Origin: Barthelona sp. PCE
Lineage: Eukaryota
Reading direction: 5' to 3'
Assembly: GCA_040285745.1 (NCBI GenBank)
Contig: JAUFOR010000008.1
Span: forward strand, 1,860,001-1,924,000
Length of the DNA: 64,000 nt
Shown: positions 1 through 64,000 of the stretch, in pieces
How positions within the stretch are numbered: position 1 is the first letter of the stretch
How the letters are laid out: every line of letters begins with the position of its first letter
Program-made: the position numbers and the translations under genes
Notes under the pieces: model-generated
What the model was told of the DNA's origin: nothing
The model's input: only the letters and a program-made list of their open reading frames with translations
The model's database searches: none

Positions 1-2
1 TC

Positions 3-3000
3 AGTGGTAAAAACGTTAAGAAACAGGAAATGGTTGTCAGTCAAACGTTGATGGAGCTTGAAGAACAGTTGAGCTTCTTAGACAGTGGTTTTTCAGCTTA
101 CATTACCACAATCTCCGCATTGGTGCCTCTTTTGCAGGAATATGTAATCAAAGATAACTCTTCAACATGTTTGATCATGTTGAAAACACTCCACCTAATC
201 CTAGGCGGTAGAATTGAGGATGTAGATTCAACAAATTATAAGGAAGATGTTTCTTTCTTCCAGTATGCACTGGACTTTGAAGAGAGTGATACCGTAAAGA
301 AATCTCCACTCATTATTAACTCAAACCAGTTTTTGTTTAACATGGACATGTTCAAGCATTTTGATGACACTGAATTGACGGAGATATTGAATCTGTCTTC
401 ATCCCCCGCTGTAGGCATCTCTAAGGTGGCTGCTCTTCTTAGTAGCGCAACCCCAATCGCCGAATTTATCAAAAATTTCGGTGTAAGTGTCCACTTCTAC
501 TACAATCATCGAAACGAGGCAGAGCGTCTGAATCACATGGGTGAAGAACGTAATTCTAGTTCAATTGATGAGACTTTGGAGCGAATCAAGGAATTAGAAA
601 AGGAACGTGACGGTATCCGTCGTGTATTCGAGGGTTGTTTGTTCCAACAGCACAATGAGCATGTACAAATACGCCAGTATGAGACAATTATTAAACATAA
701 CAAGAAACTTATTGCTGATATACATAATGTTGAAGAGAAGCTTCGTAATTCATCAATTCTGTTTAAATCCCCCAAGTACCTTTTCCTCGCAATCATGTAC
801 AGTCTCACCATCATGGTCACAACGTCGTGTGTTAACTTACACAAAGCTAAGGATATGATATTCGAGATCCAAGCATTCTTTAAAGATCGATGTGGTGTTG
901 ATTTCACAGATTTTGATCTGGAACGTTTCTGTTTGGAAACGGACTGTATGTTCCACAACCACAGCTTCATCAAGGCACCGCTGGAAGTACAAGAGTATTC
1001 TGTCGACGTCAAGGCTCGTCTCATGGGTGCTGCTGTTCTTTCAAAGTATGCACCAGTTGTTTTGGTTGTTGAGAACCGCAGTGCTTTTGATCAATTTGCA
1101 CGCACTTATGGATCGCTGAGTGTTGAGCGCAATCCTGATACTTTCGATGTAGGTGATCTCAGTACTCAACCCATACTTATAATGAACTTGAGGAGCGAGA
1201 AAGATTTCTATATCATTGATCGTATTCAAAGTATTATAAATAAGGCCAAGGAAGCAGAAGAAGGATTCATTGAATATCTTCAACACGATAAAGTATTCCG
1301 TATATACTCCACACAACGAGTTATATACATTATTCCCAATGGTAATTTTATTCTAAAGCTTCCAAAGTGGCTCAAGTTTTGGACATTCATATTTAAGGAA
1401 AACGAAGAACTGCTTTCTATTCGTTTGCAAACTGATTTGCTTCGATTTGAGAACGGCCCATTCTTACAACAGCTATTGGCCGTTTCACAAACAACTTGCG
1501 ATCGACAAACACGTGTTTACAGACTATATGATGACTATGTTGAATTTATTTCTAATAAGAGTATGGAAATTGAAAATTTCAGACTGATGGAATCTTCAGG
1601 TCGAAAATTCATGCGGGAATTCCTCAATAGAATTGAGCGAACGGAAAAACAATACGAAACAACAAAGAAATCATTGGATCGTATCAATATCTACTTTTTC
1701 CCTTATCATGAATTTTCTGTCAAGATTGCAAAGATGTACACTGTGTTCCAAAAAACAATTCGTCTTTTTGCAAGCTCTGATATCATTCCTTCAATTGATC
1801 TCGCCAGATGGATGAGCTACATTCTTCACATTTCAGAGCCTGGTCCTGTCGCTTCAGAGAGCCGTATCAATTCACTCATTACAGGATCAAAAACTTTCCT
1901 TGAATTCCTAGTTGATCTTCTACCCTCTGAAACTCTCATGTTTGCTGGTTTATTTGTTATCATTCGCTTCCTTGCGTACGAGCTTTGTGCTGAAAAGATG
2001 AACACATACCTTCGAGTTCTTTTCATCGAATGGAAAGGTGTAGATATTTCATCCTTAACACCTGCTCTGCAGGGAGTTGTTCCGGATATCATCGGTCTCA
2101 AATTAAGGTATATGTTTGATAAATTTGGTTTCATGCACCGACTTGAGAAGCAGATTATGGAACTTGAAGAAGAAGTATTCGAACAATGGTTTGAAGCTGC
2201 TGATATGTCCAAGCTATCAAACTTAGACAAGTGCCCTATCGAATTTGAAGACGGTTTCGAAAAGCTAATTTTCTGTATTACCTTCTTTGAACATCGTCTC
2301 TCTCTTAGAAGTGATGCTTATGTTGCTGACTTTTTCGACAGTATCATCACTGTAATTTTCAAGGAAGTTACCAACCATGATATGATATGCAATCATGTGC
2401 GAGCTCTCTCAAGCCGTTTGGAAATGCTTGACACTGGCATTCTCGGTCATGTGTTCTGGATATTCCACTCTTTCAATGCAAATCCACTTCAACTCATTCA
2501 GTCTCTCTTGAACAACAGAAAACATCCACCACCAATTGAAATGATTGGTATCGAGTCAGTTGAGAACAAATTGCTGAGTAATTACAAGGACGATACGTAT
2601 GTTTTAGTCTTTGCTTCCAAGGTTGATAAAGCTGCTTTTAAGTGTATCAACGAGTCGGTCAAACACTTCCCTACACTCAAATTTGTAATCCTCTGTCCTG
2701 ATGAACTCTTCAGCAAGGCGGTTCCCAACATGCAAGCCAGCCTTTACATCTTTTACTACAGACAGCCGAGTTGTGCAACTGTGTTACCTGACGTCCTGCG
2801 CACGCTTGATTGGTCTATTGTTCCGGTTGTCGATCGCCTCAAGATGAACATCTTCACGCGTCTGAGATCGTGCTTGTGCTACTGTCTTTCCATATTACTT
2901 TTAAGGTATCCTAAGAGTCTGATATTCACAACAACACATATCAACGATCTTCTTGAACTCGCATCATCATTGTTCCAGAGATTCCCAACAGAAAACGAAC

Positions 3001-4160
3001 GTATAGATCTGAATCATCTTAAGAAAATCATCACAGACAGTTTACTTATCAGTATGCCGTATGAAAGTTGGATCGCATCACTTGTTTCCCACAGTGTTGA
3101 CATTGCATTCGCCAAGGATATCGATGAGTTCGTTCCTAAATATTCGATCAACTTTGATAAAACGATCCCTGATCTTCCATTAGTTGACACTTACGAGTTC
3201 CTCGATTTGATTCCCAAGATGAGATTCCAAGCGCGCACTTCAGCTGCAACCAAACATGGTATCGATTTGCGCTCCATGCGTATTTTACTGTGTACTTTTT
3301 CAAAGCACTCAGTATTCCTACCGAGTGTTAAGCTCAACGAGTTCTCTGTGAAGAATCTTCAGACAAGTGTGCAATATTACCACGCATTGAAAGATTTAGT
3401 GCCTAAACCTATTAACGTTGCACAACTGTTTAATACTGTTAAAATCAAGTTCAATGGTTTCAATACTGTATCTTATCAATGGTTTTGGGAAAATATTGAG
3501 CTAAACTGGTGTCTGGGAGCTCTCCATCGTTGGTGCGATAAAATCCTCGCTTCCAATGGCGCTATTATGTTCGATGAGCTTTCAGTTCCATTACTGTTGA
3601 TGAGAACCCCACAGCGTTTCGTGCGTATGTTCGACATCCTTCGTGGCGTCCCTAATATTAGTCTTGCAGGCTTCCTTAATGTTCTCATTGCACGTGTTGA
3701 ATATCTTTCATCACTCACCGCTGAAGACATGGTATTTGACTTCTCATTACTTCGTGATCCAGCACGCATTCTAGCTGCCTTACGTCTACAACTCCCTAGC
3801 CCCTTGGAACAGGATATCCATATCAACGCTGACATAAAAGCATCAAGTGACATGCTTCCTAAGATTCAGGGGCTCTCTATATCCAAGGGTGTCAAATATT
3901 CGGATAAAAGTTTCCAACCTTCTTCAACTGGTTTACTTCATTCAATCCCTGGTCTAGCACTAAATGTGAAGAAACTCTCTGCTGAGCGTGAACGAGGAAA
4001 CGTCGGTCTGACAATTACCAGAGGTCGTTCACGCTTTGGCAACATCAATTTTTCCAACCCAACAAACGGCTTGTCAACGCACATCTCAAACCTGTCATGT
4101 ACAGTGTCATGTGATAGTTTTGAACTTGATGATTATTTGGACATTGTGCGCAAATTCTAA
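3..4160 (+). CDS. Highly divergent dynein heavy chain-like protein, C-terminal part (stalk/AAA5-AAA6/C-terminal region); 5'-partial
   Basis: Frame is open from the window start. Degenerate dynein-HC motifs occur in the expected order: APVVLVVE..FDQF (cf. WPLxIDPQ), QPILIMNL, LQTDLLRFENGPF (cf. LEDQLL..E.P.L), FEKLIFCITFFEHRL, FDFSLLRDPARILAALRL (cf. WLSGFFNPQSFLTA). Confidence 0.55.
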   Translation, partial: SGKNVKKQEMVVSQTLMELEEQLSFLDSGFSAYITTISALVPLLQEYVIKDNSSTCLIMLKTLHLILGGRIEDVDSTNYKEDVSFFQYALDFEESDTVKKSPLIINSNQFLFNMDMFKHFDDTELTEILNLSSSPAVGISKVAALLSSATPIAEFIKNFGVSVHFYYNHRNEAERLNHMGEERNSSSIDETLERIKELEKERDGIRRVFEGCLFQQHNEHVQIRQYETIIKHNKKLIADIHNVEEKLRNSSILFKSPKYLFLAIMYSLTIMVTTSCVNLHKAKDMIFEIQAFFKDRCGVDFTDFDLERFCLETDCMFHNHSFIKAPLEVQEYSVDVKARLMGAAVLSKYAPVVLVVENRSAFDQFARTYGSLSVERNPDTFDVGDLSTQPILIMNLRSEKDFYIIDRIQSIINKAKEAEEGFIEYLQHDKVFRIYSTQRVIYIIPNGNFILKLPKWLKFWTFIFKENEELLSIRLQTDLLRFENGPFLQQLLAVSQTTCDRQTRVYRLYDDYVEFISNKSMEIENFRLMESSGRKFMREFLNRIERTEKQYETTKKSLDRINIYFFPYHEFSVKIAKMYTVFQKTIRLFASSDIIPSIDLARWMSYILHISEPGPVASESRINSLITGSKTFLEFLVDLLPSETLMFAGLFVIIRFLAYELCAEKMNTYLRVLFIEWKGVDISSLTPALQGVVPDIIGLKLRYMFDKFGFMHRLEKQIMELEEEVFEQWFEAADMSKLSNLDKCPIEFEDGFEKLIFCITFFEHRLSLRSDAYVADFFDSIITVIFKEVTNHDMICNHVRALSSRLEMLDTGILGHVFWIFHSFNANPLQLIQSLLNNRKHPPPIEMIGIESVENKLLSNYKDDTYVLVFASKVDKAAFKCINESVKHFPTLKFVILCPDELFSKAVPNMQASLYIFYYRQPSCATVLPDVLRTLDWSIVPVVDRLKMNIFTRLRSCLCYCLSILLLRYPKSLIFTTTHINDLLELASSLFQRFPTENERIDLNHLKKIITDSLLISMPYESWIASLVSHSVDIAFAKDIDEFVPKYSINFDKTIPDLPLVDTYEFLDLIPKMRFQARTSAATKHGIDLRSMRILLCTFSKHSVFLPSVKLNEFSVKNLQTSVQYYHALKDLVPKPINVAQLFNTVKIKFNGFNTVSYQWFWENIELNWCLGALHRWCDKILASNGAIMFDELSVPLLLMRTPQRFVRMFDILRGVPNISLAGFLNVLIARVEYLSSLTAEDMVFDFSLLRDPARILAALRLQLPSPLEQDIHINADIKASSDMLPKIQGLSISKGVKYSDKSFQPSSTGLLHSIPGLALNVKKLSAERERGNVGLTITRGRSRFGNINFSNPTNGLSTHISNLSCTVSCDSFELDDYLDIVRKF

Positions 4161-5143
4161 CCAAAGAAACTATCAAGCGTTCGACTCTTTTGTTTCTTCT
4201 TTTTCGATTTCGATTTAGTTGTTTTTGCAACAGTTCGCTGTTTCTTAACAACTGGTTTTTGTGCTGCTTTCTTCGGCACTGGAATGTTTGTCTGATCAGG
4301 ATGCAATTGTAATTCTTCTTCGCTTCGGAAGAAACCATCCTTATCTATCGCTTCCTTCATTGTTTTAAGCCATCTCTTACCATCCTTGTAAACAATATTC
4401 TTATCATGTTTCTTAGGTTTCTCGATCACAGGAAGCATTGCCATTACACTGTGCTCTTGCTTAACTTCCTTCACAATTTCTTCCTTTTTAACATCTTTAA
4501 GAAATGCAAAGTCATCATCATCATCAGAATCATCAAAAACTATCTGTTTCTTGGTGCTCACGCTGGTTGGGGGTGCATTTGATGGTAGTACATCATCTGT
4601 AAACGCAAGGGGGTCTGCAACGTCAAGTTTCTGTTTCTTAATTTCAGGCTCGGTTTTGGATATATCCGACCTATGAGTGATGAGATTTTTGCGCTTTTCA
4701 GCCGTCCTTGCTGAGTTAGTAGTTCCACCATGCATTGACATAGGAGATTTTTTAGGCTTTCGCTTCTTTTTCTTTGCACTTTTTGTATTCACACGGCCAA
4801 CTACCGTCTCTGCGATTTTAACACGTTCAACAAAGTGTCCTGTACATCTAGAACGCCAGGATCCCATTGTGGCTAGAAATTCTGAACCAGCCAAATTGTG
4901 CATATCTTTGATATCATTGTTGTAAATAGTTACAATGTCACTGTCAGATTCTGTAGTCGTGAATCCAACCAGTGGAAAATCTGATAATCTGGTGAGAGTG
5001 ATGGAAATCTGACTTTCGTTTTCTTCAGTACCTAAATAGACGTTGTGCCCCTGTGAGCCGCTGTTAACCTTCTCTGTCTTCTGGAGATGTGTTAAAGAGG
5101 TCATTCTGAATGATATGAGTGAGGAATCTGTTAGCAAGTTCAA
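4157..5143 (-). CDS. POLD3: DNA polymerase delta subunit 3 (Cdc27/p66)-like; true 5' end unresolved (first in-frame ATG 5104; homology continues upstream in other frames)
   Basis: C-terminal PIP box QKSRTLDSFF; DKDGFFRSEEE motif (cf. DEEGxxVT); NSGSQGHNVYL resembles human NSGAQLHVTYL; Lys-rich disordered middle. Confidence 0.75.
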   Translation of the reverse strand: MNLLTDSSLISFRMTSLTHLQKTEKVNSGSQGHNVYLGTEENESQISITLTRLSDFPLVGFTTTESDSDIVTIYNNDIKDMHNLAGSEFLATMGSWRSRCTGHFVERVKIAETVVGRVNTKSAKKKKRKPKKSPMSMHGGTTNSARTAEKRKNLITHRSDISKTEPEIKKQKLDVADPLAFTDDVLPSNAPPTSVSTKKQIVFDDSDDDDDFAFLKDVKKEEIVKEVKQEHSVMAMLPVIEKPKKHDKNIVYKDGKRWLKTMKEAIDKDGFFRSEEELQLHPDQTNIPVPKKAAQKPVVKKQRTVAKTTKSKSKKKKQKSRTLDSFFG

Positions 5144-5751
5144 TATCGAAACCTCCGGAATATCATAGAAAATGGTAGTTTATACAATTTTATACTCGTC
5201 TTTGAGATAAATTTGTTATTAAGCGAGTTATGCAGGAAATTTGTGTAATAATTGAGCATTTTATCAGAATATGTATCTTTTATGACTAAAACTGGGTGTA
5301 ACTATATTTAAAGCGACAATTTTGTTGTTTAATAAACGGCAATAGCTTATTTATGTGTTGAAATTCTATAATTAACATCATACCAATTAAACTTGTGTAT
5401 CACATACATTTTTGTGGAATTATACACCATGAATCTTACAGAAACCGAGTAATTATGCTTTTATAAAGGGTATAAGGGATTAAAACCGTTCTCAATAATT
5501 ACTGGTGTTTCTGCACCTTTCCGCTGCACACAACGCGATAATCTTCTTTCAAACCATCTAATCCAATTGGATAATAGTAAACATGTAACATCATCGCTGA
5601 ACAATTGCCTACATAAAAAACTTTCATTTTAGCTGAATTCCATGAAATAAACCTATTCAACGTACGCCTGTCTCAATTTTTTCGAACTACATAAGTTATG
5701 CAGATATGTAACTGCTCCCAAAACCGTTTTTTATTTATAACCCTTTTCTCG

Positions 5752-6870
5752 ATGCACTTATTCCCTTTTTCTATTTTTAAATCGAAATCGGTTAACATAG
5801 CCAGATTCTTCAAGAATATTGATGCTGATTTTATCCCTGTGATCGATGAAGTAAGTCTTATCAGAAACAATCTTGTAGCGTATCTCGAAGACAATTCTCC
5901 CCCTGAAATCTGTGCGGCTTCTTATGAGGCGTACCTTCCACACATGTTTGCCCTGACTCACGCATTAGAAGTCCAAGGATCTGCAATTAAACGTCGCTAT
6001 GCTTTTAGTACAAAATGGTCATCCCTCATTGCTCCAAACTCAAAGTTAATTGATACAGCAGGTATTTATTACGAAGCAACATTCATTCTGCTTGGTTACG
6101 CCACCACCTTGTCAAACGTTACTTTCTCAGCACTCACTGAAGCTACATCTGAGACGATTGGCACCATCTTCAGCGATGGTGTGAAGAACCTACGCAAGGC
6201 AGCAGGCATTGCAGATTTTGTTTCAAAAAGTGTTGCTCCCCACATTGGCCCTCTCGAACGCAATCATCATCCTGAGGTCCTTCCAGAATTCGCTGCAATG
6301 CTAAGTGAGCTTCTAATTGCAGAGGCTAACGGTATTGCACTAGAAAAACTTCTTCTTGATGGCAAGTTGAAAGGGATGCCCGCAGCACGTATCTGTCTTG
6401 ATATCAAAGAATCAATGGAGAAATGTATGGGTATACTCGACGAAATGGTGAACGAACACGAAAAGTTTAACGAGGAACTCCCTAGACACTTTGATGAGGT
6501 ACGTCATTTTTACAGTGCTCGTGCATGTCGTTTCATTGCTGAACAGAAGAATTCAGATGAAATGGTTGGTGAAGCCATTGCTTATCTCTATAAAGGACAG
6601 CTTTACCTTCACAATATCAAAAATTCAGTGGGTCAATACAAGTATAAATTCATCAATGCAGACAACAACGTATTTTTGAATGGTCTTAAATCTGAGAGAA
6701 CATCTATTGACCAACTGATGTTTGATTATAAGAATCAGAATGACATTTGTGAAAGGCAAGTTATTCCAGAGGCCGATGATTTACCTTTTCCAGCTTCAGA
6801 ACGATTCTTGGAGCTTACTGAATTCAATTTACCCAACCCCATATTCGACGAGATCGTTTTAAAGGAGTAA
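5752..6870 (+). CDS. BRO1-domain protein (BROX-like)
   Basis: YEATFILLGYA, LRKAAGIADFV, VGEAIAYL, KNQNDICERQVIP match the BRO1 pattern. Size about 370 aa. ATG 5752 is preferred over 5698. Confidence 0.75.
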   Translation: MHLFPFSIFKSKSVNIARFFKNIDADFIPVIDEVSLIRNNLVAYLEDNSPPEICAASYEAYLPHMFALTHALEVQGSAIKRRYAFSTKWSSLIAPNSKLIDTAGIYYEATFILLGYATTLSNVTFSALTEATSETIGTIFSDGVKNLRKAAGIADFVSKSVAPHIGPLERNHHPEVLPEFAAMLSELLIAEANGIALEKLLLDGKLKGMPAARICLDIKESMEKCMGILDEMVNEHEKFNEELPRHFDEVRHFYSARACRFIAEQKNSDEMVGEAIAYLYKGQLYLHNIKNSVGQYKYKFINADNNVFLNGLKSERTSIDQLMFDYKNQNDICERQVIPEADDLPFPASERFLELTEFNLPNPIFDEIVLKE

Positions 6871-6977
6871 TCCAATGTTAATAGTATTGTAAATACCATT
6901 TTTGATGAATGTTTTGTTTTTTAATCTTTATCCTTAAATAGCTTTTATTTTTTTATAAAGGGGGTCAAAATACAACA

Positions 6978-8846
6978 ATGGAGCCGGTTGAAGGAGAAAT
7001 TATTCCTTCAAAGATTGAACAAAGGGGATCCACATTTTCCACTGTTGATTCCGATGAAACATGCTCAGAACAAACAGAAATGCAGCCTATCGAAGAAGTC
7101 GTGCCTGATAAGTTCGCTAAGATGACCAAAAAACAACAAAATGCTCGCCGTATGTTGGAGAAACGTACAATGGCAGATGTTGAAAAGCAACAGAAAGCCG
7201 CTGAGAAGGCTCGTATCAAGCTTGAGAAGGCAGAAACTAAGCAACTCGAAGCATGGGAGAAGTTAAATGAACGTATGAGAAAACGCCAGATAAAAGCTGA
7301 AAATCGCACTGCTGTTGACATGAAGAAGCTAGATCATGATGCAGACGTGTTATTCGAGAAGGAAAAGGCTAAAATGGAGCGCAAAAAACTTGCTGCTGAG
7401 AAGAAGAAGCTCAAAGAGGCTCAAGATCGAAAGAAAAAGGCGCAGGAGCGCAAAGAGAAGAAGAAACTCAAGAAACAGCGTGACATTATGTCCAGTTTCT
7501 TTTCGAAACCTGTAAGAGAAAAGAAAAAGGAGAAGAAGCCGGTGCAAAAAACAGCGGCTGTTCTTACTGATTTTTATCCTATGAATGACCTTGAGCGGAA
7601 AAACGTGACGTCTCCAGATGTGACTGAGGAGAGAAAGATCCACAAAAAAAGTGTTCTGGGATCAGTCCGATCACGACTGATTATTCCAAATACTACAACT
7701 TACATCAAGCCTTTTCCCACAAGGGAGATGCAAACCATTGGTGAACAGACATTTTTGGATGAGTTCAAAACTTATGCTGACTGTGATGATATTTTACATC
7801 AAGATATGCTCTCGAGTATGGTCAATCATTTTAAAAAGTCCTTGTCACAGCGGTCTGCCAAGAGAAGGAAGTTTACTGATGCAAACCAACCACGATCGTT
7901 TGTTTATTTGTCATTTTTTGAAAATAAGAAGCCTCCTAAACTTGCAAACGTTGCTCAGATTAGAACAACTCAGTTTGTCCATGCACGTAAACCACTAGGC
8001 CGTGACCCATCGCTGGAATACGACTACGACTCAGGTATGGAATCGGAAGATATTGACGTCATCAGTGACGAAGATGAATTCGCAGGAATGTCGGATGGAG
8101 AACGACAAGCGCTACTGGCTGAAGAAGAGCAAGAAAAGGTTGAAGGTGAGAAGTTCATTGTTGAAGGCGAACATCTGAGCGAAGGTGAGGGTTCAGAGGA
8201 TGACTTCCGTGCAGGTATGATCAATTTTGATAAAGAAGATCCGATTAAGGCGGGTGAGCTCGTTTATCCTGTCGGAATTAACCCGTTACCACGTCTGAAT
8301 AGTATCCAGAGTGTATGTGGGTATTGTGAGGAAGTATACAACATTAAATCCAGTACCATCAATGAAAACGATAGCGACGATGATGATGATGATGATGATT
8401 TGATGACTGGCAAAGCGCGTGCAGAGCAGACACGGAAGAACGATGTTGCTGTTGCAAAATTCGGGCGTTTATTTGGTGACATGCTAAAGAGGAATGTTAC
8501 AATAATTGAATCAATCAATGTTGATCAATTCAAGACCAACAAAACATACGCTAGAAAACGACTCAACACTTCAACTATGGACAAAGCTGATATTCGAGCG
8601 TTTGTTGAATACACACACAAGGCTAAAGCAAAGAACGTACAAAAACACGTTGCAGCATTCCATACTGAGTACTACGCTGGAGCGTCAAAGAAATATCCAA
8701 AACTATGGTTCTCAAAAATCCTTAAACAACACGCAAACAAAAGTTCTGGATACTTTGTTTTTGATGATAATTTCGTAGAATCCATTCAAGGAGAAGATGC
8801 GCAAAAGAATGATGAGAGTGAAAAGAAGGAGCAAGAGTTAGAATGA
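6978..8846 (+). CDS. CHAF1A: Chromatin assembly factor 1 subunit A (p150/Cac1)
   Basis: K/E/R coiled coil, PIP-like QRDIMSSFF, LSFFENKKPP...RKPLGRDPSLEYDYDSG, HLSEGEG acidic domain. Confidence 0.85.
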   Translation: MEPVEGEIIPSKIEQRGSTFSTVDSDETCSEQTEMQPIEEVVPDKFAKMTKKQQNARRMLEKRTMADVEKQQKAAEKARIKLEKAETKQLEAWEKLNERMRKRQIKAENRTAVDMKKLDHDADVLFEKEKAKMERKKLAAEKKKLKEAQDRKKKAQERKEKKKLKKQRDIMSSFFSKPVREKKKEKKPVQKTAAVLTDFYPMNDLERKNVTSPDVTEERKIHKKSVLGSVRSRLIIPNTTTYIKPFPTREMQTIGEQTFLDEFKTYADCDDILHQDMLSSMVNHFKKSLSQRSAKRRKFTDANQPRSFVYLSFFENKKPPKLANVAQIRTTQFVHARKPLGRDPSLEYDYDSGMESEDIDVISDEDEFAGMSDGERQALLAEEEQEKVEGEKFIVEGEHLSEGEGSEDDFRAGMINFDKEDPIKAGELVYPVGINPLPRLNSIQSVCGYCEEVYNIKSSTINENDSDDDDDDDDLMTGKARAEQTRKNDVAVAKFGRLFGDMLKRNVTIIESINVDQFKTNKTYARKRLNTSTMDKADIRAFVEYTHKAKAKNVQKHVAAFHTEYYAGASKKYPKLWFSKILKQHANKSSGYFVFDDNFVESIQGEDAQKNDESEKKEQELE

Positions 8847-10934
8847 TGTCTTTGATCCCAAACCTTTTTTGCGACGTCTCGACGATCTTGCTGGTTTTAA
8901 ACCCCCAAACAACGCATCTCTCTCTTTCTTTCGAGCCGGTGCCTCCTCAACGACAATGATGGGCTCATCTTCATCGCTTAAATTAAATTCCTCATCAAGA
9001 TTCGCAAAAATTGAACTGAACTTGTTCTTCTTCTTCTCTAAACGTGTTGCACGTGCTGGACTGGAGGTTGCACTGTTCATCAGCGGCGTATCTTTTTTAA
9101 TCGGTGCAACTGGTGTATGCTTTGGTGTCGTCTTGACACTTCTTTCTGCTTTATCAACTACAACCTTTGACCTTGTCTTTCCAACGTTATTGGACCTGAC
9201 CAGAGGCTTCTTGTTCGTTGTTGGCTTCAATGCAGCAGCTGGTTGCTGTTCTACCTTTGGTTCTTCAACCTCTAAAGTGCTTGGATCAAATTGATCTAAC
9301 TCGTACAATACCGCTATTCTATCATCGGCGCTAAGAGTAAAAATTAACATAGTACTAGGGTTCAGTGCAAATCTCTGAATAAACTCGTTCTTTGGATCAG
9401 GTTTGAAATACTTTAACAATTTTTCTGAATACTTCTTGTCTTGCAATGGGGTGACGGCTTTCAGTTCGTTGTCAACGAATGAAACAACCTGCATCATTCT
9501 TCTGGAAACAGTTGATCGTAACTGCTGGTTTTGATCCAGTAAAAGTTTGGAGAAAGAAGGTATTACAATCTCTGAAAGTAATACAAGCGGCATTTCTGCA
9601 AATTTTTGGAACATTAAAGTCGAGCACAGTGCACGGATCTTATTGTTTCCTGTAGATTCTATAATTTTTGGTAATTTTAAACATATAAAGTCCTGAGTCA
9701 ACTGAGGGTCGATATTATCAATTAATTTCTTGAATGAAACAAGCGTGTTGAGTCGAATAACCACTGAAGAGCGATCGCACAGTGCTCCAAACACTGTGGT
9801 AACAACATAGCTCTTGTTATCCTTTTTTAATTTGGGAAAAATCAATGTTATGATTTTTAAAAGTGCTGTAGCAATAAGGTCATTGTTTTTTAGTGCTGCC
9901 TCAAGAGGTTTCTTAACGAGTTCAGGAAAAACAATCTTGTTCAATTGCGAATCACTGAAACACTTGATGATGTTTGGGAAATAATTAACTTCAAACTTCG
10001 ACAGAACAACCAACAACTCTACAGCATTCTCAATGATATACATAAAGAAGGAACTTACCTCTGGCTTGAAGTCTACAATCATTAACTTCGGTATACAATA
10101 AAGTACCCATTCACATATCTTGACTTTGATTTTAACGCTCAAAGAGCTGTCATTGACGATTTTATCCACCAGAGGCTTGAATATTGCATTGATAACATAC
10201 GTATCAGGAAAAGAAGCAAAAATACTAGACATAAAAACATCGTTTAGCTCCTGAATAAGTTCAGGATGCACATTACCGGCCATAAATTGGCGATAAAGGA
10301 TCACAAACTGAAGGAATTCATTCTTAGCAAACAACGGGAACCTCTCCAACTCTTCGATGGTCGAAAAACTACTACGCATGAACACGTCCAGAAACCGATC
10401 AAACTCAGCGTCCATATTGCTGAAATTTCGTTTGTAAAACTGGACAACACACTCTTTCCATGAAGAACTGCCGCGACGTACGCCTCCCATTATCGAAAGC
10501 GTTTTAAAAAGAGGTACAACAACAACAGTACCATCCATATTAACTCCAACGCTATCTGAAGACAAATAAGGTTCAAAAAGCTCGCTGTACGCACGCAATG
10601 AGGAGAAAATATCGTAAAAACTGAGTAAGATCATATCATCAACAACAAGGAGCATTCTATTGAATTTATCAAATTTTTTCAACACTAGCACATAATTTGT
10701 CTGCTTAGAAAACAACTTAAAAACAACTTTTTCAAAATTGTGCGATTCAAGAATACCATATTCTCGTAGAAATGCATTTCTTTCATCAGCTTCAAGATTG
10801 TTGGTATCAATTTGCATCACTGTGCATGGATTATCATCGAATTTACCCTTGGAATACTTAATCTTACTTGCAAATGGTTGCTTGTCCCAGCTATCAACAC
10901 TAGAAACGCCTAATTTCGAAAGATCGTTTCCCAT
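8838..10934 (-). CDS. SCY1-like pseudokinase with HEAT repeats
   Basis: N-terminal MGN myristoylation-like start, degenerate kinase region, HEAT repeats (IRLNTLVSF, LLLDQNQQLRS), C-terminal KKGLGSK tail. Confidence 0.6.
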   Translation of the reverse strand: MGNDLSKLGVSSVDSWDKQPFASKIKYSKGKFDDNPCTVMQIDTNNLEADERNAFLREYGILESHNFEKVVFKLFSKQTNYVLVLKKFDKFNRMLLVVDDMILLSFYDIFSSLRAYSELFEPYLSSDSVGVNMDGTVVVVPLFKTLSIMGGVRRGSSSWKECVVQFYKRNFSNMDAEFDRFLDVFMRSSFSTIEELERFPLFAKNEFLQFVILYRQFMAGNVHPELIQELNDVFMSSIFASFPDTYVINAIFKPLVDKIVNDSSLSVKIKVKICEWVLYCIPKLMIVDFKPEVSSFFMYIIENAVELLVVLSKFEVNYFPNIIKCFSDSQLNKIVFPELVKKPLEAALKNNDLIATALLKIITLIFPKLKKDNKSYVVTTVFGALCDRSSVVIRLNTLVSFKKLIDNIDPQLTQDFICLKLPKIIESTGNNKIRALCSTLMFQKFAEMPLVLLSEIVIPSFSKLLLDQNQQLRSTVSRRMMQVVSFVDNELKAVTPLQDKKYSEKLLKYFKPDPKNEFIQRFALNPSTMLIFTLSADDRIAVLYELDQFDPSTLEVEEPKVEQQPAAALKPTTNKKPLVRSNNVGKTRSKVVVDKAERSVKTTPKHTPVAPIKKDTPLMNSATSSPARATRLEKKKNKFSSIFANLDEEFNLSDEDEPIIVVEEAPARKKERDALFGGLKPARSSRRRKKGLGSKTSF

Positions 10935-11155
10935 ATCAAATTATATAAACACGCAACAATAAAACGTGCAAAAAAATAAAACAATAATGCAAAAACGCAA
11001 ATAAAGAGGAAAAAAAACCAAAAACATCCAACTTTTTACTTTATATCATTCGTTGGTGATATATGGGTTATTATTTAAGAGTAGAAAACAAGTTTAAATT
11101 TCAAGAAATTGACGAAGAGTAAACCTGACCTAACAAAATATGTTTATTCAAATGA

Positions 11156-12286
11156 TTATGCCTTCTTAGGCTTGAGGAATGGGAGAAGCTTGGTCAACGA
11201 ATCAACTACGGCCTTCTTTGCCTTAACAGTGAAAGACTCAAGCTTACTGAAACCGAGATCAAAATAGTTGGAAACAATGTTAACAATAGGTTTTGCCTGA
11301 TGGTAGAACTTCATGTAGAGACGGGGAACGATGAGAATGTAAACAAAAAGAATGAAAAGCAGAGTAGCATTAGTAAAAATGTTACCCAAAAACCAACAGC
11401 CAACAACTACACAAGCCCACTTAATTGAGTATTTGGACCAGAAGTAACCTGAAGTAATAATCTTAGTGCAGAAACTATTGACAACGAATTTAATATATTG
11501 AGCAATGGCATCAGCTTTTTCTTCTGTAATAACCTCAATTTGTTGAATATCTGATTTGGAAGTGTTGTTAAACTTGATAACATCGCTGACGAAGTAAGAA
11601 CGAACGCTGAGAATGATTGTAACAATGAATGCAATTGTCGCAATAAAGGTTAGCCATGTCATGCTAAAGAAATTAATGACTGTGTAACTCAGAGTAACGA
11701 GGATCAACACCAATACTGAGTAGATGGGGCGTTTCCACAGGGCAAGTTCGTAAACGGTAGGGAAATAATTATAAAGAAATGAGAAAATTTCCTTTGATTT
11801 GGGTTGAGGTAAGGCGGCACGTTCCTTCTTCTTTAATTGCTCCTCGATGACTTCGGGTTGCTCTGCGAGAACGGCTGGGATGTCAGTTGACTCATCAGCC
11901 TCAGTAACTTCAGGTACCTTGACCTCCTTAACCTCTTCCTCTACAGGCTCTGGGGTTGATTCAACAACAGGTTCAACAACAGGCTCTGGTGTGGGCTCGG
12001 TGACGGGTTCCTCCTCAGCGATAACAGGCTCCTCCTCAGTGACTACTGGTTTGGGTTCAGGAGAAACAGGTTCCTCAACAACAACTTCTTCCTCAACCTT
12101 CTCAGGTTCCTCAATCTCCTCTGTTTCCTCTTCCTCGACAATTTGTTCGGGTTCAGCTTCAACAACTGGGGTCTCAGTCTCTTCAACCTTGGATTCCTCT
12201 TCAGGGGTCATATTACCAAGACCGCTGTTTTCTTCAGCAACCATCTCATCCTTGGTGGGTAAAACAATCTTTTCCACTGTGCTCAT
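11156..12286 (-). CDS. Reticulon-family ER-shaping protein
   Basis: Acidic E/P/V-rich N-terminus. LALWKRPIYS is followed by two long hydrophobic hairpins and ..LGNIFTNATLLFILFVYILIVPRLY. Confidence 0.85.
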   Translation of the reverse strand: MSTVEKIVLPTKDEMVAEENSGLGNMTPEEESKVEETETPVVEAEPEQIVEEEETEEIEEPEKVEEEVVVEEPVSPEPKPVVTEEEPVIAEEEPVTEPTPEPVVEPVVESTPEPVEEEVKEVKVPEVTEADESTDIPAVLAEQPEVIEEQLKKKERAALPQPKSKEIFSFLYNYFPTVYELALWKRPIYSVLVLILVTLSYTVINFFSMTWLTFIATIAFIVTIILSVRSYFVSDVIKFNNTSKSDIQQIEVITEEKADAIAQYIKFVVNSFCTKIITSGYFWSKYSIKWACVVVGCWFLGNIFTNATLLFILFVYILIVPRLYMKFYHQAKPIVNIVSNYFDLGFSKLESFTVKAKKAVVDSLTKLLPFLKPKKA

Positions 12287-12806
12287 GCTTGAAAAGGGTG
12301 TAAAAAAAAATTAATGGTGCGAACTTTTTATCCTGTTGTATTCTAGTTTGCTCAAGTGAGTATTTGGTAACTGTTGTTATCATGGAGCTATAAATTTGCT
12401 CATAAGCTTAAGTAAGAATGCAACTGATCAAGCGCGCACTATTATTAGTTCTAGTTATTCTATAAGCCTACATGACATTATGTATTGATTTTAGCCCCAA
12501 TAATAGTAAGTAAAAGTACTCAAAAGGCCACACGGTGTACATACTAGCAAAAAAAGGTTGTGTGAGATTAATCAGCTTTTAAATGTATTTTTGTGGATGT
12601 AAGTAGACTCAAATCCAGCTAAAATTCCTTAAATATATAACATGTACATTTTGTAAAACAGGTACTCTTTTCTAACTTTGCAACAGTGCAATTATGTCCA
12701 AACAATCACATGACACTGTGGATGACAGACAGTAACACAACTATTTATTGCGAAATGGATTCCAATTCGATTTTTGTAACACGTTTTCCAATTTTTACTC
12801 TAAATA

Positions 12807-15800
12807 ATGCATAAATACACTGCATTCGTGTTGATTGCGCTACTGTCACTAACAGTATGCTCACAATCACTCACAGGATTTGTTCGTTTCAGCAATGATC
12901 TCGAACAAGCTGTTACCGATTTGGGAAAGCAAATTTCATATGAGAACTACCAGATTAGCATCATTTCGAGCACTACAAACGAAGAAATTGTATCCGTAAG
13001 CTGCTTAGAAGATGGGTTTTTCGCATTTACGGGTTTTTTTGAACCTGGCGTTTATGAAGTAATTCCAAAGAAGGACTCATATGGCTCTTTCTTCCCGAGA
13101 AAGTACGAATTTGTTGTCAACGATGACCACACCATTGTCGCACCTGCATTCATGTTCGAACTAAAGGGATACACTATTGCTGGTAGAGTATCATACCTCG
13201 ATCAACAATGCAACAAAGATTGTGATATGTCTGGTGTTGAAATTGTGATGCAACAAGGTACATATTTTGAGCAGACCACAACATCCCGCCCTGATGGTAT
13301 TTTCCTCTTTAGTGAAGTACTACCGGGCCACGTCACGTTTGACGTTGTTGATGCCGCCGGTAGGACCTTCTGGATGACGCACCTGCACACAAACATTCAG
13401 CCAACAGGTGATCAAATTCTAATGAGCCCCTTCATCATCACTGGTGTCGATGTCGATGGCACCATGATGCTCGATGACTATGCCCTGGCAAACGCTGAGA
13501 TTAAAATTGTTATGAGAAACTTTGAAGGCAGTATTATGGACAAAGTCCGTACAATCGAAGAGGCTCAGGGTGGTCACGATCATGAACACGATCATGAACA
13601 CGATCATGAACATGAAGATCACTCCCAAGAGGACTTTGATGGAACAATAACTGTTAAAACTGATAACAACGGAAAGTTTGCATTTCAAAATGTTCAATGT
13701 GGAACGTATGATGTAATTTCCTCTACAGGAAATGTCATTGATACGATTAGAGTTGATCTCAAACCCGTATCTATCGATATTGTTCTTGAATCTATCCCCT
13801 TCCCTTTTTTGATCAAAAACGTTGAGCATGAAATTGACGTGACTGTTGATGGTATTAAGGCTGAATCATTCACGCTCGACATGCTTAAGAAGGCTCATAT
13901 CTCCAGTAAGATGTCAGTTCTTCGCCCAATTACTTTTGTTGATGATGAAAAAAAGATCATCAACTGTGATCAAAAGGTTGAAGTCCTCTTCCACAAGATG
14001 TGTGTTGGTATTCCCGAGACAGACCCTTGTGAAATGAAAGTCACTGTTGGCACATTCGCAACGACCGTCAAAATCAATCAAAAATCAGAAATTTGTCTTG
14101 ACATCCCTGCAAAATATCTCAATGAAAAGGTTAGTGTTGACTTCACGGGTAAAAAGAGCTACGGTATCCCAAAAAGCTTCATATTTGAGTTTACAAAGAA
14201 TACCAACGTGTTAGAACTTGTTATTAATCCTCTGAACGTCAGAGTTAGAGGTGGTATGGACAGAGAGTACTGCTCTGAAGCCCCCACCGTCGCTTTCCAG
14301 AATACAAAAACCGGAAACGAGTTCACAGGTATTGCTTCGCGTGATGATGAGGGTGTTCCCTTCTACACAGGTGTAGTCCGTGAGATTGGCACATATAAAG
14401 TGACTGCATACTGTAATTGCTATTGCTATGATACCATTGAATTCGAAATCACTGAGGAGGAAACAGATATTGACATCCTTGATCTCTCTATGCTGAAAAT
14501 TAAGGCATATCATATCAACATCTTTGCAGCATTCCCTGTCACAGCCACTTTTCAAGGAAAAGAAAGTGGGTTAAAGTTCACAAAGGAGCTGGACTATGAG
14601 GAAAACTATATTTGTGTCGAAATCAACGATACGTGGATAGTTTCATTGGAAGATTTTGAAATCCTTCCTCTTGAAGTGTTTTCCTCCCCTGAAAGTCCTT
14701 ATATCATCTCAACCACACACGTTCGTGTCCAAGTACCAGTTATAGGTAGCATGTTAAACGCTGGAGATGCTATTTTCCATGCACAGTGCGATGATGATTC
14801 TTTGGAAACTCAATTCGTAATTCAATCTGTCCCCCATACCGAGACCATAACCCTTCCTTTGTATAAAAGCTGCCAGTTTGAAATGAGCCTATCGGGTCAC
14901 AAAACCACTGTGATATCTGACATGGAGGTCACAAACACGATCCGTTCATTATCACCGATCGAAGTCCACCCCATATGCGAGTTCACGATCAGGTCCGAGT
15001 TTGCTGGTATGGAGAACATGGAATGGAGCTTTAACTACGACGGTGAAAGTTTTGAAGTGCACAACAACAAACACTACACTTTTGATTACAGTGAGAGCGC
15101 AAGCAGTTGCATTCCCACGTTTGTGTCACCAGGATACGAGCTTGCAGCCACCCTTAAGGACGGTGAGCTCAAAATTGCAGTTCAGAAGCTGAATGGAATC
15201 ATAGTAAGTGTCCGCGACCGTATGAACCGACCAATTACTGATGACACTATCGTTGTCGAGCTCATTAACTCTCAGAGTAACAAGCACACTTCGCTCAAGG
15301 GTTGCGCCGACTGTGAATTCGTTGGATTGACTAAGGGTCAGTACTACGTTACAATTGGTAGTTATGCTCATGATATTTCTCCTTCTCTTCAGAAAGTAAG
15401 CCTGACCAAGGAGGAGGAAACTGTTCAGATCACAGTTAAGGCACAACAAACCCGATTCAACGTTAACGGCCGTGTTGAAAATCCCTCCAGCAAAGTTATG
15501 TTTGTAATTGCAAATAACACAGAAACTGGCGCAGTTTCTCGCGCTACCGTCAACAATGCTGGTGATTTCACACTGAAATATCTTGCTAGAGGTACATATG
15601 TAGTTCATGTTGAGCACCACGAGAGCCATGTTGTCCCTCGCAGCTTCACAATCATGGTCAATGATGATAACGTCAATGATATTGTCTTTACATTGATTGC
15701 AGCTCCTGAGAAGAAGGATACTTCATTCCTGTATGTTTACTACAATTTGGACGGTATTCTAAAGACTGATACTGAAGATATCCCCCATTACAAAATCACA

Positions 15801-16067
15801 AACATCATCTCCAAGCACTCTCTTGAGGATCACATTCACAACCCCACGAGCATGATCCAGCTGACTGAGGGTACTTACTCCTTCATTGTCACACAAGGTG
15901 GTGATACATTGATCGATGAAACTATCGTTGTTAAAGGTGACACATACAAGTACTATGAGCTTATCAGCGTTAAACGCAAGGCTGGTGATTTGATTCGCAT
16001 CGAATCTATCATATTAAGTACTATTGTTGTTTTAGTATTCTTTATTGTCCTAAAAAAGCTACTTTGA
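12807..16067 (+). CDS. NOMO (nodal modulator)-like type I membrane protein with prealbumin-like repeats
   Basis: Signal peptide, repeated beta-sandwich motifs (DGIFLFSEVLPG, GKFAFQNVQCGTY, GDFTLKYLARGTY), C-terminal TM and KKLL. Confidence 0.6.
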   Translation: MHKYTAFVLIALLSLTVCSQSLTGFVRFSNDLEQAVTDLGKQISYENYQISIISSTTNEEIVSVSCLEDGFFAFTGFFEPGVYEVIPKKDSYGSFFPRKYEFVVNDDHTIVAPAFMFELKGYTIAGRVSYLDQQCNKDCDMSGVEIVMQQGTYFEQTTTSRPDGIFLFSEVLPGHVTFDVVDAAGRTFWMTHLHTNIQPTGDQILMSPFIITGVDVDGTMMLDDYALANAEIKIVMRNFEGSIMDKVRTIEEAQGGHDHEHDHEHDHEHEDHSQEDFDGTITVKTDNNGKFAFQNVQCGTYDVISSTGNVIDTIRVDLKPVSIDIVLESIPFPFLIKNVEHEIDVTVDGIKAESFTLDMLKKAHISSKMSVLRPITFVDDEKKIINCDQKVEVLFHKMCVGIPETDPCEMKVTVGTFATTVKINQKSEICLDIPAKYLNEKVSVDFTGKKSYGIPKSFIFEFTKNTNVLELVINPLNVRVRGGMDREYCSEAPTVAFQNTKTGNEFTGIASRDDEGVPFYTGVVREIGTYKVTAYCNCYCYDTIEFEITEEETDIDILDLSMLKIKAYHINIFAAFPVTATFQGKESGLKFTKELDYEENYICVEINDTWIVSLEDFEILPLEVFSSPESPYIISTTHVRVQVPVIGSMLNAGDAIFHAQCDDDSLETQFVIQSVPHTETITLPLYKSCQFEMSLSGHKTTVISDMEVTNTIRSLSPIEVHPICEFTIRSEFAGMENMEWSFNYDGESFEVHNNKHYTFDYSESASSCIPTFVSPGYELAATLKDGELKIAVQKLNGIIVSVRDRMNRPITDDTIVVELINSQSNKHTSLKGCADCEFVGLTKGQYYVTIGSYAHDISPSLQKVSLTKEEETVQITVKAQQTRFNVNGRVENPSSKVMFVIANNTETGAVSRATVNNAGDFTLKYLARGTYVVHVEHHESHVVPRSFTIMVNDDNVNDIVFTLIAAPEKKDTSFLYVYYNLDGILKTDTEDIPHYKITNIISKHSLEDHIHNPTSMIQLTEGTYSFIVTQGGDTLIDETIVVKGDTYKYYELISVKRKAGDLIRIESIILSTIVVLVFFIVLKKLL
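13573..13623 (+). repeat. Coding 12-bp microrepeat (CACGATCATGAA x3) encoding His/acidic tract HDHEHDHEHDHEHEDH
   Basis: Direct tandem repeat seen in the sequence. Confidence 0.9.
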
Positions 16068-16193
16068 GTTAAATAAAATTTTAATAGTTCAAAATAACAT
16101 GTAATCTATGTGATAGCTTGTCTAATGATAGTATTATTCACTTCATCTGCAAGGTTAAAAATGATAACATCCAAAGAAAAAAAACTAACACAG

Positions 16194-16925
16194 CTAATCT
16201 TGATTAAAAAGAGTCGGAAACATCTTTATGGCTGCCTTAAAGGCTTCCAATCTCTTAACATGACCGCTACTTATCTTATACCACTGAATAGACTTGACCT
16301 CGCCACGTGTCAATGGTGATAAGTCCTGTGTTTCTTCGTCGTTAACATTGGGGATCACATAAAAGCGAGATAATGATGCTCCCTTAAAAGGAACAACGTC
16401 TACAAATAGAGTTGGTACGATTATGTCTGAGATATCAAAGCCAGTCTCCTCAAACACCTCTCTTACTGCTGTGACAAGTTTTGGCTCTGTGGGGCTACCG
16501 CTCTTTCCACCTGGAAGCGTGAGGTTATTCTTGGTCGATCGTATCAACAAGATCTTTGTGCCTGTCTCATGTACAATTACCGCGCCTGCACGTGGCACAC
16601 GGAGCCTGTTTGTCTTGTGATTGGTGTGCTTCTGGAAGAACTCTGCGCTGTTGAATCGCGCGAGGGGTGTTGATTCGTGAAATAATCGCACAAATTCGTC
16701 CTCTTTCCTAATCTGCGGCAATTTAGAGTTTTCTCGCTTGACAGAGAAGTCTAAGTACCACCAAAAGGCCTTTTGAACATGGTAAAAATACTGCTGAGGA
16801 TTATTCTCATATGTTTCGGCAGGAGATAAAGAAAAAACAAAGCGGAAATATAAATCCAGCATTGCACGCTGTAGTTTGTTTGGATTCTTTGGAATCCACC
16901 TGAAAATTGACTCGTTGTTGTTCAT
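16194..16925 (-). CDS. DCP2: mRNA decapping enzyme catalytic subunit (Box A + Nudix)
   Basis: LDLYFRFV..YHVQKAFWWYLDF (Box A), VPRAGAVI, Nudix box PGGK...REVFEETG, PLTRGEVKSIQW. Confidence 0.9.
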   Translation of the reverse strand: MNNNESIFRWIPKNPNKLQRAMLDLYFRFVFSLSPAETYENNPQQYFYHVQKAFWWYLDFSVKRENSKLPQIRKEDEFVRLFHESTPLARFNSAEFFQKHTNHKTNRLRVPRAGAVIVHETGTKILLIRSTKNNLTLPGGKSGSPTEPKLVTAVREVFEETGFDISDIIVPTLFVDVVPFKGASLSRFYVIPNVNDEETQDLSPLTRGEVKSIQWYKISSGHVKRLEAFKAAIKMFPTLFNQD

Positions 16926-17351
16926 TATTATCTAAAAATTTTTTGGATCAAAGCGATACAAAATATAATGAATACAAGTAATGAATAAGATAAATTGTGC
17001 AGATAATGTGTGAAGCTGCTGAATCAAGTCTAAAAACGCTTAAAAAACGTTTGAAATAGGTTGAAAAGGAAAATTCATAACTATGAATTCCTTTTACGGT
17101 AAAAAGTTTCTTTATTCGGCACACAAGTAATTGTTTGACCTTCTAAAGTTCTATAACTTTGGTGCAGATGTACATAAAGTGAGAAACGATTTTTTCACCC
17201 TTTCCACGTCATTTCAGTACGTTTTTCAACACTGGGCAACGTCATTTCTTACCTTTTGTAACACTGAGAAACTATAAATAACTCAAGAATTGCAAACAAC
17301 AACAATATTCATTTTCCAACATAATAACACACACAACACACATAAATAACA

Positions 17352-18056
17352 ATGGGACTACGCAATTACTTACCACGCAGAATCCATAGTGAGCGCTCAC
17401 AACCTGCACATCGCAGACAGCTGGGTGTACTTGAGAAGAAAACTGATTATAGGCAGAGAGCACGAAATTATAACAAAAATAAGAAGGAGATCTCCACACT
17501 TGCACAGAAAGCCATGCTAGCAAATCCTGAAGAGTTTAATTTTGAAATGCTTTCCGGGAAAATAACAAAACGCGGTTTTCATATCAGTAAGCAAGCAAAA
17601 GTATTCACTGCACAACAGATCCAAATGATGAAGGCGCAGGATCTGAAGTACCTTGAGCTTCGTCTTTCACAAGAAAGAGCTAAATACATCAAAATGCGTG
17701 ACAGAATACAATTTCTGAGCGACGTTTCAAGCAGTGAGATAGAGAGATCCATTAACAGGGATGAGGCTTTGCGCCGCTTTGAACAGGGAGAGTTTACATA
17801 TGACCCAGTCGAAGGAGAAGAAGATGATGATCTTTGGGGTTTCGACGAAGAAGAGAAAGAAGTTTCACAGCCATCTGTCCGCATCGGACGTATGGAACAA
17901 AAGCTCAAAAAGCAAAAGCTTAAGATGGAAGCACTTGAAGAAATGTGCGATGAACAGAGACAGCAGAACAAGTTAATCAAAGGCGGTCGCGTCAAGAAGG
18001 TTGAGGATGATGAGGGCAACGTGCAGTATATTCATCACAAGAAGCGCAAGCGATAA
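17352..18056 (+). CDS. UTP11: U3 snoRNA-associated protein 11
   Basis: HSERSQPAHRRQLGVLEKKTDYRQRA, NPEEFNFEM, KAQDLKY, C-terminal KKRKR. Confidence 0.95.
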   Translation: MGLRNYLPRRIHSERSQPAHRRQLGVLEKKTDYRQRARNYNKNKKEISTLAQKAMLANPEEFNFEMLSGKITKRGFHISKQAKVFTAQQIQMMKAQDLKYLELRLSQERAKYIKMRDRIQFLSDVSSSEIERSINRDEALRRFEQGEFTYDPVEGEEDDDLWGFDEEEKEVSQPSVRIGRMEQKLKKQKLKMEALEEMCDEQRQQNKLIKGGRVKKVEDDEGNVQYIHHKKRKR

Positions 18057-18207
18057 TGCACAAAAGCCAGGTTTTTTTCTTTTAGTATTTTCATAATAAA
18101 AAGTAATCACGCATGAACTGTTGTTGAGTTGTACATGTACACAATGCAATACCACTAATACCGCCCTTAAAAGATGTTTTTCATTTTCTAGCTCTAATAC
18201 CAAAAAT

Positions 18208-19455
18208 ATGTCGGGTTTTGACAGTATTCTCACACTTGGTGAAAGCGAACACCTCGTAGGGCAGATTAAATCATTCAAGGTTGAAAAAATTGGCTCCGAA
18301 CAGTGGGTTAAACAGCACCTACTCTGTAACAAGCTGAATTTACAACTGCACCAGAGCGCAATGACGCACTGCGATGAGTTTGTGAAGGACCACATTGTCG
18401 TAATGGACAAGGCCACGGATATCATCAAACAACTTATTGTAACCCATTTCTTCAGAAAGAATGTTATTATGCCATATTACGATGAGATAAATGGCATCAA
18501 CTCCAACTTTACGTACTTTCTCTTGTATCATGAGACGGTTCTTGTCAATATGCTCGAGGTACTTGTTTTTCACGATGATTTTATCGAATCAATCGATGAA
18601 AACATGGTGGATCTGCTTGAGGTTGTGTACTCGTCACTTGTATATCTCACTCAGGTGAAGGGAAAGAAGTATTACCTGAAGCAGGCAACCCCAATAGAGA
18701 ATCACTGTTTTAAAACAGGTATGTCAATGGTCACTATCATGCGTTTCCTTCTTAACAACACCAAGAAGTTCTCACGGTTCTTGAAGTACAATATTCCAGA
18801 CTTGATGTCCGAACTTCTCGAAAAACAACCATGGAAGATTGTCAATGAGAAGAAATTATTTGTATATGAGAATCACCAATGGACACAGTTGCAGCCAGGA
18901 GGTCCAGCGCTGAATAGCATTGAAGCTAATGTGTGGATTTCTCTCATATGTATTTTCTTAAGCCAGAATAACTTTGAATTGTTAAGTAATGTTAACATTG
19001 CTGCACTAGAGAGTCTTACTCGCTTTATATCTGAACCTAAGGTCGATATGTTGCCGATGTTAGGTGATCTTCGTAATATGTTTGGTGGTCTAAAGAGCTA
19101 CGAACAACAGATGAATAATAGTCGAAGTGCTTTTATGGTTGAGGAGATGCCTTCTTTTTTGCCTGTCGTAGAAGGGTGCAACTGGGATGAAGTTAAAATG
19201 AACCTGGCTACATTTTTGAACAGTCCAGAATTTTTACACGTGTTTCAGCTTTTATCCAAAGATTTTTCAGAGATTTTCACAGATGAGAATACTCAACCAG
19301 TACTCCAACAGCCAAAGTGCGCTGTTTGTAGTGAAGATGCACCTTATAGATGTCAAAAATGTAAGCAAATTTGGTATTGTGGTGTGGACTGTCAACGTTC
19401 AGATTGGAAACGACACAAGAAGGAATGTAGACGTCTCCGTATCCTTGCTGAGTGA
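18208..19455 (+). CDS. ZMYND10: Zinc finger MYND-domain protein 10 (axonemal dynein assembly factor)
   Basis: IGSEQWVKQH..LNLQ, YFLLYHETVLVNMLEVLVFH, C-terminal MYND CAVC..RCQKCKQIWYCGVDCQRSDWKRHKKEC. Confidence 0.92.
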   Translation: MSGFDSILTLGESEHLVGQIKSFKVEKIGSEQWVKQHLLCNKLNLQLHQSAMTHCDEFVKDHIVVMDKATDIIKQLIVTHFFRKNVIMPYYDEINGINSNFTYFLLYHETVLVNMLEVLVFHDDFIESIDENMVDLLEVVYSSLVYLTQVKGKKYYLKQATPIENHCFKTGMSMVTIMRFLLNNTKKFSRFLKYNIPDLMSELLEKQPWKIVNEKKLFVYENHQWTQLQPGGPALNSIEANVWISLICIFLSQNNFELLSNVNIAALESLTRFISEPKVDMLPMLGDLRNMFGGLKSYEQQMNNSRSAFMVEEMPSFLPVVEGCNWDEVKMNLATFLNSPEFLHVFQLLSKDFSEIFTDENTQPVLQQPKCAVCSEDAPYRCQKCKQIWYCGVDCQRSDWKRHKKECRRLRILAE

Positions 19456-19823
19456 TGTTTTGTATTTGAGTAAAACAATTTCTAACATGCTTCTAACCCA
19501 ACACTTTACATACAAATATGATACAAAATATCACAAAATTTAATGTCCAAAGAGATCCGGAATCGATTGATTCAGATGTTTTTTTAATATACATATTGCC
19601 TTTTTTGTCATCTGATGCCCAATTATGAATGAATTTTGCCAATTTTTTGTGGTGGTAGTTTTAATACAATTAAAAGATATGATCTACTCTAAATCCAGCA
19701 CTTATGTTGCATTATATGGCATGACAATGTATGCGTAGCATCATTTAAGAAGTTAAATATTGTTCCACAAATATTCTCCTATTCCTTCATTGGCAGTTTT
19801 TGTTTTGCAAAAAGTGAGCCAAT

Positions 19824-20411
19824 ATGTCACGAAAGCAAATTAAATCATCGCTGATTAATCAGTACTTGCACGAAAAGCTTACAAACAAAAAAGCTCCTGT
19901 TGTCAGTGATCCCAGTTCTATCAATAGCGTGCCTCGACTGAATGATGGGCTTCAACGGCTGCAAACCAAGTTCAGGTATCAATTGCAGGAACTAGTTGCG
20001 TTTTTTGAAACCGATCACGGTGAAGAAGGTAATGAAACACAATTAAACTTGTTAAACACGGCTGCCAATGGTGTTTTAGCAAAGATCAGACGATATGAGC
20101 AACGGCTGAAGGAGTTAGGATCGTTTGTTGATCAACTCAATATTGGTACGAGTGTTCCACATATTGATGGTGTATACTACTTTGGTAAGGCTGAAGGATT
20201 GCCACTGTGTGTTGAAGGTCTGGTAAGGCAAAGAGAAACTGAGAAAGATGAGACGAAAAAGAAAAATTTTTCACAACTTATTGATGCTTCATATTTTTTC
20301 CCTGTTATTCCCAACCCGATTTCAGTATCAAATGAGAATGATGATGACCAAGAAGTTTTCTCTCTTTCAGAACTTGAAACATCATTACTGAATTGTATAA
20401 AACAATGCTAG
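19824..20411 (+). CDS. ISY1: Pre-mRNA splicing factor Isy1 (NTC), divergent
   Basis: LNTAANGVLAKIRRYEQRLKELG (cf. LNDEINKLLREK.HWE.RIKELG) and YYFGKAEGLP (cf. YKYFGAAKDLP). Confidence 0.75.
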   Translation: MSRKQIKSSLINQYLHEKLTNKKAPVVSDPSSINSVPRLNDGLQRLQTKFRYQLQELVAFFETDHGEEGNETQLNLLNTAANGVLAKIRRYEQRLKELGSFVDQLNIGTSVPHIDGVYYFGKAEGLPLCVEGLVRQRETEKDETKKKNFSQLIDASYFFPVIPNPISVSNENDDDQEVFSLSELETSLLNCIKQC

Positions 20412-20693
20412 TTTTTTCTGACTGCCTGTCCGTTCTGTCTACTTGACTTTTCCGATTGTAGCACATGTTGGGAACCTATTAGAAGTCATTAAATAGTGAT
20501 AACAAAATCAATTACTGAATGATTCCAGTTTTTTTTAAAAATAAATGTGTGCTTTTATTTCACGTACGTTTTTACTTTTCATAAGAACGGTTGTACCGAT
20601 ACACACATGATTATAAGGTTGTATGTCTTAGGATCGCTTAAAAAATCGTTTTCGAATCATTCTCCCATCTCAGACCATTCTATATCAATAGGG

Positions 20694-22085
20694 ATGTTGA
20701 ACATCCTTCACACCACACCAACAACGCTAGGGCACCCGTGGTGGCAATCAAAACTGGCCAAAAAAACAAAAAACAGCCTTACATCACACAGAACAGTTGT
20801 ACTACGGAAATCGTCGCTTCCTGCTAGGCTAGTCGTACTTTTCTGCCTGTTGATACTGTTCCAAACCGCGGCGTCGGTCCCAACAAATTTTACATATTCA
20901 TCTGCCCGCAGCTTTATGCCTGTTTCAATGGTTATTGGCTCAAAGGTGCACGCTATCAGCTTCTACAAACGTGACATTGTTGATGTTATCAGTAACCAAA
21001 ACGTTATGGTTCTTTCAAATCACATTGCTGCTCCAAATGCTTTTCAAACAAATATTGCTGTCAACACTCCAGAATGCTATACTTATGTACGTGACACAGA
21101 AGGATTAGTTCATTTTAATGCATCTATGGTATTAAGACCTGCTCACATGAACTTTCCTTACCTTCCATCATATCATTATGATTATTGCTATAGAAATGAC
21201 TATAGGGTAGAGGAGCACTTCCACTTCATGCTAGCATCAAACGAAGGTGCTATTAGCCGTGCAGCACTCACACACTCTCATGATATCGAGTTTGACAATA
21301 ACAATACCCCTTATCCTTACGTAATATACCAACTGGGCCACCAGAGATACACATATAATTACAACGAAGAGGATCTGTATCGGTCATATTATTATAACAT
21401 TCTGAGTATCACAAAAAGAGCGTATCAGTGTTATGGCCTTCTATCATTCAGACCATCTGATTGGAAGCTTCGTAGAGTGTTTGCCCCAAAGACATACAGG
21501 ACTTGGACTGGCGCGTATGCAAATAGTATTGTGTTATCTACTTTTGTTACCGATACATACACCATTTTTATATGGGGCAGTAACTATTATCTATATGTAT
21601 ATCCTTGGTCACCCACATGCACAGGCAGGAATATGAAATATCACATTGATGATCCTGTCAACTATGTGTGCACAGAATATTTTCCTCTACCAGTTAGTTC
21701 TGGTCGCGTTTTTAAATCAACTGCGGCCGATTTCCTTACTGGAAATGAAACTCTTAAGGTTGACAACCTGGATATTCTTTACTGTTGGAAGACTCCTTCA
21801 GTTAGCGACGATATGTCATGTATGATATGGTATAGAGCTTTAACTGATGAACGCTGGCTTGGTGAAATTTTTACTCCAAAAGAGCATTCTTCCGATCTAA
21901 CGTGGGTTTCCACGACAACTTTTGGCATGAAATCTATTTATGATTCTGCCGAAAAAGCGTGGCATGTAGTTTTTGCTTATTCACAAGATAATCAAGTGAA
22001 AATACGTGTTATGCACAACGATTCTGATCTGAAGCATCTTGAATACGATCATTTAATAACAAGAACTGACTTCAGAGAATCGTAA
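20694..22085 (+). CDS. Hypothetical secreted/membrane-anchored Tyr-rich protein
   Basis: Long ORF with a hydrophobic segment (LVVLFCLLILFQTAAS). No recognised family. Start is uncertain. Confidence 0.6.
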   Translation: MLNILHTTPTTLGHPWWQSKLAKKTKNSLTSHRTVVLRKSSLPARLVVLFCLLILFQTAASVPTNFTYSSARSFMPVSMVIGSKVHAISFYKRDIVDVISNQNVMVLSNHIAAPNAFQTNIAVNTPECYTYVRDTEGLVHFNASMVLRPAHMNFPYLPSYHYDYCYRNDYRVEEHFHFMLASNEGAISRAALTHSHDIEFDNNNTPYPYVIYQLGHQRYTYNYNEEDLYRSYYYNILSITKRAYQCYGLLSFRPSDWKLRRVFAPKTYRTWTGAYANSIVLSTFVTDTYTIFIWGSNYYLYVYPWSPTCTGRNMKYHIDDPVNYVCTEYFPLPVSSGRVFKSTAADFLTGNETLKVDNLDILYCWKTPSVSDDMSCMIWYRALTDERWLGEIFTPKEHSSDLTWVSTTTFGMKSIYDSAEKAWHVVFAYSQDNQVKIRVMHNDSDLKHLEYDHLITRTDFRES

Positions 22086-22156
22086 TTGACTTTTTTTCCC
22101 TTCTTACTTTTTCTTTCCCCTTCATTTATCTTTTTGTTACGATTTTTTTGTGTAAA

Positions 22157-23728
22157 CTATCTTCTTTTTGTTTGTAATGACATTCCTGATACATTAAAAT
22201 CTAATTCTACAGCAACATTTGTTCTTCTTCTTGGTTGCCTAACACGTGGTAGAGACTGTGTAATATTTCTTATACGTCGCTCATTAATTCTCTGTGCCTG
22301 ACTCATACTACCCACGGATAAATCCAATTCATGACTACTTTCTGGTTCGACTGATGCTTCTGCTGATGTTTCTGTTACTGATTCAATGTGCTGTACTGTT
22401 CTGCTCGCTGCTGCCTCACTGACAATCTGCTTGAGAGGTGTTGATGGGGTGCCTATGACCAGCTTACTACCCTTCAATCCATCAAAAGACAGTAGGGTGT
22501 TTACCTCGTTTTCAGCGTTTGAAACCGCTTTTCTGGCACTCTTACGCCTCTTTTTCGGCTGTGCTGCATGTAATAACAGCCTACGAGCACAATACGGACA
22601 TTTCTCACCAAGTTCCGAAACGATACACTCTCTGTGGTAAATACAGCCACACGAGAGAACAATTGCCGGCCTTTCACCACATACCTCATCGTGACATCCA
22701 TAACAAACGCATTCATCGGTGATTTGTGGAATAACTTTGATAATCTTTGCTGTCTCAGTCAATAGACTTTCAGGCTCTTCATCAAGTGTCAGCAACAAGT
22801 TGTAATCCTCAGGTGTCAAGTCTCTATATTGCAGCTCTCGTACTTCATTCATCAAAACAGGATTGTTCTTTATCTTTTTCGAAATTCGCAAAGGCGCCTC
22901 TATCCACTCCTCATCCGGCTTGCGTCGACAAACGAATGCGCGTTCAGGAAGTTGATTGTCCATATAGTGCTTTAAACAAAGTATATCACTTGATAACCCC
23001 AAAGTGGGATCATCATCGCACGTTTTATAGACCCATCCACGAACGTATCCACGGCATTGCGAGCAGTAGCACCCCTTGTGGAAGGGGACACGGTGCTCAA
23101 TTGGCAGTTCCCTCTGTGGTTTAACCATCTCTCTAGCGTTTTGTCTCATTGCTGCAATAGTCTGATTCGTCCACTCGTCTCTACAGAGTGGACATGTCGT
23201 TTTGTGGGTTCTGTTGTGCGCTGCAAACATATTAAAGCAGGAATAATGCAAATACTGACCACAACTGAAACACCAAATCACCTTACCCTCGTGCACTGCA
23301 TCAAAACAGATTGGACATACACCACTACCATCAGGTGGTGTGGGAGGCCGAACCTCAAGCGTTGAAACCTCACCTTTCCGTCTATTTGATGCGTTTGCAT
23401 GTTCTTCCATACGGAAAAACCCGTTAAGAAGCTGATCAATTGTGCGCTCGCTGCAGTTGAGTTGCCACAAAATAGGGTCATCATGTGGAATGCGGAAAAC
23501 CTTTGTCATGACGAAAAGCATGTGAATGCAAACATTTGAGATTCCTCCATATTTTGTACATGTGCACGAATGCTGTGTGGTGTCAATTGTCACTCTGAAT
23601 TTCTTTCGCTGGTCATTTTGAAGTAAAAAAGATAATGGCCCCACTCTTTGCAATAAAAACAATCGTACATTTGGTAATTCTCCTAATAGTTGTGTTACCT
23701 CTTCTGGACACCTTGTTTTAAAGCCCAT
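22157..23728 (-). CDS. SWIM + RING + ZZ + RING E3 ligase (ZSWIM2/MEX-like)
   Basis: LFLLQRVGPLSF, SWIM CTC...CIHMLFVM, RING CPICF..CGQYLHYSC..CPLCR, ZZ-like CSQC, LQYRDLTPEDYNLLLTLD, second RING. Confidence 0.85.
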   Translation of the reverse strand: MGFKTRCPEEVTQLLGELPNVRLFLLQRVGPLSFLLQNDQRKKFRVTIDTTQHSCTCTKYGGISNVCIHMLFVMTKVFRIPHDDPILWQLNCSERTIDQLLNGFFRMEEHANASNRRKGEVSTLEVRPPTPPDGSGVCPICFDAVHEGKVIWCFSCGQYLHYSCFNMFAAHNRTHKTTCPLCRDEWTNQTIAAMRQNAREMVKPQRELPIEHRVPFHKGCYCSQCRGYVRGWVYKTCDDDPTLGLSSDILCLKHYMDNQLPERAFVCRRKPDEEWIEAPLRISKKIKNNPVLMNEVRELQYRDLTPEDYNLLLTLDEEPESLLTETAKIIKVIPQITDECVCYGCHDEVCGERPAIVLSCGCIYHRECIVSELGEKCPYCARRLLLHAAQPKKRRKSARKAVSNAENEVNTLLSFDGLKGSKLVIGTPSTPLKQIVSEAAASRTVQHIESVTETSAEASVEPESSHELDLSVGSMSQAQRINERRIRNITQSLPRVRQPRRRTNVAVELDFNVSGMSLQTKRR

Positions 23729-23820
23729 AATTAGATAATAAATATAAAACTATCAGAGGAAAAGAAGAAAAGCAAAAACAAAAACTGAATACCTGATTGG
23801 AGGTTTATTGATTAGGATTC

Positions 23821-24801
23821 TTAGTAATGAGTCTTGTTCTGGTTGTAACGGTTATCATAGTAAGAGCCTTGTTGGTTGTAGCCCTGAGCCTGACCTGTTT
23901 GACCTTGCTCAGTACTTGGCTGATTTCCTTCGAAGGATTGAGCACCATAAGAAGAGTTCTGCTGATAATATCCCTCACTGCTGTTACGGTTGTCATAACG
24001 CTGTTGTTGGTAAGGGGGTTGGTTGTAGCTACCCTCATTGTAACCAGAACCACCCTGATAATCGTTACGACGATTGTAATAATTGCGGTTACCACCACGA
24101 TCATTGTAGCCACCACGGCCACCTCCATAACCGCCACGGCCTCCACCGTAACCGCCACGACGGTTGTTGTAACCACCACGGCCACCGCCACGCTTGGAGA
24201 AAGTTCTTCTTCTAGATCTTCCACGATCACCAGAATCAAAATCCATGTGAAGGGCACGACCAAGGAACTCTGTACGGTTCAGCTCGCTGATAGCGCGCTC
24301 ACCGGCTTCACGGTTCTCAAAACGAATGAAACCGAAACCACGGCTGCGACCATCAGGACGAACAAGAATGTTACAGCGAACCAATTTACCGTACTTGGCA
24401 AAGAGGGTTTGAAGATCGGACTCTTGACAGTCAAAGCTCAAGTTACCGACGTAGATATCGTTCTCGTTCCTAGTATAGTTAGGGTTTTGGTTCTGGAAAC
24501 CAGAATTTCCTTCACCTTGGTTAGAACCGTAAACAGGTTGGTTCTCGGTGGTCTGGGGGGCATTTCCGTACATAGGCTGAGCTTCAACAGCAGGAGCAGC
24601 GTTGTAACCAGTAGATTCAACAGGCTGGGGGTTGTAAGATGCCTCAGCATATTCTTCACCATACTGAGCTTGGGGCTGGGCTTCAGTCTCAGTCACAGCG
24701 GGCTGAGCAGGAGCCTCAGTGGTCTCAACATTTGTGTTAGCATATTCTTCTACATTGTAAGCAGCTTGCTCAGTAGTGTTCTCATAATCATAAGAGCTCA
24801 T
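23821..24801 (-). CDS. Single-RRM RNA-binding protein with RGG and Q/N/Y low-complexity tails
   Basis: RNP2 IYVGNL, RNP1 RGFGFIRF, RGGYGGG repeats, strong codon bias. Confidence 0.9.
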   Translation of the reverse strand: MSSYDYENTTEQAAYNVEEYANTNVETTEAPAQPAVTETEAQPQAQYGEEYAEASYNPQPVESTGYNAAPAVEAQPMYGNAPQTTENQPVYGSNQGEGNSGFQNQNPNYTRNENDIYVGNLSFDCQESDLQTLFAKYGKLVRCNILVRPDGRSRGFGFIRFENREAGERAISELNRTEFLGRALHMDFDSGDRGRSRRRTFSKRGGGRGGYNNRRGGYGGGRGGYGGGRGGYNDRGGNRNYYNRRNDYQGGSGYNEGSYNQPPYQQQRYDNRNSSEGYYQQNSSYGAQSFEGNQPSTEQGQTGQAQGYNQQGSYYDNRYNQNKTHY

Positions 24802-25069
24802 GTTCAAACAAGTGATTTTCAAGTAAAAAAGGGTTCAAAAACACAAAGCATAACAAAATTTGTGAAGAAAACGTTCCTTGCAATATACAAGCAGTTTATT
24901 GAACTTAGGTGATTTATCTACTAACGTTATGTTCGCTTTACAAGCTAAATATTTCAAAAATCGTGCAGTCGTTGTTTGCCTGCAGTAAAAATTGTTTACC
25001 CATTTTAACCACAGATGTTCACCAACTTCATGTTGTATGATCTTTATTCACAAGGGCTGGGATACAAAA

Positions 25070-25954
25070 TTAGGCAATATATTCATCACCAGTAAAAACT
25101 AATTTGGAAGAATCATGTTCACTTAGTACATCAACCTGTATGTACCTTAAGAAGTCTTCATCATCGAAAAAGTTCTGTTTTAGCGATTCATGCGCGTTTG
25201 CTGTCGCATTAACAACACCTTTTATAGACGATGCTTCAGCTGCTGCAGTTGTTAAAATAGATTTTGCTTCTGCATTTGCTTGATTAATTGCGATGTTCTT
25301 ATTATAATTAGCATTTAAAACTTCCGTTTCAGCTTCTACTAAACGTGCTACTTGTTCTTCTTTAACCTTCAAGATGTTTTGCAACGCTTCAGCAATCTCA
25401 TCAATAGCTGCGCTGTATGCTACAGGAAGAACGATATTATTTAATTGGAAATTATCAACAAAAGCATGAGAACCACTAAAAGCGTTTGATAAGGCTGTTT
25501 CCATTTGAATTGCTGTTGTGGATCTGTTACGAATGGCAGCGATCGCTGTGAAGTTTGAACACACATCTCTGATTGTATCACGAGCTGAAACATAGTAATA
25601 GGTTTCATAATTCAACATAAACATGTCATAAACTTCTTCTAATTTAGATGTATCCAGGTTATAACGGAAGCTGAGCTCGAGGTCTAATTGTAAACCATCA
25701 ATTGAGCGACATCCAATGCTTTGACTATCACTAAAATCGATATTCCTTTTAACAGTAGGGAAACTAATAAATGACTTGTAAAAGCCGATTAAATGTCTCC
25801 CTTCTACATATTTGTTCACAAAATCAACACGTCCTGTAACACTATTATAGGTAAAAGCAACATTACCCAGATCAACAACAGAAAAGCTGCTAATTATGAG
25901 CACTACGGCCAGAATCACAGATACAAAGATGCAGCAGGAGCCTAATTTGACCAT
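25070..25954 (-). CDS. SPFH/Band 7 (prohibitin-like) membrane protein
   Basis: N-terminal TM, EGRHLIG, RSIDGLQLDLELSFRY, ARDTIRDVCS, Ala/Glu-rich coiled coil (ANAEAKSI). Confidence 0.85.
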   Translation of the reverse strand: MVKLGSCCIFVSVILAVVLIISSFSVVDLGNVAFTYNSVTGRVDFVNKYVEGRHLIGFYKSFISFPTVKRNIDFSDSQSIGCRSIDGLQLDLELSFRYNLDTSKLEEVYDMFMLNYETYYYVSARDTIRDVCSNFTAIAAIRNRSTTAIQMETALSNAFSGSHAFVDNFQLNNIVLPVAYSAAIDEIAEALQNILKVKEEQVARLVEAETEVLNANYNKNIAINQANAEAKSILTTAAAEASSIKGVVNATANAHESLKQNFFDDEDFLRYIQVDVLSEHDSSKLVFTGDEYIA

Positions 25955-26113
25955 CAAAGAGTTAAAAAAGGTATGAAATACAAAAAACGTTGTTAAAGAA
26001 CAATGCATAGTCTTTTATGTGTAGAAATAGTTATTATTGCCCACGTGTGCCGTTGGATCCGCAAAAAAATCCAAAAAAACACTTGGAAAAATATATCTCA
26101 CCCATTCTAAACG

Positions 26114-26812
26114 ATGTTTAAATTTTTAGCCATTCTGTCTGTTCTTTTAGTGGCTCTTGCCTCGTGTCCTTCTGCTCTCAATGGCCTTAATGCTCTTAGC
26201 GTAGAACACCAGTTTGCTGGACCTAACCCCAAGCGTTTAAGCTTCCAAATCAGTCCCTGTGAGCCTTTAGCCCTTTGCAGTGGCCAAGCCTGTCTTTCTT
26301 TTGGTGTTGGTAGCGCAAGCTTCAATGTTGGTCGTAATCCTACGTACAGCATCACTGGTGATCGTCAAATGACTCAAAAGATGTCTGGTATCTATAAGTG
26401 TTTCGATGGCAGCACTACTCATGCAACTGGTACAAAAATCACATATATTTGTGATTCTTCACAATCTGGTGATGGTGCTCTTGAAATTGCACCTGATTTC
26501 GTCTCTGAGGAATGTCCTGCTTCTCAAACACCAACAATTTACACTTTTACTTGGCGTACAGATAAGGTTTGCGATTTATCTCAAGGATCAAGCTTTGGTA
26601 CCGTATTTTGGGTTTTATTCTTCCTCACTGTCATCTTATATCTTGGAATTGGTATTGCTTTCAAGACTATTGCTCAAGGAGCTCGAGGTATTGAAGCTAT
26701 TCCACAAATCGACATGTGGAGGGAATTACCATCACTTTGTAAGGACGGTATTACCTTCTGGAAGTCTAAGATGTCCAAAGGAAGCAAGACAACATCATAC
26801 GAAACTCTTTAG
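26114..26812 (+). CDS. Cation-dependent M6P receptor / ATG27-like sorting receptor
   Basis: Signal peptide, Cys-containing MRH-like domain (YTFTWRTDKVC), TM, ARGIEAIPQIDMW..LPSLCKDG, terminal YETL sorting motif. Confidence 0.85.
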   Translation: MFKFLAILSVLLVALASCPSALNGLNALSVEHQFAGPNPKRLSFQISPCEPLALCSGQACLSFGVGSASFNVGRNPTYSITGDRQMTQKMSGIYKCFDGSTTHATGTKITYICDSSQSGDGALEIAPDFVSEECPASQTPTIYTFTWRTDKVCDLSQGSSFGTVFWVLFFLTVILYLGIGIAFKTIAQGARGIEAIPQIDMWRELPSLCKDGITFWKSKMSKGSKTTSYETL

Positions 26813-26903
26813 AGCTGAATACGTGTAGTAAATTTTTATCATCACTAAAATACTGAATGTATGCTTAACCTTTTCTACAGCTTTTTTTGGGACTAATTGG
26901 GCT

Positions 26904-27167
26904 ATGACTTCTGTTTTTGACGGGCTTATTTCTCCAGAAGAAGAGCATGATACCAAAATCGAGAAACAAAAAAGAAATAGAATGATTTTGCTTATAACAC
27001 TTCGGAAACGTTACAAAAAGTTTATGGATTTGGTTGATGAGATATATAACCAGCAAAAATACAACGTATCACTGAAAGAAATACTTTTTGAACGTGAGAG
27101 ATACCTTCAATCTTTAACACAACGTATAAGAAGGAAAAGGGGGTTTAGCAGCTTTGATAATATGTAG
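26904..27167 (+). CDS. Small coiled-coil protein (weak resemblance to Eaf6)
   Basis: ATG-initiated 87-aa ORF filling the gap between genes. LKEILFERERYL...RGF is reminiscent of Eaf6 but not diagnostic. Confidence 0.45.
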   Translation: MTSVFDGLISPEEEHDTKIEKQKRNRMILLITLRKRYKKFMDLVDEIYNQQKYNVSLKEILFERERYLQSLTQRIRRKRGFSSFDNM

Positions 27168-27258
27168 TGTGAAGTGCAATCGCCCTTGTAAGATGCGAAT
27201 AATACACTCACTTCAGCTTCCACAATAAACTATCTTGAGAAATCTTTTATTAAGTGGC

Positions 27259-28423
27259 TTAACCGAAAAGATCGAAACCGAAGTCCTCCTCCTCAGACTC
27301 AGACTCAGGCTCGGGCTCTTCCTCTTCCTCCTCAACAACTTCTTCAACGACGGCAGCGACAGCAAACTCATCGGGGTTGTCAAGACGGTGCTTGAGCTCC
27401 TCGGCCTGCTTGAAGATACAGTCGGTCTCGAGAGCGAGAGCGAACATATCACGGGCAGCGTTGATAACCATGTGAGGAACGGAAGCAGCGTTAGGAATAC
27501 CAACACTGATTGAAGCAGCAGCAATCTGATCAAAGACAGTCTGCAACTCCTCGGTGATCTGCTCTTCAGTAAGAGCGAGAACATCGGCGGGATAGATCTC
27601 ACCCTGATCGTAACAGGTAACACACTTCATCTTGATGGTGAAGGGGTTGATGTTAAGTCTCTCAAGGAGGGCACTTTGGGAGACGTTAACCTTCTCACCG
27701 TTAGCAATAGCAAGGTGATCGGCAAGGATGCTAATGGCACCCTTGACAATCTTGGTGGGAATGTGAAGAGCTTGGAAGAAGGAAGTCTGGGTTGGGGGAA
27801 GACCAGTGTTACCAGCAGGGATAATGACATCCTTGTTGGCGTACATACCGGGCTTGGCAGGACAAGGAACAATGTTGGAGTCAATGATCTTGAAAACATC
27901 AACAAGAGCCTCGTTAGTGAAAACGAAGGCAATGTTTTGTCTAAGGTGACCGAGTAAACCTCTCAAAGGATCGGTTTCACCAGCAATCTTCTCAATGGCG
28001 ACACGGGCACGGGACTTCTTGCAGACGTAGAAGACGGCAATCTCACGAAGGGATTGACGGATCTTGGCAATCTGTTTGGCACCGACGGTATCAAGGTTGA
28101 CGACAAGGATACGCTTGTACTCCTTGAAAAGCTTCTCAAGAACGTCAATCTGCTTGTTTTTCCACTCTCTCGTCTTAGTGTTAGAAAAAAATCTGGTAGT
28201 GTGTCAAATATGCAAGACAAACAACTGTTCGACACAAAATACTATCCCATTCCTTCCAAACGCCGCAAACGCGTATTGTGAATGGTGCTGAAGATGTGTA
28301 CAGTGAAACAGTGCTTCAACCAACGTTTAAAACTGCAAAACGATAATTCATCGTTGTGAGCTTTGTTTGGTTTGTTTCATGCGGCTGACCCCTTTAAATT
28401 CATACTTTGCGAGCAACAGGCAT
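27259..28423 (-). CDS. RPLP0: 60S acidic ribosomal protein P0 (uL10); two exons 28423-28406 and 28173-27259
   Basis: IPAGNTGLPPTQTSFFQALHIPTKI and C-terminal EEEDFGFDLFG. The frame extends upstream (TREWKNKQ..DTVGAKQIAKIRQSLR) without an ATG. Splicing gives MPVARK|TREWK. Confidence 0.95.
28174..28405 (-). other. Spliceosomal intron in RPLP0 (232 nt, phase 0)
   Basis: GTATGA...TTCTAAC-ACTAAG. Its removal supplies the otherwise missing start codon in frame. Confidence 0.9.
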
Positions 28424-28843
28424 TAGAATTCGATTTGTATTAAAGTAATAATAACAAAAGAAGTACTTCTACCCAAATCTTTACTTGATCAACTTCACAC
28501 TTTGCCACACGCGCTATCGTTGTGCCGTTGTCAAGATTTGAAGGCAGAATATTTAATATATCGCCTATACCCTTGAATGGAACAAACTTACGCTTTGTGG
28601 TTTAATGATCATTATAATCCTCAAATTGGGAGCTTTATTTGAATAAGATGTTGTTTATCAGCTCATAAATGTAATCGTTATATATATATAATTGTCACAT
28701 TTCATGCAGGTTTCACACAAATCATTATACATGATCTAACACCCAACTCCTAAAGTGAAATTTCACTTTGGCCTGATAAATATGCATTAAAAATCCACAA
28801 AGCAATGCAATATCATTCATTACCTTCTCCACCTTGAGGTCAA

Positions 28844-29788
28844 ATGCCTCAGTTGTTTCAGCTAAGCACATTTACAAGGTTTATAGTATTCCTGCTACAA
28901 CCTGTTGCAGCGAATATGCTCATTAATGCGATTAGCACAGCATTAAGTCACGGTATTCGTTATTCTTTCATAATAGCATTTTCATTCTCTGCATCTTTTA
29001 TCTTCTGGAGCCCTATCATATTCCGCAAATCGATGAAAAGCCACTTAAAACGAATGACCAAACATAAGCAGGTGTATAAGCTCATGATTTTACTTATCTG
29101 GTGTATTCTCCTGCTGCTTCTCGAAATGGTCAACTTCCCTAAGCGTAGCTATTGCTTCGGAGGGATTGCATTAGTCCCTTTTTTTATGCTAATCTTCCGT
29201 AAGATCTTCCGCAAGCATACATTCACAGTAGCAGACTACGTATTCGGACTCCCGTTGAGTCTGTGCGGTGCCGTAGTCAGTTATTCAACAATGGATGTTC
29301 ATACTATTTCCAATTTAGTTTTAGGCCCTTTAATGGCTTGTGCTTTAGTTTTATTTATAGCAATCATCCAAAATTATAAGAGCGAAGTGGACGCTAACTT
29401 TTGGGCCACCTTCTACCTCATGGTTACAATTTACGTCCTACTTGTGTTTGTTATTGTAAGCTTTGCCTCCAGCTTTACTTCAATCCCAACAACATTCAAC
29501 AGCGCAGATACGTTCAGCCAAGAGCGACTAAAGGTTGCATGTTTATGTGGCATATATCTGAGTGCCTTTATTCATTACATGGGATTCCTCTTCACATCAT
29601 CTGATGATTTAGCCTACAGTAGCTTCTTGGCGGTATCTCTTATGTCATGGTACCGAAACTTTGGTCTTACTGTATGGAGCTTCAGCGATACTGTTCGGTT
29701 TTTCGTAATCGCCTTTGTGATGTTCTTGTGGAGTTTTTTCAGATTATTATTCCCCTTTAAGAACCTCAATGCTGCCGATAGCCTGTGA
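28844..29788 (+). CDS. Polytopic membrane protein (possible DMT/EamA-like transporter)
   Basis: About 9-10 hydrophobic segments in 314 aa. Family assignment is tentative. Confidence 0.55.
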   Translation: MPQLFQLSTFTRFIVFLLQPVAANMLINAISTALSHGIRYSFIIAFSFSASFIFWSPIIFRKSMKSHLKRMTKHKQVYKLMILLIWCILLLLLEMVNFPKRSYCFGGIALVPFFMLIFRKIFRKHTFTVADYVFGLPLSLCGAVVSYSTMDVHTISNLVLGPLMACALVLFIAIIQNYKSEVDANFWATFYLMVTIYVLLVFVIVSFASSFTSIPTTFNSADTFSQERLKVACLCGIYLSAFIHYMGFLFTSSDDLAYSSFLAVSLMSWYRNFGLTVWSFSDTVRFFVIAFVMFLWSFFRLLFPFKNLNAADSL

Positions 29789-30454
29789 TATAGTAGTTAA
29801 AACACCCATCATCTCTTTTTTTTCTTTGGTCAGATCGATTACTTTTTGTTCAAGCTTATCGTTCTCCTCTTTGTGTTCAAGAAGTGTGTTCTCGAGAATC
29901 TCGATTGCTGTTTCGTGTTTAGAAATTGTTCTATCTCGTATTCTTAAAGCTTTTTCCAGCATCTGAATTTTTGATACATCAACACTTTTCTCCTCATCCT
30001 GTTCTTTGTCTTTGATGCTCATAATACCTATTTGCACGTCGAAGGAGACACCCTCCACTGTCAATTCAGAGCTTTTTAATTTAAAAAAATCTGTTAATCC
30101 TTTTTCCCTCTCAATGAGATGCATTTTCGATTCGCTGCAATCATAAATAAAATCATGTTCATCACAGATGATGTTCACAACTTCACCGTATCCCATCACC
30201 TTGCTCTCTTCCCCTAAAACATGTGTGAATAAATCGCGTAGATTCATTTCCTTAACATCAATTTTTTCTACCTCGGTTGAAACAATCATATTGGTCAAGA
30301 ACAGAATTTCGTATGACGACGAGAGTTCCTCAACTAAATATGATGGATACCATTCTCTATCATCATTAACCAGAACAACTCCTTCTAAAGGCACTGTGAA
30401 ATCAATTTTATCAAAGTTTGTTCGCAAAAATGTGCTAAAATCCTTGTTTTCCAT
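29747..30454 (-). CDS. Hypothetical protein with C-terminal coiled coil
   Basis: ATG-initiated ORF with heptad-rich C-terminus. Confidence 0.65.
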   Translation of the reverse strand: MENKDFSTFLRTNFDKIDFTVPLEGVVLVNDDREWYPSYLVEELSSSYEILFLTNMIVSTEVEKIDVKEMNLRDLFTHVLGEESKVMGYGEVVNIICDEHDFIYDCSESKMHLIEREKGLTDFFKLKSSELTVEGVSFDVQIGIMSIKDKEQDEEKSVDVSKIQMLEKALRIRDRTISKHETAIEILENTLLEHKEENDKLEQKVIDLTKEKKEMMGVLTTISQAIGSIEVLKGE

Positions 30455-30644
30455 GCTGATTTTCTGCAAAAACGCAGTAGTAGTTGTGAAAGAGGTTACT
30501 AATGTTAAACTGATGTTTGTATCAAAATCTTATCCTGCTTATTCTTATGGACCGTAAAAGGCAACTTTGAAAGTCTGAAAGTGATGAAAATGAAATGTAT
30601 AAAAAACCTGCTTTGGCATTTTTTAGTTCTTTCAACTGTTTGAT

Positions 30645-30974
30645 ATGAGTTTCTTTCACAAAAAGAGGATTTCAGTAGAGTTGAACGTGGTTTCTGAGCT
30701 TCATAATGATAGAAACATTCCACTGGACAATGAGATTTTTCAAAATCACCATCTTCTTCCTGATCCTCCCTCATATGATGACCAAATGGAGGATGATGAT
30801 ACCCCTACGCCCAAATATCTTTGGAAAAAGCAAAGAGACAATTGTGAAAGGATCAAAGCAACGTACAACACTATTCTTAACTGTCTATTTACTTCCAGTA
30901 ATACAAAAAGTTTCGAAGAAACTATACACACCGTGTGGAATACAAAAAAATCTCTACAACTTGAATATAAGTAA
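30645..30974 (+). CDS. Small hypothetical protein
   Basis: 109-aa ATG ORF ending 2 nt from the EXO70 stop. Confidence 0.45.
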   Translation: MSFFHKKRISVELNVVSELHNDRNIPLDNEIFQNHHLLPDPPSYDDQMEDDDTPTPKYLWKKQRDNCERIKATYNTILNCLFTSSNTKSFEETIHTVWNTKKSLQLEYK

Positions 30975-30976
30975 AT

Positions 30977-33397
30977 TTACTTTCGTTGATCAAACATACT
31001 TTCCAATTGGCTGCGAACGAGATTCACTGGGAATTTAACGTCAAACACGGCATCGCCTTCACGTCCTGGCGGAGCGTTATCAACGATACTTGACAGCTTT
31101 TCTGTTACAAAATTCTCATAACTTGAACTGACAGATTTGCTAACAGAAAGACATATAGACTCTCGCAGCTCCTTTGATACGATAACCCCACGGTTACAGT
31201 TTAATAAAAAGGGTAGTTGTGAAGAAAAATCATGCAAATTACTGCGTGCAACTTTCAATGTATCCTTGAACAGTTTAACCCATTGTGAATACCTCTCTTT
31301 TGTTGATTGACTGGGCGAGATCTCGGCTGAAGGACTGCGCATCTGTTTTATGCCAAAAAGCAATGTACTCAACTCCAAATCAGTCATACTCCTCATCAAA
31401 GGACCTATCAACGTTTTAATAAACGCCTCCTTCTGCTTCTTGATTCTCTTCGCCAGCATACTGTCAAAAGATGGGCCAACTATACGTACTAGAGATTTTA
31501 AATTATCTCTCACATAACTCAGATTATTCAAAACGTAAACCTCCTGTAGTGCAAGTGAGTTGGGGACGTTCTGATACTCCTCGCTCTGTGTCTCAAGGTG
31601 CTTTAGAAGCCTCTCAACGAGCATCTCATGGATCAACCAAGCAAAGGGTGTGCGCTCAAGCGTAGGATCATAACTGGGTTCAACACTCACGTTCTCCTCC
31701 TGCTTTGCTGCCTCTTCAACCGCCTCGCTCTCGTTCTGAAATTGCTGGAACTGTTGCTGAATATTCTTCATATCAAGCTTCAAGCTCAATCTAACAGATA
31801 TACGACTATTTGCTACGTTGGAAGTATTGTTAACACTGGACACGTTCCTGTTATCATTCAGTGCTGCCACATTCGGCGGCGCAGGCAAATTTGATGGAAC
31901 AGTTAAGGGTCTTTTTTTGGGAAAATTGCTTGTGTATTTATCCAGGTTCGAAATACAGTCTGGAAATAATTTGAGAAGAACTCCATCAATGATCTTACGG
32001 TAATCCTTGCGAATGATAACGAGGAACTTGAGCACGTCAGTTGTTAATTGGTGCACTGTTGCATTGACAGGAAGGTGCTGACTAAATTGTGTCGTGAACA
32101 TTGTGTTAAAAAGATGTTGGAAACATGTAAACGAATGTTGGCTAAGGGTATTAACGATCATCTTAACGTCATGGTCCATAGTGGAACTGATGGCACTCAA
32201 ATTATTTAGCACATTCTGCAGTTGAAACATGCACTGCTCAAAGTCCAAACACTGAAAGATATTCTTCATCATCGATAGGTGATCCCGGCTTACAGTTTTA
32301 TAAGCCTTGCTCATCTGATTGAGAACAGCCTTGAGATGGTCACTATACACAATACTCAAATGTTCGTTAATAAACTTCGACACATTAGAACCCAAGTCGT
32401 TTGGACTAATATTCCTGAAAAGGTTATGGAAAAGTAAACGCTCACCCTCATATAACATAATGACACCTTTGAAAAAACAAAGAAGAGAACTGGAATTACG
32501 TTTATGAAACTTACTTACACTCATTATCCTGGATACCTTTTGCTGTCGTTGAACATCTAACTCATATGTATTCATTAGTTTGTCGAACGTCTCATTGAAA
32601 CTATCAATACGAGCGTCGATAAACTCAGTGAACCATGATTTTTGTTTAGGATTATAGTAAATATCTGTGTTAATATTGTTTAATAACGGTTTGAGTGAGA
32701 AAAATAATTGAAAATTACGTCCTAGTCTTTGTTGTATACGATCACTAACTAGAGTAATGGGAAAAGCATTTATATCTCGATCTCTATTACTGATTATATC
32801 ATAAGTGTTATGTCTTACTGTGAGTACGGTGAACATCAATAAATAATAAAAACTACTCCAAATATTATCAACGATCGAAAAAAACTTAATCTGAATGTTA
32901 CGGTTAAACGGTCTGGATAATTGTCGATTTCTCATGAACTTATTCAGCTTTAGATAGTGTTCCACCTTCGAGATTAAAGAGTCAATGGACGTGCCTGATA
33001 TCTCGATTTGTGGGATGCGAATGCCATAGTTACGGTCGTTTAAATCTAAGAACGGAGAAGAACGAGTAAAATAATCAATTAACTCCAAAGCCTCGGTGAA
33101 CGATTGTTCGTGGTGCTCAATGTGCTTCAAAAGGTCCCTGTGCCTGTCGTTCTGGACAGATACATTGTCAAAACTACGCTTCAGAGAACTAAGATGTGAT
33201 TTGATGTTAATAATCTTCTCTTGATATGTATTAAGATGTTCGAGGACTGTACGTGAGCTCTCTTGCAATTTTTTGATGCCTAGTTCCGTCTCATGTGTTC
33301 TGGCAAAAAAAACTGTAATATGCTCGTTGAATGAGGTACCATGGGCCCGTTGTAAAGCAATGTAGTCATCGATAATCTGCGGTTTATCAATCTGCAT
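30977..33397 (-). CDS. EXO70: Exocyst subunit Exo70-like
   Basis: LPVNATVHQLTTDVLKFL (cf. PxDGTVHELT), ALQEVYVLNNLSYV, ELRESICLSV..YENF, terminal VKFP..LESMF. Confidence 0.85.
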   Translation of the reverse strand: MQIDKPQIIDDYIALQRAHGTSFNEHITVFFARTHETELGIKKLQESSRTVLEHLNTYQEKIINIKSHLSSLKRSFDNVSVQNDRHRDLLKHIEHHEQSFTEALELIDYFTRSSPFLDLNDRNYGIRIPQIEISGTSIDSLISKVEHYLKLNKFMRNRQLSRPFNRNIQIKFFSIVDNIWSSFYYLLMFTVLTVRHNTYDIISNRDRDINAFPITLVSDRIQQRLGRNFQLFFSLKPLLNNINTDIYYNPKQKSWFTEFIDARIDSFNETFDKLMNTYELDVQRQQKVSRIMSVSKFHKRNSSSLLCFFKGVIMLYEGERLLFHNLFRNISPNDLGSNVSKFINEHLSIVYSDHLKAVLNQMSKAYKTVSRDHLSMMKNIFQCLDFEQCMFQLQNVLNNLSAISSTMDHDVKMIVNTLSQHSFTCFQHLFNTMFTTQFSQHLPVNATVHQLTTDVLKFLVIIRKDYRKIIDGVLLKLFPDCISNLDKYTSNFPKKRPLTVPSNLPAPPNVAALNDNRNVSSVNNTSNVANSRISVRLSLKLDMKNIQQQFQQFQNESEAVEEAAKQEENVSVEPSYDPTLERTPFAWLIHEMLVERLLKHLETQSEEYQNVPNSLALQEVYVLNNLSYVRDNLKSLVRIVGPSFDSMLAKRIKKQKEAFIKTLIGPLMRSMTDLELSTLLFGIKQMRSPSAEISPSQSTKERYSQWVKLFKDTLKVARSNLHDFSSQLPFLLNCNRGVIVSKELRESICLSVSKSVSSSYENFVTEKLSSIVDNAPPGREGDAVFDVKFPVNLVRSQLESMFDQRK

Positions 33398-33672
33398 GCA
33401 AAAAAAGTGAAGTTACTTCAGATCTGTTTGAGAAAGTGAAGAAAAATGAAAACACTCTAACAGAACAGATAAAGTATGTCTTACCTCCAAAACATCGGAT
33501 TTCCTCCAAAAAAAGCCAATCAAAAGATAATAGAACAGGGTAAAAAGAAAACTGCAACCGATCCTCAAGATCCCAGATTGATGAACAATTAGAGAATGGA
33601 ACACGAAGCAGGGTTGAATTTGCTTAGTTCACTTATATCAAGGTTTCCTATTTTCTTTTGTATATTTTATAC

Positions 33673-33750
33673 CTATTTATTAGTATCGAGGGTCGGATTT
33701 GTGGACTTCCGCACACCAACCTCGGTGGTGACCCCTTCGTGGCACCATAC
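33673..33750 (-). other. Probable 78-nt GC-rich structured spliceosomal intron in an unannotated transcript
   Basis: GTATGG...TACTAAT-AAATAG matches the consensus and spacing of the other introns. Two internal hairpins. Host exons are not defined. Confidence 0.5.
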
Positions 33751-33933
33751 CCAAACTTAGATCTCTGTAAATCATCAAAGTTTCAGGCTTTACTACCGCT
33801 GCATATAAGGGAAGGAACTATGGTGAATCAAGGCATAAATCTTTTGTGTTCAACGCCAATACAACTATATCTACTCATCAAACTTGGTGTAAATCGACAA
33901 TAAAGAGCTATGACAACCTTGCTTTTCCATTCT

Positions 33934-34189
33934 ATTGACACAATAACACTGGTAGGAGGTTGTAAATTTACTTCGGAGTTAGACACTTGTACGGGAGTTG
34001 CGAGCTCCCTCGAGTGCTGTGCTTGCACTGAGAATTGTTCTAGAGCCCCCTTTTTTTTAAAAAAAAGGGGAGAAAGAAATGATGTAAGTACTCACAGAGT
34101 ACAAGAGGGAAGACCGCGTGTCTACTCCTCAGTAGATTTACTCCTACGAAATAGCGTGTTATTCACAAGCGTGCCAGAATCATGTCAAT
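33934..34189 (+). ncRNA. Unidentified highly structured RNA element (multi-branched foldback)
   Basis: At least six nested helices plus hairpins. Imperfect pairs are G-U on the + strand. No family motif recognised. Confidence 0.55.
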
Positions 34190-34392
34190 CTTTTTTTTAA
34201 GCTTTGAATAATCTAAATAAAAAGTTATTTCCGGCTGCATAATAGCCTTACAGACGTCATTCAAGTTGTTCAACCTGTCAACCAATAACTAAGCTTGTTT
34301 TCTCGTTTCCAAGTCTCTTTACGACCTGTTGACGTTTTTTTTCCACTTCAGCAAAACGTAAATAGCTCATAGTTATTTCTACACCATAATTT

Positions 34393-37300
34393 ATGGGTGC
34401 TTGCTTCAGTAGACCACTTGAATCACGAATTTCGAGTTTTTTATCTTCAGAAGATGTTCAGACTCGCTTACCGAGGCTCAGTTCGTTTCTAGTTCGAAAT
34501 ATTGATATCATACCGGCATTTCTACAGCAATTTACTCGGCAATTTTGTGATGTGGCCAATGATAGGAATTACAGTTCAGTTTTCAATGGTATTTGCTTAA
34601 TATCGACAGTAGCAGAGGAATTCTGCAAAGAATATGACGACAATGTTGTTGTTGCTCTCAATTTGTGTATATGTCGAGTTATTTCTTCATATTTCCAGGT
34701 GCTTCAGCTTGAATTGGCAGTCATGGAAAACACAATTCCTCCAAACCTTATCCGCTGCCAGAACGCAATGGTATCCCTGTTGAATAACGTTACGCGTTTA
34801 TCAACTTTCGAGTCGATCATAGACACTGTTCATGATGACCTTTGTATATTTCTTTCCATACCAGTCAAGTTTTCAAGCCAGTTGCAGCTCCCCAACATCT
34901 TATCAGTCACCAACAAGATTGTTGTTCGCCTCGCTAAGCATAATGTGATGGGACTTGCCTTCCGTCTGATTGAGGAGCTGTATGTTCGGGCGATTTTCTT
35001 CCGTAAGACGGATTTCAGATTCATTCGGCAAAATTTGTTGAAAGTGATAACAGCACTTCACATCGAGAAAAGCATGGCTATGTTAGAAGAGTATTATGAT
35101 ATTGTCATGCGTGGATTGGTCGACACCATTCAGTTGTCGGTACCACATGACTTCTCCTCCTTGTCGAAATTATTTGGAACTACAAATTTTCTGTTCAAGG
35201 ATAACCACCTCTTTGAATTATACAAGACGATGAACCCCAGTTACCCGGTGTTGGAGTTCTTGCTTCCACCTATTTTAACGGACTCTAATATGTTCTTTTG
35301 TCTCGTGTGTGAGAAGTCAGAACAATTTTTGAATTTTGCAGTTCGCTATCTCAACAATCCTGAGCTAGAGATGGACAACAAGCTGGAGTATTGTAAGGGA
35401 CGAATTTCGCAACTACTGCACGTAATGCATATGTTTTTGTTTGTCATTTTTCAATTTGGTAAGAATAACCATTTCCGTGATTTGTTTAAGGAGGTGATCC
35501 GTTGCGATAAGCTTAAGAAAAGAGCGCTAGAAAACATGGATGAGGATGACGTTAACTTCCCCAAAACACATGAAGGTATTGCTGAAATGTTTCAGCTAAA
35601 CTATATTTGGATCATCAAAATTTTCCTCAGTATTTTCGCTAATTTACATCGTTTTATCATGTGCATCCATAGTTTGGGACAGAAACGCAAGTTTGTGTTG
35701 CTCAAAAACTTTAGCTACTATTTCTTTTCGTTTATTGTTGTCATGTTTGCCAATACAAATTACGTTAGTTTTCTAGGCAAACAAATACTGCTTATGTATA
35801 GAAAAGAGAGGGATCCTAAGTTATTGTCAATCATTGAAGACATTCCATGTATTTTGTTCATTAGAGATTTTGAGTTCAACGAAGTTTTATTACCTCTAAT
35901 AGCTAACTATGGACCAAAAGATGTTAACCTTATCTTTTTCATATACTCTTTTCTTGGCACATCACTCAAAGAAATTCCTTTTGAAAACCTAATGGAAAAT
36001 TTACATGCTTTTGATGATGGAGGATTTTATTCACAATTTTTTGAAAATTGTCCTCATTTTAATGTCCCAGGTTTGCTGTTTCGCTTTTGTTTCAGTACAC
36101 ATGGTCAAATTTCATTACTTCATTATCTTTCCAACTCATTAAACATTGATAAGTACGGGTCATTCACTTCACGTTTGATAAAGTATGATATTATCTACCT
36201 TCGTAATGTACGAGATTTTCTTTTCGTCAGTACTGAAATCCCATTATCAGTAATGCGAAAGATGAGCGTCGAATTCGGAGATATACTTGATCAGATCCTT
36301 AAAGACTTACTAAACGAATTACCTACTCGTATCACCATCAGTAACTATGCACACTCAATATATGCCATATGCTCTTTGTTTTCCTTTTTATATATGTTGC
36401 AGACCACACCCAACAGTAAGGTTTTAAAGCAATACATATTTGATACCAAACCCTATTACAGGACCATCGCATTGTCTATGTTTTTTGACTGTTGCGTATC
36501 GACTCCTGCTCAGATGCTCCCCAACCTTCCTTCTGTTATCAGTAATGGACTAATCAGATACAATTTAGACCGATATGATCCTCTCTGGGTTGAGCTCTTC
36601 TTCCAGAAGCCCCTAGCCAACACCCATCAGGTTTCAATATTGGCAAAAGAAAATAATCTTAGTTCAACGCAATTAAAAGCTTTTTTTAAAAAAATTCGTT
36701 CAGAGTACATGAACCAGGAATTCAGACATCATATTGATGGTGATCTCCTCGAGGTGCGTGCGTACATCAAGTCTCAGGAGTTCTCACGAAGGATGAACCA
36801 GAAGAGCTGCAAAAAAGAAGTTTTAATCAGAGAGCTTAATGTTGTATTCCCAACATTACGCTATGATAGGCAGATTAAACCCAACACCCGCCTCGTGAAT
36901 GTCCCAGTGCGCACTGAGAACGTTGTACCGAATAATATCAACGAAAACTGGAAACTAGAGCTATCGACTAAGTTCTTGTTCCTTGGACATAACAGTGACT
37001 TAGACATATGGAGCTCGGACGACGATGCGTCTATGGGATATTTTACTCCAGATATGTTAGATCATTTCAATCTTAAAAATTCACAAAAAAAAATCCTCCA
37101 TTTCATTAGAAACAATGTAACTGAGCGCCGACTGATACAAGAAGCGCATATGTACCACCTGCATGTTGAGCAGGAGCGTCTACAAAGTGTTTCACCGGAA
37201 GAAATTCGGCGCCAGATCGATGAATTATTTGTAATGAGCATTGAATCAATGAATATTGATACGCTGGACGATGATATATTCACTGAAACTTCCGAGAGAG

Positions 37301-37473
37301 AGACAACAAATGGTCCTTCATCCGGAATTTCTTCACTATCTCGTTTATCCTCAAATACAGGTTCAGAAGCATCGTCGTACTGGTTCCTAGGGTTCAAAAA
37401 CAACGTTCAACAGCTGGTTGGTGTCATGGATGTTGTAGGATTCACCTCAATTGTCGAAGAAGAATCCTGTTAG
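34393..37473 (+). CDS. EFR3-like armadillo-repeat protein
   Basis: MGACFSRP lipidation-type N-terminus followed by ..RLPRLSSFLVRNIDIIPAF, resembling the EFR3 N-terminus. Long helical ORF. Confidence 0.5.
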   Translation: MGACFSRPLESRISSFLSSEDVQTRLPRLSSFLVRNIDIIPAFLQQFTRQFCDVANDRNYSSVFNGICLISTVAEEFCKEYDDNVVVALNLCICRVISSYFQVLQLELAVMENTIPPNLIRCQNAMVSLLNNVTRLSTFESIIDTVHDDLCIFLSIPVKFSSQLQLPNILSVTNKIVVRLAKHNVMGLAFRLIEELYVRAIFFRKTDFRFIRQNLLKVITALHIEKSMAMLEEYYDIVMRGLVDTIQLSVPHDFSSLSKLFGTTNFLFKDNHLFELYKTMNPSYPVLEFLLPPILTDSNMFFCLVCEKSEQFLNFAVRYLNNPELEMDNKLEYCKGRISQLLHVMHMFLFVIFQFGKNNHFRDLFKEVIRCDKLKKRALENMDEDDVNFPKTHEGIAEMFQLNYIWIIKIFLSIFANLHRFIMCIHSLGQKRKFVLLKNFSYYFFSFIVVMFANTNYVSFLGKQILLMYRKERDPKLLSIIEDIPCILFIRDFEFNEVLLPLIANYGPKDVNLIFFIYSFLGTSLKEIPFENLMENLHAFDDGGFYSQFFENCPHFNVPGLLFRFCFSTHGQISLLHYLSNSLNIDKYGSFTSRLIKYDIIYLRNVRDFLFVSTEIPLSVMRKMSVEFGDILDQILKDLLNELPTRITISNYAHSIYAICSLFSFLYMLQTTPNSKVLKQYIFDTKPYYRTIALSMFFDCCVSTPAQMLPNLPSVISNGLIRYNLDRYDPLWVELFFQKPLANTHQVSILAKENNLSSTQLKAFFKKIRSEYMNQEFRHHIDGDLLEVRAYIKSQEFSRRMNQKSCKKEVLIRELNVVFPTLRYDRQIKPNTRLVNVPVRTENVVPNNINENWKLELSTKFLFLGHNSDLDIWSSDDDASMGYFTPDMLDHFNLKNSQKKILHFIRNNVTERRLIQEAHMYHLHVEQERLQSVSPEEIRRQIDELFVMSIESMNIDTLDDDIFTETSERETTNGPSSGISSLSRLSSNTGSEASSYWFLGFKNNVQQLVGVMDVVGFTSIVEEESC

Positions 37474-37508
37474 TGTGATCATTTATTTAATTTAAATCAT
37501 TTTTAATC

Positions 37509-40265
37509 TTACTCTCTTGTAAATTGTTTTAAGTGTGCAAAGGTTCGCTTTTGAAGGCCTGGAGGCGCTTGTCTTGATGGCTGCACCTGCTGTACTAATG
37601 GAGCTGTCTGTCTTTGTGAATCGTTTCTTCTTGGCATTTCATTTCTTCTAGGTGCATCATTTCTTCTAGGTGGATCATTTCTTCTTGGCACTTCAATAGG
37701 TGTGAGCGGAGACGGTAGATCCACTGTGCGTGGGTAACATGTTGAGAAAACATCAAGATACTGACGAGAAAAATCATACAGCGTCATGAAAAGGTTTGGG
37801 TAAAGCAGCGACCAAAATCTGAAATGATACTCATCTTCTGGCAGTACCTTCTCCTCCATCTCCTCGTAAAACTCCTCCTTGTGTGCGTTCTTGTTGCGAA
37901 TCAGCCGCACCAGGTCACGAACAAGGCAGAAGTCGTAGCGAACATTTGAATTTTCACAGATTTTTCCAATTAGCTTAGGAATCGGTTCCGACCAGTTAAG
38001 AGTGCTTGCACGCTTTGACTTGTTTCTCATGATGATTCCCTGTGTTCTGCTGTAGTATTCAAGACTATTAAGCAGATTGAAATCCTCATTTCGTCGCATG
38101 TTCATAAGAATATCCGAAAATTGGGTGATAAAATTCATACATTGAGCGTATGACCAAAAAAGAGGGTGGTTACGAGCAAATGTAAGGTCACTCCTGAGAT
38201 TCGGCTTGGGGTGAGTTAAGTTAAACACAAGGTGGACCGCCATCTGACCTTTTCCGCTCTCCTGATAAAACTTGCTTGTGAGGAGAGAGTTGAACTGTCG
38301 CTCGTTATTCAAGATACGACTTTGACGGCGGGATATCGCGGTTCCATACAAGTGATCACCGCCAGTAAGCATGTAATACACTAATAAACCGAAGGAGTAC
38401 ACATCGACCTTGTAGTTCAGGGCAACGCTCTTATCGAGTTCTCCGGCCTGGCTCAGCAGGATCTCACGTGCGCGCCATCCCTGTGAGCCAACGCTGTTTG
38501 TCTCAAACGAATCTTCCTCTAAGCACTTTGCGACGCCCATGTCGCTCAGTTTGGCAATGCTCCCTCCATCAAAAAGTAGTATGTTCTGCGGCTTAATATC
38601 ACGGTGAACTATATGCAGCTGGTGGAGGAAGTGGAGGCCTCTCATAATGTGCTGGATCCATTGGAGCACCTGACTCATGCTGATGATTGACTTCCGATGT
38701 ATGAATATTGAAGAAATGGGTGCACCTGCCCTGTTGAAGAGGCTGCGCTCGTCCCTGAGCACCAATATCTCATCTGGTGAGGCTGTGCTACTCGCAACAA
38801 GTTCCAAACGCTGTTCAACGCTCATAAGACCAAGATCAGGCAGCAAATTATCGAGTGAGTGATTTGCGCGCTCGAGAACAAGGTATATCAGACCCTCGCG
38901 CTCGCGGTGTCCAAAATATCGCACAATATTAGGATGTTCGTCCGCTTTGATAAGGATATTCGTCTCCTCATCATTGAATGTATGTGAGCTCATACGCTTG
39001 ATGGCTACCTCACGCTCTCCCATCTTGCCGCCAAAAACGACTGTACCAAGAGAGCCAACTCCAATCTTGTCCTTGAGGTCGAGTGTAAAGAATCCAAAAT
39101 CTTTGGTATCTGCATCAAGAACGACGGCAGGTTTTGATTGTGGGAGCAAGTTTCGCAATGAGTTCGCCTTTGCGATGATCTTGTTCATCGATACCATCGT
39201 CGATAAAGCAACAACGACGATGCTGATAATTAGACCAAGAACAACAGCGACAATAATATGCATGGTCCACGAAGGTCCGCTGCTCGGTTTGAAGGGCTCT
39301 GTTGGCTTGAAGGGCTCTGTGGGATGGTTGGGTTTGTTTGTATCTCCCGAGAGAACTACAGAAAATATATTGGGGTCAACTAGTTTCAACGTCTCGCCTG
39401 CAAAACCAGATTCTGGGGCTGGGGCGAGTACACGGCTACCGTCTTCGGCCCGAATCACCTGCAACATGGCGTAGTTGTCCTCGTCGTAGCAGAGATCGAC
39501 CATACTGACCGTCGGTCCTTGCAATACTGAGTTGACATTGGAGAAGTATATACTGGCGACTGGAAGCGATTTAAAGTCCACCTTCCACACTGGCTTGCCG
39601 AAAACACTGAGCAGGGCCATAGACCCGTTGTTGTAAATTCTTAAATTCCGCACGGCGTTTGAGTATGTATTTGTGTTGATACCAGGTGACGAAATGTGAA
39701 AAAGCTCTGAAGCCCAGTTGGGGGCGGCAGAAGCTGTTTCCCAAGCCTCAACTGTGATCTCTGAAATGGTGAGGAGCATCGCGCTTGATGAGATTGCATT
39801 TTCTGGAGTAAGGTTGAGTAGGGTTTCTTCAACACGCCCAGTAAGCATATCCAGAATGAGGAACCCGTCTCTTTTGCGTGATGTTATGACAATGCCCTCC
39901 TCAGGTATTGAAATCGGAGTTTGGGTAGACATCTGCCATACGTCAGAACTCATGGCGTATACGCTATCTGAGTTGTACTTGAGGTACATAGTACCGTCTA
40001 CGCCTGCATATACTTGATCAGAAACATCGTAACTAGAGGCTGTGGAATTTTTGAGTCGTGTACTCCATACATAACGACCTGTGCCTGCTTCAAGCCCGTA
40101 TAGTGTGCCGTCAAGCGTGAGAACAATGAGCATTGGCCCAGAAAGACGACCTGGAACGAGAGTTCCAGAATCTGTGTCAATTGAATGACACTGTGCAGTT
40201 TGTGCAAACATAAGCACCACGCAACACAATAATGACACAAGAAAGATGTGCGAATACTTGTTCAT
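37509..40265 (-). CDS. IRE1: IRE1 serine/threonine kinase/endoribonuclease
   Basis: Signal peptide, luminal TLDGTLYGLEAGTGRYVW, TM, kinase GVGSLGTVVF/VAIKR/DEHPNIVRYF/HRDIKPQNILL/LSDMG, KEN domain HPLFWS..VRDLVRLIRNKNAH. Confidence 0.95.
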   Translation of the reverse strand: MNKYSHIFLVSLLCCVVLMFAQTAQCHSIDTDSGTLVPGRLSGPMLIVLTLDGTLYGLEAGTGRYVWSTRLKNSTASSYDVSDQVYAGVDGTMYLKYNSDSVYAMSSDVWQMSTQTPISIPEEGIVITSRKRDGFLILDMLTGRVEETLLNLTPENAISSSAMLLTISEITVEAWETASAAPNWASELFHISSPGINTNTYSNAVRNLRIYNNGSMALLSVFGKPVWKVDFKSLPVASIYFSNVNSVLQGPTVSMVDLCYDEDNYAMLQVIRAEDGSRVLAPAPESGFAGETLKLVDPNIFSVVLSGDTNKPNHPTEPFKPTEPFKPSSGPSWTMHIIVAVVLGLIISIVVVALSTMVSMNKIIAKANSLRNLLPQSKPAVVLDADTKDFGFFTLDLKDKIGVGSLGTVVFGGKMGEREVAIKRMSSHTFNDEETNILIKADEHPNIVRYFGHREREGLIYLVLERANHSLDNLLPDLGLMSVEQRLELVASSTASPDEILVLRDERSLFNRAGAPISSIFIHRKSIISMSQVLQWIQHIMRGLHFLHQLHIVHRDIKPQNILLFDGGSIAKLSDMGVAKCLEEDSFETNSVGSQGWRAREILLSQAGELDKSVALNYKVDVYSFGLLVYYMLTGGDHLYGTAISRRQSRILNNERQFNSLLTSKFYQESGKGQMAVHLVFNLTHPKPNLRSDLTFARNHPLFWSYAQCMNFITQFSDILMNMRRNEDFNLLNSLEYYSRTQGIIMRNKSKRASTLNWSEPIPKLIGKICENSNVRYDFCLVRDLVRLIRNKNAHKEEFYEEMEEKVLPEDEYHFRFWSLLYPNLFMTLYDFSRQYLDVFSTCYPRTVDLPSPLTPIEVPRRNDPPRRNDAPRRNEMPRRNDSQRQTAPLVQQVQPSRQAPPGLQKRTFAHLKQFTRE
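37620..37691 (-). repeat. Four imperfect 18-bp coding repeats (PRRN[D/E]x) in the IRE1 C-terminal tail
   Basis: PRRNDP PRRNDA PRRNEM PRRNDS. Confidence 0.85.
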
Positions 40266-40495
40266 GATGCGAATATGTAAGAAATCTTTTCTACAACCGC
40301 TTTCACAATTTTTCGCTTTCTCATCGTTGACATATTCTTAAAGTTATTGTTTTCAGTGTGATGGGGTCTTTGTTTCAAGTATGTTGTGGTTAATAGTTTC
40401 TTTTCCTTTTGTTTGTTTGTGGGTCTTTTTTGTATTTGATGAACGTTTATCAGGGCACACGTGACATTGATTGGGTCTGCTTGCCTTGCGTCTAT

Positions 40496-41434
40496 ATGTC
40501 TAAACATAGAGATCGCGTTTCTTTAGTATGTTCTAGTTTTCTTTGCTTCTTCTTCCTTGTTCTCCTCTTTCTAGAGATTGTGGCCATTGTTTCCACGTTC
40601 CTTCCCTTTGCATATCATGGAATTCCGGCCGAAAATTGGTTTACAGTTGAAGCTCTTGAAAAGCCAATTCTGAAGGCCGATGTTGAAGTTATCGTATCAT
40701 ACTTTGGGTTCCAAGCGCATCTATTCACTGCGAAGCATGCGGCAGCTATTCTATCATACAGAAAAGTTTATCCATCATCTTCAGTAATTCTGGTAACACC
40801 CAGCATCATTTCGTATGATTTTGATGGTATTGATGTGTTTAGAGAGAACAATATCACTGTTTACTATATGGGGATACCATATATGCAGTCAAAGACCAGT
40901 CATGAGAAATTAAAAAGAATGCAGTATATGTCACCTCTACAAAAAGCTTTGCTCACAATGGATGTACTCCACCAATGTGATCCGACAACGTGCATCTATG
41001 TTCACAGCGATATTGTACTGCAGGACAGAGTTCCATCTTCGCAATTCATTGCACAGCATCCAGAATCAAAATCATGCGCTCTCCGCATTAATAAGTCTTA
41101 TGCGAAGCGTCTTGTAGCTCTTAGCTCGGATGACGACGTGCTGGAGAGAATGAGCGTTCTATATGCACTGAAACAGGAAGAATTGTTCATTGCAAATGAT
41201 GTGTTTTTTCCACTTGCGCTTAAAGACATCAAAAACTACTTTTATGTGACGGATATCGGTGGGAGGGCGTTCTTAGACAATGTGTTTGCAAACCTTCTGA
41301 TGAGACAAACCGTTGGTATCTCTTTTTATGCTTTCAAATCAAAAGAGTGTAGTCCAATGGAAGGATCTGTCTTTAGCAGTGTTTTAAAAGCGACTGGTAT
41401 ACCAATGGGATCCGGTAACGGTTGCAAAACATAA
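40496..41434 (+). CDS. Type II membrane protein, possible glycosyltransferase
   Basis: N-terminal TM anchor, CIYVHSDIVL (DxD-like position). Family not certain. Confidence 0.5.
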   Translation: MSKHRDRVSLVCSSFLCFFFLVLLFLEIVAIVSTFLPFAYHGIPAENWFTVEALEKPILKADVEVIVSYFGFQAHLFTAKHAAAILSYRKVYPSSSVILVTPSIISYDFDGIDVFRENNITVYYMGIPYMQSKTSHEKLKRMQYMSPLQKALLTMDVLHQCDPTTCIYVHSDIVLQDRVPSSQFIAQHPESKSCALRINKSYAKRLVALSSDDDVLERMSVLYALKQEELFIANDVFFPLALKDIKNYFYVTDIGGRAFLDNVFANLLMRQTVGISFYAFKSKECSPMEGSVFSSVLKATGIPMGSGNGCKT

Positions 41435-41700
41435 CCCTCAAGATAGTATGGAAAGCATGTTATTTCGATAAATGAAGTTGTTCAATATATAAATATATTC
41501 AATATATCACCATTGAAAGGTTCTTTATTTATAAAGTAAAAAGATGATGACTAAAAAAATTTCTATTGCCACTTTTAAAGTACGCTTACATGTTGTGGGG
41601 TTTATGTGATATTTAATATATTCCTGAGAGCGGAATAGAGCGTGCATCAATTCAGAAAAGCGTTTCATTTTTCATCCCCTTATCAAGGCAGTATAACAAT

Positions 41701-42811
41701 ATGAGCCACATTGAGGATCAGATTGCTACTCTTCAGCACACCTTAGACGTACGTAACACATCTAAATACTCTCACATTGGAAGAATTTTTTCTACACTAT
41801 CCAGCACTATTTAATGATTTTCTTTAACAGAGGAGGATGTGTAATTGTTGTAGAAATAGAACAATTTTAAACATCATACTAGCACCTAGTAATTCTGCGA
41901 TTATCTTATTCAATATACTTGGATAGCATTTGCATCACGGAGATTTCTCTGAAATCACCATCGAAAAGCATTTTTGTTGAGTGATGACTCACAGTTTTGA
42001 AATATTTAAGGAGGTTCTTCACATTAGAAAATGAGGGTATTTTTACATGTTTTACACTAATATTTAGCAACATATTTCGAGTGGAAGCTACTTGAAGGCA
42101 CAGAAATGCAAGGATCAGATCTTAGTGCTGCAAAAGCAGCTTGAGCAGTTCGAGATCAGCTCCATGAATCATGAACATGATCAAGCACTAACCCATCTCA
42201 AGGACGAGCAGGCTCTGCGCTTCCGAGAGTTTCAACGCAAATGGAAGCAAATATTTGCATCTATTCAGGATGATGCTGAAGAGCATCGTGCCCAATTAAT
42301 TGCTAAGCATGAAAATGAACGTCAGTGCGTTTTAGAAGCTTTTGAATTTGAATCACAGAACAAGACTGTTAAGTTCTCTTCTGAACTTATTAATTATCGT
42401 CGTGTTGAAGGTGTTTTAGCTAAACAAGAAAAGTTTGCTGAGGCAGCTGAAATCAAGAAGAAAGCTGATGATTTACAGGCTCTTGAAGAAGAGAGGTATC
42501 TCATTAACAGAGAGAATGCCTTGAAGAATCGCATGAAACATCTAATTAAGAGACAGAAGGTTGAATACTCTGCTCTCGATCAAAGATTGTTTAAAAAGCG
42601 TCAAGAAAGAGAAAAGACTCGTTTAGTTGAGCTCAATCAATTGAAACTACAAATCTCTAATGAAAAACATCAATTGAGACAGAAGCAGAGCCTAGAAATT
42701 ACTGCTCAAAAGAGAGCTAAATCACCTCAACGTGTTGGTTCACCTAACTCATCCAGACGCAGAAGCCCAGGTAGAAACACTCGTTCTCCCTATGCCACAC
42801 CTAAGAAGTAG
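41701..42811 (+). CDS. Coiled-coil protein; two exons 41701-41748 and 42068-42811
   Basis: The track ORF starts at TTG. Upstream exon MSHIEDQIATLQHTLD joins in phase 0 to QHISSGSYLKAQKC. KFSSELINYRRVE..LAKQEKFAEA. Confidence 0.85.
41749..42067 (+). other. Spliceosomal intron (319 nt, phase 0)
   Basis: GTACGT...CACTAAT-ATTTAG. In-frame join. Terminal stem 41764-41774/42032-42042. Confidence 0.85.
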
Positions 42812-42947
42812 TGTATAATTTGTATGGTTTACCTAATAAATCAATGTATTTTCTCATCTTTTTACTGGAGTTAAAGATCCAACGCAAGGGAGGACGCCCT
42901 GTGAATCATATACCGCAGTTGCAAGTGCGTATTATTCTGATCATAGT

Positions 42948-43136
42948 CTAGGAATTTTTCAGAGCTTCAATAATGGCTTGCTCTCTATCTTCATCAAGAA
43001 TGTCGCGCCATTCTGACTGATACTGCTCAAATGCATCAGGGTTAAGCTGAGACACGTCCCATGAGCTCTGAAATTCATTAAACTCATCATCATCGTGTAG
43101 AAGGCCCTTAATAAGATCTGATGGTGTTGATGTCAT
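42948..43136 (-). CDS. SEM1: DSS1/Sem1 (proteasome lid and BRCA2 partner)
   Basis: 62 aa acidic protein with GLLHDDDEFNEF..W (cf. GLLEEDDEFEEF...W) and a C-terminal helix. Confidence 0.75.
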   Translation of the reverse strand: MTSTPSDLIKGLLHDDDEFNEFQSSWDVSQLNPDAFEQYQSEWRDILDEDREQAIIEALKNS

Positions 43137-43270
43137 ACGATTAATGGCTTCTTTTAAAGATACAAATACTGTAAGTTGGTTGAAAAAGTGAAACAAGAAA
43201 AATTTGAAAACTCACTCCTTTATTGTTTTTAATGTATTCATAAACCTTCAACACCCGAATAAGATCCACA

Positions 43271-45061
43271 CTAATAGTTGACAACCATGACTTCGCATTC
43301 TGTAAGAAATTCTTGCATTTCAATCTTTTGACAATCAATATCAAAAGCAGTACATTCATCGTTCAATACCAGGGTGTGAGTAATGAAACTGAATTCATCC
43401 CAATTTAATTCAGCTGCAACTAAAACATTTGGTCTTGGTGAAAAAACTATTAATCCAGCGGCATAAAACAGTTCAGGGACATCTAAACATCTTATCTTCC
43501 TGTGTTCTTCAAAAACACAAATACAATGTGAGAAACAAACACTTTTTCCAATAAAAAAATTATTATGGTCAACAAATCCACCTGAATATTCAAAAATATC
43601 GTTCTCTACTTCATAACGCAAGATAGTGCAACCATTGATCAGAATTTCATCGGAATAAAATGGATTACACCTTATGGAAATTACATCTTGATGATACTCA
43701 AACACTCTTCTTAACATAACAATACCAACCGAATCACAAGCTAACATTGTTATCACCTTACCACTGTGCAACCAAAGAACATTGGCACAAATCTGAAAAT
43801 GCTTCTGTCTTTCAATATCACCAACATGCTTGCCATTGACAATCACTTTGAACTTATCATGAATTTTTTGGGTATAGACAATCAGATTCCTGTTGAAACG
43901 CGGAAGACCACACCGACATTCATTAATGGTTGTTGGAGATTCTCCAATCAAGAGGTCATCGATAAACAAATGATAACTGCTCCTTACTTTAACAAAAATG
44001 CTCTTGTGCCACTGATTGTCATCAAAAAACAACCTAGTCTGGAGATATCTGTCATCATCGGGTGCTTGTCTAAAGATAGTAATAACGTTATGGTAGAAAT
44101 CCCATTCTTCATACTTTCTCAAACACAAATCAGAAGTTTGATACTCATTATATGGTGAAACCTTAGTGAATGCCATAATTCCATGCGTATTATACTTGAC
44201 AACCGGATAAAAAATCGTGTCATCACCTTCTTCTTCACAAACAAAAATTTTGTTATCAAGCATTTTGAAATCCCACACTTCACAATACACTTTCCCATCA
44301 TAGTACCTGGGTTTTGGAACAACATACCCTTCATATCTAATGAAACATCTGCATCCTGACGGAATATCATAAGTCAATTCTATTCTTCTACTGAAAGTTT
44401 CTGAAAATCCAAAACATCCTTCATCATCTTTCATGACAAAACGATTGTTTCCAGGAGTTCTATCGAGTGCATGGTAATCCATATAAATGGTTGAATGGTC
44501 ATCAATAAACAAAGGTGCATCAGTCGAAAAATCTAATATGCATCCAATCTTTCTAATCTTAAAATTTATCCAATACGCGATTCCATCTTGAACTAAAATA
44601 TCGTTTTCTGTTTTTAATAAGGGTGATGTATAAGGGAAAGATTCCTTACTAATCAGATCTATTAAAACAATCGTTCTATTATCATTCCATCTTATCCACC
44701 ATTGCGAATTTAATAATTCACCATGTATTGTTATCTCCAACTCCTCAACATTATAATGCCCAACAGTTTCAAAAATGTTATCATTAAATCTGAACATTTC
44801 AATAAAAAAAATTTCTTCTTCATTAAATGCATATCTGTAAAATAAGGTTGAATCAAGCTTTGTGTTCAAAAATGATGAAGTTTTCTGTTTGAATAGCTCC
44901 AAAATGTTCATGAAAGGCGCTTTTATACCTTGATCCCTGATTGGTGAAATGCAACATATATCAAAAAAATTTAACTCATCATTGTTACTTTGAAGAATCA
45001 ACTGGTCCCCAAAGCGAGAACAAGAAAACTTTTCTCCACTTCTAACAATAGCCCTTGGCAT
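43271..45061 (-). CDS. Hypothetical beta-strand-rich protein
   Basis: 596-aa ATG ORF, AT-rich, with many aromatic/Cys residues. No family recognised. Confidence 0.65.
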   Translation of the reverse strand: MPRAIVRSGEKFSCSRFGDQLILQSNNDELNFFDICCISPIRDQGIKAPFMNILELFKQKTSSFLNTKLDSTLFYRYAFNEEEIFFIEMFRFNDNIFETVGHYNVEELEITIHGELLNSQWWIRWNDNRTIVLIDLISKESFPYTSPLLKTENDILVQDGIAYWINFKIRKIGCILDFSTDAPLFIDDHSTIYMDYHALDRTPGNNRFVMKDDEGCFGFSETFSRRIELTYDIPSGCRCFIRYEGYVVPKPRYYDGKVYCEVWDFKMLDNKIFVCEEEGDDTIFYPVVKYNTHGIMAFTKVSPYNEYQTSDLCLRKYEEWDFYHNVITIFRQAPDDDRYLQTRLFFDDNQWHKSIFVKVRSSYHLFIDDLLIGESPTTINECRCGLPRFNRNLIVYTQKIHDKFKVIVNGKHVGDIERQKHFQICANVLWLHSGKVITMLACDSVGIVMLRRVFEYHQDVISIRCNPFYSDEILINGCTILRYEVENDIFEYSGGFVDHNNFFIGKSVCFSHCICVFEEHRKIRCLDVPELFYAAGLIVFSPRPNVLVAAELNWDEFSFITHTLVLNDECTAFDIDCQKIEMQEFLTECEVMVVNY

Positions 45062-45266
45062 GAATATAAAATATAGTTGTATGGAAAAAGTGTCAGAAAA
45101 ATAAACAGAGTGAGAGATGAATAGAGAAAAATAATACTACGTTTTTATGGTTAAAACTCTTTGTACATGTGATGTGGATATATCAAAACAGCTAAACCTG
45201 TTAATATTCCGTTATAGTGTTTTTAACCTTTTAAACTTTTGTTTTCCACATATACATTACGCTAAA

Positions 45267-48116
45267 ATGTCTGCAGTGGTAGCACCAGCACGCAGAAGGA
45301 AGCGGCGTAGAAGTAGCACACTAAATTTTGCTATAAATAGTTCGCTATCAACGTTTACAAGCGCTTTACCATTCACAATTACAGATATTGAGAATATATT
45401 TGGGCATGTACCCGGAGATGAAGTGCTTCAACTTTTTTCCACTTCCTCAACAAGTTTGACACGGTTGTTCGATTTTTGTGGAAATAGTCTTTTTACACTG
45501 GCGGGTAACATCAGATCAAACATTGCAAGAGTGATTGAACGATGCAGTGATCCTCTTCTCACAAACATTTTTTCTCGTTATGCACCCTTTATTGAATCGA
45601 AGCATAACTATCACATCACTGACAGGCTGCTTGCAATCTATGTACTTTCTTTTATGTTCCATGTCTCTGATCGATGTGTAGCAATTTGGCAAAAATACAA
45701 ATACTGTGATCGCTTAAAGACTTTATTAAACACCCCTATGAGAAAAGATCCTTCAACTGGGGAAATGACACTGCACCCTGTGCTATATCGGGAAATCTTT
45801 GCAGGGATTTTTTTTGGCAAGAAAGCCAAATTTTTTTTCGATGGGACTGTTTTACCTGTTTTTAACTCTTGGAATGATAACGATTTTGAGAAATTATGTG
45901 AAAGATCATCAGGGGTTGTTGACTTTTGTATCGAATATAATAACTTTGAGTTACTCAATAGAATATTACACCTTGCAACAATTAAAAAAAATGATTTGAT
46001 TGCAAGAAACGTTTTGGAATGTGCGTCGTTTTTCCCAAAAGAGATGTATCAGTATTCACTTATTAATGTGTTTCAATATATCATTGAGCGATACTTCTAT
46101 TCTTTATATCCAAAATTAGAAAGCTCTACCCACAAATTTAATAATATGAAACCGATACCTCGTCCAGAGATGAAGCATTATGCCCCGCATGTATTCACTT
46201 TCATGACTAGGTTCAGTGGTGTGAAGGGTAATTTCACGGCCTTCGATATGGATAACATCTTCCGTGCTTTCAGTCTTTTTACCGTCATGTCATCAAGTCT
46301 AATCCCTTCCTTCCGCCCAATCATGGTTGAGCTCTTCAAGCACATAGTAGTAACAAACGGCATGCATATATGTGACAACCTTGTTGTCGATGAAAACCAG
46401 GTCCAATTCGATAGGAGACAAGAGAAGGCCAACGAGTTCGGTGTCCCGCCAATAGATGTCACGTTAGACGATGAAGACTACTACGCGGCATATAATTTCA
46501 AGGCGTTCAGTAACCGCAGTCCACACCCGTCAGTAACCGTTGATAAGTTCATTCCGGTAATCAATGACATGCGCAGGAAGAAGATATATCAGTGCTTTCA
46601 CTCTTATATAAAGGAAACATGCACAGGATACATGGAAAAGATCGCACATGTTCTCAAGACGGTGATGAAGAAGATTGATATCTCTTACATTTTTTCAATG
46701 ACTGAGCCAGATATGGTCTTTCTCTTGAAATGTTCATTAAACGTCCCCATCAATGTGGTCGACATGCCAAGTTTCATGACAATTATCGAACAGATCCGAA
46801 CGTATATTGAGATAACACACTTTTTTGGTAATTTGGGTGAAGAAGAATACCGCCAACATAACATGGATTTAAGCGATCCGGATATGAGTGATGTGGACGA
46901 AGTAGCATCTCTGAGCAAGGAGGTTTCACTCGAATCCATGCTGCAACCCTTAGGTAATCACGATAGCATTGTTTTCGATGCAAAAATTGAAGCAAAGGAG
47001 GCGAATGGATTATCTTTTAATATTTCTAATGAATTGAGTGATGAAGGGAAGCAGTATCCTAACGATGTTGATCTGGGAGTGTTTCAGTTTGGACATCCTT
47101 CAGACACAGTTACGAGGCGAGAGCGAGAGAGTAATGTTGAAAAGCCAGAGCATTTCCCTCGCACAGCTGGTGGTCAGTTAAATAATCTCCAGCCATACTA
47201 TGACAGACGGCAGGGGATCGAGGCTAATTCTGATATTGAGAAAATACTCATTGATGTTAGACCCCTTTGCGATGTCAATGAACCGAACATTGAAAGATGG
47301 ATTGAGACATTCCATAACTTGCAGTACCCAATATGTTCACTGGTACAGCAGCTCTTCAGCCGAATTAATGTCTTTGCAATGCATAAGGTGCTTGATTTCG
47401 AGTATCACTTTGATCGTTTCGATATTTTATCCTTGCCATTTCAGGTTGCTGATAAAGAGACAATTGAATACATATTCCTACCGTTATTTGAGGAGGCGCT
47501 CGATTATCATTGGGATATCAATGAAAGTTATTGTCACTGTGAAGTTGAGAAAAGCGCCAAAACCCTTGATTTCATTTATGCTTTACGTGTTGTTGGTGTT
47601 GACATCACCAAAATCATCACAGATCTAGCGATGCGCACCATGCTTCGGTTTTTGGATCGCTTTGAGGATCACCCTATCAATTCTTATGAAAGAACCATTA
47701 TACGCTCAGTAGGCCGGTTTGCTTGTGCTGAGATTAGTGAAAGTAATAAGCAGGTGTGCTTTTCAATCTATAGGAAAGTGTTTTTATTGTCACACACAGT
47801 TGGTGCTGAAATCCTTGAGCCGCTCAGTTTTTGTCCATTTTTATATAGTTTTATCGAGGATATGGAGCCTGATTTCTATCTAGCTCTCGTTGCTGCTGCC
47901 AAACATGCGCTTAATGACTGTGATGAATCATGTTTTGTAGATACAAGCTTGTATTGTACTGTTAATGTTTTTGACAGACAAATCTCAGATATTCATAGAA
48001 ATAGCACTATAATTGACAGTGTTCAGTTTAGTGATCTTCAATTCTTTGCTGCAACACAACGGGATAAGAGTACAAGCATTGTAACATCCCAATACATCAG
48101 CTTACTTAACGGGTAA
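45267..48116 (+). CDS. Large hypothetical helical-repeat protein with N-terminal basic NLS-like motif
   Basis: About 950-aa ORF, RRRKRRR near the start. Confidence 0.7.
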   Translation: MSAVVAPARRRKRRRSSTLNFAINSSLSTFTSALPFTITDIENIFGHVPGDEVLQLFSTSSTSLTRLFDFCGNSLFTLAGNIRSNIARVIERCSDPLLTNIFSRYAPFIESKHNYHITDRLLAIYVLSFMFHVSDRCVAIWQKYKYCDRLKTLLNTPMRKDPSTGEMTLHPVLYREIFAGIFFGKKAKFFFDGTVLPVFNSWNDNDFEKLCERSSGVVDFCIEYNNFELLNRILHLATIKKNDLIARNVLECASFFPKEMYQYSLINVFQYIIERYFYSLYPKLESSTHKFNNMKPIPRPEMKHYAPHVFTFMTRFSGVKGNFTAFDMDNIFRAFSLFTVMSSSLIPSFRPIMVELFKHIVVTNGMHICDNLVVDENQVQFDRRQEKANEFGVPPIDVTLDDEDYYAAYNFKAFSNRSPHPSVTVDKFIPVINDMRRKKIYQCFHSYIKETCTGYMEKIAHVLKTVMKKIDISYIFSMTEPDMVFLLKCSLNVPINVVDMPSFMTIIEQIRTYIEITHFFGNLGEEEYRQHNMDLSDPDMSDVDEVASLSKEVSLESMLQPLGNHDSIVFDAKIEAKEANGLSFNISNELSDEGKQYPNDVDLGVFQFGHPSDTVTRRERESNVEKPEHFPRTAGGQLNNLQPYYDRRQGIEANSDIEKILIDVRPLCDVNEPNIERWIETFHNLQYPICSLVQQLFSRINVFAMHKVLDFEYHFDRFDILSLPFQVADKETIEYIFLPLFEEALDYHWDINESYCHCEVEKSAKTLDFIYALRVVGVDITKIITDLAMRTMLRFLDRFEDHPINSYERTIIRSVGRFACAEISESNKQVCFSIYRKVFLLSHTVGAEILEPLSFCPFLYSFIEDMEPDFYLALVAAAKHALNDCDESCFVDTSLYCTVNVFDRQISDIHRNSTIIDSVQFSDLQFFAATQRDKSTSIVTSQYISLLNG

Positions 48117-48508
48117 ATCGCTGGAAGCTTATATGAGGGATTCCCTTCTGAAACTGTCGATTCAAGAAGGAGCTAGATTCAATAAAATGTGAAAACGGTT
48201 TGAAGAGGTGTGTAGCTTAATGATTCAATATCATAATACTGCAATTTGATAATAAGTCAGTAAATAACCTTCTAAAGCAACGATTATGCCTTATATGGAA
48301 CATCTCCAACATACTCAGCAGCAAAATATCATCATTAAAACAATCAATGACACAGGTTTACTCTCATTGTGACACACTGTATTTTGTGAGATGCGCCTTG
48401 TGTTTTGCGATCGTTCAGGCATGAAAAACACAAATCTAAAGCAAGACCGTTTGTAGCAAATCGAAATTTGTTTTCGTTTTTTTTCCCCTATTCGTTTCTT
48501 TTTTCTAC

Positions 48509-48698
48509 GTATGACCGTGTCAAAGATTGGACTGTGTCACATAGCACCAAATAGGTAGCTGTGTGGCGTTACAGAAAGGAAGATTTTCTTTTTTTTCCAT
48601 ACTTTGATGTCCTATGATTTCTATTTTTGTTCTGTGGTTGCTTTTGCCCATGGTATATAGAAATATAGGTCTTATAAGCTGACCTTGCTTACATTTAG
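48509..48698 (+). other. Probable 5'-UTR spliceosomal intron of the CTL gene (190 nt)
   Basis: GTATGA...TGCTTAC-ATTTAG ending 3 nt before ATG 48702. Extensive internal hairpins. Confidence 0.7.
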
Positions 48699-48701
48699 AA
48701 A

Positions 48702-50567
48702 ATGTATTCTACTCCTGCAAACGAGGATACTACGCAGATGCCATCTGAGGAAGCCATCAAGAACTACGAGTCAATCATTGTTGACAGAAAGCGCCACGAT
48801 ACCCTGTGCTGCTGTTTGTTCTTCATTTTCGTGATTGTCTTCTTTGGTATTGGTTTACAGGCTATGTTCACCAATAAGATGTCCACACTCACTGCCCCTA
48901 TCGATGAATTTGGTAATTATTGTGGTGAAGCCAAATATAACCTTGTTAACGAAACTGCTAACAGATTCGATTGTACTTCCCGTTCCTACCTTTTCTACTA
49001 CGACGTCACATCTTCCATTGGCAAGAGCCGTTGTGTTACAACCTGTCCTGATGCTGTTGGTATATCTTCTTCTGGTGATTCTGACTATATTGGTTACAGT
49101 GGTATCGATACTGATCCTTACGTTACGTACCCTTCCCTTCCCGTCTTTGGCCGCTGTTTCCCTGATGTTTCCCAGCTCGCTGTTAACCTTAGTAATGCCA
49201 ACAGTACCGCCTCAAAGGTTGTCGCTTTCTTTGCTGACTCCTTCTCAACCCGTTTCATGGCTGAGCTCTCAGAGGGCAAGTTGAAGCTTGGTATCTGTCT
49301 CGTCATTGGTCTTGTCGTTGGTCTCATTTGGATCTGGTTACTTCGTTGTATGGCTGGTTTCCTCACATACCTTACCATCTTCGCCGTCATTGCTCTCTTC
49401 CTCTATGCTACATACTATACTTACTCTAGCTGGAAGGATCTAGAAGAGGAGTACAAAGAGACTAACAATGCTGATACAAAGGATGATGCTAATAATATGA
49501 AGTGGGTCTTCTATATCACTGCTGGTGTTACAGTCATCTTCCTCCTTATCATGCTTTTCCTTTGGTCACGTATCAAGCTCGCTGTCGCCGTCATTAAGGT
49601 CACCTCTCGTGCCGTTTCCGATATGCGTCAGTTGCTCCTTGTGCCCGTTGTCTTCTTCGTCATTGATATCCTCTTTATTTCCATCTGGTTCTACATCACC
49701 TTGATGCTCATGGCTCAAGAGGATGCCCTCACCTATAAGGATGGTCGTCGTATTTGGAACTACAGCACTAAGCAATACGGTATCCTCTTGTTCGACGTCT
49801 TTGCCCTCTTCTGGATCCTGTGTTTCTTCTCTGCCCTTTCTCAAATCACAACTGCAGGTGCTGTTGCTGAATGGTATTTCTACCCCTCAGAAGATAAAAG
49901 TGGTATGTCCAGTCCTGTTTGGGGTTCTTTCATGCGTGCCTGGCATTATAACCTTGGTTCTGTTGCTTTCGGTGCTCTCCTTGTTGCTATCCTTATGTTG
50001 ATTCGTTTCATTCTACGCATTATTGAGGAGCAGCTCAAGAAGAAGAAGCAACAAACCGCCGCTAACGTTGTTAAGTGTGTTAACTGTTGCCTCAAGTGCG
50101 TCCAGAAGATTATCAAGTATATCAACAAAAACGCATACATCTACATTGCAATCTACGGTGGTTCATTCATTAACGGTTGTAAGGAAGCTGTTCAGCTCAT
50201 TGTTGCAAATGTTGCCAGAGCCGCTACACTTGATTTCGTTGCTGATTTCTTACTCGTTATCGGTAAGGTCTTCATCTCTGCCATCACTGCTGCCATTGCT
50301 GCTTTCATGTTCAAGACTGATGTCGATTATACTTACAAATACTGGTTCATCCTCGCTGGTGTCGTTTTCGTCGGTACTTTCGCTATTGCTTCCCTCATCC
50401 TTGCTGTCTTTGATATGGCTGTTGATACAATTTTCCTCTGTTTCCTCGTTGATTCTTCTGAAGCTGATGATGAGGAAGATCGTCTCCGTGCTCCCAAGGA
50501 ACTTCAATCTTTCTACAAGTTGAACAAGAAGAAGAGCAAGAAGAAGGATAAGGAGGAAGAGGAGTAA
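48702..50567 (+). CDS. Choline transporter-like protein (SLC44/CTL)
   Basis: RKRHDTLCC, DEFGNYCG, CVTTCP, RIKLAVAVIK, YNLGSVAFGAL, YINKNAYIYIAIYGGSF, DTIFLCFLVD. Confidence 0.95.
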   Translation: MYSTPANEDTTQMPSEEAIKNYESIIVDRKRHDTLCCCLFFIFVIVFFGIGLQAMFTNKMSTLTAPIDEFGNYCGEAKYNLVNETANRFDCTSRSYLFYYDVTSSIGKSRCVTTCPDAVGISSSGDSDYIGYSGIDTDPYVTYPSLPVFGRCFPDVSQLAVNLSNANSTASKVVAFFADSFSTRFMAELSEGKLKLGICLVIGLVVGLIWIWLLRCMAGFLTYLTIFAVIALFLYATYYTYSSWKDLEEEYKETNNADTKDDANNMKWVFYITAGVTVIFLLIMLFLWSRIKLAVAVIKVTSRAVSDMRQLLLVPVVFFVIDILFISIWFYITLMLMAQEDALTYKDGRRIWNYSTKQYGILLFDVFALFWILCFFSALSQITTAGAVAEWYFYPSEDKSGMSSPVWGSFMRAWHYNLGSVAFGALLVAILMLIRFILRIIEEQLKKKKQQTAANVVKCVNCCLKCVQKIIKYINKNAYIYIAIYGGSFINGCKEAVQLIVANVARAATLDFVADFLLVIGKVFISAITAAIAAFMFKTDVDYTYKYWFILAGVVFVGTFAIASLILAVFDMAVDTIFLCFLVDSSEADDEEDRLRAPKELQSFYKLNKKKSKKKDKEEEE

Positions 50568-50610
50568 TCCTGTACTTAAATAAATCTCATTGGAATTTTT
50601 CTTCCTTTTC

Positions 50611-50865
50611 ATGAATACTTCAACTTCTACTTCAACAGGGACATCTGTTTCAACCTCTGTGGGCATGTCTACATCAACAGAACCTCAACACACATCTATT
50701 TCTACAACAACACAAACTCACAACGTATCTGTCTCTACCTCAACTAATATCGAACCTCAGTTGACAGACCAACAGATTGGTGACCTTCCTGGCATCATGG
50801 CGAACTTCGGAAGAATGCAACAAGCTATTGCACCTCGTACAAGGGTTATATTTACTGATGAATAG
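50611..50865 (+). CDS. Possible small Ser/Thr-rich protein
   Basis: 84-aa ATG ORF directly after CTL. Low complexity. Confidence 0.4.
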   Translation: MNTSTSTSTGTSVSTSVGMSTSTEPQHTSISTTTQTHNVSVSTSTNIEPQLTDQQIGDLPGIMANFGRMQQAIAPRTRVIFTDE

Positions 50866-50944
50866 TTGGATATCATACTGTCTTTGCAAATAGTTCTTGT
50901 AAAATCACTCCTTTTTACATCGTTTCGGTGTGGTATGTAACTTT

Positions 50945-53119
50945 CTAAGGCTTCCTCAATGAAGAGGGTCTTTTTTTCCTTGGTTTTGTTGCATTTCTTA
51001 TCGTAGAAACGCGTTGCTTCTTAGCCCTCTCGGCCTCCGCGTCCTGCTGCGCTTTTAGCTCACGTAATTTAGCTAATTTTTGATCAATTTTCGAAATGGT
51101 CGCCTGTCGCTCACCAGAGACAGCATCAATATTATGTTTAACCTGACGCTTGTGTTTGGTTTCGAAGAAATTGGCCTTGCGCATCCGCTTCACCTCCTGT
51201 TCCTGTGCATCCTTCACTATTCGTTCGTCATTCTCCTCCATACTCGTGAAATAATTCACAACTGACTGTTTTGACGTCTTGCTCTTAATTTGCTGATCGC
51301 GTAGAACGCGCTCATTCGCCTCCATGATACGCTTCTTCTCCTTTAGCTGCTGTTCACGCTTTGCTTTTAATTTGTCATAAGTTTTTAAAACATGCTCCTC
51401 ACGGATACGTTTATGTTTCTCTACACTAGCTTGTTTTTGAGTTTTCATTGTGTTTCTCTTGTCCTGCATGCGCCTTTGACGATGCTTTCGCATCTTTTCA
51501 ATATCGTCAAGCTTCTTCGATATCTTTGCTCGGTCTCTCTCCTTCTGCTCCTTAATACTGTTTCTCTTCAGCTCCTCTGCATGGCGCTCCTCCTCCTTGC
51601 GGAGCTTCAGACGGCTCTTAAGCTCACTCAGCGACATCTCAATCAGTAAACCGTGCTCAACAACTGAAGTTGGGTCATATTCCACATTTGTTGCTTTGGC
51701 CTCATGTAAAGCCCGGAGTTGCATGATGATCTCTTTCTTTTCCTTGAGTTCACGAGCTTCACGGATTTTTAAAAGTTTGTTGCGTTTAGACGCTTCTTTC
51801 CTCATATCTTCACTAATATCTTTCTTCTGCTCCACAATCTCTTGTCTTGACCTCTCAACACCCCTTGCAAGCTCACGTTTCTTCTTCTCGTTGATGTGAC
51901 GCTGCTGTTCCACACTTTCAATCAAACGTTCATGATGATCATTGAGCAGAACTGTTTTCTTATGCTTCATTTCCATTGCTGAAATCTGCTTATCCAACAA
52001 CGATGCCTCGCGTTCCTGGACAACACGATCGTGCAGAGTGTGTATATCGGCACGACGGGCCTCGATTTCATCAAGCCTTTTAAGCTCGTCCTCCCTCTCC
52101 AATTCAAGTCTTCGCTCCTCAAACTCTGTAGTGTCACGCATATTCGCCTCAAGTTCGAGAAGGGCGGCGGCTCTCTCTTCCTGCTCACGTTGATACAAAT
52201 AGTGTTCCTTCAGGATTGCTGCTGTGTTGAGTCGCACCTCGTGTGGTGTAAACTTTGGTGCTGGTCGGGCTTTGAAAGTCTTGGCCTCTTTCTTATCCTC
52301 ATCTACGAAAACAACCTTCTTCCGGGCCTTGTCACGGGCGTAATGGGGTGTCTTGACACTGCGCAGCTCCTCAGTTATCTCCCTATTCTTCTCCTTCGCT
52401 CTTTCAATATTTCTCTGAAGACGTTCGTCAGGTGAATAAAGGGTCTTTGGTATAGGCTTCGCCTTGAACTCTTCGACCTCAGGCTCAGCTGGGATCTCTG
52501 CAAGCCTCGGTGCAGGACGAGTCAATGCGAAAGGTTCTATCTTTGTTAGTTCAGTTCGAGATTTGGTGGTTGAACGTGAGCTTTGTGGTACCTCGACTTC
52601 AACTGCTGTCGTTTCTGCTTGCAAAGACTGATAAAAGTAGGACAGACGATCTCGAGTACTTGATAAATTAGGCATGAGTACTGTGTTAATATATCCTACA
52701 TCGTAATGTGTTGCTAAGGATGAAATACAGATATCCCGCTCATTGAATAGAAAGCGTAGCAGATTAAACAGCTTCAGATGATTAAAACAACTTAGAAAAG
52801 ATGAAAGTTCTCCAGTACTAAATTCTGAAGCACGAAACAAAGTACTATACATAATTAGGCGATACTTCAGCCTATCTTCGTTCAGAGCAGATGTATTTCT
52901 CTTAAAATAGCTCTTAATAATGGCAGTAAGCACCATTGATGATGAAATTACCCCAGTAAACAGTTCATCGATGAATTCCAGCGTCTCATAATCGTTCTTG
53001 ATGCTCTGTAGGTATGCGTCCAAGTGTGAATCAGGAGTTACCCGCTTTGGTTCAAATGTCTCTAATAAAGTAAGTACGTGATCTATAATCCCCTTAAAAT
53101 CGATCGGTTCTGCGTCCAT
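50945..53119 (-). CDS. CFAP99: Cilia- and flagella-associated protein 99
   Basis: TKIEPFALTRPAPR, KAKPIPKTLY, VRLNTAAILKEHYLYQR, GLLIEMSLSELKSRL, long coiled coil. Confidence 0.8.
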   Translation of the reverse strand: MDAEPIDFKGIIDHVLTLLETFEPKRVTPDSHLDAYLQSIKNDYETLEFIDELFTGVISSSMVLTAIIKSYFKRNTSALNEDRLKYRLIMYSTLFRASEFSTGELSSFLSCFNHLKLFNLLRFLFNERDICISSLATHYDVGYINTVLMPNLSSTRDRLSYFYQSLQAETTAVEVEVPQSSRSTTKSRTELTKIEPFALTRPAPRLAEIPAEPEVEEFKAKPIPKTLYSPDERLQRNIERAKEKNREITEELRSVKTPHYARDKARKKVVFVDEDKKEAKTFKARPAPKFTPHEVRLNTAAILKEHYLYQREQEERAAALLELEANMRDTTEFEERRLELEREDELKRLDEIEARRADIHTLHDRVVQEREASLLDKQISAMEMKHKKTVLLNDHHERLIESVEQQRHINEKKKRELARGVERSRQEIVEQKKDISEDMRKEASKRNKLLKIREARELKEKKEIIMQLRALHEAKATNVEYDPTSVVEHGLLIEMSLSELKSRLKLRKEEERHAEELKRNSIKEQKERDRAKISKKLDDIEKMRKHRQRRMQDKRNTMKTQKQASVEKHKRIREEHVLKTYDKLKAKREQQLKEKKRIMEANERVLRDQQIKSKTSKQSVVNYFTSMEENDERIVKDAQEQEVKRMRKANFFETKHKRQVKHNIDAVSGERQATISKIDQKLAKLRELKAQQDAEAERAKKQRVSTIRNATKPRKKRPSSLRKP

Positions 53120-54334
53120 TGTGTGTTTAAAGTAGGAGTGCAAACCGTTAAAACGATGTACAAGTTGAAAAGGTTAAAATGTTGAAAACGACAATCAGTA
53201 TTATTACGAGTATTTTACAAAATGACAGATGGTTCCAATGATGTTTAGTTCTCCTTTATTCCGCATAAAGCATCATATAAATACATTTTGTAGGCTTGAT
53301 GCCTTAAGTTCACATCCAACACATACTGAACAGTTTTTTATTGAATACACTAACGTTTTGTAGATCATTATATCGGTTAATCGAGACTTTAATGCTATTC
53401 ACTCTTACGCAAAAGTCATTTGCTTGTTTATCAACAATTTAAGCAATTGTAATATTTAAACTCGGAACTAACGGAGTTTATTCATAATTACCATCAATTA
53501 CTTTTGTGTGAAAATCGATAAAAGAAAAGAATTGCTTTTTTATACGCAGGTCTTCATAATCCAATGTTATGCAATATATATACTGCAGCCATGTTCACTA
53601 TACTTATCTTCAATATATAATATATTTAAAATATGCATAAAGTCTAAAATGTAGTGTAAAGAAAAATTTCTTTTACGAATGTACAGATACAGGTGTCTTA
53701 TTAATTGTACAGCCATAAAATTCATTTGTACTTCTAAAAACAACAAAAAAATTGAAATTTGAAATAAAAAAATTGAGTTCATCAACTCAAGTTACTTTAC
53801 CTTAACTACATATAAATTATCTTTATGATCAAATTAATCTGATTAAATTCACCAAATAAAGCAGAAATTTGTGAAAATTCAAATAAAATTCGAATAACTA
53901 TTAATAATGTGAAGAAAAAAATTCCTTTTTAACTTAATGACATATTTACTAGAATTTAAACCTAAAAATTGTTTTACCATATAATTTAAGCTTCATATGA
54001 ACACTGAAGAGTGATACAATTTTGATGTGATGATTTGTTCTTCAAATACAATTCTATCGATGAGTTTTGGGTCATTTGTAAGATAATTAGCCACACAGAA
54101 AAGAGTTATGAGAGTTTTTTTGGAAGAAACCAAGGAGAACAGAAGGAGTTTTGTTTTTGCGTTCTTGCAATATTTACAAAGATGAATTAACATAAATTGG
54201 GGTATATTTAGTATTTACATGTGAATATATGCATGATTTAGAGATATAATGTAATAGTATGACTTTTCGTATTCTTTTCTGTATATAAGGGCTTGATTTA
54301 TTTAATGTACTGTCTAAATGGCGGCAAAACTGCG

Positions 54335-56638
54335 TTAGTCCGTAATTTTGGTCACTATTACATTAGTATCACATTCATTGACGTAATATATGCCTATGAA
54401 GTGGCACGTCTTGGGAATGGCTGAGGTTTTTGCTGATGCAAATATTATGCTTTGATGATGACTGTCCACTGCGAATGTATGATTGCGGTTTGCAATTTGG
54501 TAGATTGTGTATCGATCCTTACATACCTGTGCTGCAAAATAAGCCAGTTGTGTTTGCTGATTCTTCGTCAGCGCTCTTCCATTTCGTTGACTGACACGAA
54601 CGGACCACTGTGTTATGTCTCTGTACTCGATCGGCATGGTATAGTTAAACGGGGTCAGTTGAACAAGTTTTGAAATGCATGATACGATTTGGCATTTTTG
54701 ATATTCAACAATGGCCATATGTTCATCGTAGAGCCCATTCAACGACTCCATGCTCTGATTAATACGAGCACTCAACATTTCTCGCATATCAACCTCTTGT
54801 GTCTCTTCGCTTTCATTTCCGCTTTCATCCATTTCTTGGTGTGCTATCGGGCTCAAAAACATCGATATGGTGGAACGTATACTGAGAAGTTCATTCCTAC
54901 GCTCTAATACATCCGGAAAGTCGAGCTGTTTTTGCACCATTACCAGTTTGTGAGTGGCTTCTTCAATGCACTCAAACTCATGCTTTATCTGCGACAGAAC
55001 TATTGCAGCTTTTGACACAAGCTTCCGAGCCATCATGTTGCGCAGAAGCCTGACCGCAACATCGTCATGCACTCTCGTAATATGATTATCAGTGCCCGAT
55101 GTGCCGCGGGCTATGTGCCGTTCAACTGAAGTCATGCTACTGTTCATATAGCGTTGCATTTCAGCAGTGTGCAGAGAAATTTGATCAGCTAGTGTGTTTA
55201 TGCGTTTTTGTAATTTTTTCTGTTTTTTTTCGAGCCTGTTCAATTTTTTCATAGTTTTTTCATCTATCCTAGCGTTGTCAGCATCGAAAAACTCCGTGTT
55301 TATACGCAAAACACTATTTGAAGACTCACTTCTGGATTTAAAGACTCCTACACGCATCGAACCAGTAAGAGAGACTGTTTTTACAGCTTCCCGTTGTGGA
55401 AGCTCGTCGTCTTCGATTGACCACCCGTTCAGAGTATACACCAAGCACTTTTTCACCCATTCTTCACATTCAATTGCATACCATATATTTCCACTGTATT
55501 CATCAGTGAAATTTATCGGAGATAGAACAGTGAGATCGCAGAGGGCCTCCTTTTGTCTGAGGATGGGGATAACGGCTTCAAAGGGTGTAAGTACGGTAGT
55601 ATCAAGTAGTTTACCAAGAATTGATGAGATGGGAGTTATGTATCGAGCGTTGTTCACGCGAACAACTTCGCTTATCAGGAACCCCTCGTTCCCAAGAGCG
55701 GCGCGTATTGTAGAGACCCACTGCTGCTGATCTTCTTTAAGATGGCAAGTTCTCGATGTAAGCTCATTATAGTCGCTGATTGTCTTCTTATATTTGTTCC
55801 TGACTGAACTGATCTGGCGTTCTTTTTTGGCATTCAGGTACGCAGCAACCTGGAACTCTGCAGAATCCATTGCGTACGTTTCATCAGATGGCCTCAGAGA
55901 CATTATAACAGCTGAGTAGGCATCGATATCATGCACATTCATTTCATCAGCGTGGAGTTGGGCGAGCGTTTCTTCAGCATTTCTCAGGGAAATAACGTGT
56001 TTATCGATTTGCGTAACAAGTTTTTTTTCATCTTCAAAGCTCAGTCCACCAGTTTTAAATGCAGCAACTTCAGCATCAGTTAGCTCGTTTTCAGCCAGGA
56101 ATTTCGTGTACTCCTCAGATAGATGCTTTTCTTTGCGTTTCATCTGGCTTAAATCCTGAACTGTTTTGTGCTGCTCAATGTACGCAAGGTTCTGTTTGAT
56201 ACTTTGAAGATTTTTCTCCTCTAGCTCAATCACAGACGCAGTTTCATTGATATGCATTGTAGACTCATGTAGAAAGACGTCATTAAGCCATGATGTGAGG
56301 TTTTTTTTTGTTGCTGGACAATTGAAGCACACCTTCAATTCTTTAAGGGCTGCCCTGTATACTTCCAGCTGGAATTCATCCGTGTCGATGAAGTAAGTCC
56401 AACCATGCTTGTTTCGAAGTGCTGAAAAAGAATGCTGTAGTGTTTCGATTCTGAGCATTGAATTGTCACTATATTTCAATGGAAAATGGAGGCCTGATAG
56501 AATATTAAGAGCTTTTATGATATCTTGTACAACTTGTTGAGGTGCAGAAACAACATTTGGTAGTGTTGAACAAAAGTCTACTTCTATCGAATTTATAGTA
56601 CCAAAATTGGCGATATACAGCGATTTCAGAGCTTCCAT
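54335..56638 (-). CDS. Degenerate, shortened SMC-family protein (head scaffold + hinge, ATPase motifs lost)
   Basis: LKSLYIANFGT at the N-terminus; hinge-like GFLISEVVRV..RYITPISSILGKLLDTTV and KTVSLTG; C-terminal QSIIF..FIGIY. Confidence 0.65.
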   Translation of the reverse strand: MEALKSLYIANFGTINSIEVDFCSTLPNVVSAPQQVVQDIIKALNILSGLHFPLKYSDNSMLRIETLQHSFSALRNKHGWTYFIDTDEFQLEVYRAALKELKVCFNCPATKKNLTSWLNDVFLHESTMHINETASVIELEEKNLQSIKQNLAYIEQHKTVQDLSQMKRKEKHLSEEYTKFLAENELTDAEVAAFKTGGLSFEDEKKLVTQIDKHVISLRNAEETLAQLHADEMNVHDIDAYSAVIMSLRPSDETYAMDSAEFQVAAYLNAKKERQISSVRNKYKKTISDYNELTSRTCHLKEDQQQWVSTIRAALGNEGFLISEVVRVNNARYITPISSILGKLLDTTVLTPFEAVIPILRQKEALCDLTVLSPINFTDEYSGNIWYAIECEEWVKKCLVYTLNGWSIEDDELPQREAVKTVSLTGSMRVGVFKSRSESSNSVLRINTEFFDADNARIDEKTMKKLNRLEKKQKKLQKRINTLADQISLHTAEMQRYMNSSMTSVERHIARGTSGTDNHITRVHDDVAVRLLRNMMARKLVSKAAIVLSQIKHEFECIEEATHKLVMVQKQLDFPDVLERRNELLSIRSTISMFLSPIAHQEMDESGNESEETQEVDMREMLSARINQSMESLNGLYDEHMAIVEYQKCQIVSCISKLVQLTPFNYTMPIEYRDITQWSVRVSQRNGRALTKNQQTQLAYFAAQVCKDRYTIYQIANRNHTFAVDSHHQSIIFASAKTSAIPKTCHFIGIYYVNECDTNVIVTKITD

Positions 56639-56720
56639 ATCTTTTTAAAAAGTTGTAAACACGTAAGAAATTCGAAAGCAGGGATTTCAGTTTTTTCTCC
56701 CTTTTCAGGTTTACGTGTCT

Positions 56721-59700
56721 ATGAGCACACCCCTTTGAAGTGTTTGGAATTCGAGAAGAATTTGAAGCAGACAGTTGTTCAGTCGAAGGTTTCGATTTAT
56801 CTCAGCATCTTTCTGTTGAGTTTACAAATGGGCAGATGCAAGATATGGAGTCTGTGCATCCAACGCTGCATGCGAATGGATATGCATATGATATTGAAGA
56901 GGAAGAAGAAGAAGGGCTTCAGTTTACTCGACCAAGGGATGATATTAAGGAATTAGACTTCTTTGCATCCCAGTGCTCGCAGGTATTTGACGTGTCTGCA
57001 CCCGAGGATTTGTTCGATATTGTGTTTTCTCCACCAGGCAGCCAAAATATGCTGTTTACACTTTCTACTATTAGTAATGGCACTACACCGGACTTCGACA
57101 TCATATGGCAGGTGTTCTGTGAGTATAATTTGCTCATGTGTCAAGAATATAGACTTTTTTTGCAGTGGGTTCCATTTTGTGGAAAAACTTTAGTTTTAAC
57201 TGATAAACAGCCTATGAAACGGCAGAAAATATCACTCTTGACCATCCTTAACTCTCCAACAATGATGATCCTATGTTTATTATGCGAAAATTCTGACAGA
57301 TATACTTTTTTGAACACCCAGACGACATTGATGTTAGCCAGAAGCGATGAACGGTTTAAGAACATCTTTCCATCAATGTGGGGTTCATGTATGCATAAGA
57401 AGAAACGCAAGGCTGTAGTTGCAATGAGGAGTCTGCCAAAAAAGGTTCAACGAGTATCACGCTTACAAGTTGGGAAAAGAAAGTCTCCCATCGTCAGATT
57501 TGAATCAGACCCGGTTGAGAAGATTCAGTTGTCGTTGTCTCCTACAGTAGAACCAGTACTACCACCACAAACGATGGGTTTTGTTTCAGCGGTATCACTG
57601 AGACCAAAAAAACCAGAAGTGAAACCAGCAGAAACTAGTGGACTTGTGTCGCTGAGACCAAAAAAACCAGCAGTGAAGCCAGCAGAAACTAGTGGACTTG
57701 TGTCACTGAGACCAAAAAAACCAGAAGTGAAGCCAGCAGAAACTAGTGGACTTGTGTCGCTGAGACCAAAAAAACCAGCAGTGAAGCCAGCAGAAACTAG
57801 TGGACTTGTGTCGCTGAGACCAAAAAAACCAGAAGTGAAACCAGCAGAAACTAGTGGACTTGTGTCACTGAGACCAAAAAAACCAGAAGTGAAACCAGCA
57901 GAAACTAGTGGACTTGTGTCGCTGAGACCAAAAAAACCAGCAGTGAAGCCAGCAGAAACTAGTGGACTTGTGTCGCTGAGACCAAAAAAACCAGAAGTGA
58001 AACCAGCAGAAACTAGTGGACTTGTATCTCCAAAACCTCAGACATCAAGAACATCATCACATTTGATTAATGAACAGCACATCATGTTACCGCCCACTCC
58101 CACAGAACCTCCTATTAAGAAGCAGCGTGTCCAAATACCATTTACAAGAGGTGCAATTAATCACCCTACAATCACAAACGTTGAGGAAGCGAAGCAGTTG
58201 ATTGAGCAGACCCCAAGAGATACGGCTTCATACCGCCCAACAATAAGGCGCCCAATTAAACTGGCGCTGCACATTATCAGCCTCACCAACAGTCGAGTCT
58301 TTGCGGATCTTGCTGAGTTGATATTGGAGCAATACCCAACCGATACGTTTGATGGTTCAGCGCAGAGCTGGGTGCAGGCTCAGTGCTTTTTTCAGGTATG
58401 GAAGAGGAAGCTCAACCCAGACGAGCTGTTTATGACTTTACTTTACAAGTTCAACAGGGAGCGACGTGAGGTGCGCCGTAGCTGGATACACGAGGTGCTA
58501 CAGCATGATAGGAGCGCTGCATCGCCGGTTGTTGTCATCATATTGTGCCGCGTTGCAAGTGATGTGTTGATAGTCAGCGATGGTTCATGCTCAATATGTG
58601 TTGGGCTATGTAGAAATCTGCAGAAATTCTCATATATAACGGGTGAAAAGCTGCTTATTTCGCAGTCGACACTCGCTAACGTGCCCGAGGACGAGGAGGG
58701 CGATCGTTTTGCGGCTGTGGAAGCCTTGTTCGAATCGTACCCGAATATGCCACAGCGTGAAGATTTGGTCACGTTTCCTGCGCTTTCTGCCAAGGCAAAC
58801 AGCTGTCGTCGTGTTCCATCGTGTTCACCACTGGGCTCAGCGCTCAGTACTCACCGACATGCGTTGGGCGTACCACTTCTCATTCCGTATTCTCGAGTAT
58901 TTAGCTCAAATTCGAGCGGTAGCGTGCCTTTGATGTGTTTTTACGTTCTTCATACGAGCAACCACGCGATCAGATTGAACTACGGTACCTCTTCATGCGT
59001 TCTCAACCAGTTCGTATGTCCAGATGCCATGCAGATCGTTTATGAACTCTGTTCTGACTTTATGATGGCCTTACAGGTTGGAGGAGCGACCGAACGCCAC
59101 TGTGAAATGTTCTTGAAGCTCATTCGACCTAGCACTTCACTGATTACTCGAACCCTAGCAGTCTGTCAGCATTTCTTACTTCATCAAAGTGAGGATAAGC
59201 CGCTCGTTTACGGTGATCTAGTGGAGCTAAGGGGCAGTGTTCCGGTTGATCTGGATGAAAACGCTGCTTTCTTCAGTTATGGATGCTATGTCAACAAGGA
59301 TAGGAGAATTGTCAATACTAAACAGATGGCACCTGCTCTGTTGGAGACCATATACAACGTCTCTGTTCTCCACGACGAGGGGTTTATACAGGGCTTTTGG
59401 TCGAATGTAACGGGTCTTGTTGTTGCTCTGGGGAAAGCATTCCTGGCTGTCCAGGATGCAGAAACTTCAATTTCCGGAGTCAAAGCGCAGTTCAAGAAAT
59501 GCATAGCTGAAGCATGCGAAGAGTATGCGGTTGAAGGAGACTTTAACGATGCGTACGAGAGACTGCTCGATGATGAGTTGAAGTTCGATGAAACCGTGGA
59601 GAAACTGTTTGGTACGACTATGAGACGGAATATAGTCTTACTGGATGAACAGGGTGATGTCTTTGTTGTCCAAATGTCTCTACCTCTCGTTATGGCGTAC

Positions 59701-59898
59701 GGATTTAGTAAGGATCCGTGGAGCGCACCCTCAGTAGGGCAGTACGGTACGTTCAGAGCATGTACGTATCTTGGCTCGAACTGTGGATTCAGGGAGTTTA
59801 AGTACACTGAGCATTCATCTTTTATTGCTGGCAAAATGAGTTGTGATATTAAGGTTGACGTCAATGAAGACTACCAGTCTTTGGCGAACGGAATATGA
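56721..59898 (+). CDS. BRCA2: BRCA2 homologue (helical + OB DNA-binding domains); 5' end has a +1 frame discontinuity (ATG 56721 out of frame; first in-frame ATG 56836)
   Basis: WVQAQCFFQVWK (cf. WVYNHYRWIIWK), LLYKFNRE (cf. QLKYRYD.E), RRSWIHEVLQHDRSAASPVVV, IVSDGSCSI (cf. LTDGWY), ANSCRR..SPLG. Confidence 0.8.
57595..58029 (+). repeat. Coding minisatellite, 8 x 54 bp (SLRPKKP[E/A]VKPAETSGLV)
   Basis: Near-identical tandem units. Variant order E,A,E,A,E,E,A,E. Confidence 0.97.
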
Positions 59899-61689
59899 TT
59901 AGTTTTCAGTTTTAGGGAGAGTGTCCGGCACAACATCCTCAATGTCAACGTTCTCGTTGTTGACAAGTGTGGGGTTTGATGGCCAGTAGAAGGCCATTCC
60001 CGCACACAGACGCATTAAGTTCTCCTTGGCCATGGGGATGTCTTCCATGACTTGCACTAGATATGCCTCCATTCTGTCACGGGCAGCAGGCTCCTTAAGG
60101 TTCTCACTACGCGCCAGATCGCAAACACGATCTCCAGTGGAAACGACTTGAATGTCGTTTTCAGCAATAAATTCCTTGATTTGGGTTTCAGAGCAGAACA
60201 GCAGGGGACGTGCAACTGATATGTTCACTTCCTTCTGTGCGTCGCTTGTGTAAATCGCACGAATACCGTACGTCTGGGAACAGTGAGTTGTGTTCATGAA
60301 TGTGGTCTCGAGCTGATCGTCCAAGTTGTGACCGAGCACCAGATGTGTACCATTGACTTCCTCAATCTTTCCATACAGGTATCCACGTCTCAACTTTGAA
60401 CAGAGAGAACAAAGTGTGATACCGGGCTTGATGACACGTTTTGCGATATTTGAAACAGGACAACTGGTGACGTGGCATGTAACCTCCTCATTAACACCGG
60501 CCGTGTGGCGGGTCGCAATAGAGGGATCGAATCCAGTCATCTGGGGATCAAAAACACACGCAGATACATCAAACGGTTCATAATACTCATTGAAGTGAGG
60601 CTGCAGCTTAGTAAGGGTGTGCATGGCATGCAAAAGACAGACACTGTCCTTACCTCCGCTGAGACCGATCACGAAATGGGCCTTGGATTTGTCAGGGCGT
60701 TCGGTCATTGAAAAAATGTGCATTGCGCCAATGATGCGGCTCAAGATTTCGACTCTAAAGGTGGCAAGCCCGGCGTCGGTGTCAACACAGATGGAGTCAC
60801 CTTCAGCGAGAGCTCTCAGCTCATCCTCAATCGTGCCGAACAAATCGTCCGGGTACTTTACGGGATCAAACTGGTTATTGATCATTGTCATGATACTCTT
60901 ACCGAAGTTGTAAGGGACATTGCGGTCAACTCCGAGTGTCTGTTGATAGAGACCGTGGCCGTGCTTGAATTTCTCCTCAAAGTCATGATACATAAACTCA
61001 CCTTCACGCAGCATGTCTGTGGAGTTCAGGCCCTTGCTGAGGAAGTATCTAAGGTCCTGGTTTGTGTAACGCATGAATGGGAGATCGATGGTGCGCTGCT
61101 TCATGTAACATAAGAATGGCAGGTATTCTGCACGCTCCATTGCGTACTGCAGAACGACAGGGGAGATGTTTCCGCTTGTATACGGCAACCAAATCATCAT
61201 GGAGATATCGTCTGTGCCATAAAGAGCTGTAACACGTTCGTCAATTTGATTAGAAAAACTGTTCCAAACAGAGTACTCTGAGTAAATCTCGGGAATACCA
61301 TCAATATCAATAACACCTGCGCGCTTCATGAAGTTGGCCCAGATATCAAATATCGAGAAGTCGATTTGATCGATAAGACGAGTTGTTTCAATGGGAATGG
61401 AATCTGGAATACGTGCCAGCACAAGGCGTGGATGTGAAAGGTGTGATTGGTGTTGACGATATGCAAGGTATGCAAGAGCATATGACTGAAGACTACCATC
61501 AAAGGGAACTACAACAACTACATTATTGGACTTTTCAGCTGCCTCATTGATTCCTTTAATGCCACAAACCGTTGCCTTTGGTAACTTGAAAGCCTTTCTC
61601 ATTGTCTTAAGAAGTTTCTTACGTTGTTTGTCGTTGAACAATTCCAAATTTGGTGTTCCATTGTTTTCAGTATTTTGAATAAACTCCAT
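59899..61689 (-). CDS. TtcA/Ctu1-family PP-loop tRNA thiolation enzyme with long N-terminal extension
   Basis: IGLSGGKDS, CSLCSKLRRGYLY, LGHNLDDQLETTFMN, RPLL. Confidence 0.85.
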   Translation of the reverse strand: MEFIQNTENNGTPNLELFNDKQRKKLLKTMRKAFKLPKATVCGIKGINEAAEKSNNVVVVVPFDGSLQSYALAYLAYRQHQSHLSHPRLVLARIPDSIPIETTRLIDQIDFSIFDIWANFMKRAGVIDIDGIPEIYSEYSVWNSFSNQIDERVTALYGTDDISMMIWLPYTSGNISPVVLQYAMERAEYLPFLCYMKQRTIDLPFMRYTNQDLRYFLSKGLNSTDMLREGEFMYHDFEEKFKHGHGLYQQTLGVDRNVPYNFGKSIMTMINNQFDPVKYPDDLFGTIEDELRALAEGDSICVDTDAGLATFRVEILSRIIGAMHIFSMTERPDKSKAHFVIGLSGGKDSVCLLHAMHTLTKLQPHFNEYYEPFDVSACVFDPQMTGFDPSIATRHTAGVNEEVTCHVTSCPVSNIAKRVIKPGITLCSLCSKLRRGYLYGKIEEVNGTHLVLGHNLDDQLETTFMNTTHCSQTYGIRAIYTSDAQKEVNISVARPLLFCSETQIKEFIAENDIQVVSTGDRVCDLARSENLKEPAARDRMEAYLVQVMEDIPMAKENLMRLCAGMAFYWPSNPTLVNNENVDIEDVVPDTLPKTEN

Positions 61690-61880
61690 GTTAGTTTTAC
61701 GAACCTTTGAGTGTGATTAGTGCGAGAAAGGGATAGAAAAAGGAATTTGACAATTAAAAAGTGAAGCTTCTGAATGGAAAGCAGTTTACACTGAAGACAA
61801 CCGAATCCTTGTAATGTTATTCAAACTATAACTTCACCATGATTGGGAAAGCTGAAAAACGAGTTGAAGTTTTTAAAATT

Positions 61881-64000
61881 TTATTGTTTTGCTAGTTCAA
61901 ACTTTGAACAGAATGGGATGTTAAATACTAGTATTTTGCCCGTTTCTAGCGAACAGAACATGACTGCAGACTCCACATTATTGTGTACGTGGATAGCTAC
62001 AATAGACTGACTGGTCTTCTTCAGTATAACCTGTTCCTCCAATGTAAATGCGTCAAGAACGATACACTTGCCGTTGTTTGTACACGCAATTAGGTATGAA
62101 CCGAATAGCGTTGTGCATGTCAAGTTATGCACATTTGTTGATATTATGTGGTGACCATTATACGTAAACAATGTCACTAAACCACTCTTGTAGACCACAA
62201 TGAAGTAATTCTCGAGCGTGAATATTTCGTGGACAGGGTCAGTGACCTGTAAATCGATGCATCTCAGAAGACGGCCTGAAAATAAAGAATGTATGAGGAT
62301 AGAACCATCAATAGCTCCTGAAATGACAACGTCCAGATCGAATGACGCCTTGACAGCGCTGATCCCATCGTTGTGACCCAGCAGCATGTGTAGAGGGCGA
62401 GATAAGACCATTCCCTGATGTAATTGCCAGACGTAGCATGATGTATCCATCGATCCTGTAATGAGGAATCGCGACTTCTCATCGAAGCTAACAGCAGTGA
62501 CGGGTGCCCTGTGCATCGCGAGGGATTGAATCAAGTTTCCATTGTTGTAGTCAAACAGACGGACGCTTGAATCCCACAACCCACCAATAACAATTATGCC
62601 AGCGTCATCGCAAACATCAAAGATACGGCGGCCCTTGTTCACGTCAATGAACTGACAAACGTGGTTTGGCCGGAGCGCTAGTAATACTTTATGGTAGTTG
62701 TGTTGGAAATGGAGTGGGAGCGCTTCTTCAAAATTACTGTGATTGACAATAGCGGCTGCCTCAATCTTGTGCATACATATCCACATGTCACGAGTAACAC
62801 TCAAAAGAATATCGTTTTTGAATCGTATACCATCGGCAAGATCTGTACTGAACGAGAAGATGGGCTTTATGCTGGTGATATTTGGCACAAACGCATCAGT
62901 ACGCTCATTTAGCGGCAGACGCTGAACATGGGGTGTATCCAGCAGTAGTGTTGGAGTTTGGCCGAAGGAGAGAAGTTCTTCCACCGACGGTTTCCATTCA
63001 CCCTTGAAGTCTGCAGCGTATGTTGCAGGCTTGAACAGGTTCTTTGCCTCACGAGCAGCCTCTCCACGCGACTGGTGACCGAATATTAAATCAATCCAAC
63101 GGTGGAGGTTGGCGCTTACATACTCGCTCTCAAGTGCAGCACGCATCGTTCGAATGAATGTATGCGGTGAGCCCTTGGCCCACGGCGGAAGATGCACATT
63201 ACTTATGTCAAGGATCTCACCCTCTGGTGTCTCCACGTCGCCGAAGAAAATGTTGTTTCCATTTAGCAGACAGTCGACCAAGTAGTAAAATTCGGGGATC
63301 AACTCTCTGTTATCTGCCTGGCTCATATTAATGGTCTCGAAAGCATCCGATAGTGAGTGGAACAGACGGCTGGGGTGATCAAAATGTCCAGACTGGAACT
63401 TAACATGGAGAGTCATAAATGGCTCAAGGCGAACCAAGAAAAGCATTACATATGCAGGTGTGGAGTAGTGCGATCCGTGTTGGTACCTGAGTTCCGGATC
63501 TGGGTGCGTGTACGGGAAACGTTCATCTAATTTTGCGTACTTTGAAGGATCAAGTGCAGCCATTGGCTTACTCAAATCTCTAAAGATTTTGGGATCGGAT
63601 AGATCAAGATCCTCGCTCTCAAAGTCAACAATTGTCCACGGAAACACCGGGTATTGTCCCAATGAGTTGTAGGATCGTCCTGAAAGTGTATTAAGGTGCA
63701 TAATGTAGTCGAAGTTCGAAATATCACCGCGTTGCCACGCTTCAGTCATCGCAGAATTCTCAAAGGCGTCCATTGCATTTAGAGGCACGACATTCAGTTT
63801 TGTTAGGGCCATACCGTTGATACGCTTCCAAAAGAGATCTCTCTTCTTTTTGGAGTCAAAACTGATGAAGTAACTCGCACGCGTCTCGAGGAAAAGCTCA
63901 ACTGCTGTGGGGTGAGCAAGGTAGTTGCGCGGGTACACGTGTCTGATGTGCTCTAAATCCACATGGAAGTCAGATGCAACGGTGATCTGTGTTGAATCAA
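61881..64000 (-). CDS. PH-BEACH-WD40 protein (neurobeachin/LvsA-like); 5'-partial
   Basis: WQRGDISNFDYIMHLNTLSGRSYNSLGQYPVFPW, HGSHYST, ELIPEFYY, LPPWA, ALESEYVS, FGQTP, WD40 repeats. Confidence 0.95.
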   Translation of the reverse strand, partial: DSTQITVASDFHVDLEHIRHVYPRNYLAHPTAVELFLETRASYFISFDSKKKRDLFWKRINGMALTKLNVVPLNAMDAFENSAMTEAWQRGDISNFDYIMHLNTLSGRSYNSLGQYPVFPWTIVDFESEDLDLSDPKIFRDLSKPMAALDPSKYAKLDERFPYTHPDPELRYQHGSHYSTPAYVMLFLVRLEPFMTLHVKFQSGHFDHPSRLFHSLSDAFETINMSQADNRELIPEFYYLVDCLLNGNNIFFGDVETPEGEILDISNVHLPPWAKGSPHTFIRTMRAALESEYVSANLHRWIDLIFGHQSRGEAAREAKNLFKPATYAADFKGEWKPSVEELLSFGQTPTLLLDTPHVQRLPLNERTDAFVPNITSIKPIFSFSTDLADGIRFKNDILLSVTRDMWICMHKIEAAAIVNHSNFEEALPLHFQHNYHKVLLALRPNHVCQFIDVNKGRRIFDVCDDAGIIVIGGLWDSSVRLFDYNNGNLIQSLAMHRAPVTAVSFDEKSRFLITGSMDTSCYVWQLHQGMVLSRPLHMLLGHNDGISAVKASFDLDVVISGAIDGSILIHSLFSGRLLRCIDLQVTDPVHEIFTLENYFIVVYKSGLVTLFTYNGHHIISTNVHNLTCTTLFGSYLIACTNNGKCIVLDAFTLEEQVILKKTSQSIVAIHVHNNVESAVMFCSLETGKILVFNIPFCSKFELAKQ

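Follow-up and report, generated by a model that had tools for sequence, protein, structure and literature searches.

The window, by which we mean the whole 64,000-nucleotide stretch of Barthelona sp. PCE DNA analysed here, is gene-dense, intron-poor and 40% G+C, and among the eight divergent spacers found in it with a spacer table built on 29 long ORFs, the longest (995 bp; the other seven are 85-593 bp) holds a foldback. The genes flanking this spacer are divergently transcribed, and the features that matter for the argument are the following.

30977-33397, - strand: EXO70 homologue of 806 amino acids (Pfam Exo70_C, 5.4e-13), the left neighbour, transcribed away from the foldback
33664-33671, - strand: TATAAAAT, the sole TATAWA of the spacer, with the EXO70 ATG 274 nt downstream of it
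33910-34200, + strand: open reading frame of 96 codons over the foldback, judged non-coding
33934-34189, no strand: the foldback in full, an imperfect inverted repeat 256 bp long, whose sharp ends read ATTGACA ... TGTCAAT
33934-34058, no strand: left arm, 125 nt
34047-34070, no strand: perfect, spacer-less C4T8A8G4 palindrome at the symmetry centre
34059-34189, no strand: right arm, 131 nt
34191-34198, + strand: T8 run, two bases past the terminal helix
34216-34221, + strand: AATAAA hexamer, 27 nt past the foldback
34393-37473, + strand: gene for a 1026-aa protein of no recognised family, the right neighbour, transcribed away from the foldback

A first-pass annotation, made from the sequence without database searches, had called the two neighbours EXO70 and EFR3-like. 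The first name is borne out by the Exo70_C match, and the second finds no support in Pfam (E<=10), among PDB sequences (E<=1) or in the ESM Atlas: against Pfam the 1026-aa protein gives nothing at E<=0.01 and two chance-level rows at E<=10, and its sequence is present in the ESM Atlas with no usable neighbour. The next gene after it encodes an IRE1-type kinase/RNase. On the other side of the spacer, TATAAAAT is probably the EXO70 promoter, and it lies outside the foldback. There is also a possible short intron in the EXO70 5'-UTR (GTAAGAC near 33484 ... TCTCAAACAG near 33424, - strand), which together with the TATAAAAT at 33671 suggests a transcription unit for EXO70 that extends as far as about 33640. 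Between this unit and the foldback lies a G+C-rich patch (33685-33750; 50% in a 100-nt window versus about 35% around it) with a predicted local hairpin, UCGAGGGUCGG...CCUCGGUGGUGA. The surrounding 274 nt, 33660-33933, are not significantly structured (z -1.03), so that the structure of the foldback does not extend leftward.

The geometry of the foldback is that of an inverted repeat built around a point. All ten helices listed in the first-pass annotation, which we reconstructed by script from their coordinates, are present, with 73 pairs, of which 70 are Watson-Crick, 3 are G-U and none is a non-pair, and the structure that they make has an energy of -70.8 kcal/mol on the + strand. The central palindrome proved perfect on re-checking; its midpoint (34058.5) lies close to that of the outermost helix (34061.5), and an additional, fifth C adjoins it at 34046. 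At the ends, ATTGACA/TGTCAAT and AATAACAC/GTGTTATT form perfect terminal inverted repeats of 7 + 8 bp, a hallmark of MITEs and foldback transposons, and pairing does not go on past 33934 and 34189.

How stable is it, and on which strand? Folded freely, the + strand of 33934-34189 reaches a minimum free energy (MFE) of -86.5 kcal/mol, as against -61.6 +/- 4.6 for 200 dinucleotide shuffles (z -5.44), and none of the 200 shuffles is as good on either strand. In a fold scan of the 64 kb (260-nt windows, step 130, + strand only, n=491) the foldback stands out most strongly once GC content is corrected for, at z -3.5, followed by a window within a coding region at z -2.8. The first-pass annotation had proposed a multi-branched structured RNA and named the folding z-score as a way to check it; the score is indeed far better than that of shuffled sequence, yet this holds for both strands, the - strand reaching -87.8 kcal/mol (z -7.14), and also with DNA energy parameters (z -5.44). 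The multi-branched shape did not survive: the best fold is essentially a single bulged rod with a tiny side hairpin, and the three-way alternative, made of TTGTAC/GTACAA plus the hairpin at 33993-34009, falls short of it by about 16 kcal/mol. When the foldback is folded within 401 nt of sequence, its core is kept, and the two outermost helices give way to other pairings.

The symmetry between strands extends to the individual pairs. The MFE structures of the two strands have 56 pairs in common, all of them Watson-Crick, with another 33 found only on the + strand and 30 only on the - strand. Of the 89 pairs on +, 4 are G-U, and of the 86 on -, 7 are, so neither strand is favoured. The first-pass annotation had noted G-U on the + strand wherever a pair is imperfect and had seen in this a suggestion of selection at the RNA level. 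As a description of its chosen helices the observation stands (3 of 3), and on + their structure has an energy 10.8 kcal/mol lower than that of its mirror on -; as a signal of strand it does not, since the - strand, folded freely, reaches -87.8 kcal/mol and has 7 G-U pairs. The G-U count of those helices is moreover biased, because they were delimited by pairing on the + strand, and by our own arithmetic 3 versus 0 corresponds to a two-sided p of about 0.25, which is not significant. The strand-specific stability or G-U asymmetry that would mark a generic structured ncRNA is thus not seen here (-86.5 versus -87.8 kcal/mol; 4 versus 7).

Where, then, does the stability come from? Taken alone, neither the left arm (z -0.71 on +, -0.12 on -) nor the right arm (z -0.92 on +, -0.51 on -) folds better than shuffled sequence. 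Because each arm alone is unstructured, the stability is wholly that of arm-to-arm complementarity, and no part of the foldback qualifies as a local RNA motif. The equal folding of both strands, the rod shape and the unstructured arms together undercut the idea of RNA-level selection, and the stability of the foldback as an RNA is most likely a by-product of the complementarity of its arms and not evidence of a selected RNA fold. A more general caution follows from this locus: an excellent z-score obtained from an inverted repeat is uninformative on RNA function unless it comes with strand bias or covariation.

The arms themselves carry a record of divergence. Aligned globally, the left arm and the reverse-complemented right arm agree at 85 positions and differ at 17, with about 10 gap runs, which amounts to 83% identity over aligned columns with nearly the whole arm length aligned. 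The first 7 and the last 12 nt are identical between the arms; again by our own arithmetic, 12 matching positions in a row at the centre would come about with a probability of roughly 0.83^12, or about 0.1, at 83% identity, so that a faultless centre can be reconciled with uniform decay. Indels reach about 20 nt, and the pattern is unusually indel-rich, with perfect blocks of 6-12 bp set between unrelated stretches. Read from the alignment, TTGTAC comes before a common GCG..TCCCTC block in one arm and after it in the other, which produces two mutually exclusive inner pairings; to judge from the order of these blocks, the arrangement looks like rearranged homologous DNA more than a designed junction. 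The arm pattern speaks partly for neutral decay of an inverted duplication. Perfect blocks and indels would also be expected from selection for pairing, and to that extent they count against reading the foldback as a decayed duplication of DNA.

Searches for relatives of the foldback returned nothing beyond chance. Rfam 15 (SRP, RNase P/MRP, snRNA, snoRNA, ribozymes and riboswitches among its families) at gathering thresholds gave 0 matches over the whole 64 kb, and at E<=10 over 33000-35200 it gave six rows, all at chance level and none relevant. The best of them, and the only one overlapping the foldback, is hveRNA (E 5.4; 19.5 bits, where the gathering score is 90). ARAGORN found no tRNA or tmRNA in the window. 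Within the 64 kb, a small sample of the genome, the foldback is present in a single copy: blastn with word size 7 found no further one, and an nhmmer profile (--max) built from a MAFFT alignment of the two arms recovered the arms themselves and then three rows at E>2. A candidate relative at 48368-48541 with TGACACA-type ends was rejected, as it folds no better than shuffles (z +0.35). Pattern scans of the termini and of the inner block pair gave 0 matches in a prokaryote-only genome collection, and a distant-mode search of phage records, a collection free of eukaryotes, gave no match; neither result carries much weight for a eukaryotic element. A scan of the spacer with bacterial-type promoter and terminator models, which are uninformative for a eukaryote, yielded 2 promoter-like sites versus 2.3 expected and 0 terminators.

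The reading that we favour, with a probability of roughly 0.55, is that the foldback is a solitary, decayed inverted duplication of DNA-level origin, whose RNA-like stability is a by-product. Among the three options offered by the first-pass annotation, a novel or very divergent ncRNA, an atypical intron and a foldback element, it is the last that fits best. The duplication would have its origin in DNA events, in a mobile element of foldback or MITE type or else in replication template switching or fold-back priming, and substitutions and indels would have accumulated in the arms afterwards. Either strand, if transcribed, would give an imperfect hairpin of about 90 pairs, which would be a natural substrate for RNase III or Dicer where such enzymes exist.

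Both proposed origins have partial likenesses among known systems. With foldback elements and palindromic MITEs the foldback shares its length of 256 bp, complementarity that runs along the whole arm to a central point, sharp terminal inverted repeats, an intergenic position near gene starts and the lack of coding capacity. However, the target-site duplication expected of a MITE or foldback transposon was not seen by eye: the flanks, ..CCATTCT and CTTTTTTTT.., share at most CT, a 2-bp agreement with a chance of 1 in 16, and show no TA, TTAA, 3-bp or 8-9-bp duplication. To our knowledge the termini resemble no transposon superfamily. The single copy in the 64 kb examined, though the sample is small, likewise counts against a mobile-element family, for which recurrence would be expected. 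As for the second origin, the template-switch events reported so far span from a few bp to tens of bp, whereas a 125-nt arm would need one large event or many rounds. The likeness lies in the adjacent reverse-complement copy, the promoter-proximal spacer, the perfect pairing blocks and the spacer-less centre, and PMC8794818 and PMC13100816 describe template switching as creating, enlarging and homogenising inverted repeats, yeast promoters included. Three further points stand against a DNA-level foldback, namely the T8 and AATAAA that follow it on the + strand only, the + bias of 10.8 kcal/mol in the first-pass structure, and the spacer itself, which at 400-900 bp longer than the other seven leaves room for a separate transcription unit.

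A decayed foldback would be an ordinary by-product of genome evolution. Inverted duplications are also the raw material of hairpin-RNA and miRNA genes, and if this one is transcribed it would be a clean case of the birth of a hairpin gene, a single locus caught young in the compact genome of a lineage that stands isolated, as well as an indicator of whether RNA interference operates there.

The alternative that survives best, although we consider it unlikely, is that the + strand carries a gene for a lineage-specific hairpin RNA of about 300 nt (an hpRNA or long pre-miRNA-like transcript) or another structured ncRNA. Its transcription by Pol II would start within 33800-33930 and end near the T8 and AATAAA (34191-34221), and the product would either be processed by RNase III into small RNAs or serve as a rod-like scaffold. 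The stable hairpin precursor that characterises miRNA, milRNA and hpRNA loci is present, and its stability is exceptional (z -5.44; the top of 491 windows). The sharp helix ends at 33934 and 34189, the unrelated loops that separate the perfect blocks, the G-U nature of all three imperfect pairs in the first-pass helices and a spacer long enough for an extra unit all point the same way, as do the T8 and AATAAA after the foldback on + only. The - strand past the foldback has no matching T run and no AATAAA equivalent; the + strand AATAAA, from its sequence, may act as a weak signal, and AATAAA or ATTAAA is common after stops in this window.

Against such a gene stand the free folding without strand preference, the arms that are unstructured alone, and the G-U count that is biased by helix choice and, at 3 versus 0, has a p of about 0.25. 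The spacer has no + strand TATAWA, and the single + strand candidate is a weak CATATAAGG near 33802; because a TATAWA lies within 300 nt upstream of the ATG in just 10 of 27 genes, its lack on the + strand is weak evidence either way. A Pol III version of the gene is excluded, since a Pol III transcript across the foldback should contain no internal run of at least four T: the T8 at 34051-34058 on the + strand and its mirror on the - strand, the complement of the A8 at 34059-34066, interrupt it in either direction, and here the objection raised in the first-pass annotation is upheld. No Dicer, Argonaute, PAZ or Piwi was found by Pfam among the 36 window ORFs scanned, although 64 kb says little on this point.

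The comparison with known structured RNAs is similarly divided. Young miRNA genes reportedly originate by inverted duplication, and with hairpin-RNA loci in general (plant and animal hpRNA, young miRNA genes, fungal mi/milRNA) the foldback shares a long imperfect hairpin, derivation from an inverted duplication, an intergenic position and the lack of an Rfam match. Unlike them, its arms match no gene of the window, so that there is no evident target. Well-supported fungal mi/milRNA loci are described in PMC9757828 as having short hairpins, nearer to animal than to plant ones, as against 256 nt here. Among rod-like RNAs (SRP RNA; 6S, Y and vault RNAs), the pairing of the 5' and 3' ends in a long rod is a common trait, and the alternative fold of the first-pass annotation follows the order of the SRP S-domain, helix 5, hairpin, hairpin, helix 5. 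However, no SRP family appears at E<=10, no GNRA tetraloop or helix 8 motif is seen by eye, and the apical helix of the foldback is the U8/A8 palindrome. A hairpin-RNA gene, if real, would define an RNA family new to Rfam and unrelated to any listed there, in a eukaryote that is compact and poor in introns and whose proteins have only distant database relatives.

A quite improbable alternative is that the foldback is a cis-acting DNA element serving both divergent genes, with the T8A8 core keeping nucleosomes away and the mirrored blocks forming paired factor sites or a cruciform. Poly(dT)/poly(dA) tracts exclude nucleosomes, and the known promoter inverted repeats of this kind measure tens of bp, as against 256 bp here. 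The position between divergently transcribed genes, the poly(dT)/poly(dA) core and a fold that is significant at the DNA level would all suit this reading. However, the centre of the foldback is 661 bp away from the EXO70 ATG but 335 bp away from that of the right neighbour, a separate TATAAAAT at 33671, clear of the foldback, is available to EXO70, and nothing similar occurs in the other seven divergent spacers of the window. A precedent comes from yeast, where inverted-repeat expansion is described in PMC13100816 as frequent at promoters and as having changed the expression of GRE2.

We give still less credence to a reading in which the arms are two diverged small RNA genes of about 125-130 nt lying tail to tail, each running from ATTGACA to CCCC+T8, so that the central palindrome would be two abutting Pol III-type terminators. 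A T8 run is known to terminate Pol III strongly, and each arm, read on its own strand, finishes with one; the arms are also identical over 7 nt at the start and 12 nt at the end. About 30 nt upstream of the arm starts the sequence is A/T-rich, with ACAATAAAGAG at 33897-33907 (+) and TTTATTTAG at about 34214-34222 (-), but these two stretches are unlike each other. Neither arm beats its shuffles in folding, indels between the arms run to about 20 nt, Rfam gives no match, no A/B, C/D or H/ACA boxes are recognised by eye, and the window holds no third copy.

Two readings fare worse than the inverted duplication and its RNA and DNA rivals. That the 96-codon, cysteine-rich ORF at 33910-34200 (+) is a small protein gene, hardly credible even though the frame spans the foldback exactly and has an AATAAA 16 nt past its stop like many real genes of the window, is contradicted by codon usage (a per-codon log-likelihood of -0.028 versus 0.21 +/- 0.10 in 167 real 96-codon chunks, a score as low being found in 0.6% of those chunks and one as high in 4.9% of 835 non-coding-frame chunks) and by the absence of homologues (no Pfam family at E<=0.01; 0 matches among 1.84 billion representatives; no word-sharing protein, itself included, in a 5.8-billion set, so that no protein had been predicted from it there, while the set does include another protein of the window), and long spurious antisense ORFs, such as one of 361 aa at 23827-24912, are common here. 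The atypical intron offered in the first-pass annotation fails as well, because a regular expression requiring a 5' GTAWGW, a TTCTAAC-type branch point and a nearby AG finds no candidate intron starting at the GTAAGT at 34085, with no branch point and AG after it; the same expression finds no candidate intron beginning inside the spacer on either strand, and it recovers the P0 intron at 28405-28174.

This last intron belongs to a gene for ribosomal protein P0, whose ORF at 27259-27846 (-) is missing the N-terminus, with the frame open upstream to about 28173. An intron of 232 nt, likely spliced from GTATGA at 28405 to a TTCTAACACTAAG ending at 28174, would place a short first exon with its ATG near 28423. 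Its signals, GTATGA ... TTCTAAC ... AAG, have a yeast-like look, and it is the one well-supported intron of the window. The P0 fragment matches fungal, plant and animal P0 in the PDB nearly equally, from 153 to 133 bits, the top entries being, as we take them, fungal. Elsewhere in the window the closest relatives of the IRE1 and choline-transporter-like proteins are at <=31% identity.

Several features of the window bear on how its genes are to be recognised. At 23821-24912 two ORFs overlap almost fully, one of 326 aa (-) with an RRM domain and one of 361 aa (+) with no Pfam family, and other antisense ORFs of >150 aa lie at 533-1024, 15126-15629, 39001-39474 and 55200-55730; with so many antisense ORFs, open frames alone are poor evidence of genes in this window. 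In a raw count, AATAAA or ATTAAA occurs in the 160 nt after the stop of many of the 31 listed ORFs. Several convergent gene pairs overlap or nearly abut, with spacers of -9, -4, 0 and 35 bp, and their 3' UTRs must accordingly be very short or overlap. Other gaps of 1.2-2.0 kb separate some of the 29 long ORFs, at 26812-28844, 29788-30977, 41434-43271 and 53119-54335, and two of them hold ORFs outside the spacer table, namely the P0 ORF with its intron and an ORF at 42164-42811. A further candidate intron, GTAAGTA ... CACTAACGTTTTGTAG, lies at 53070-53363 on the + strand.
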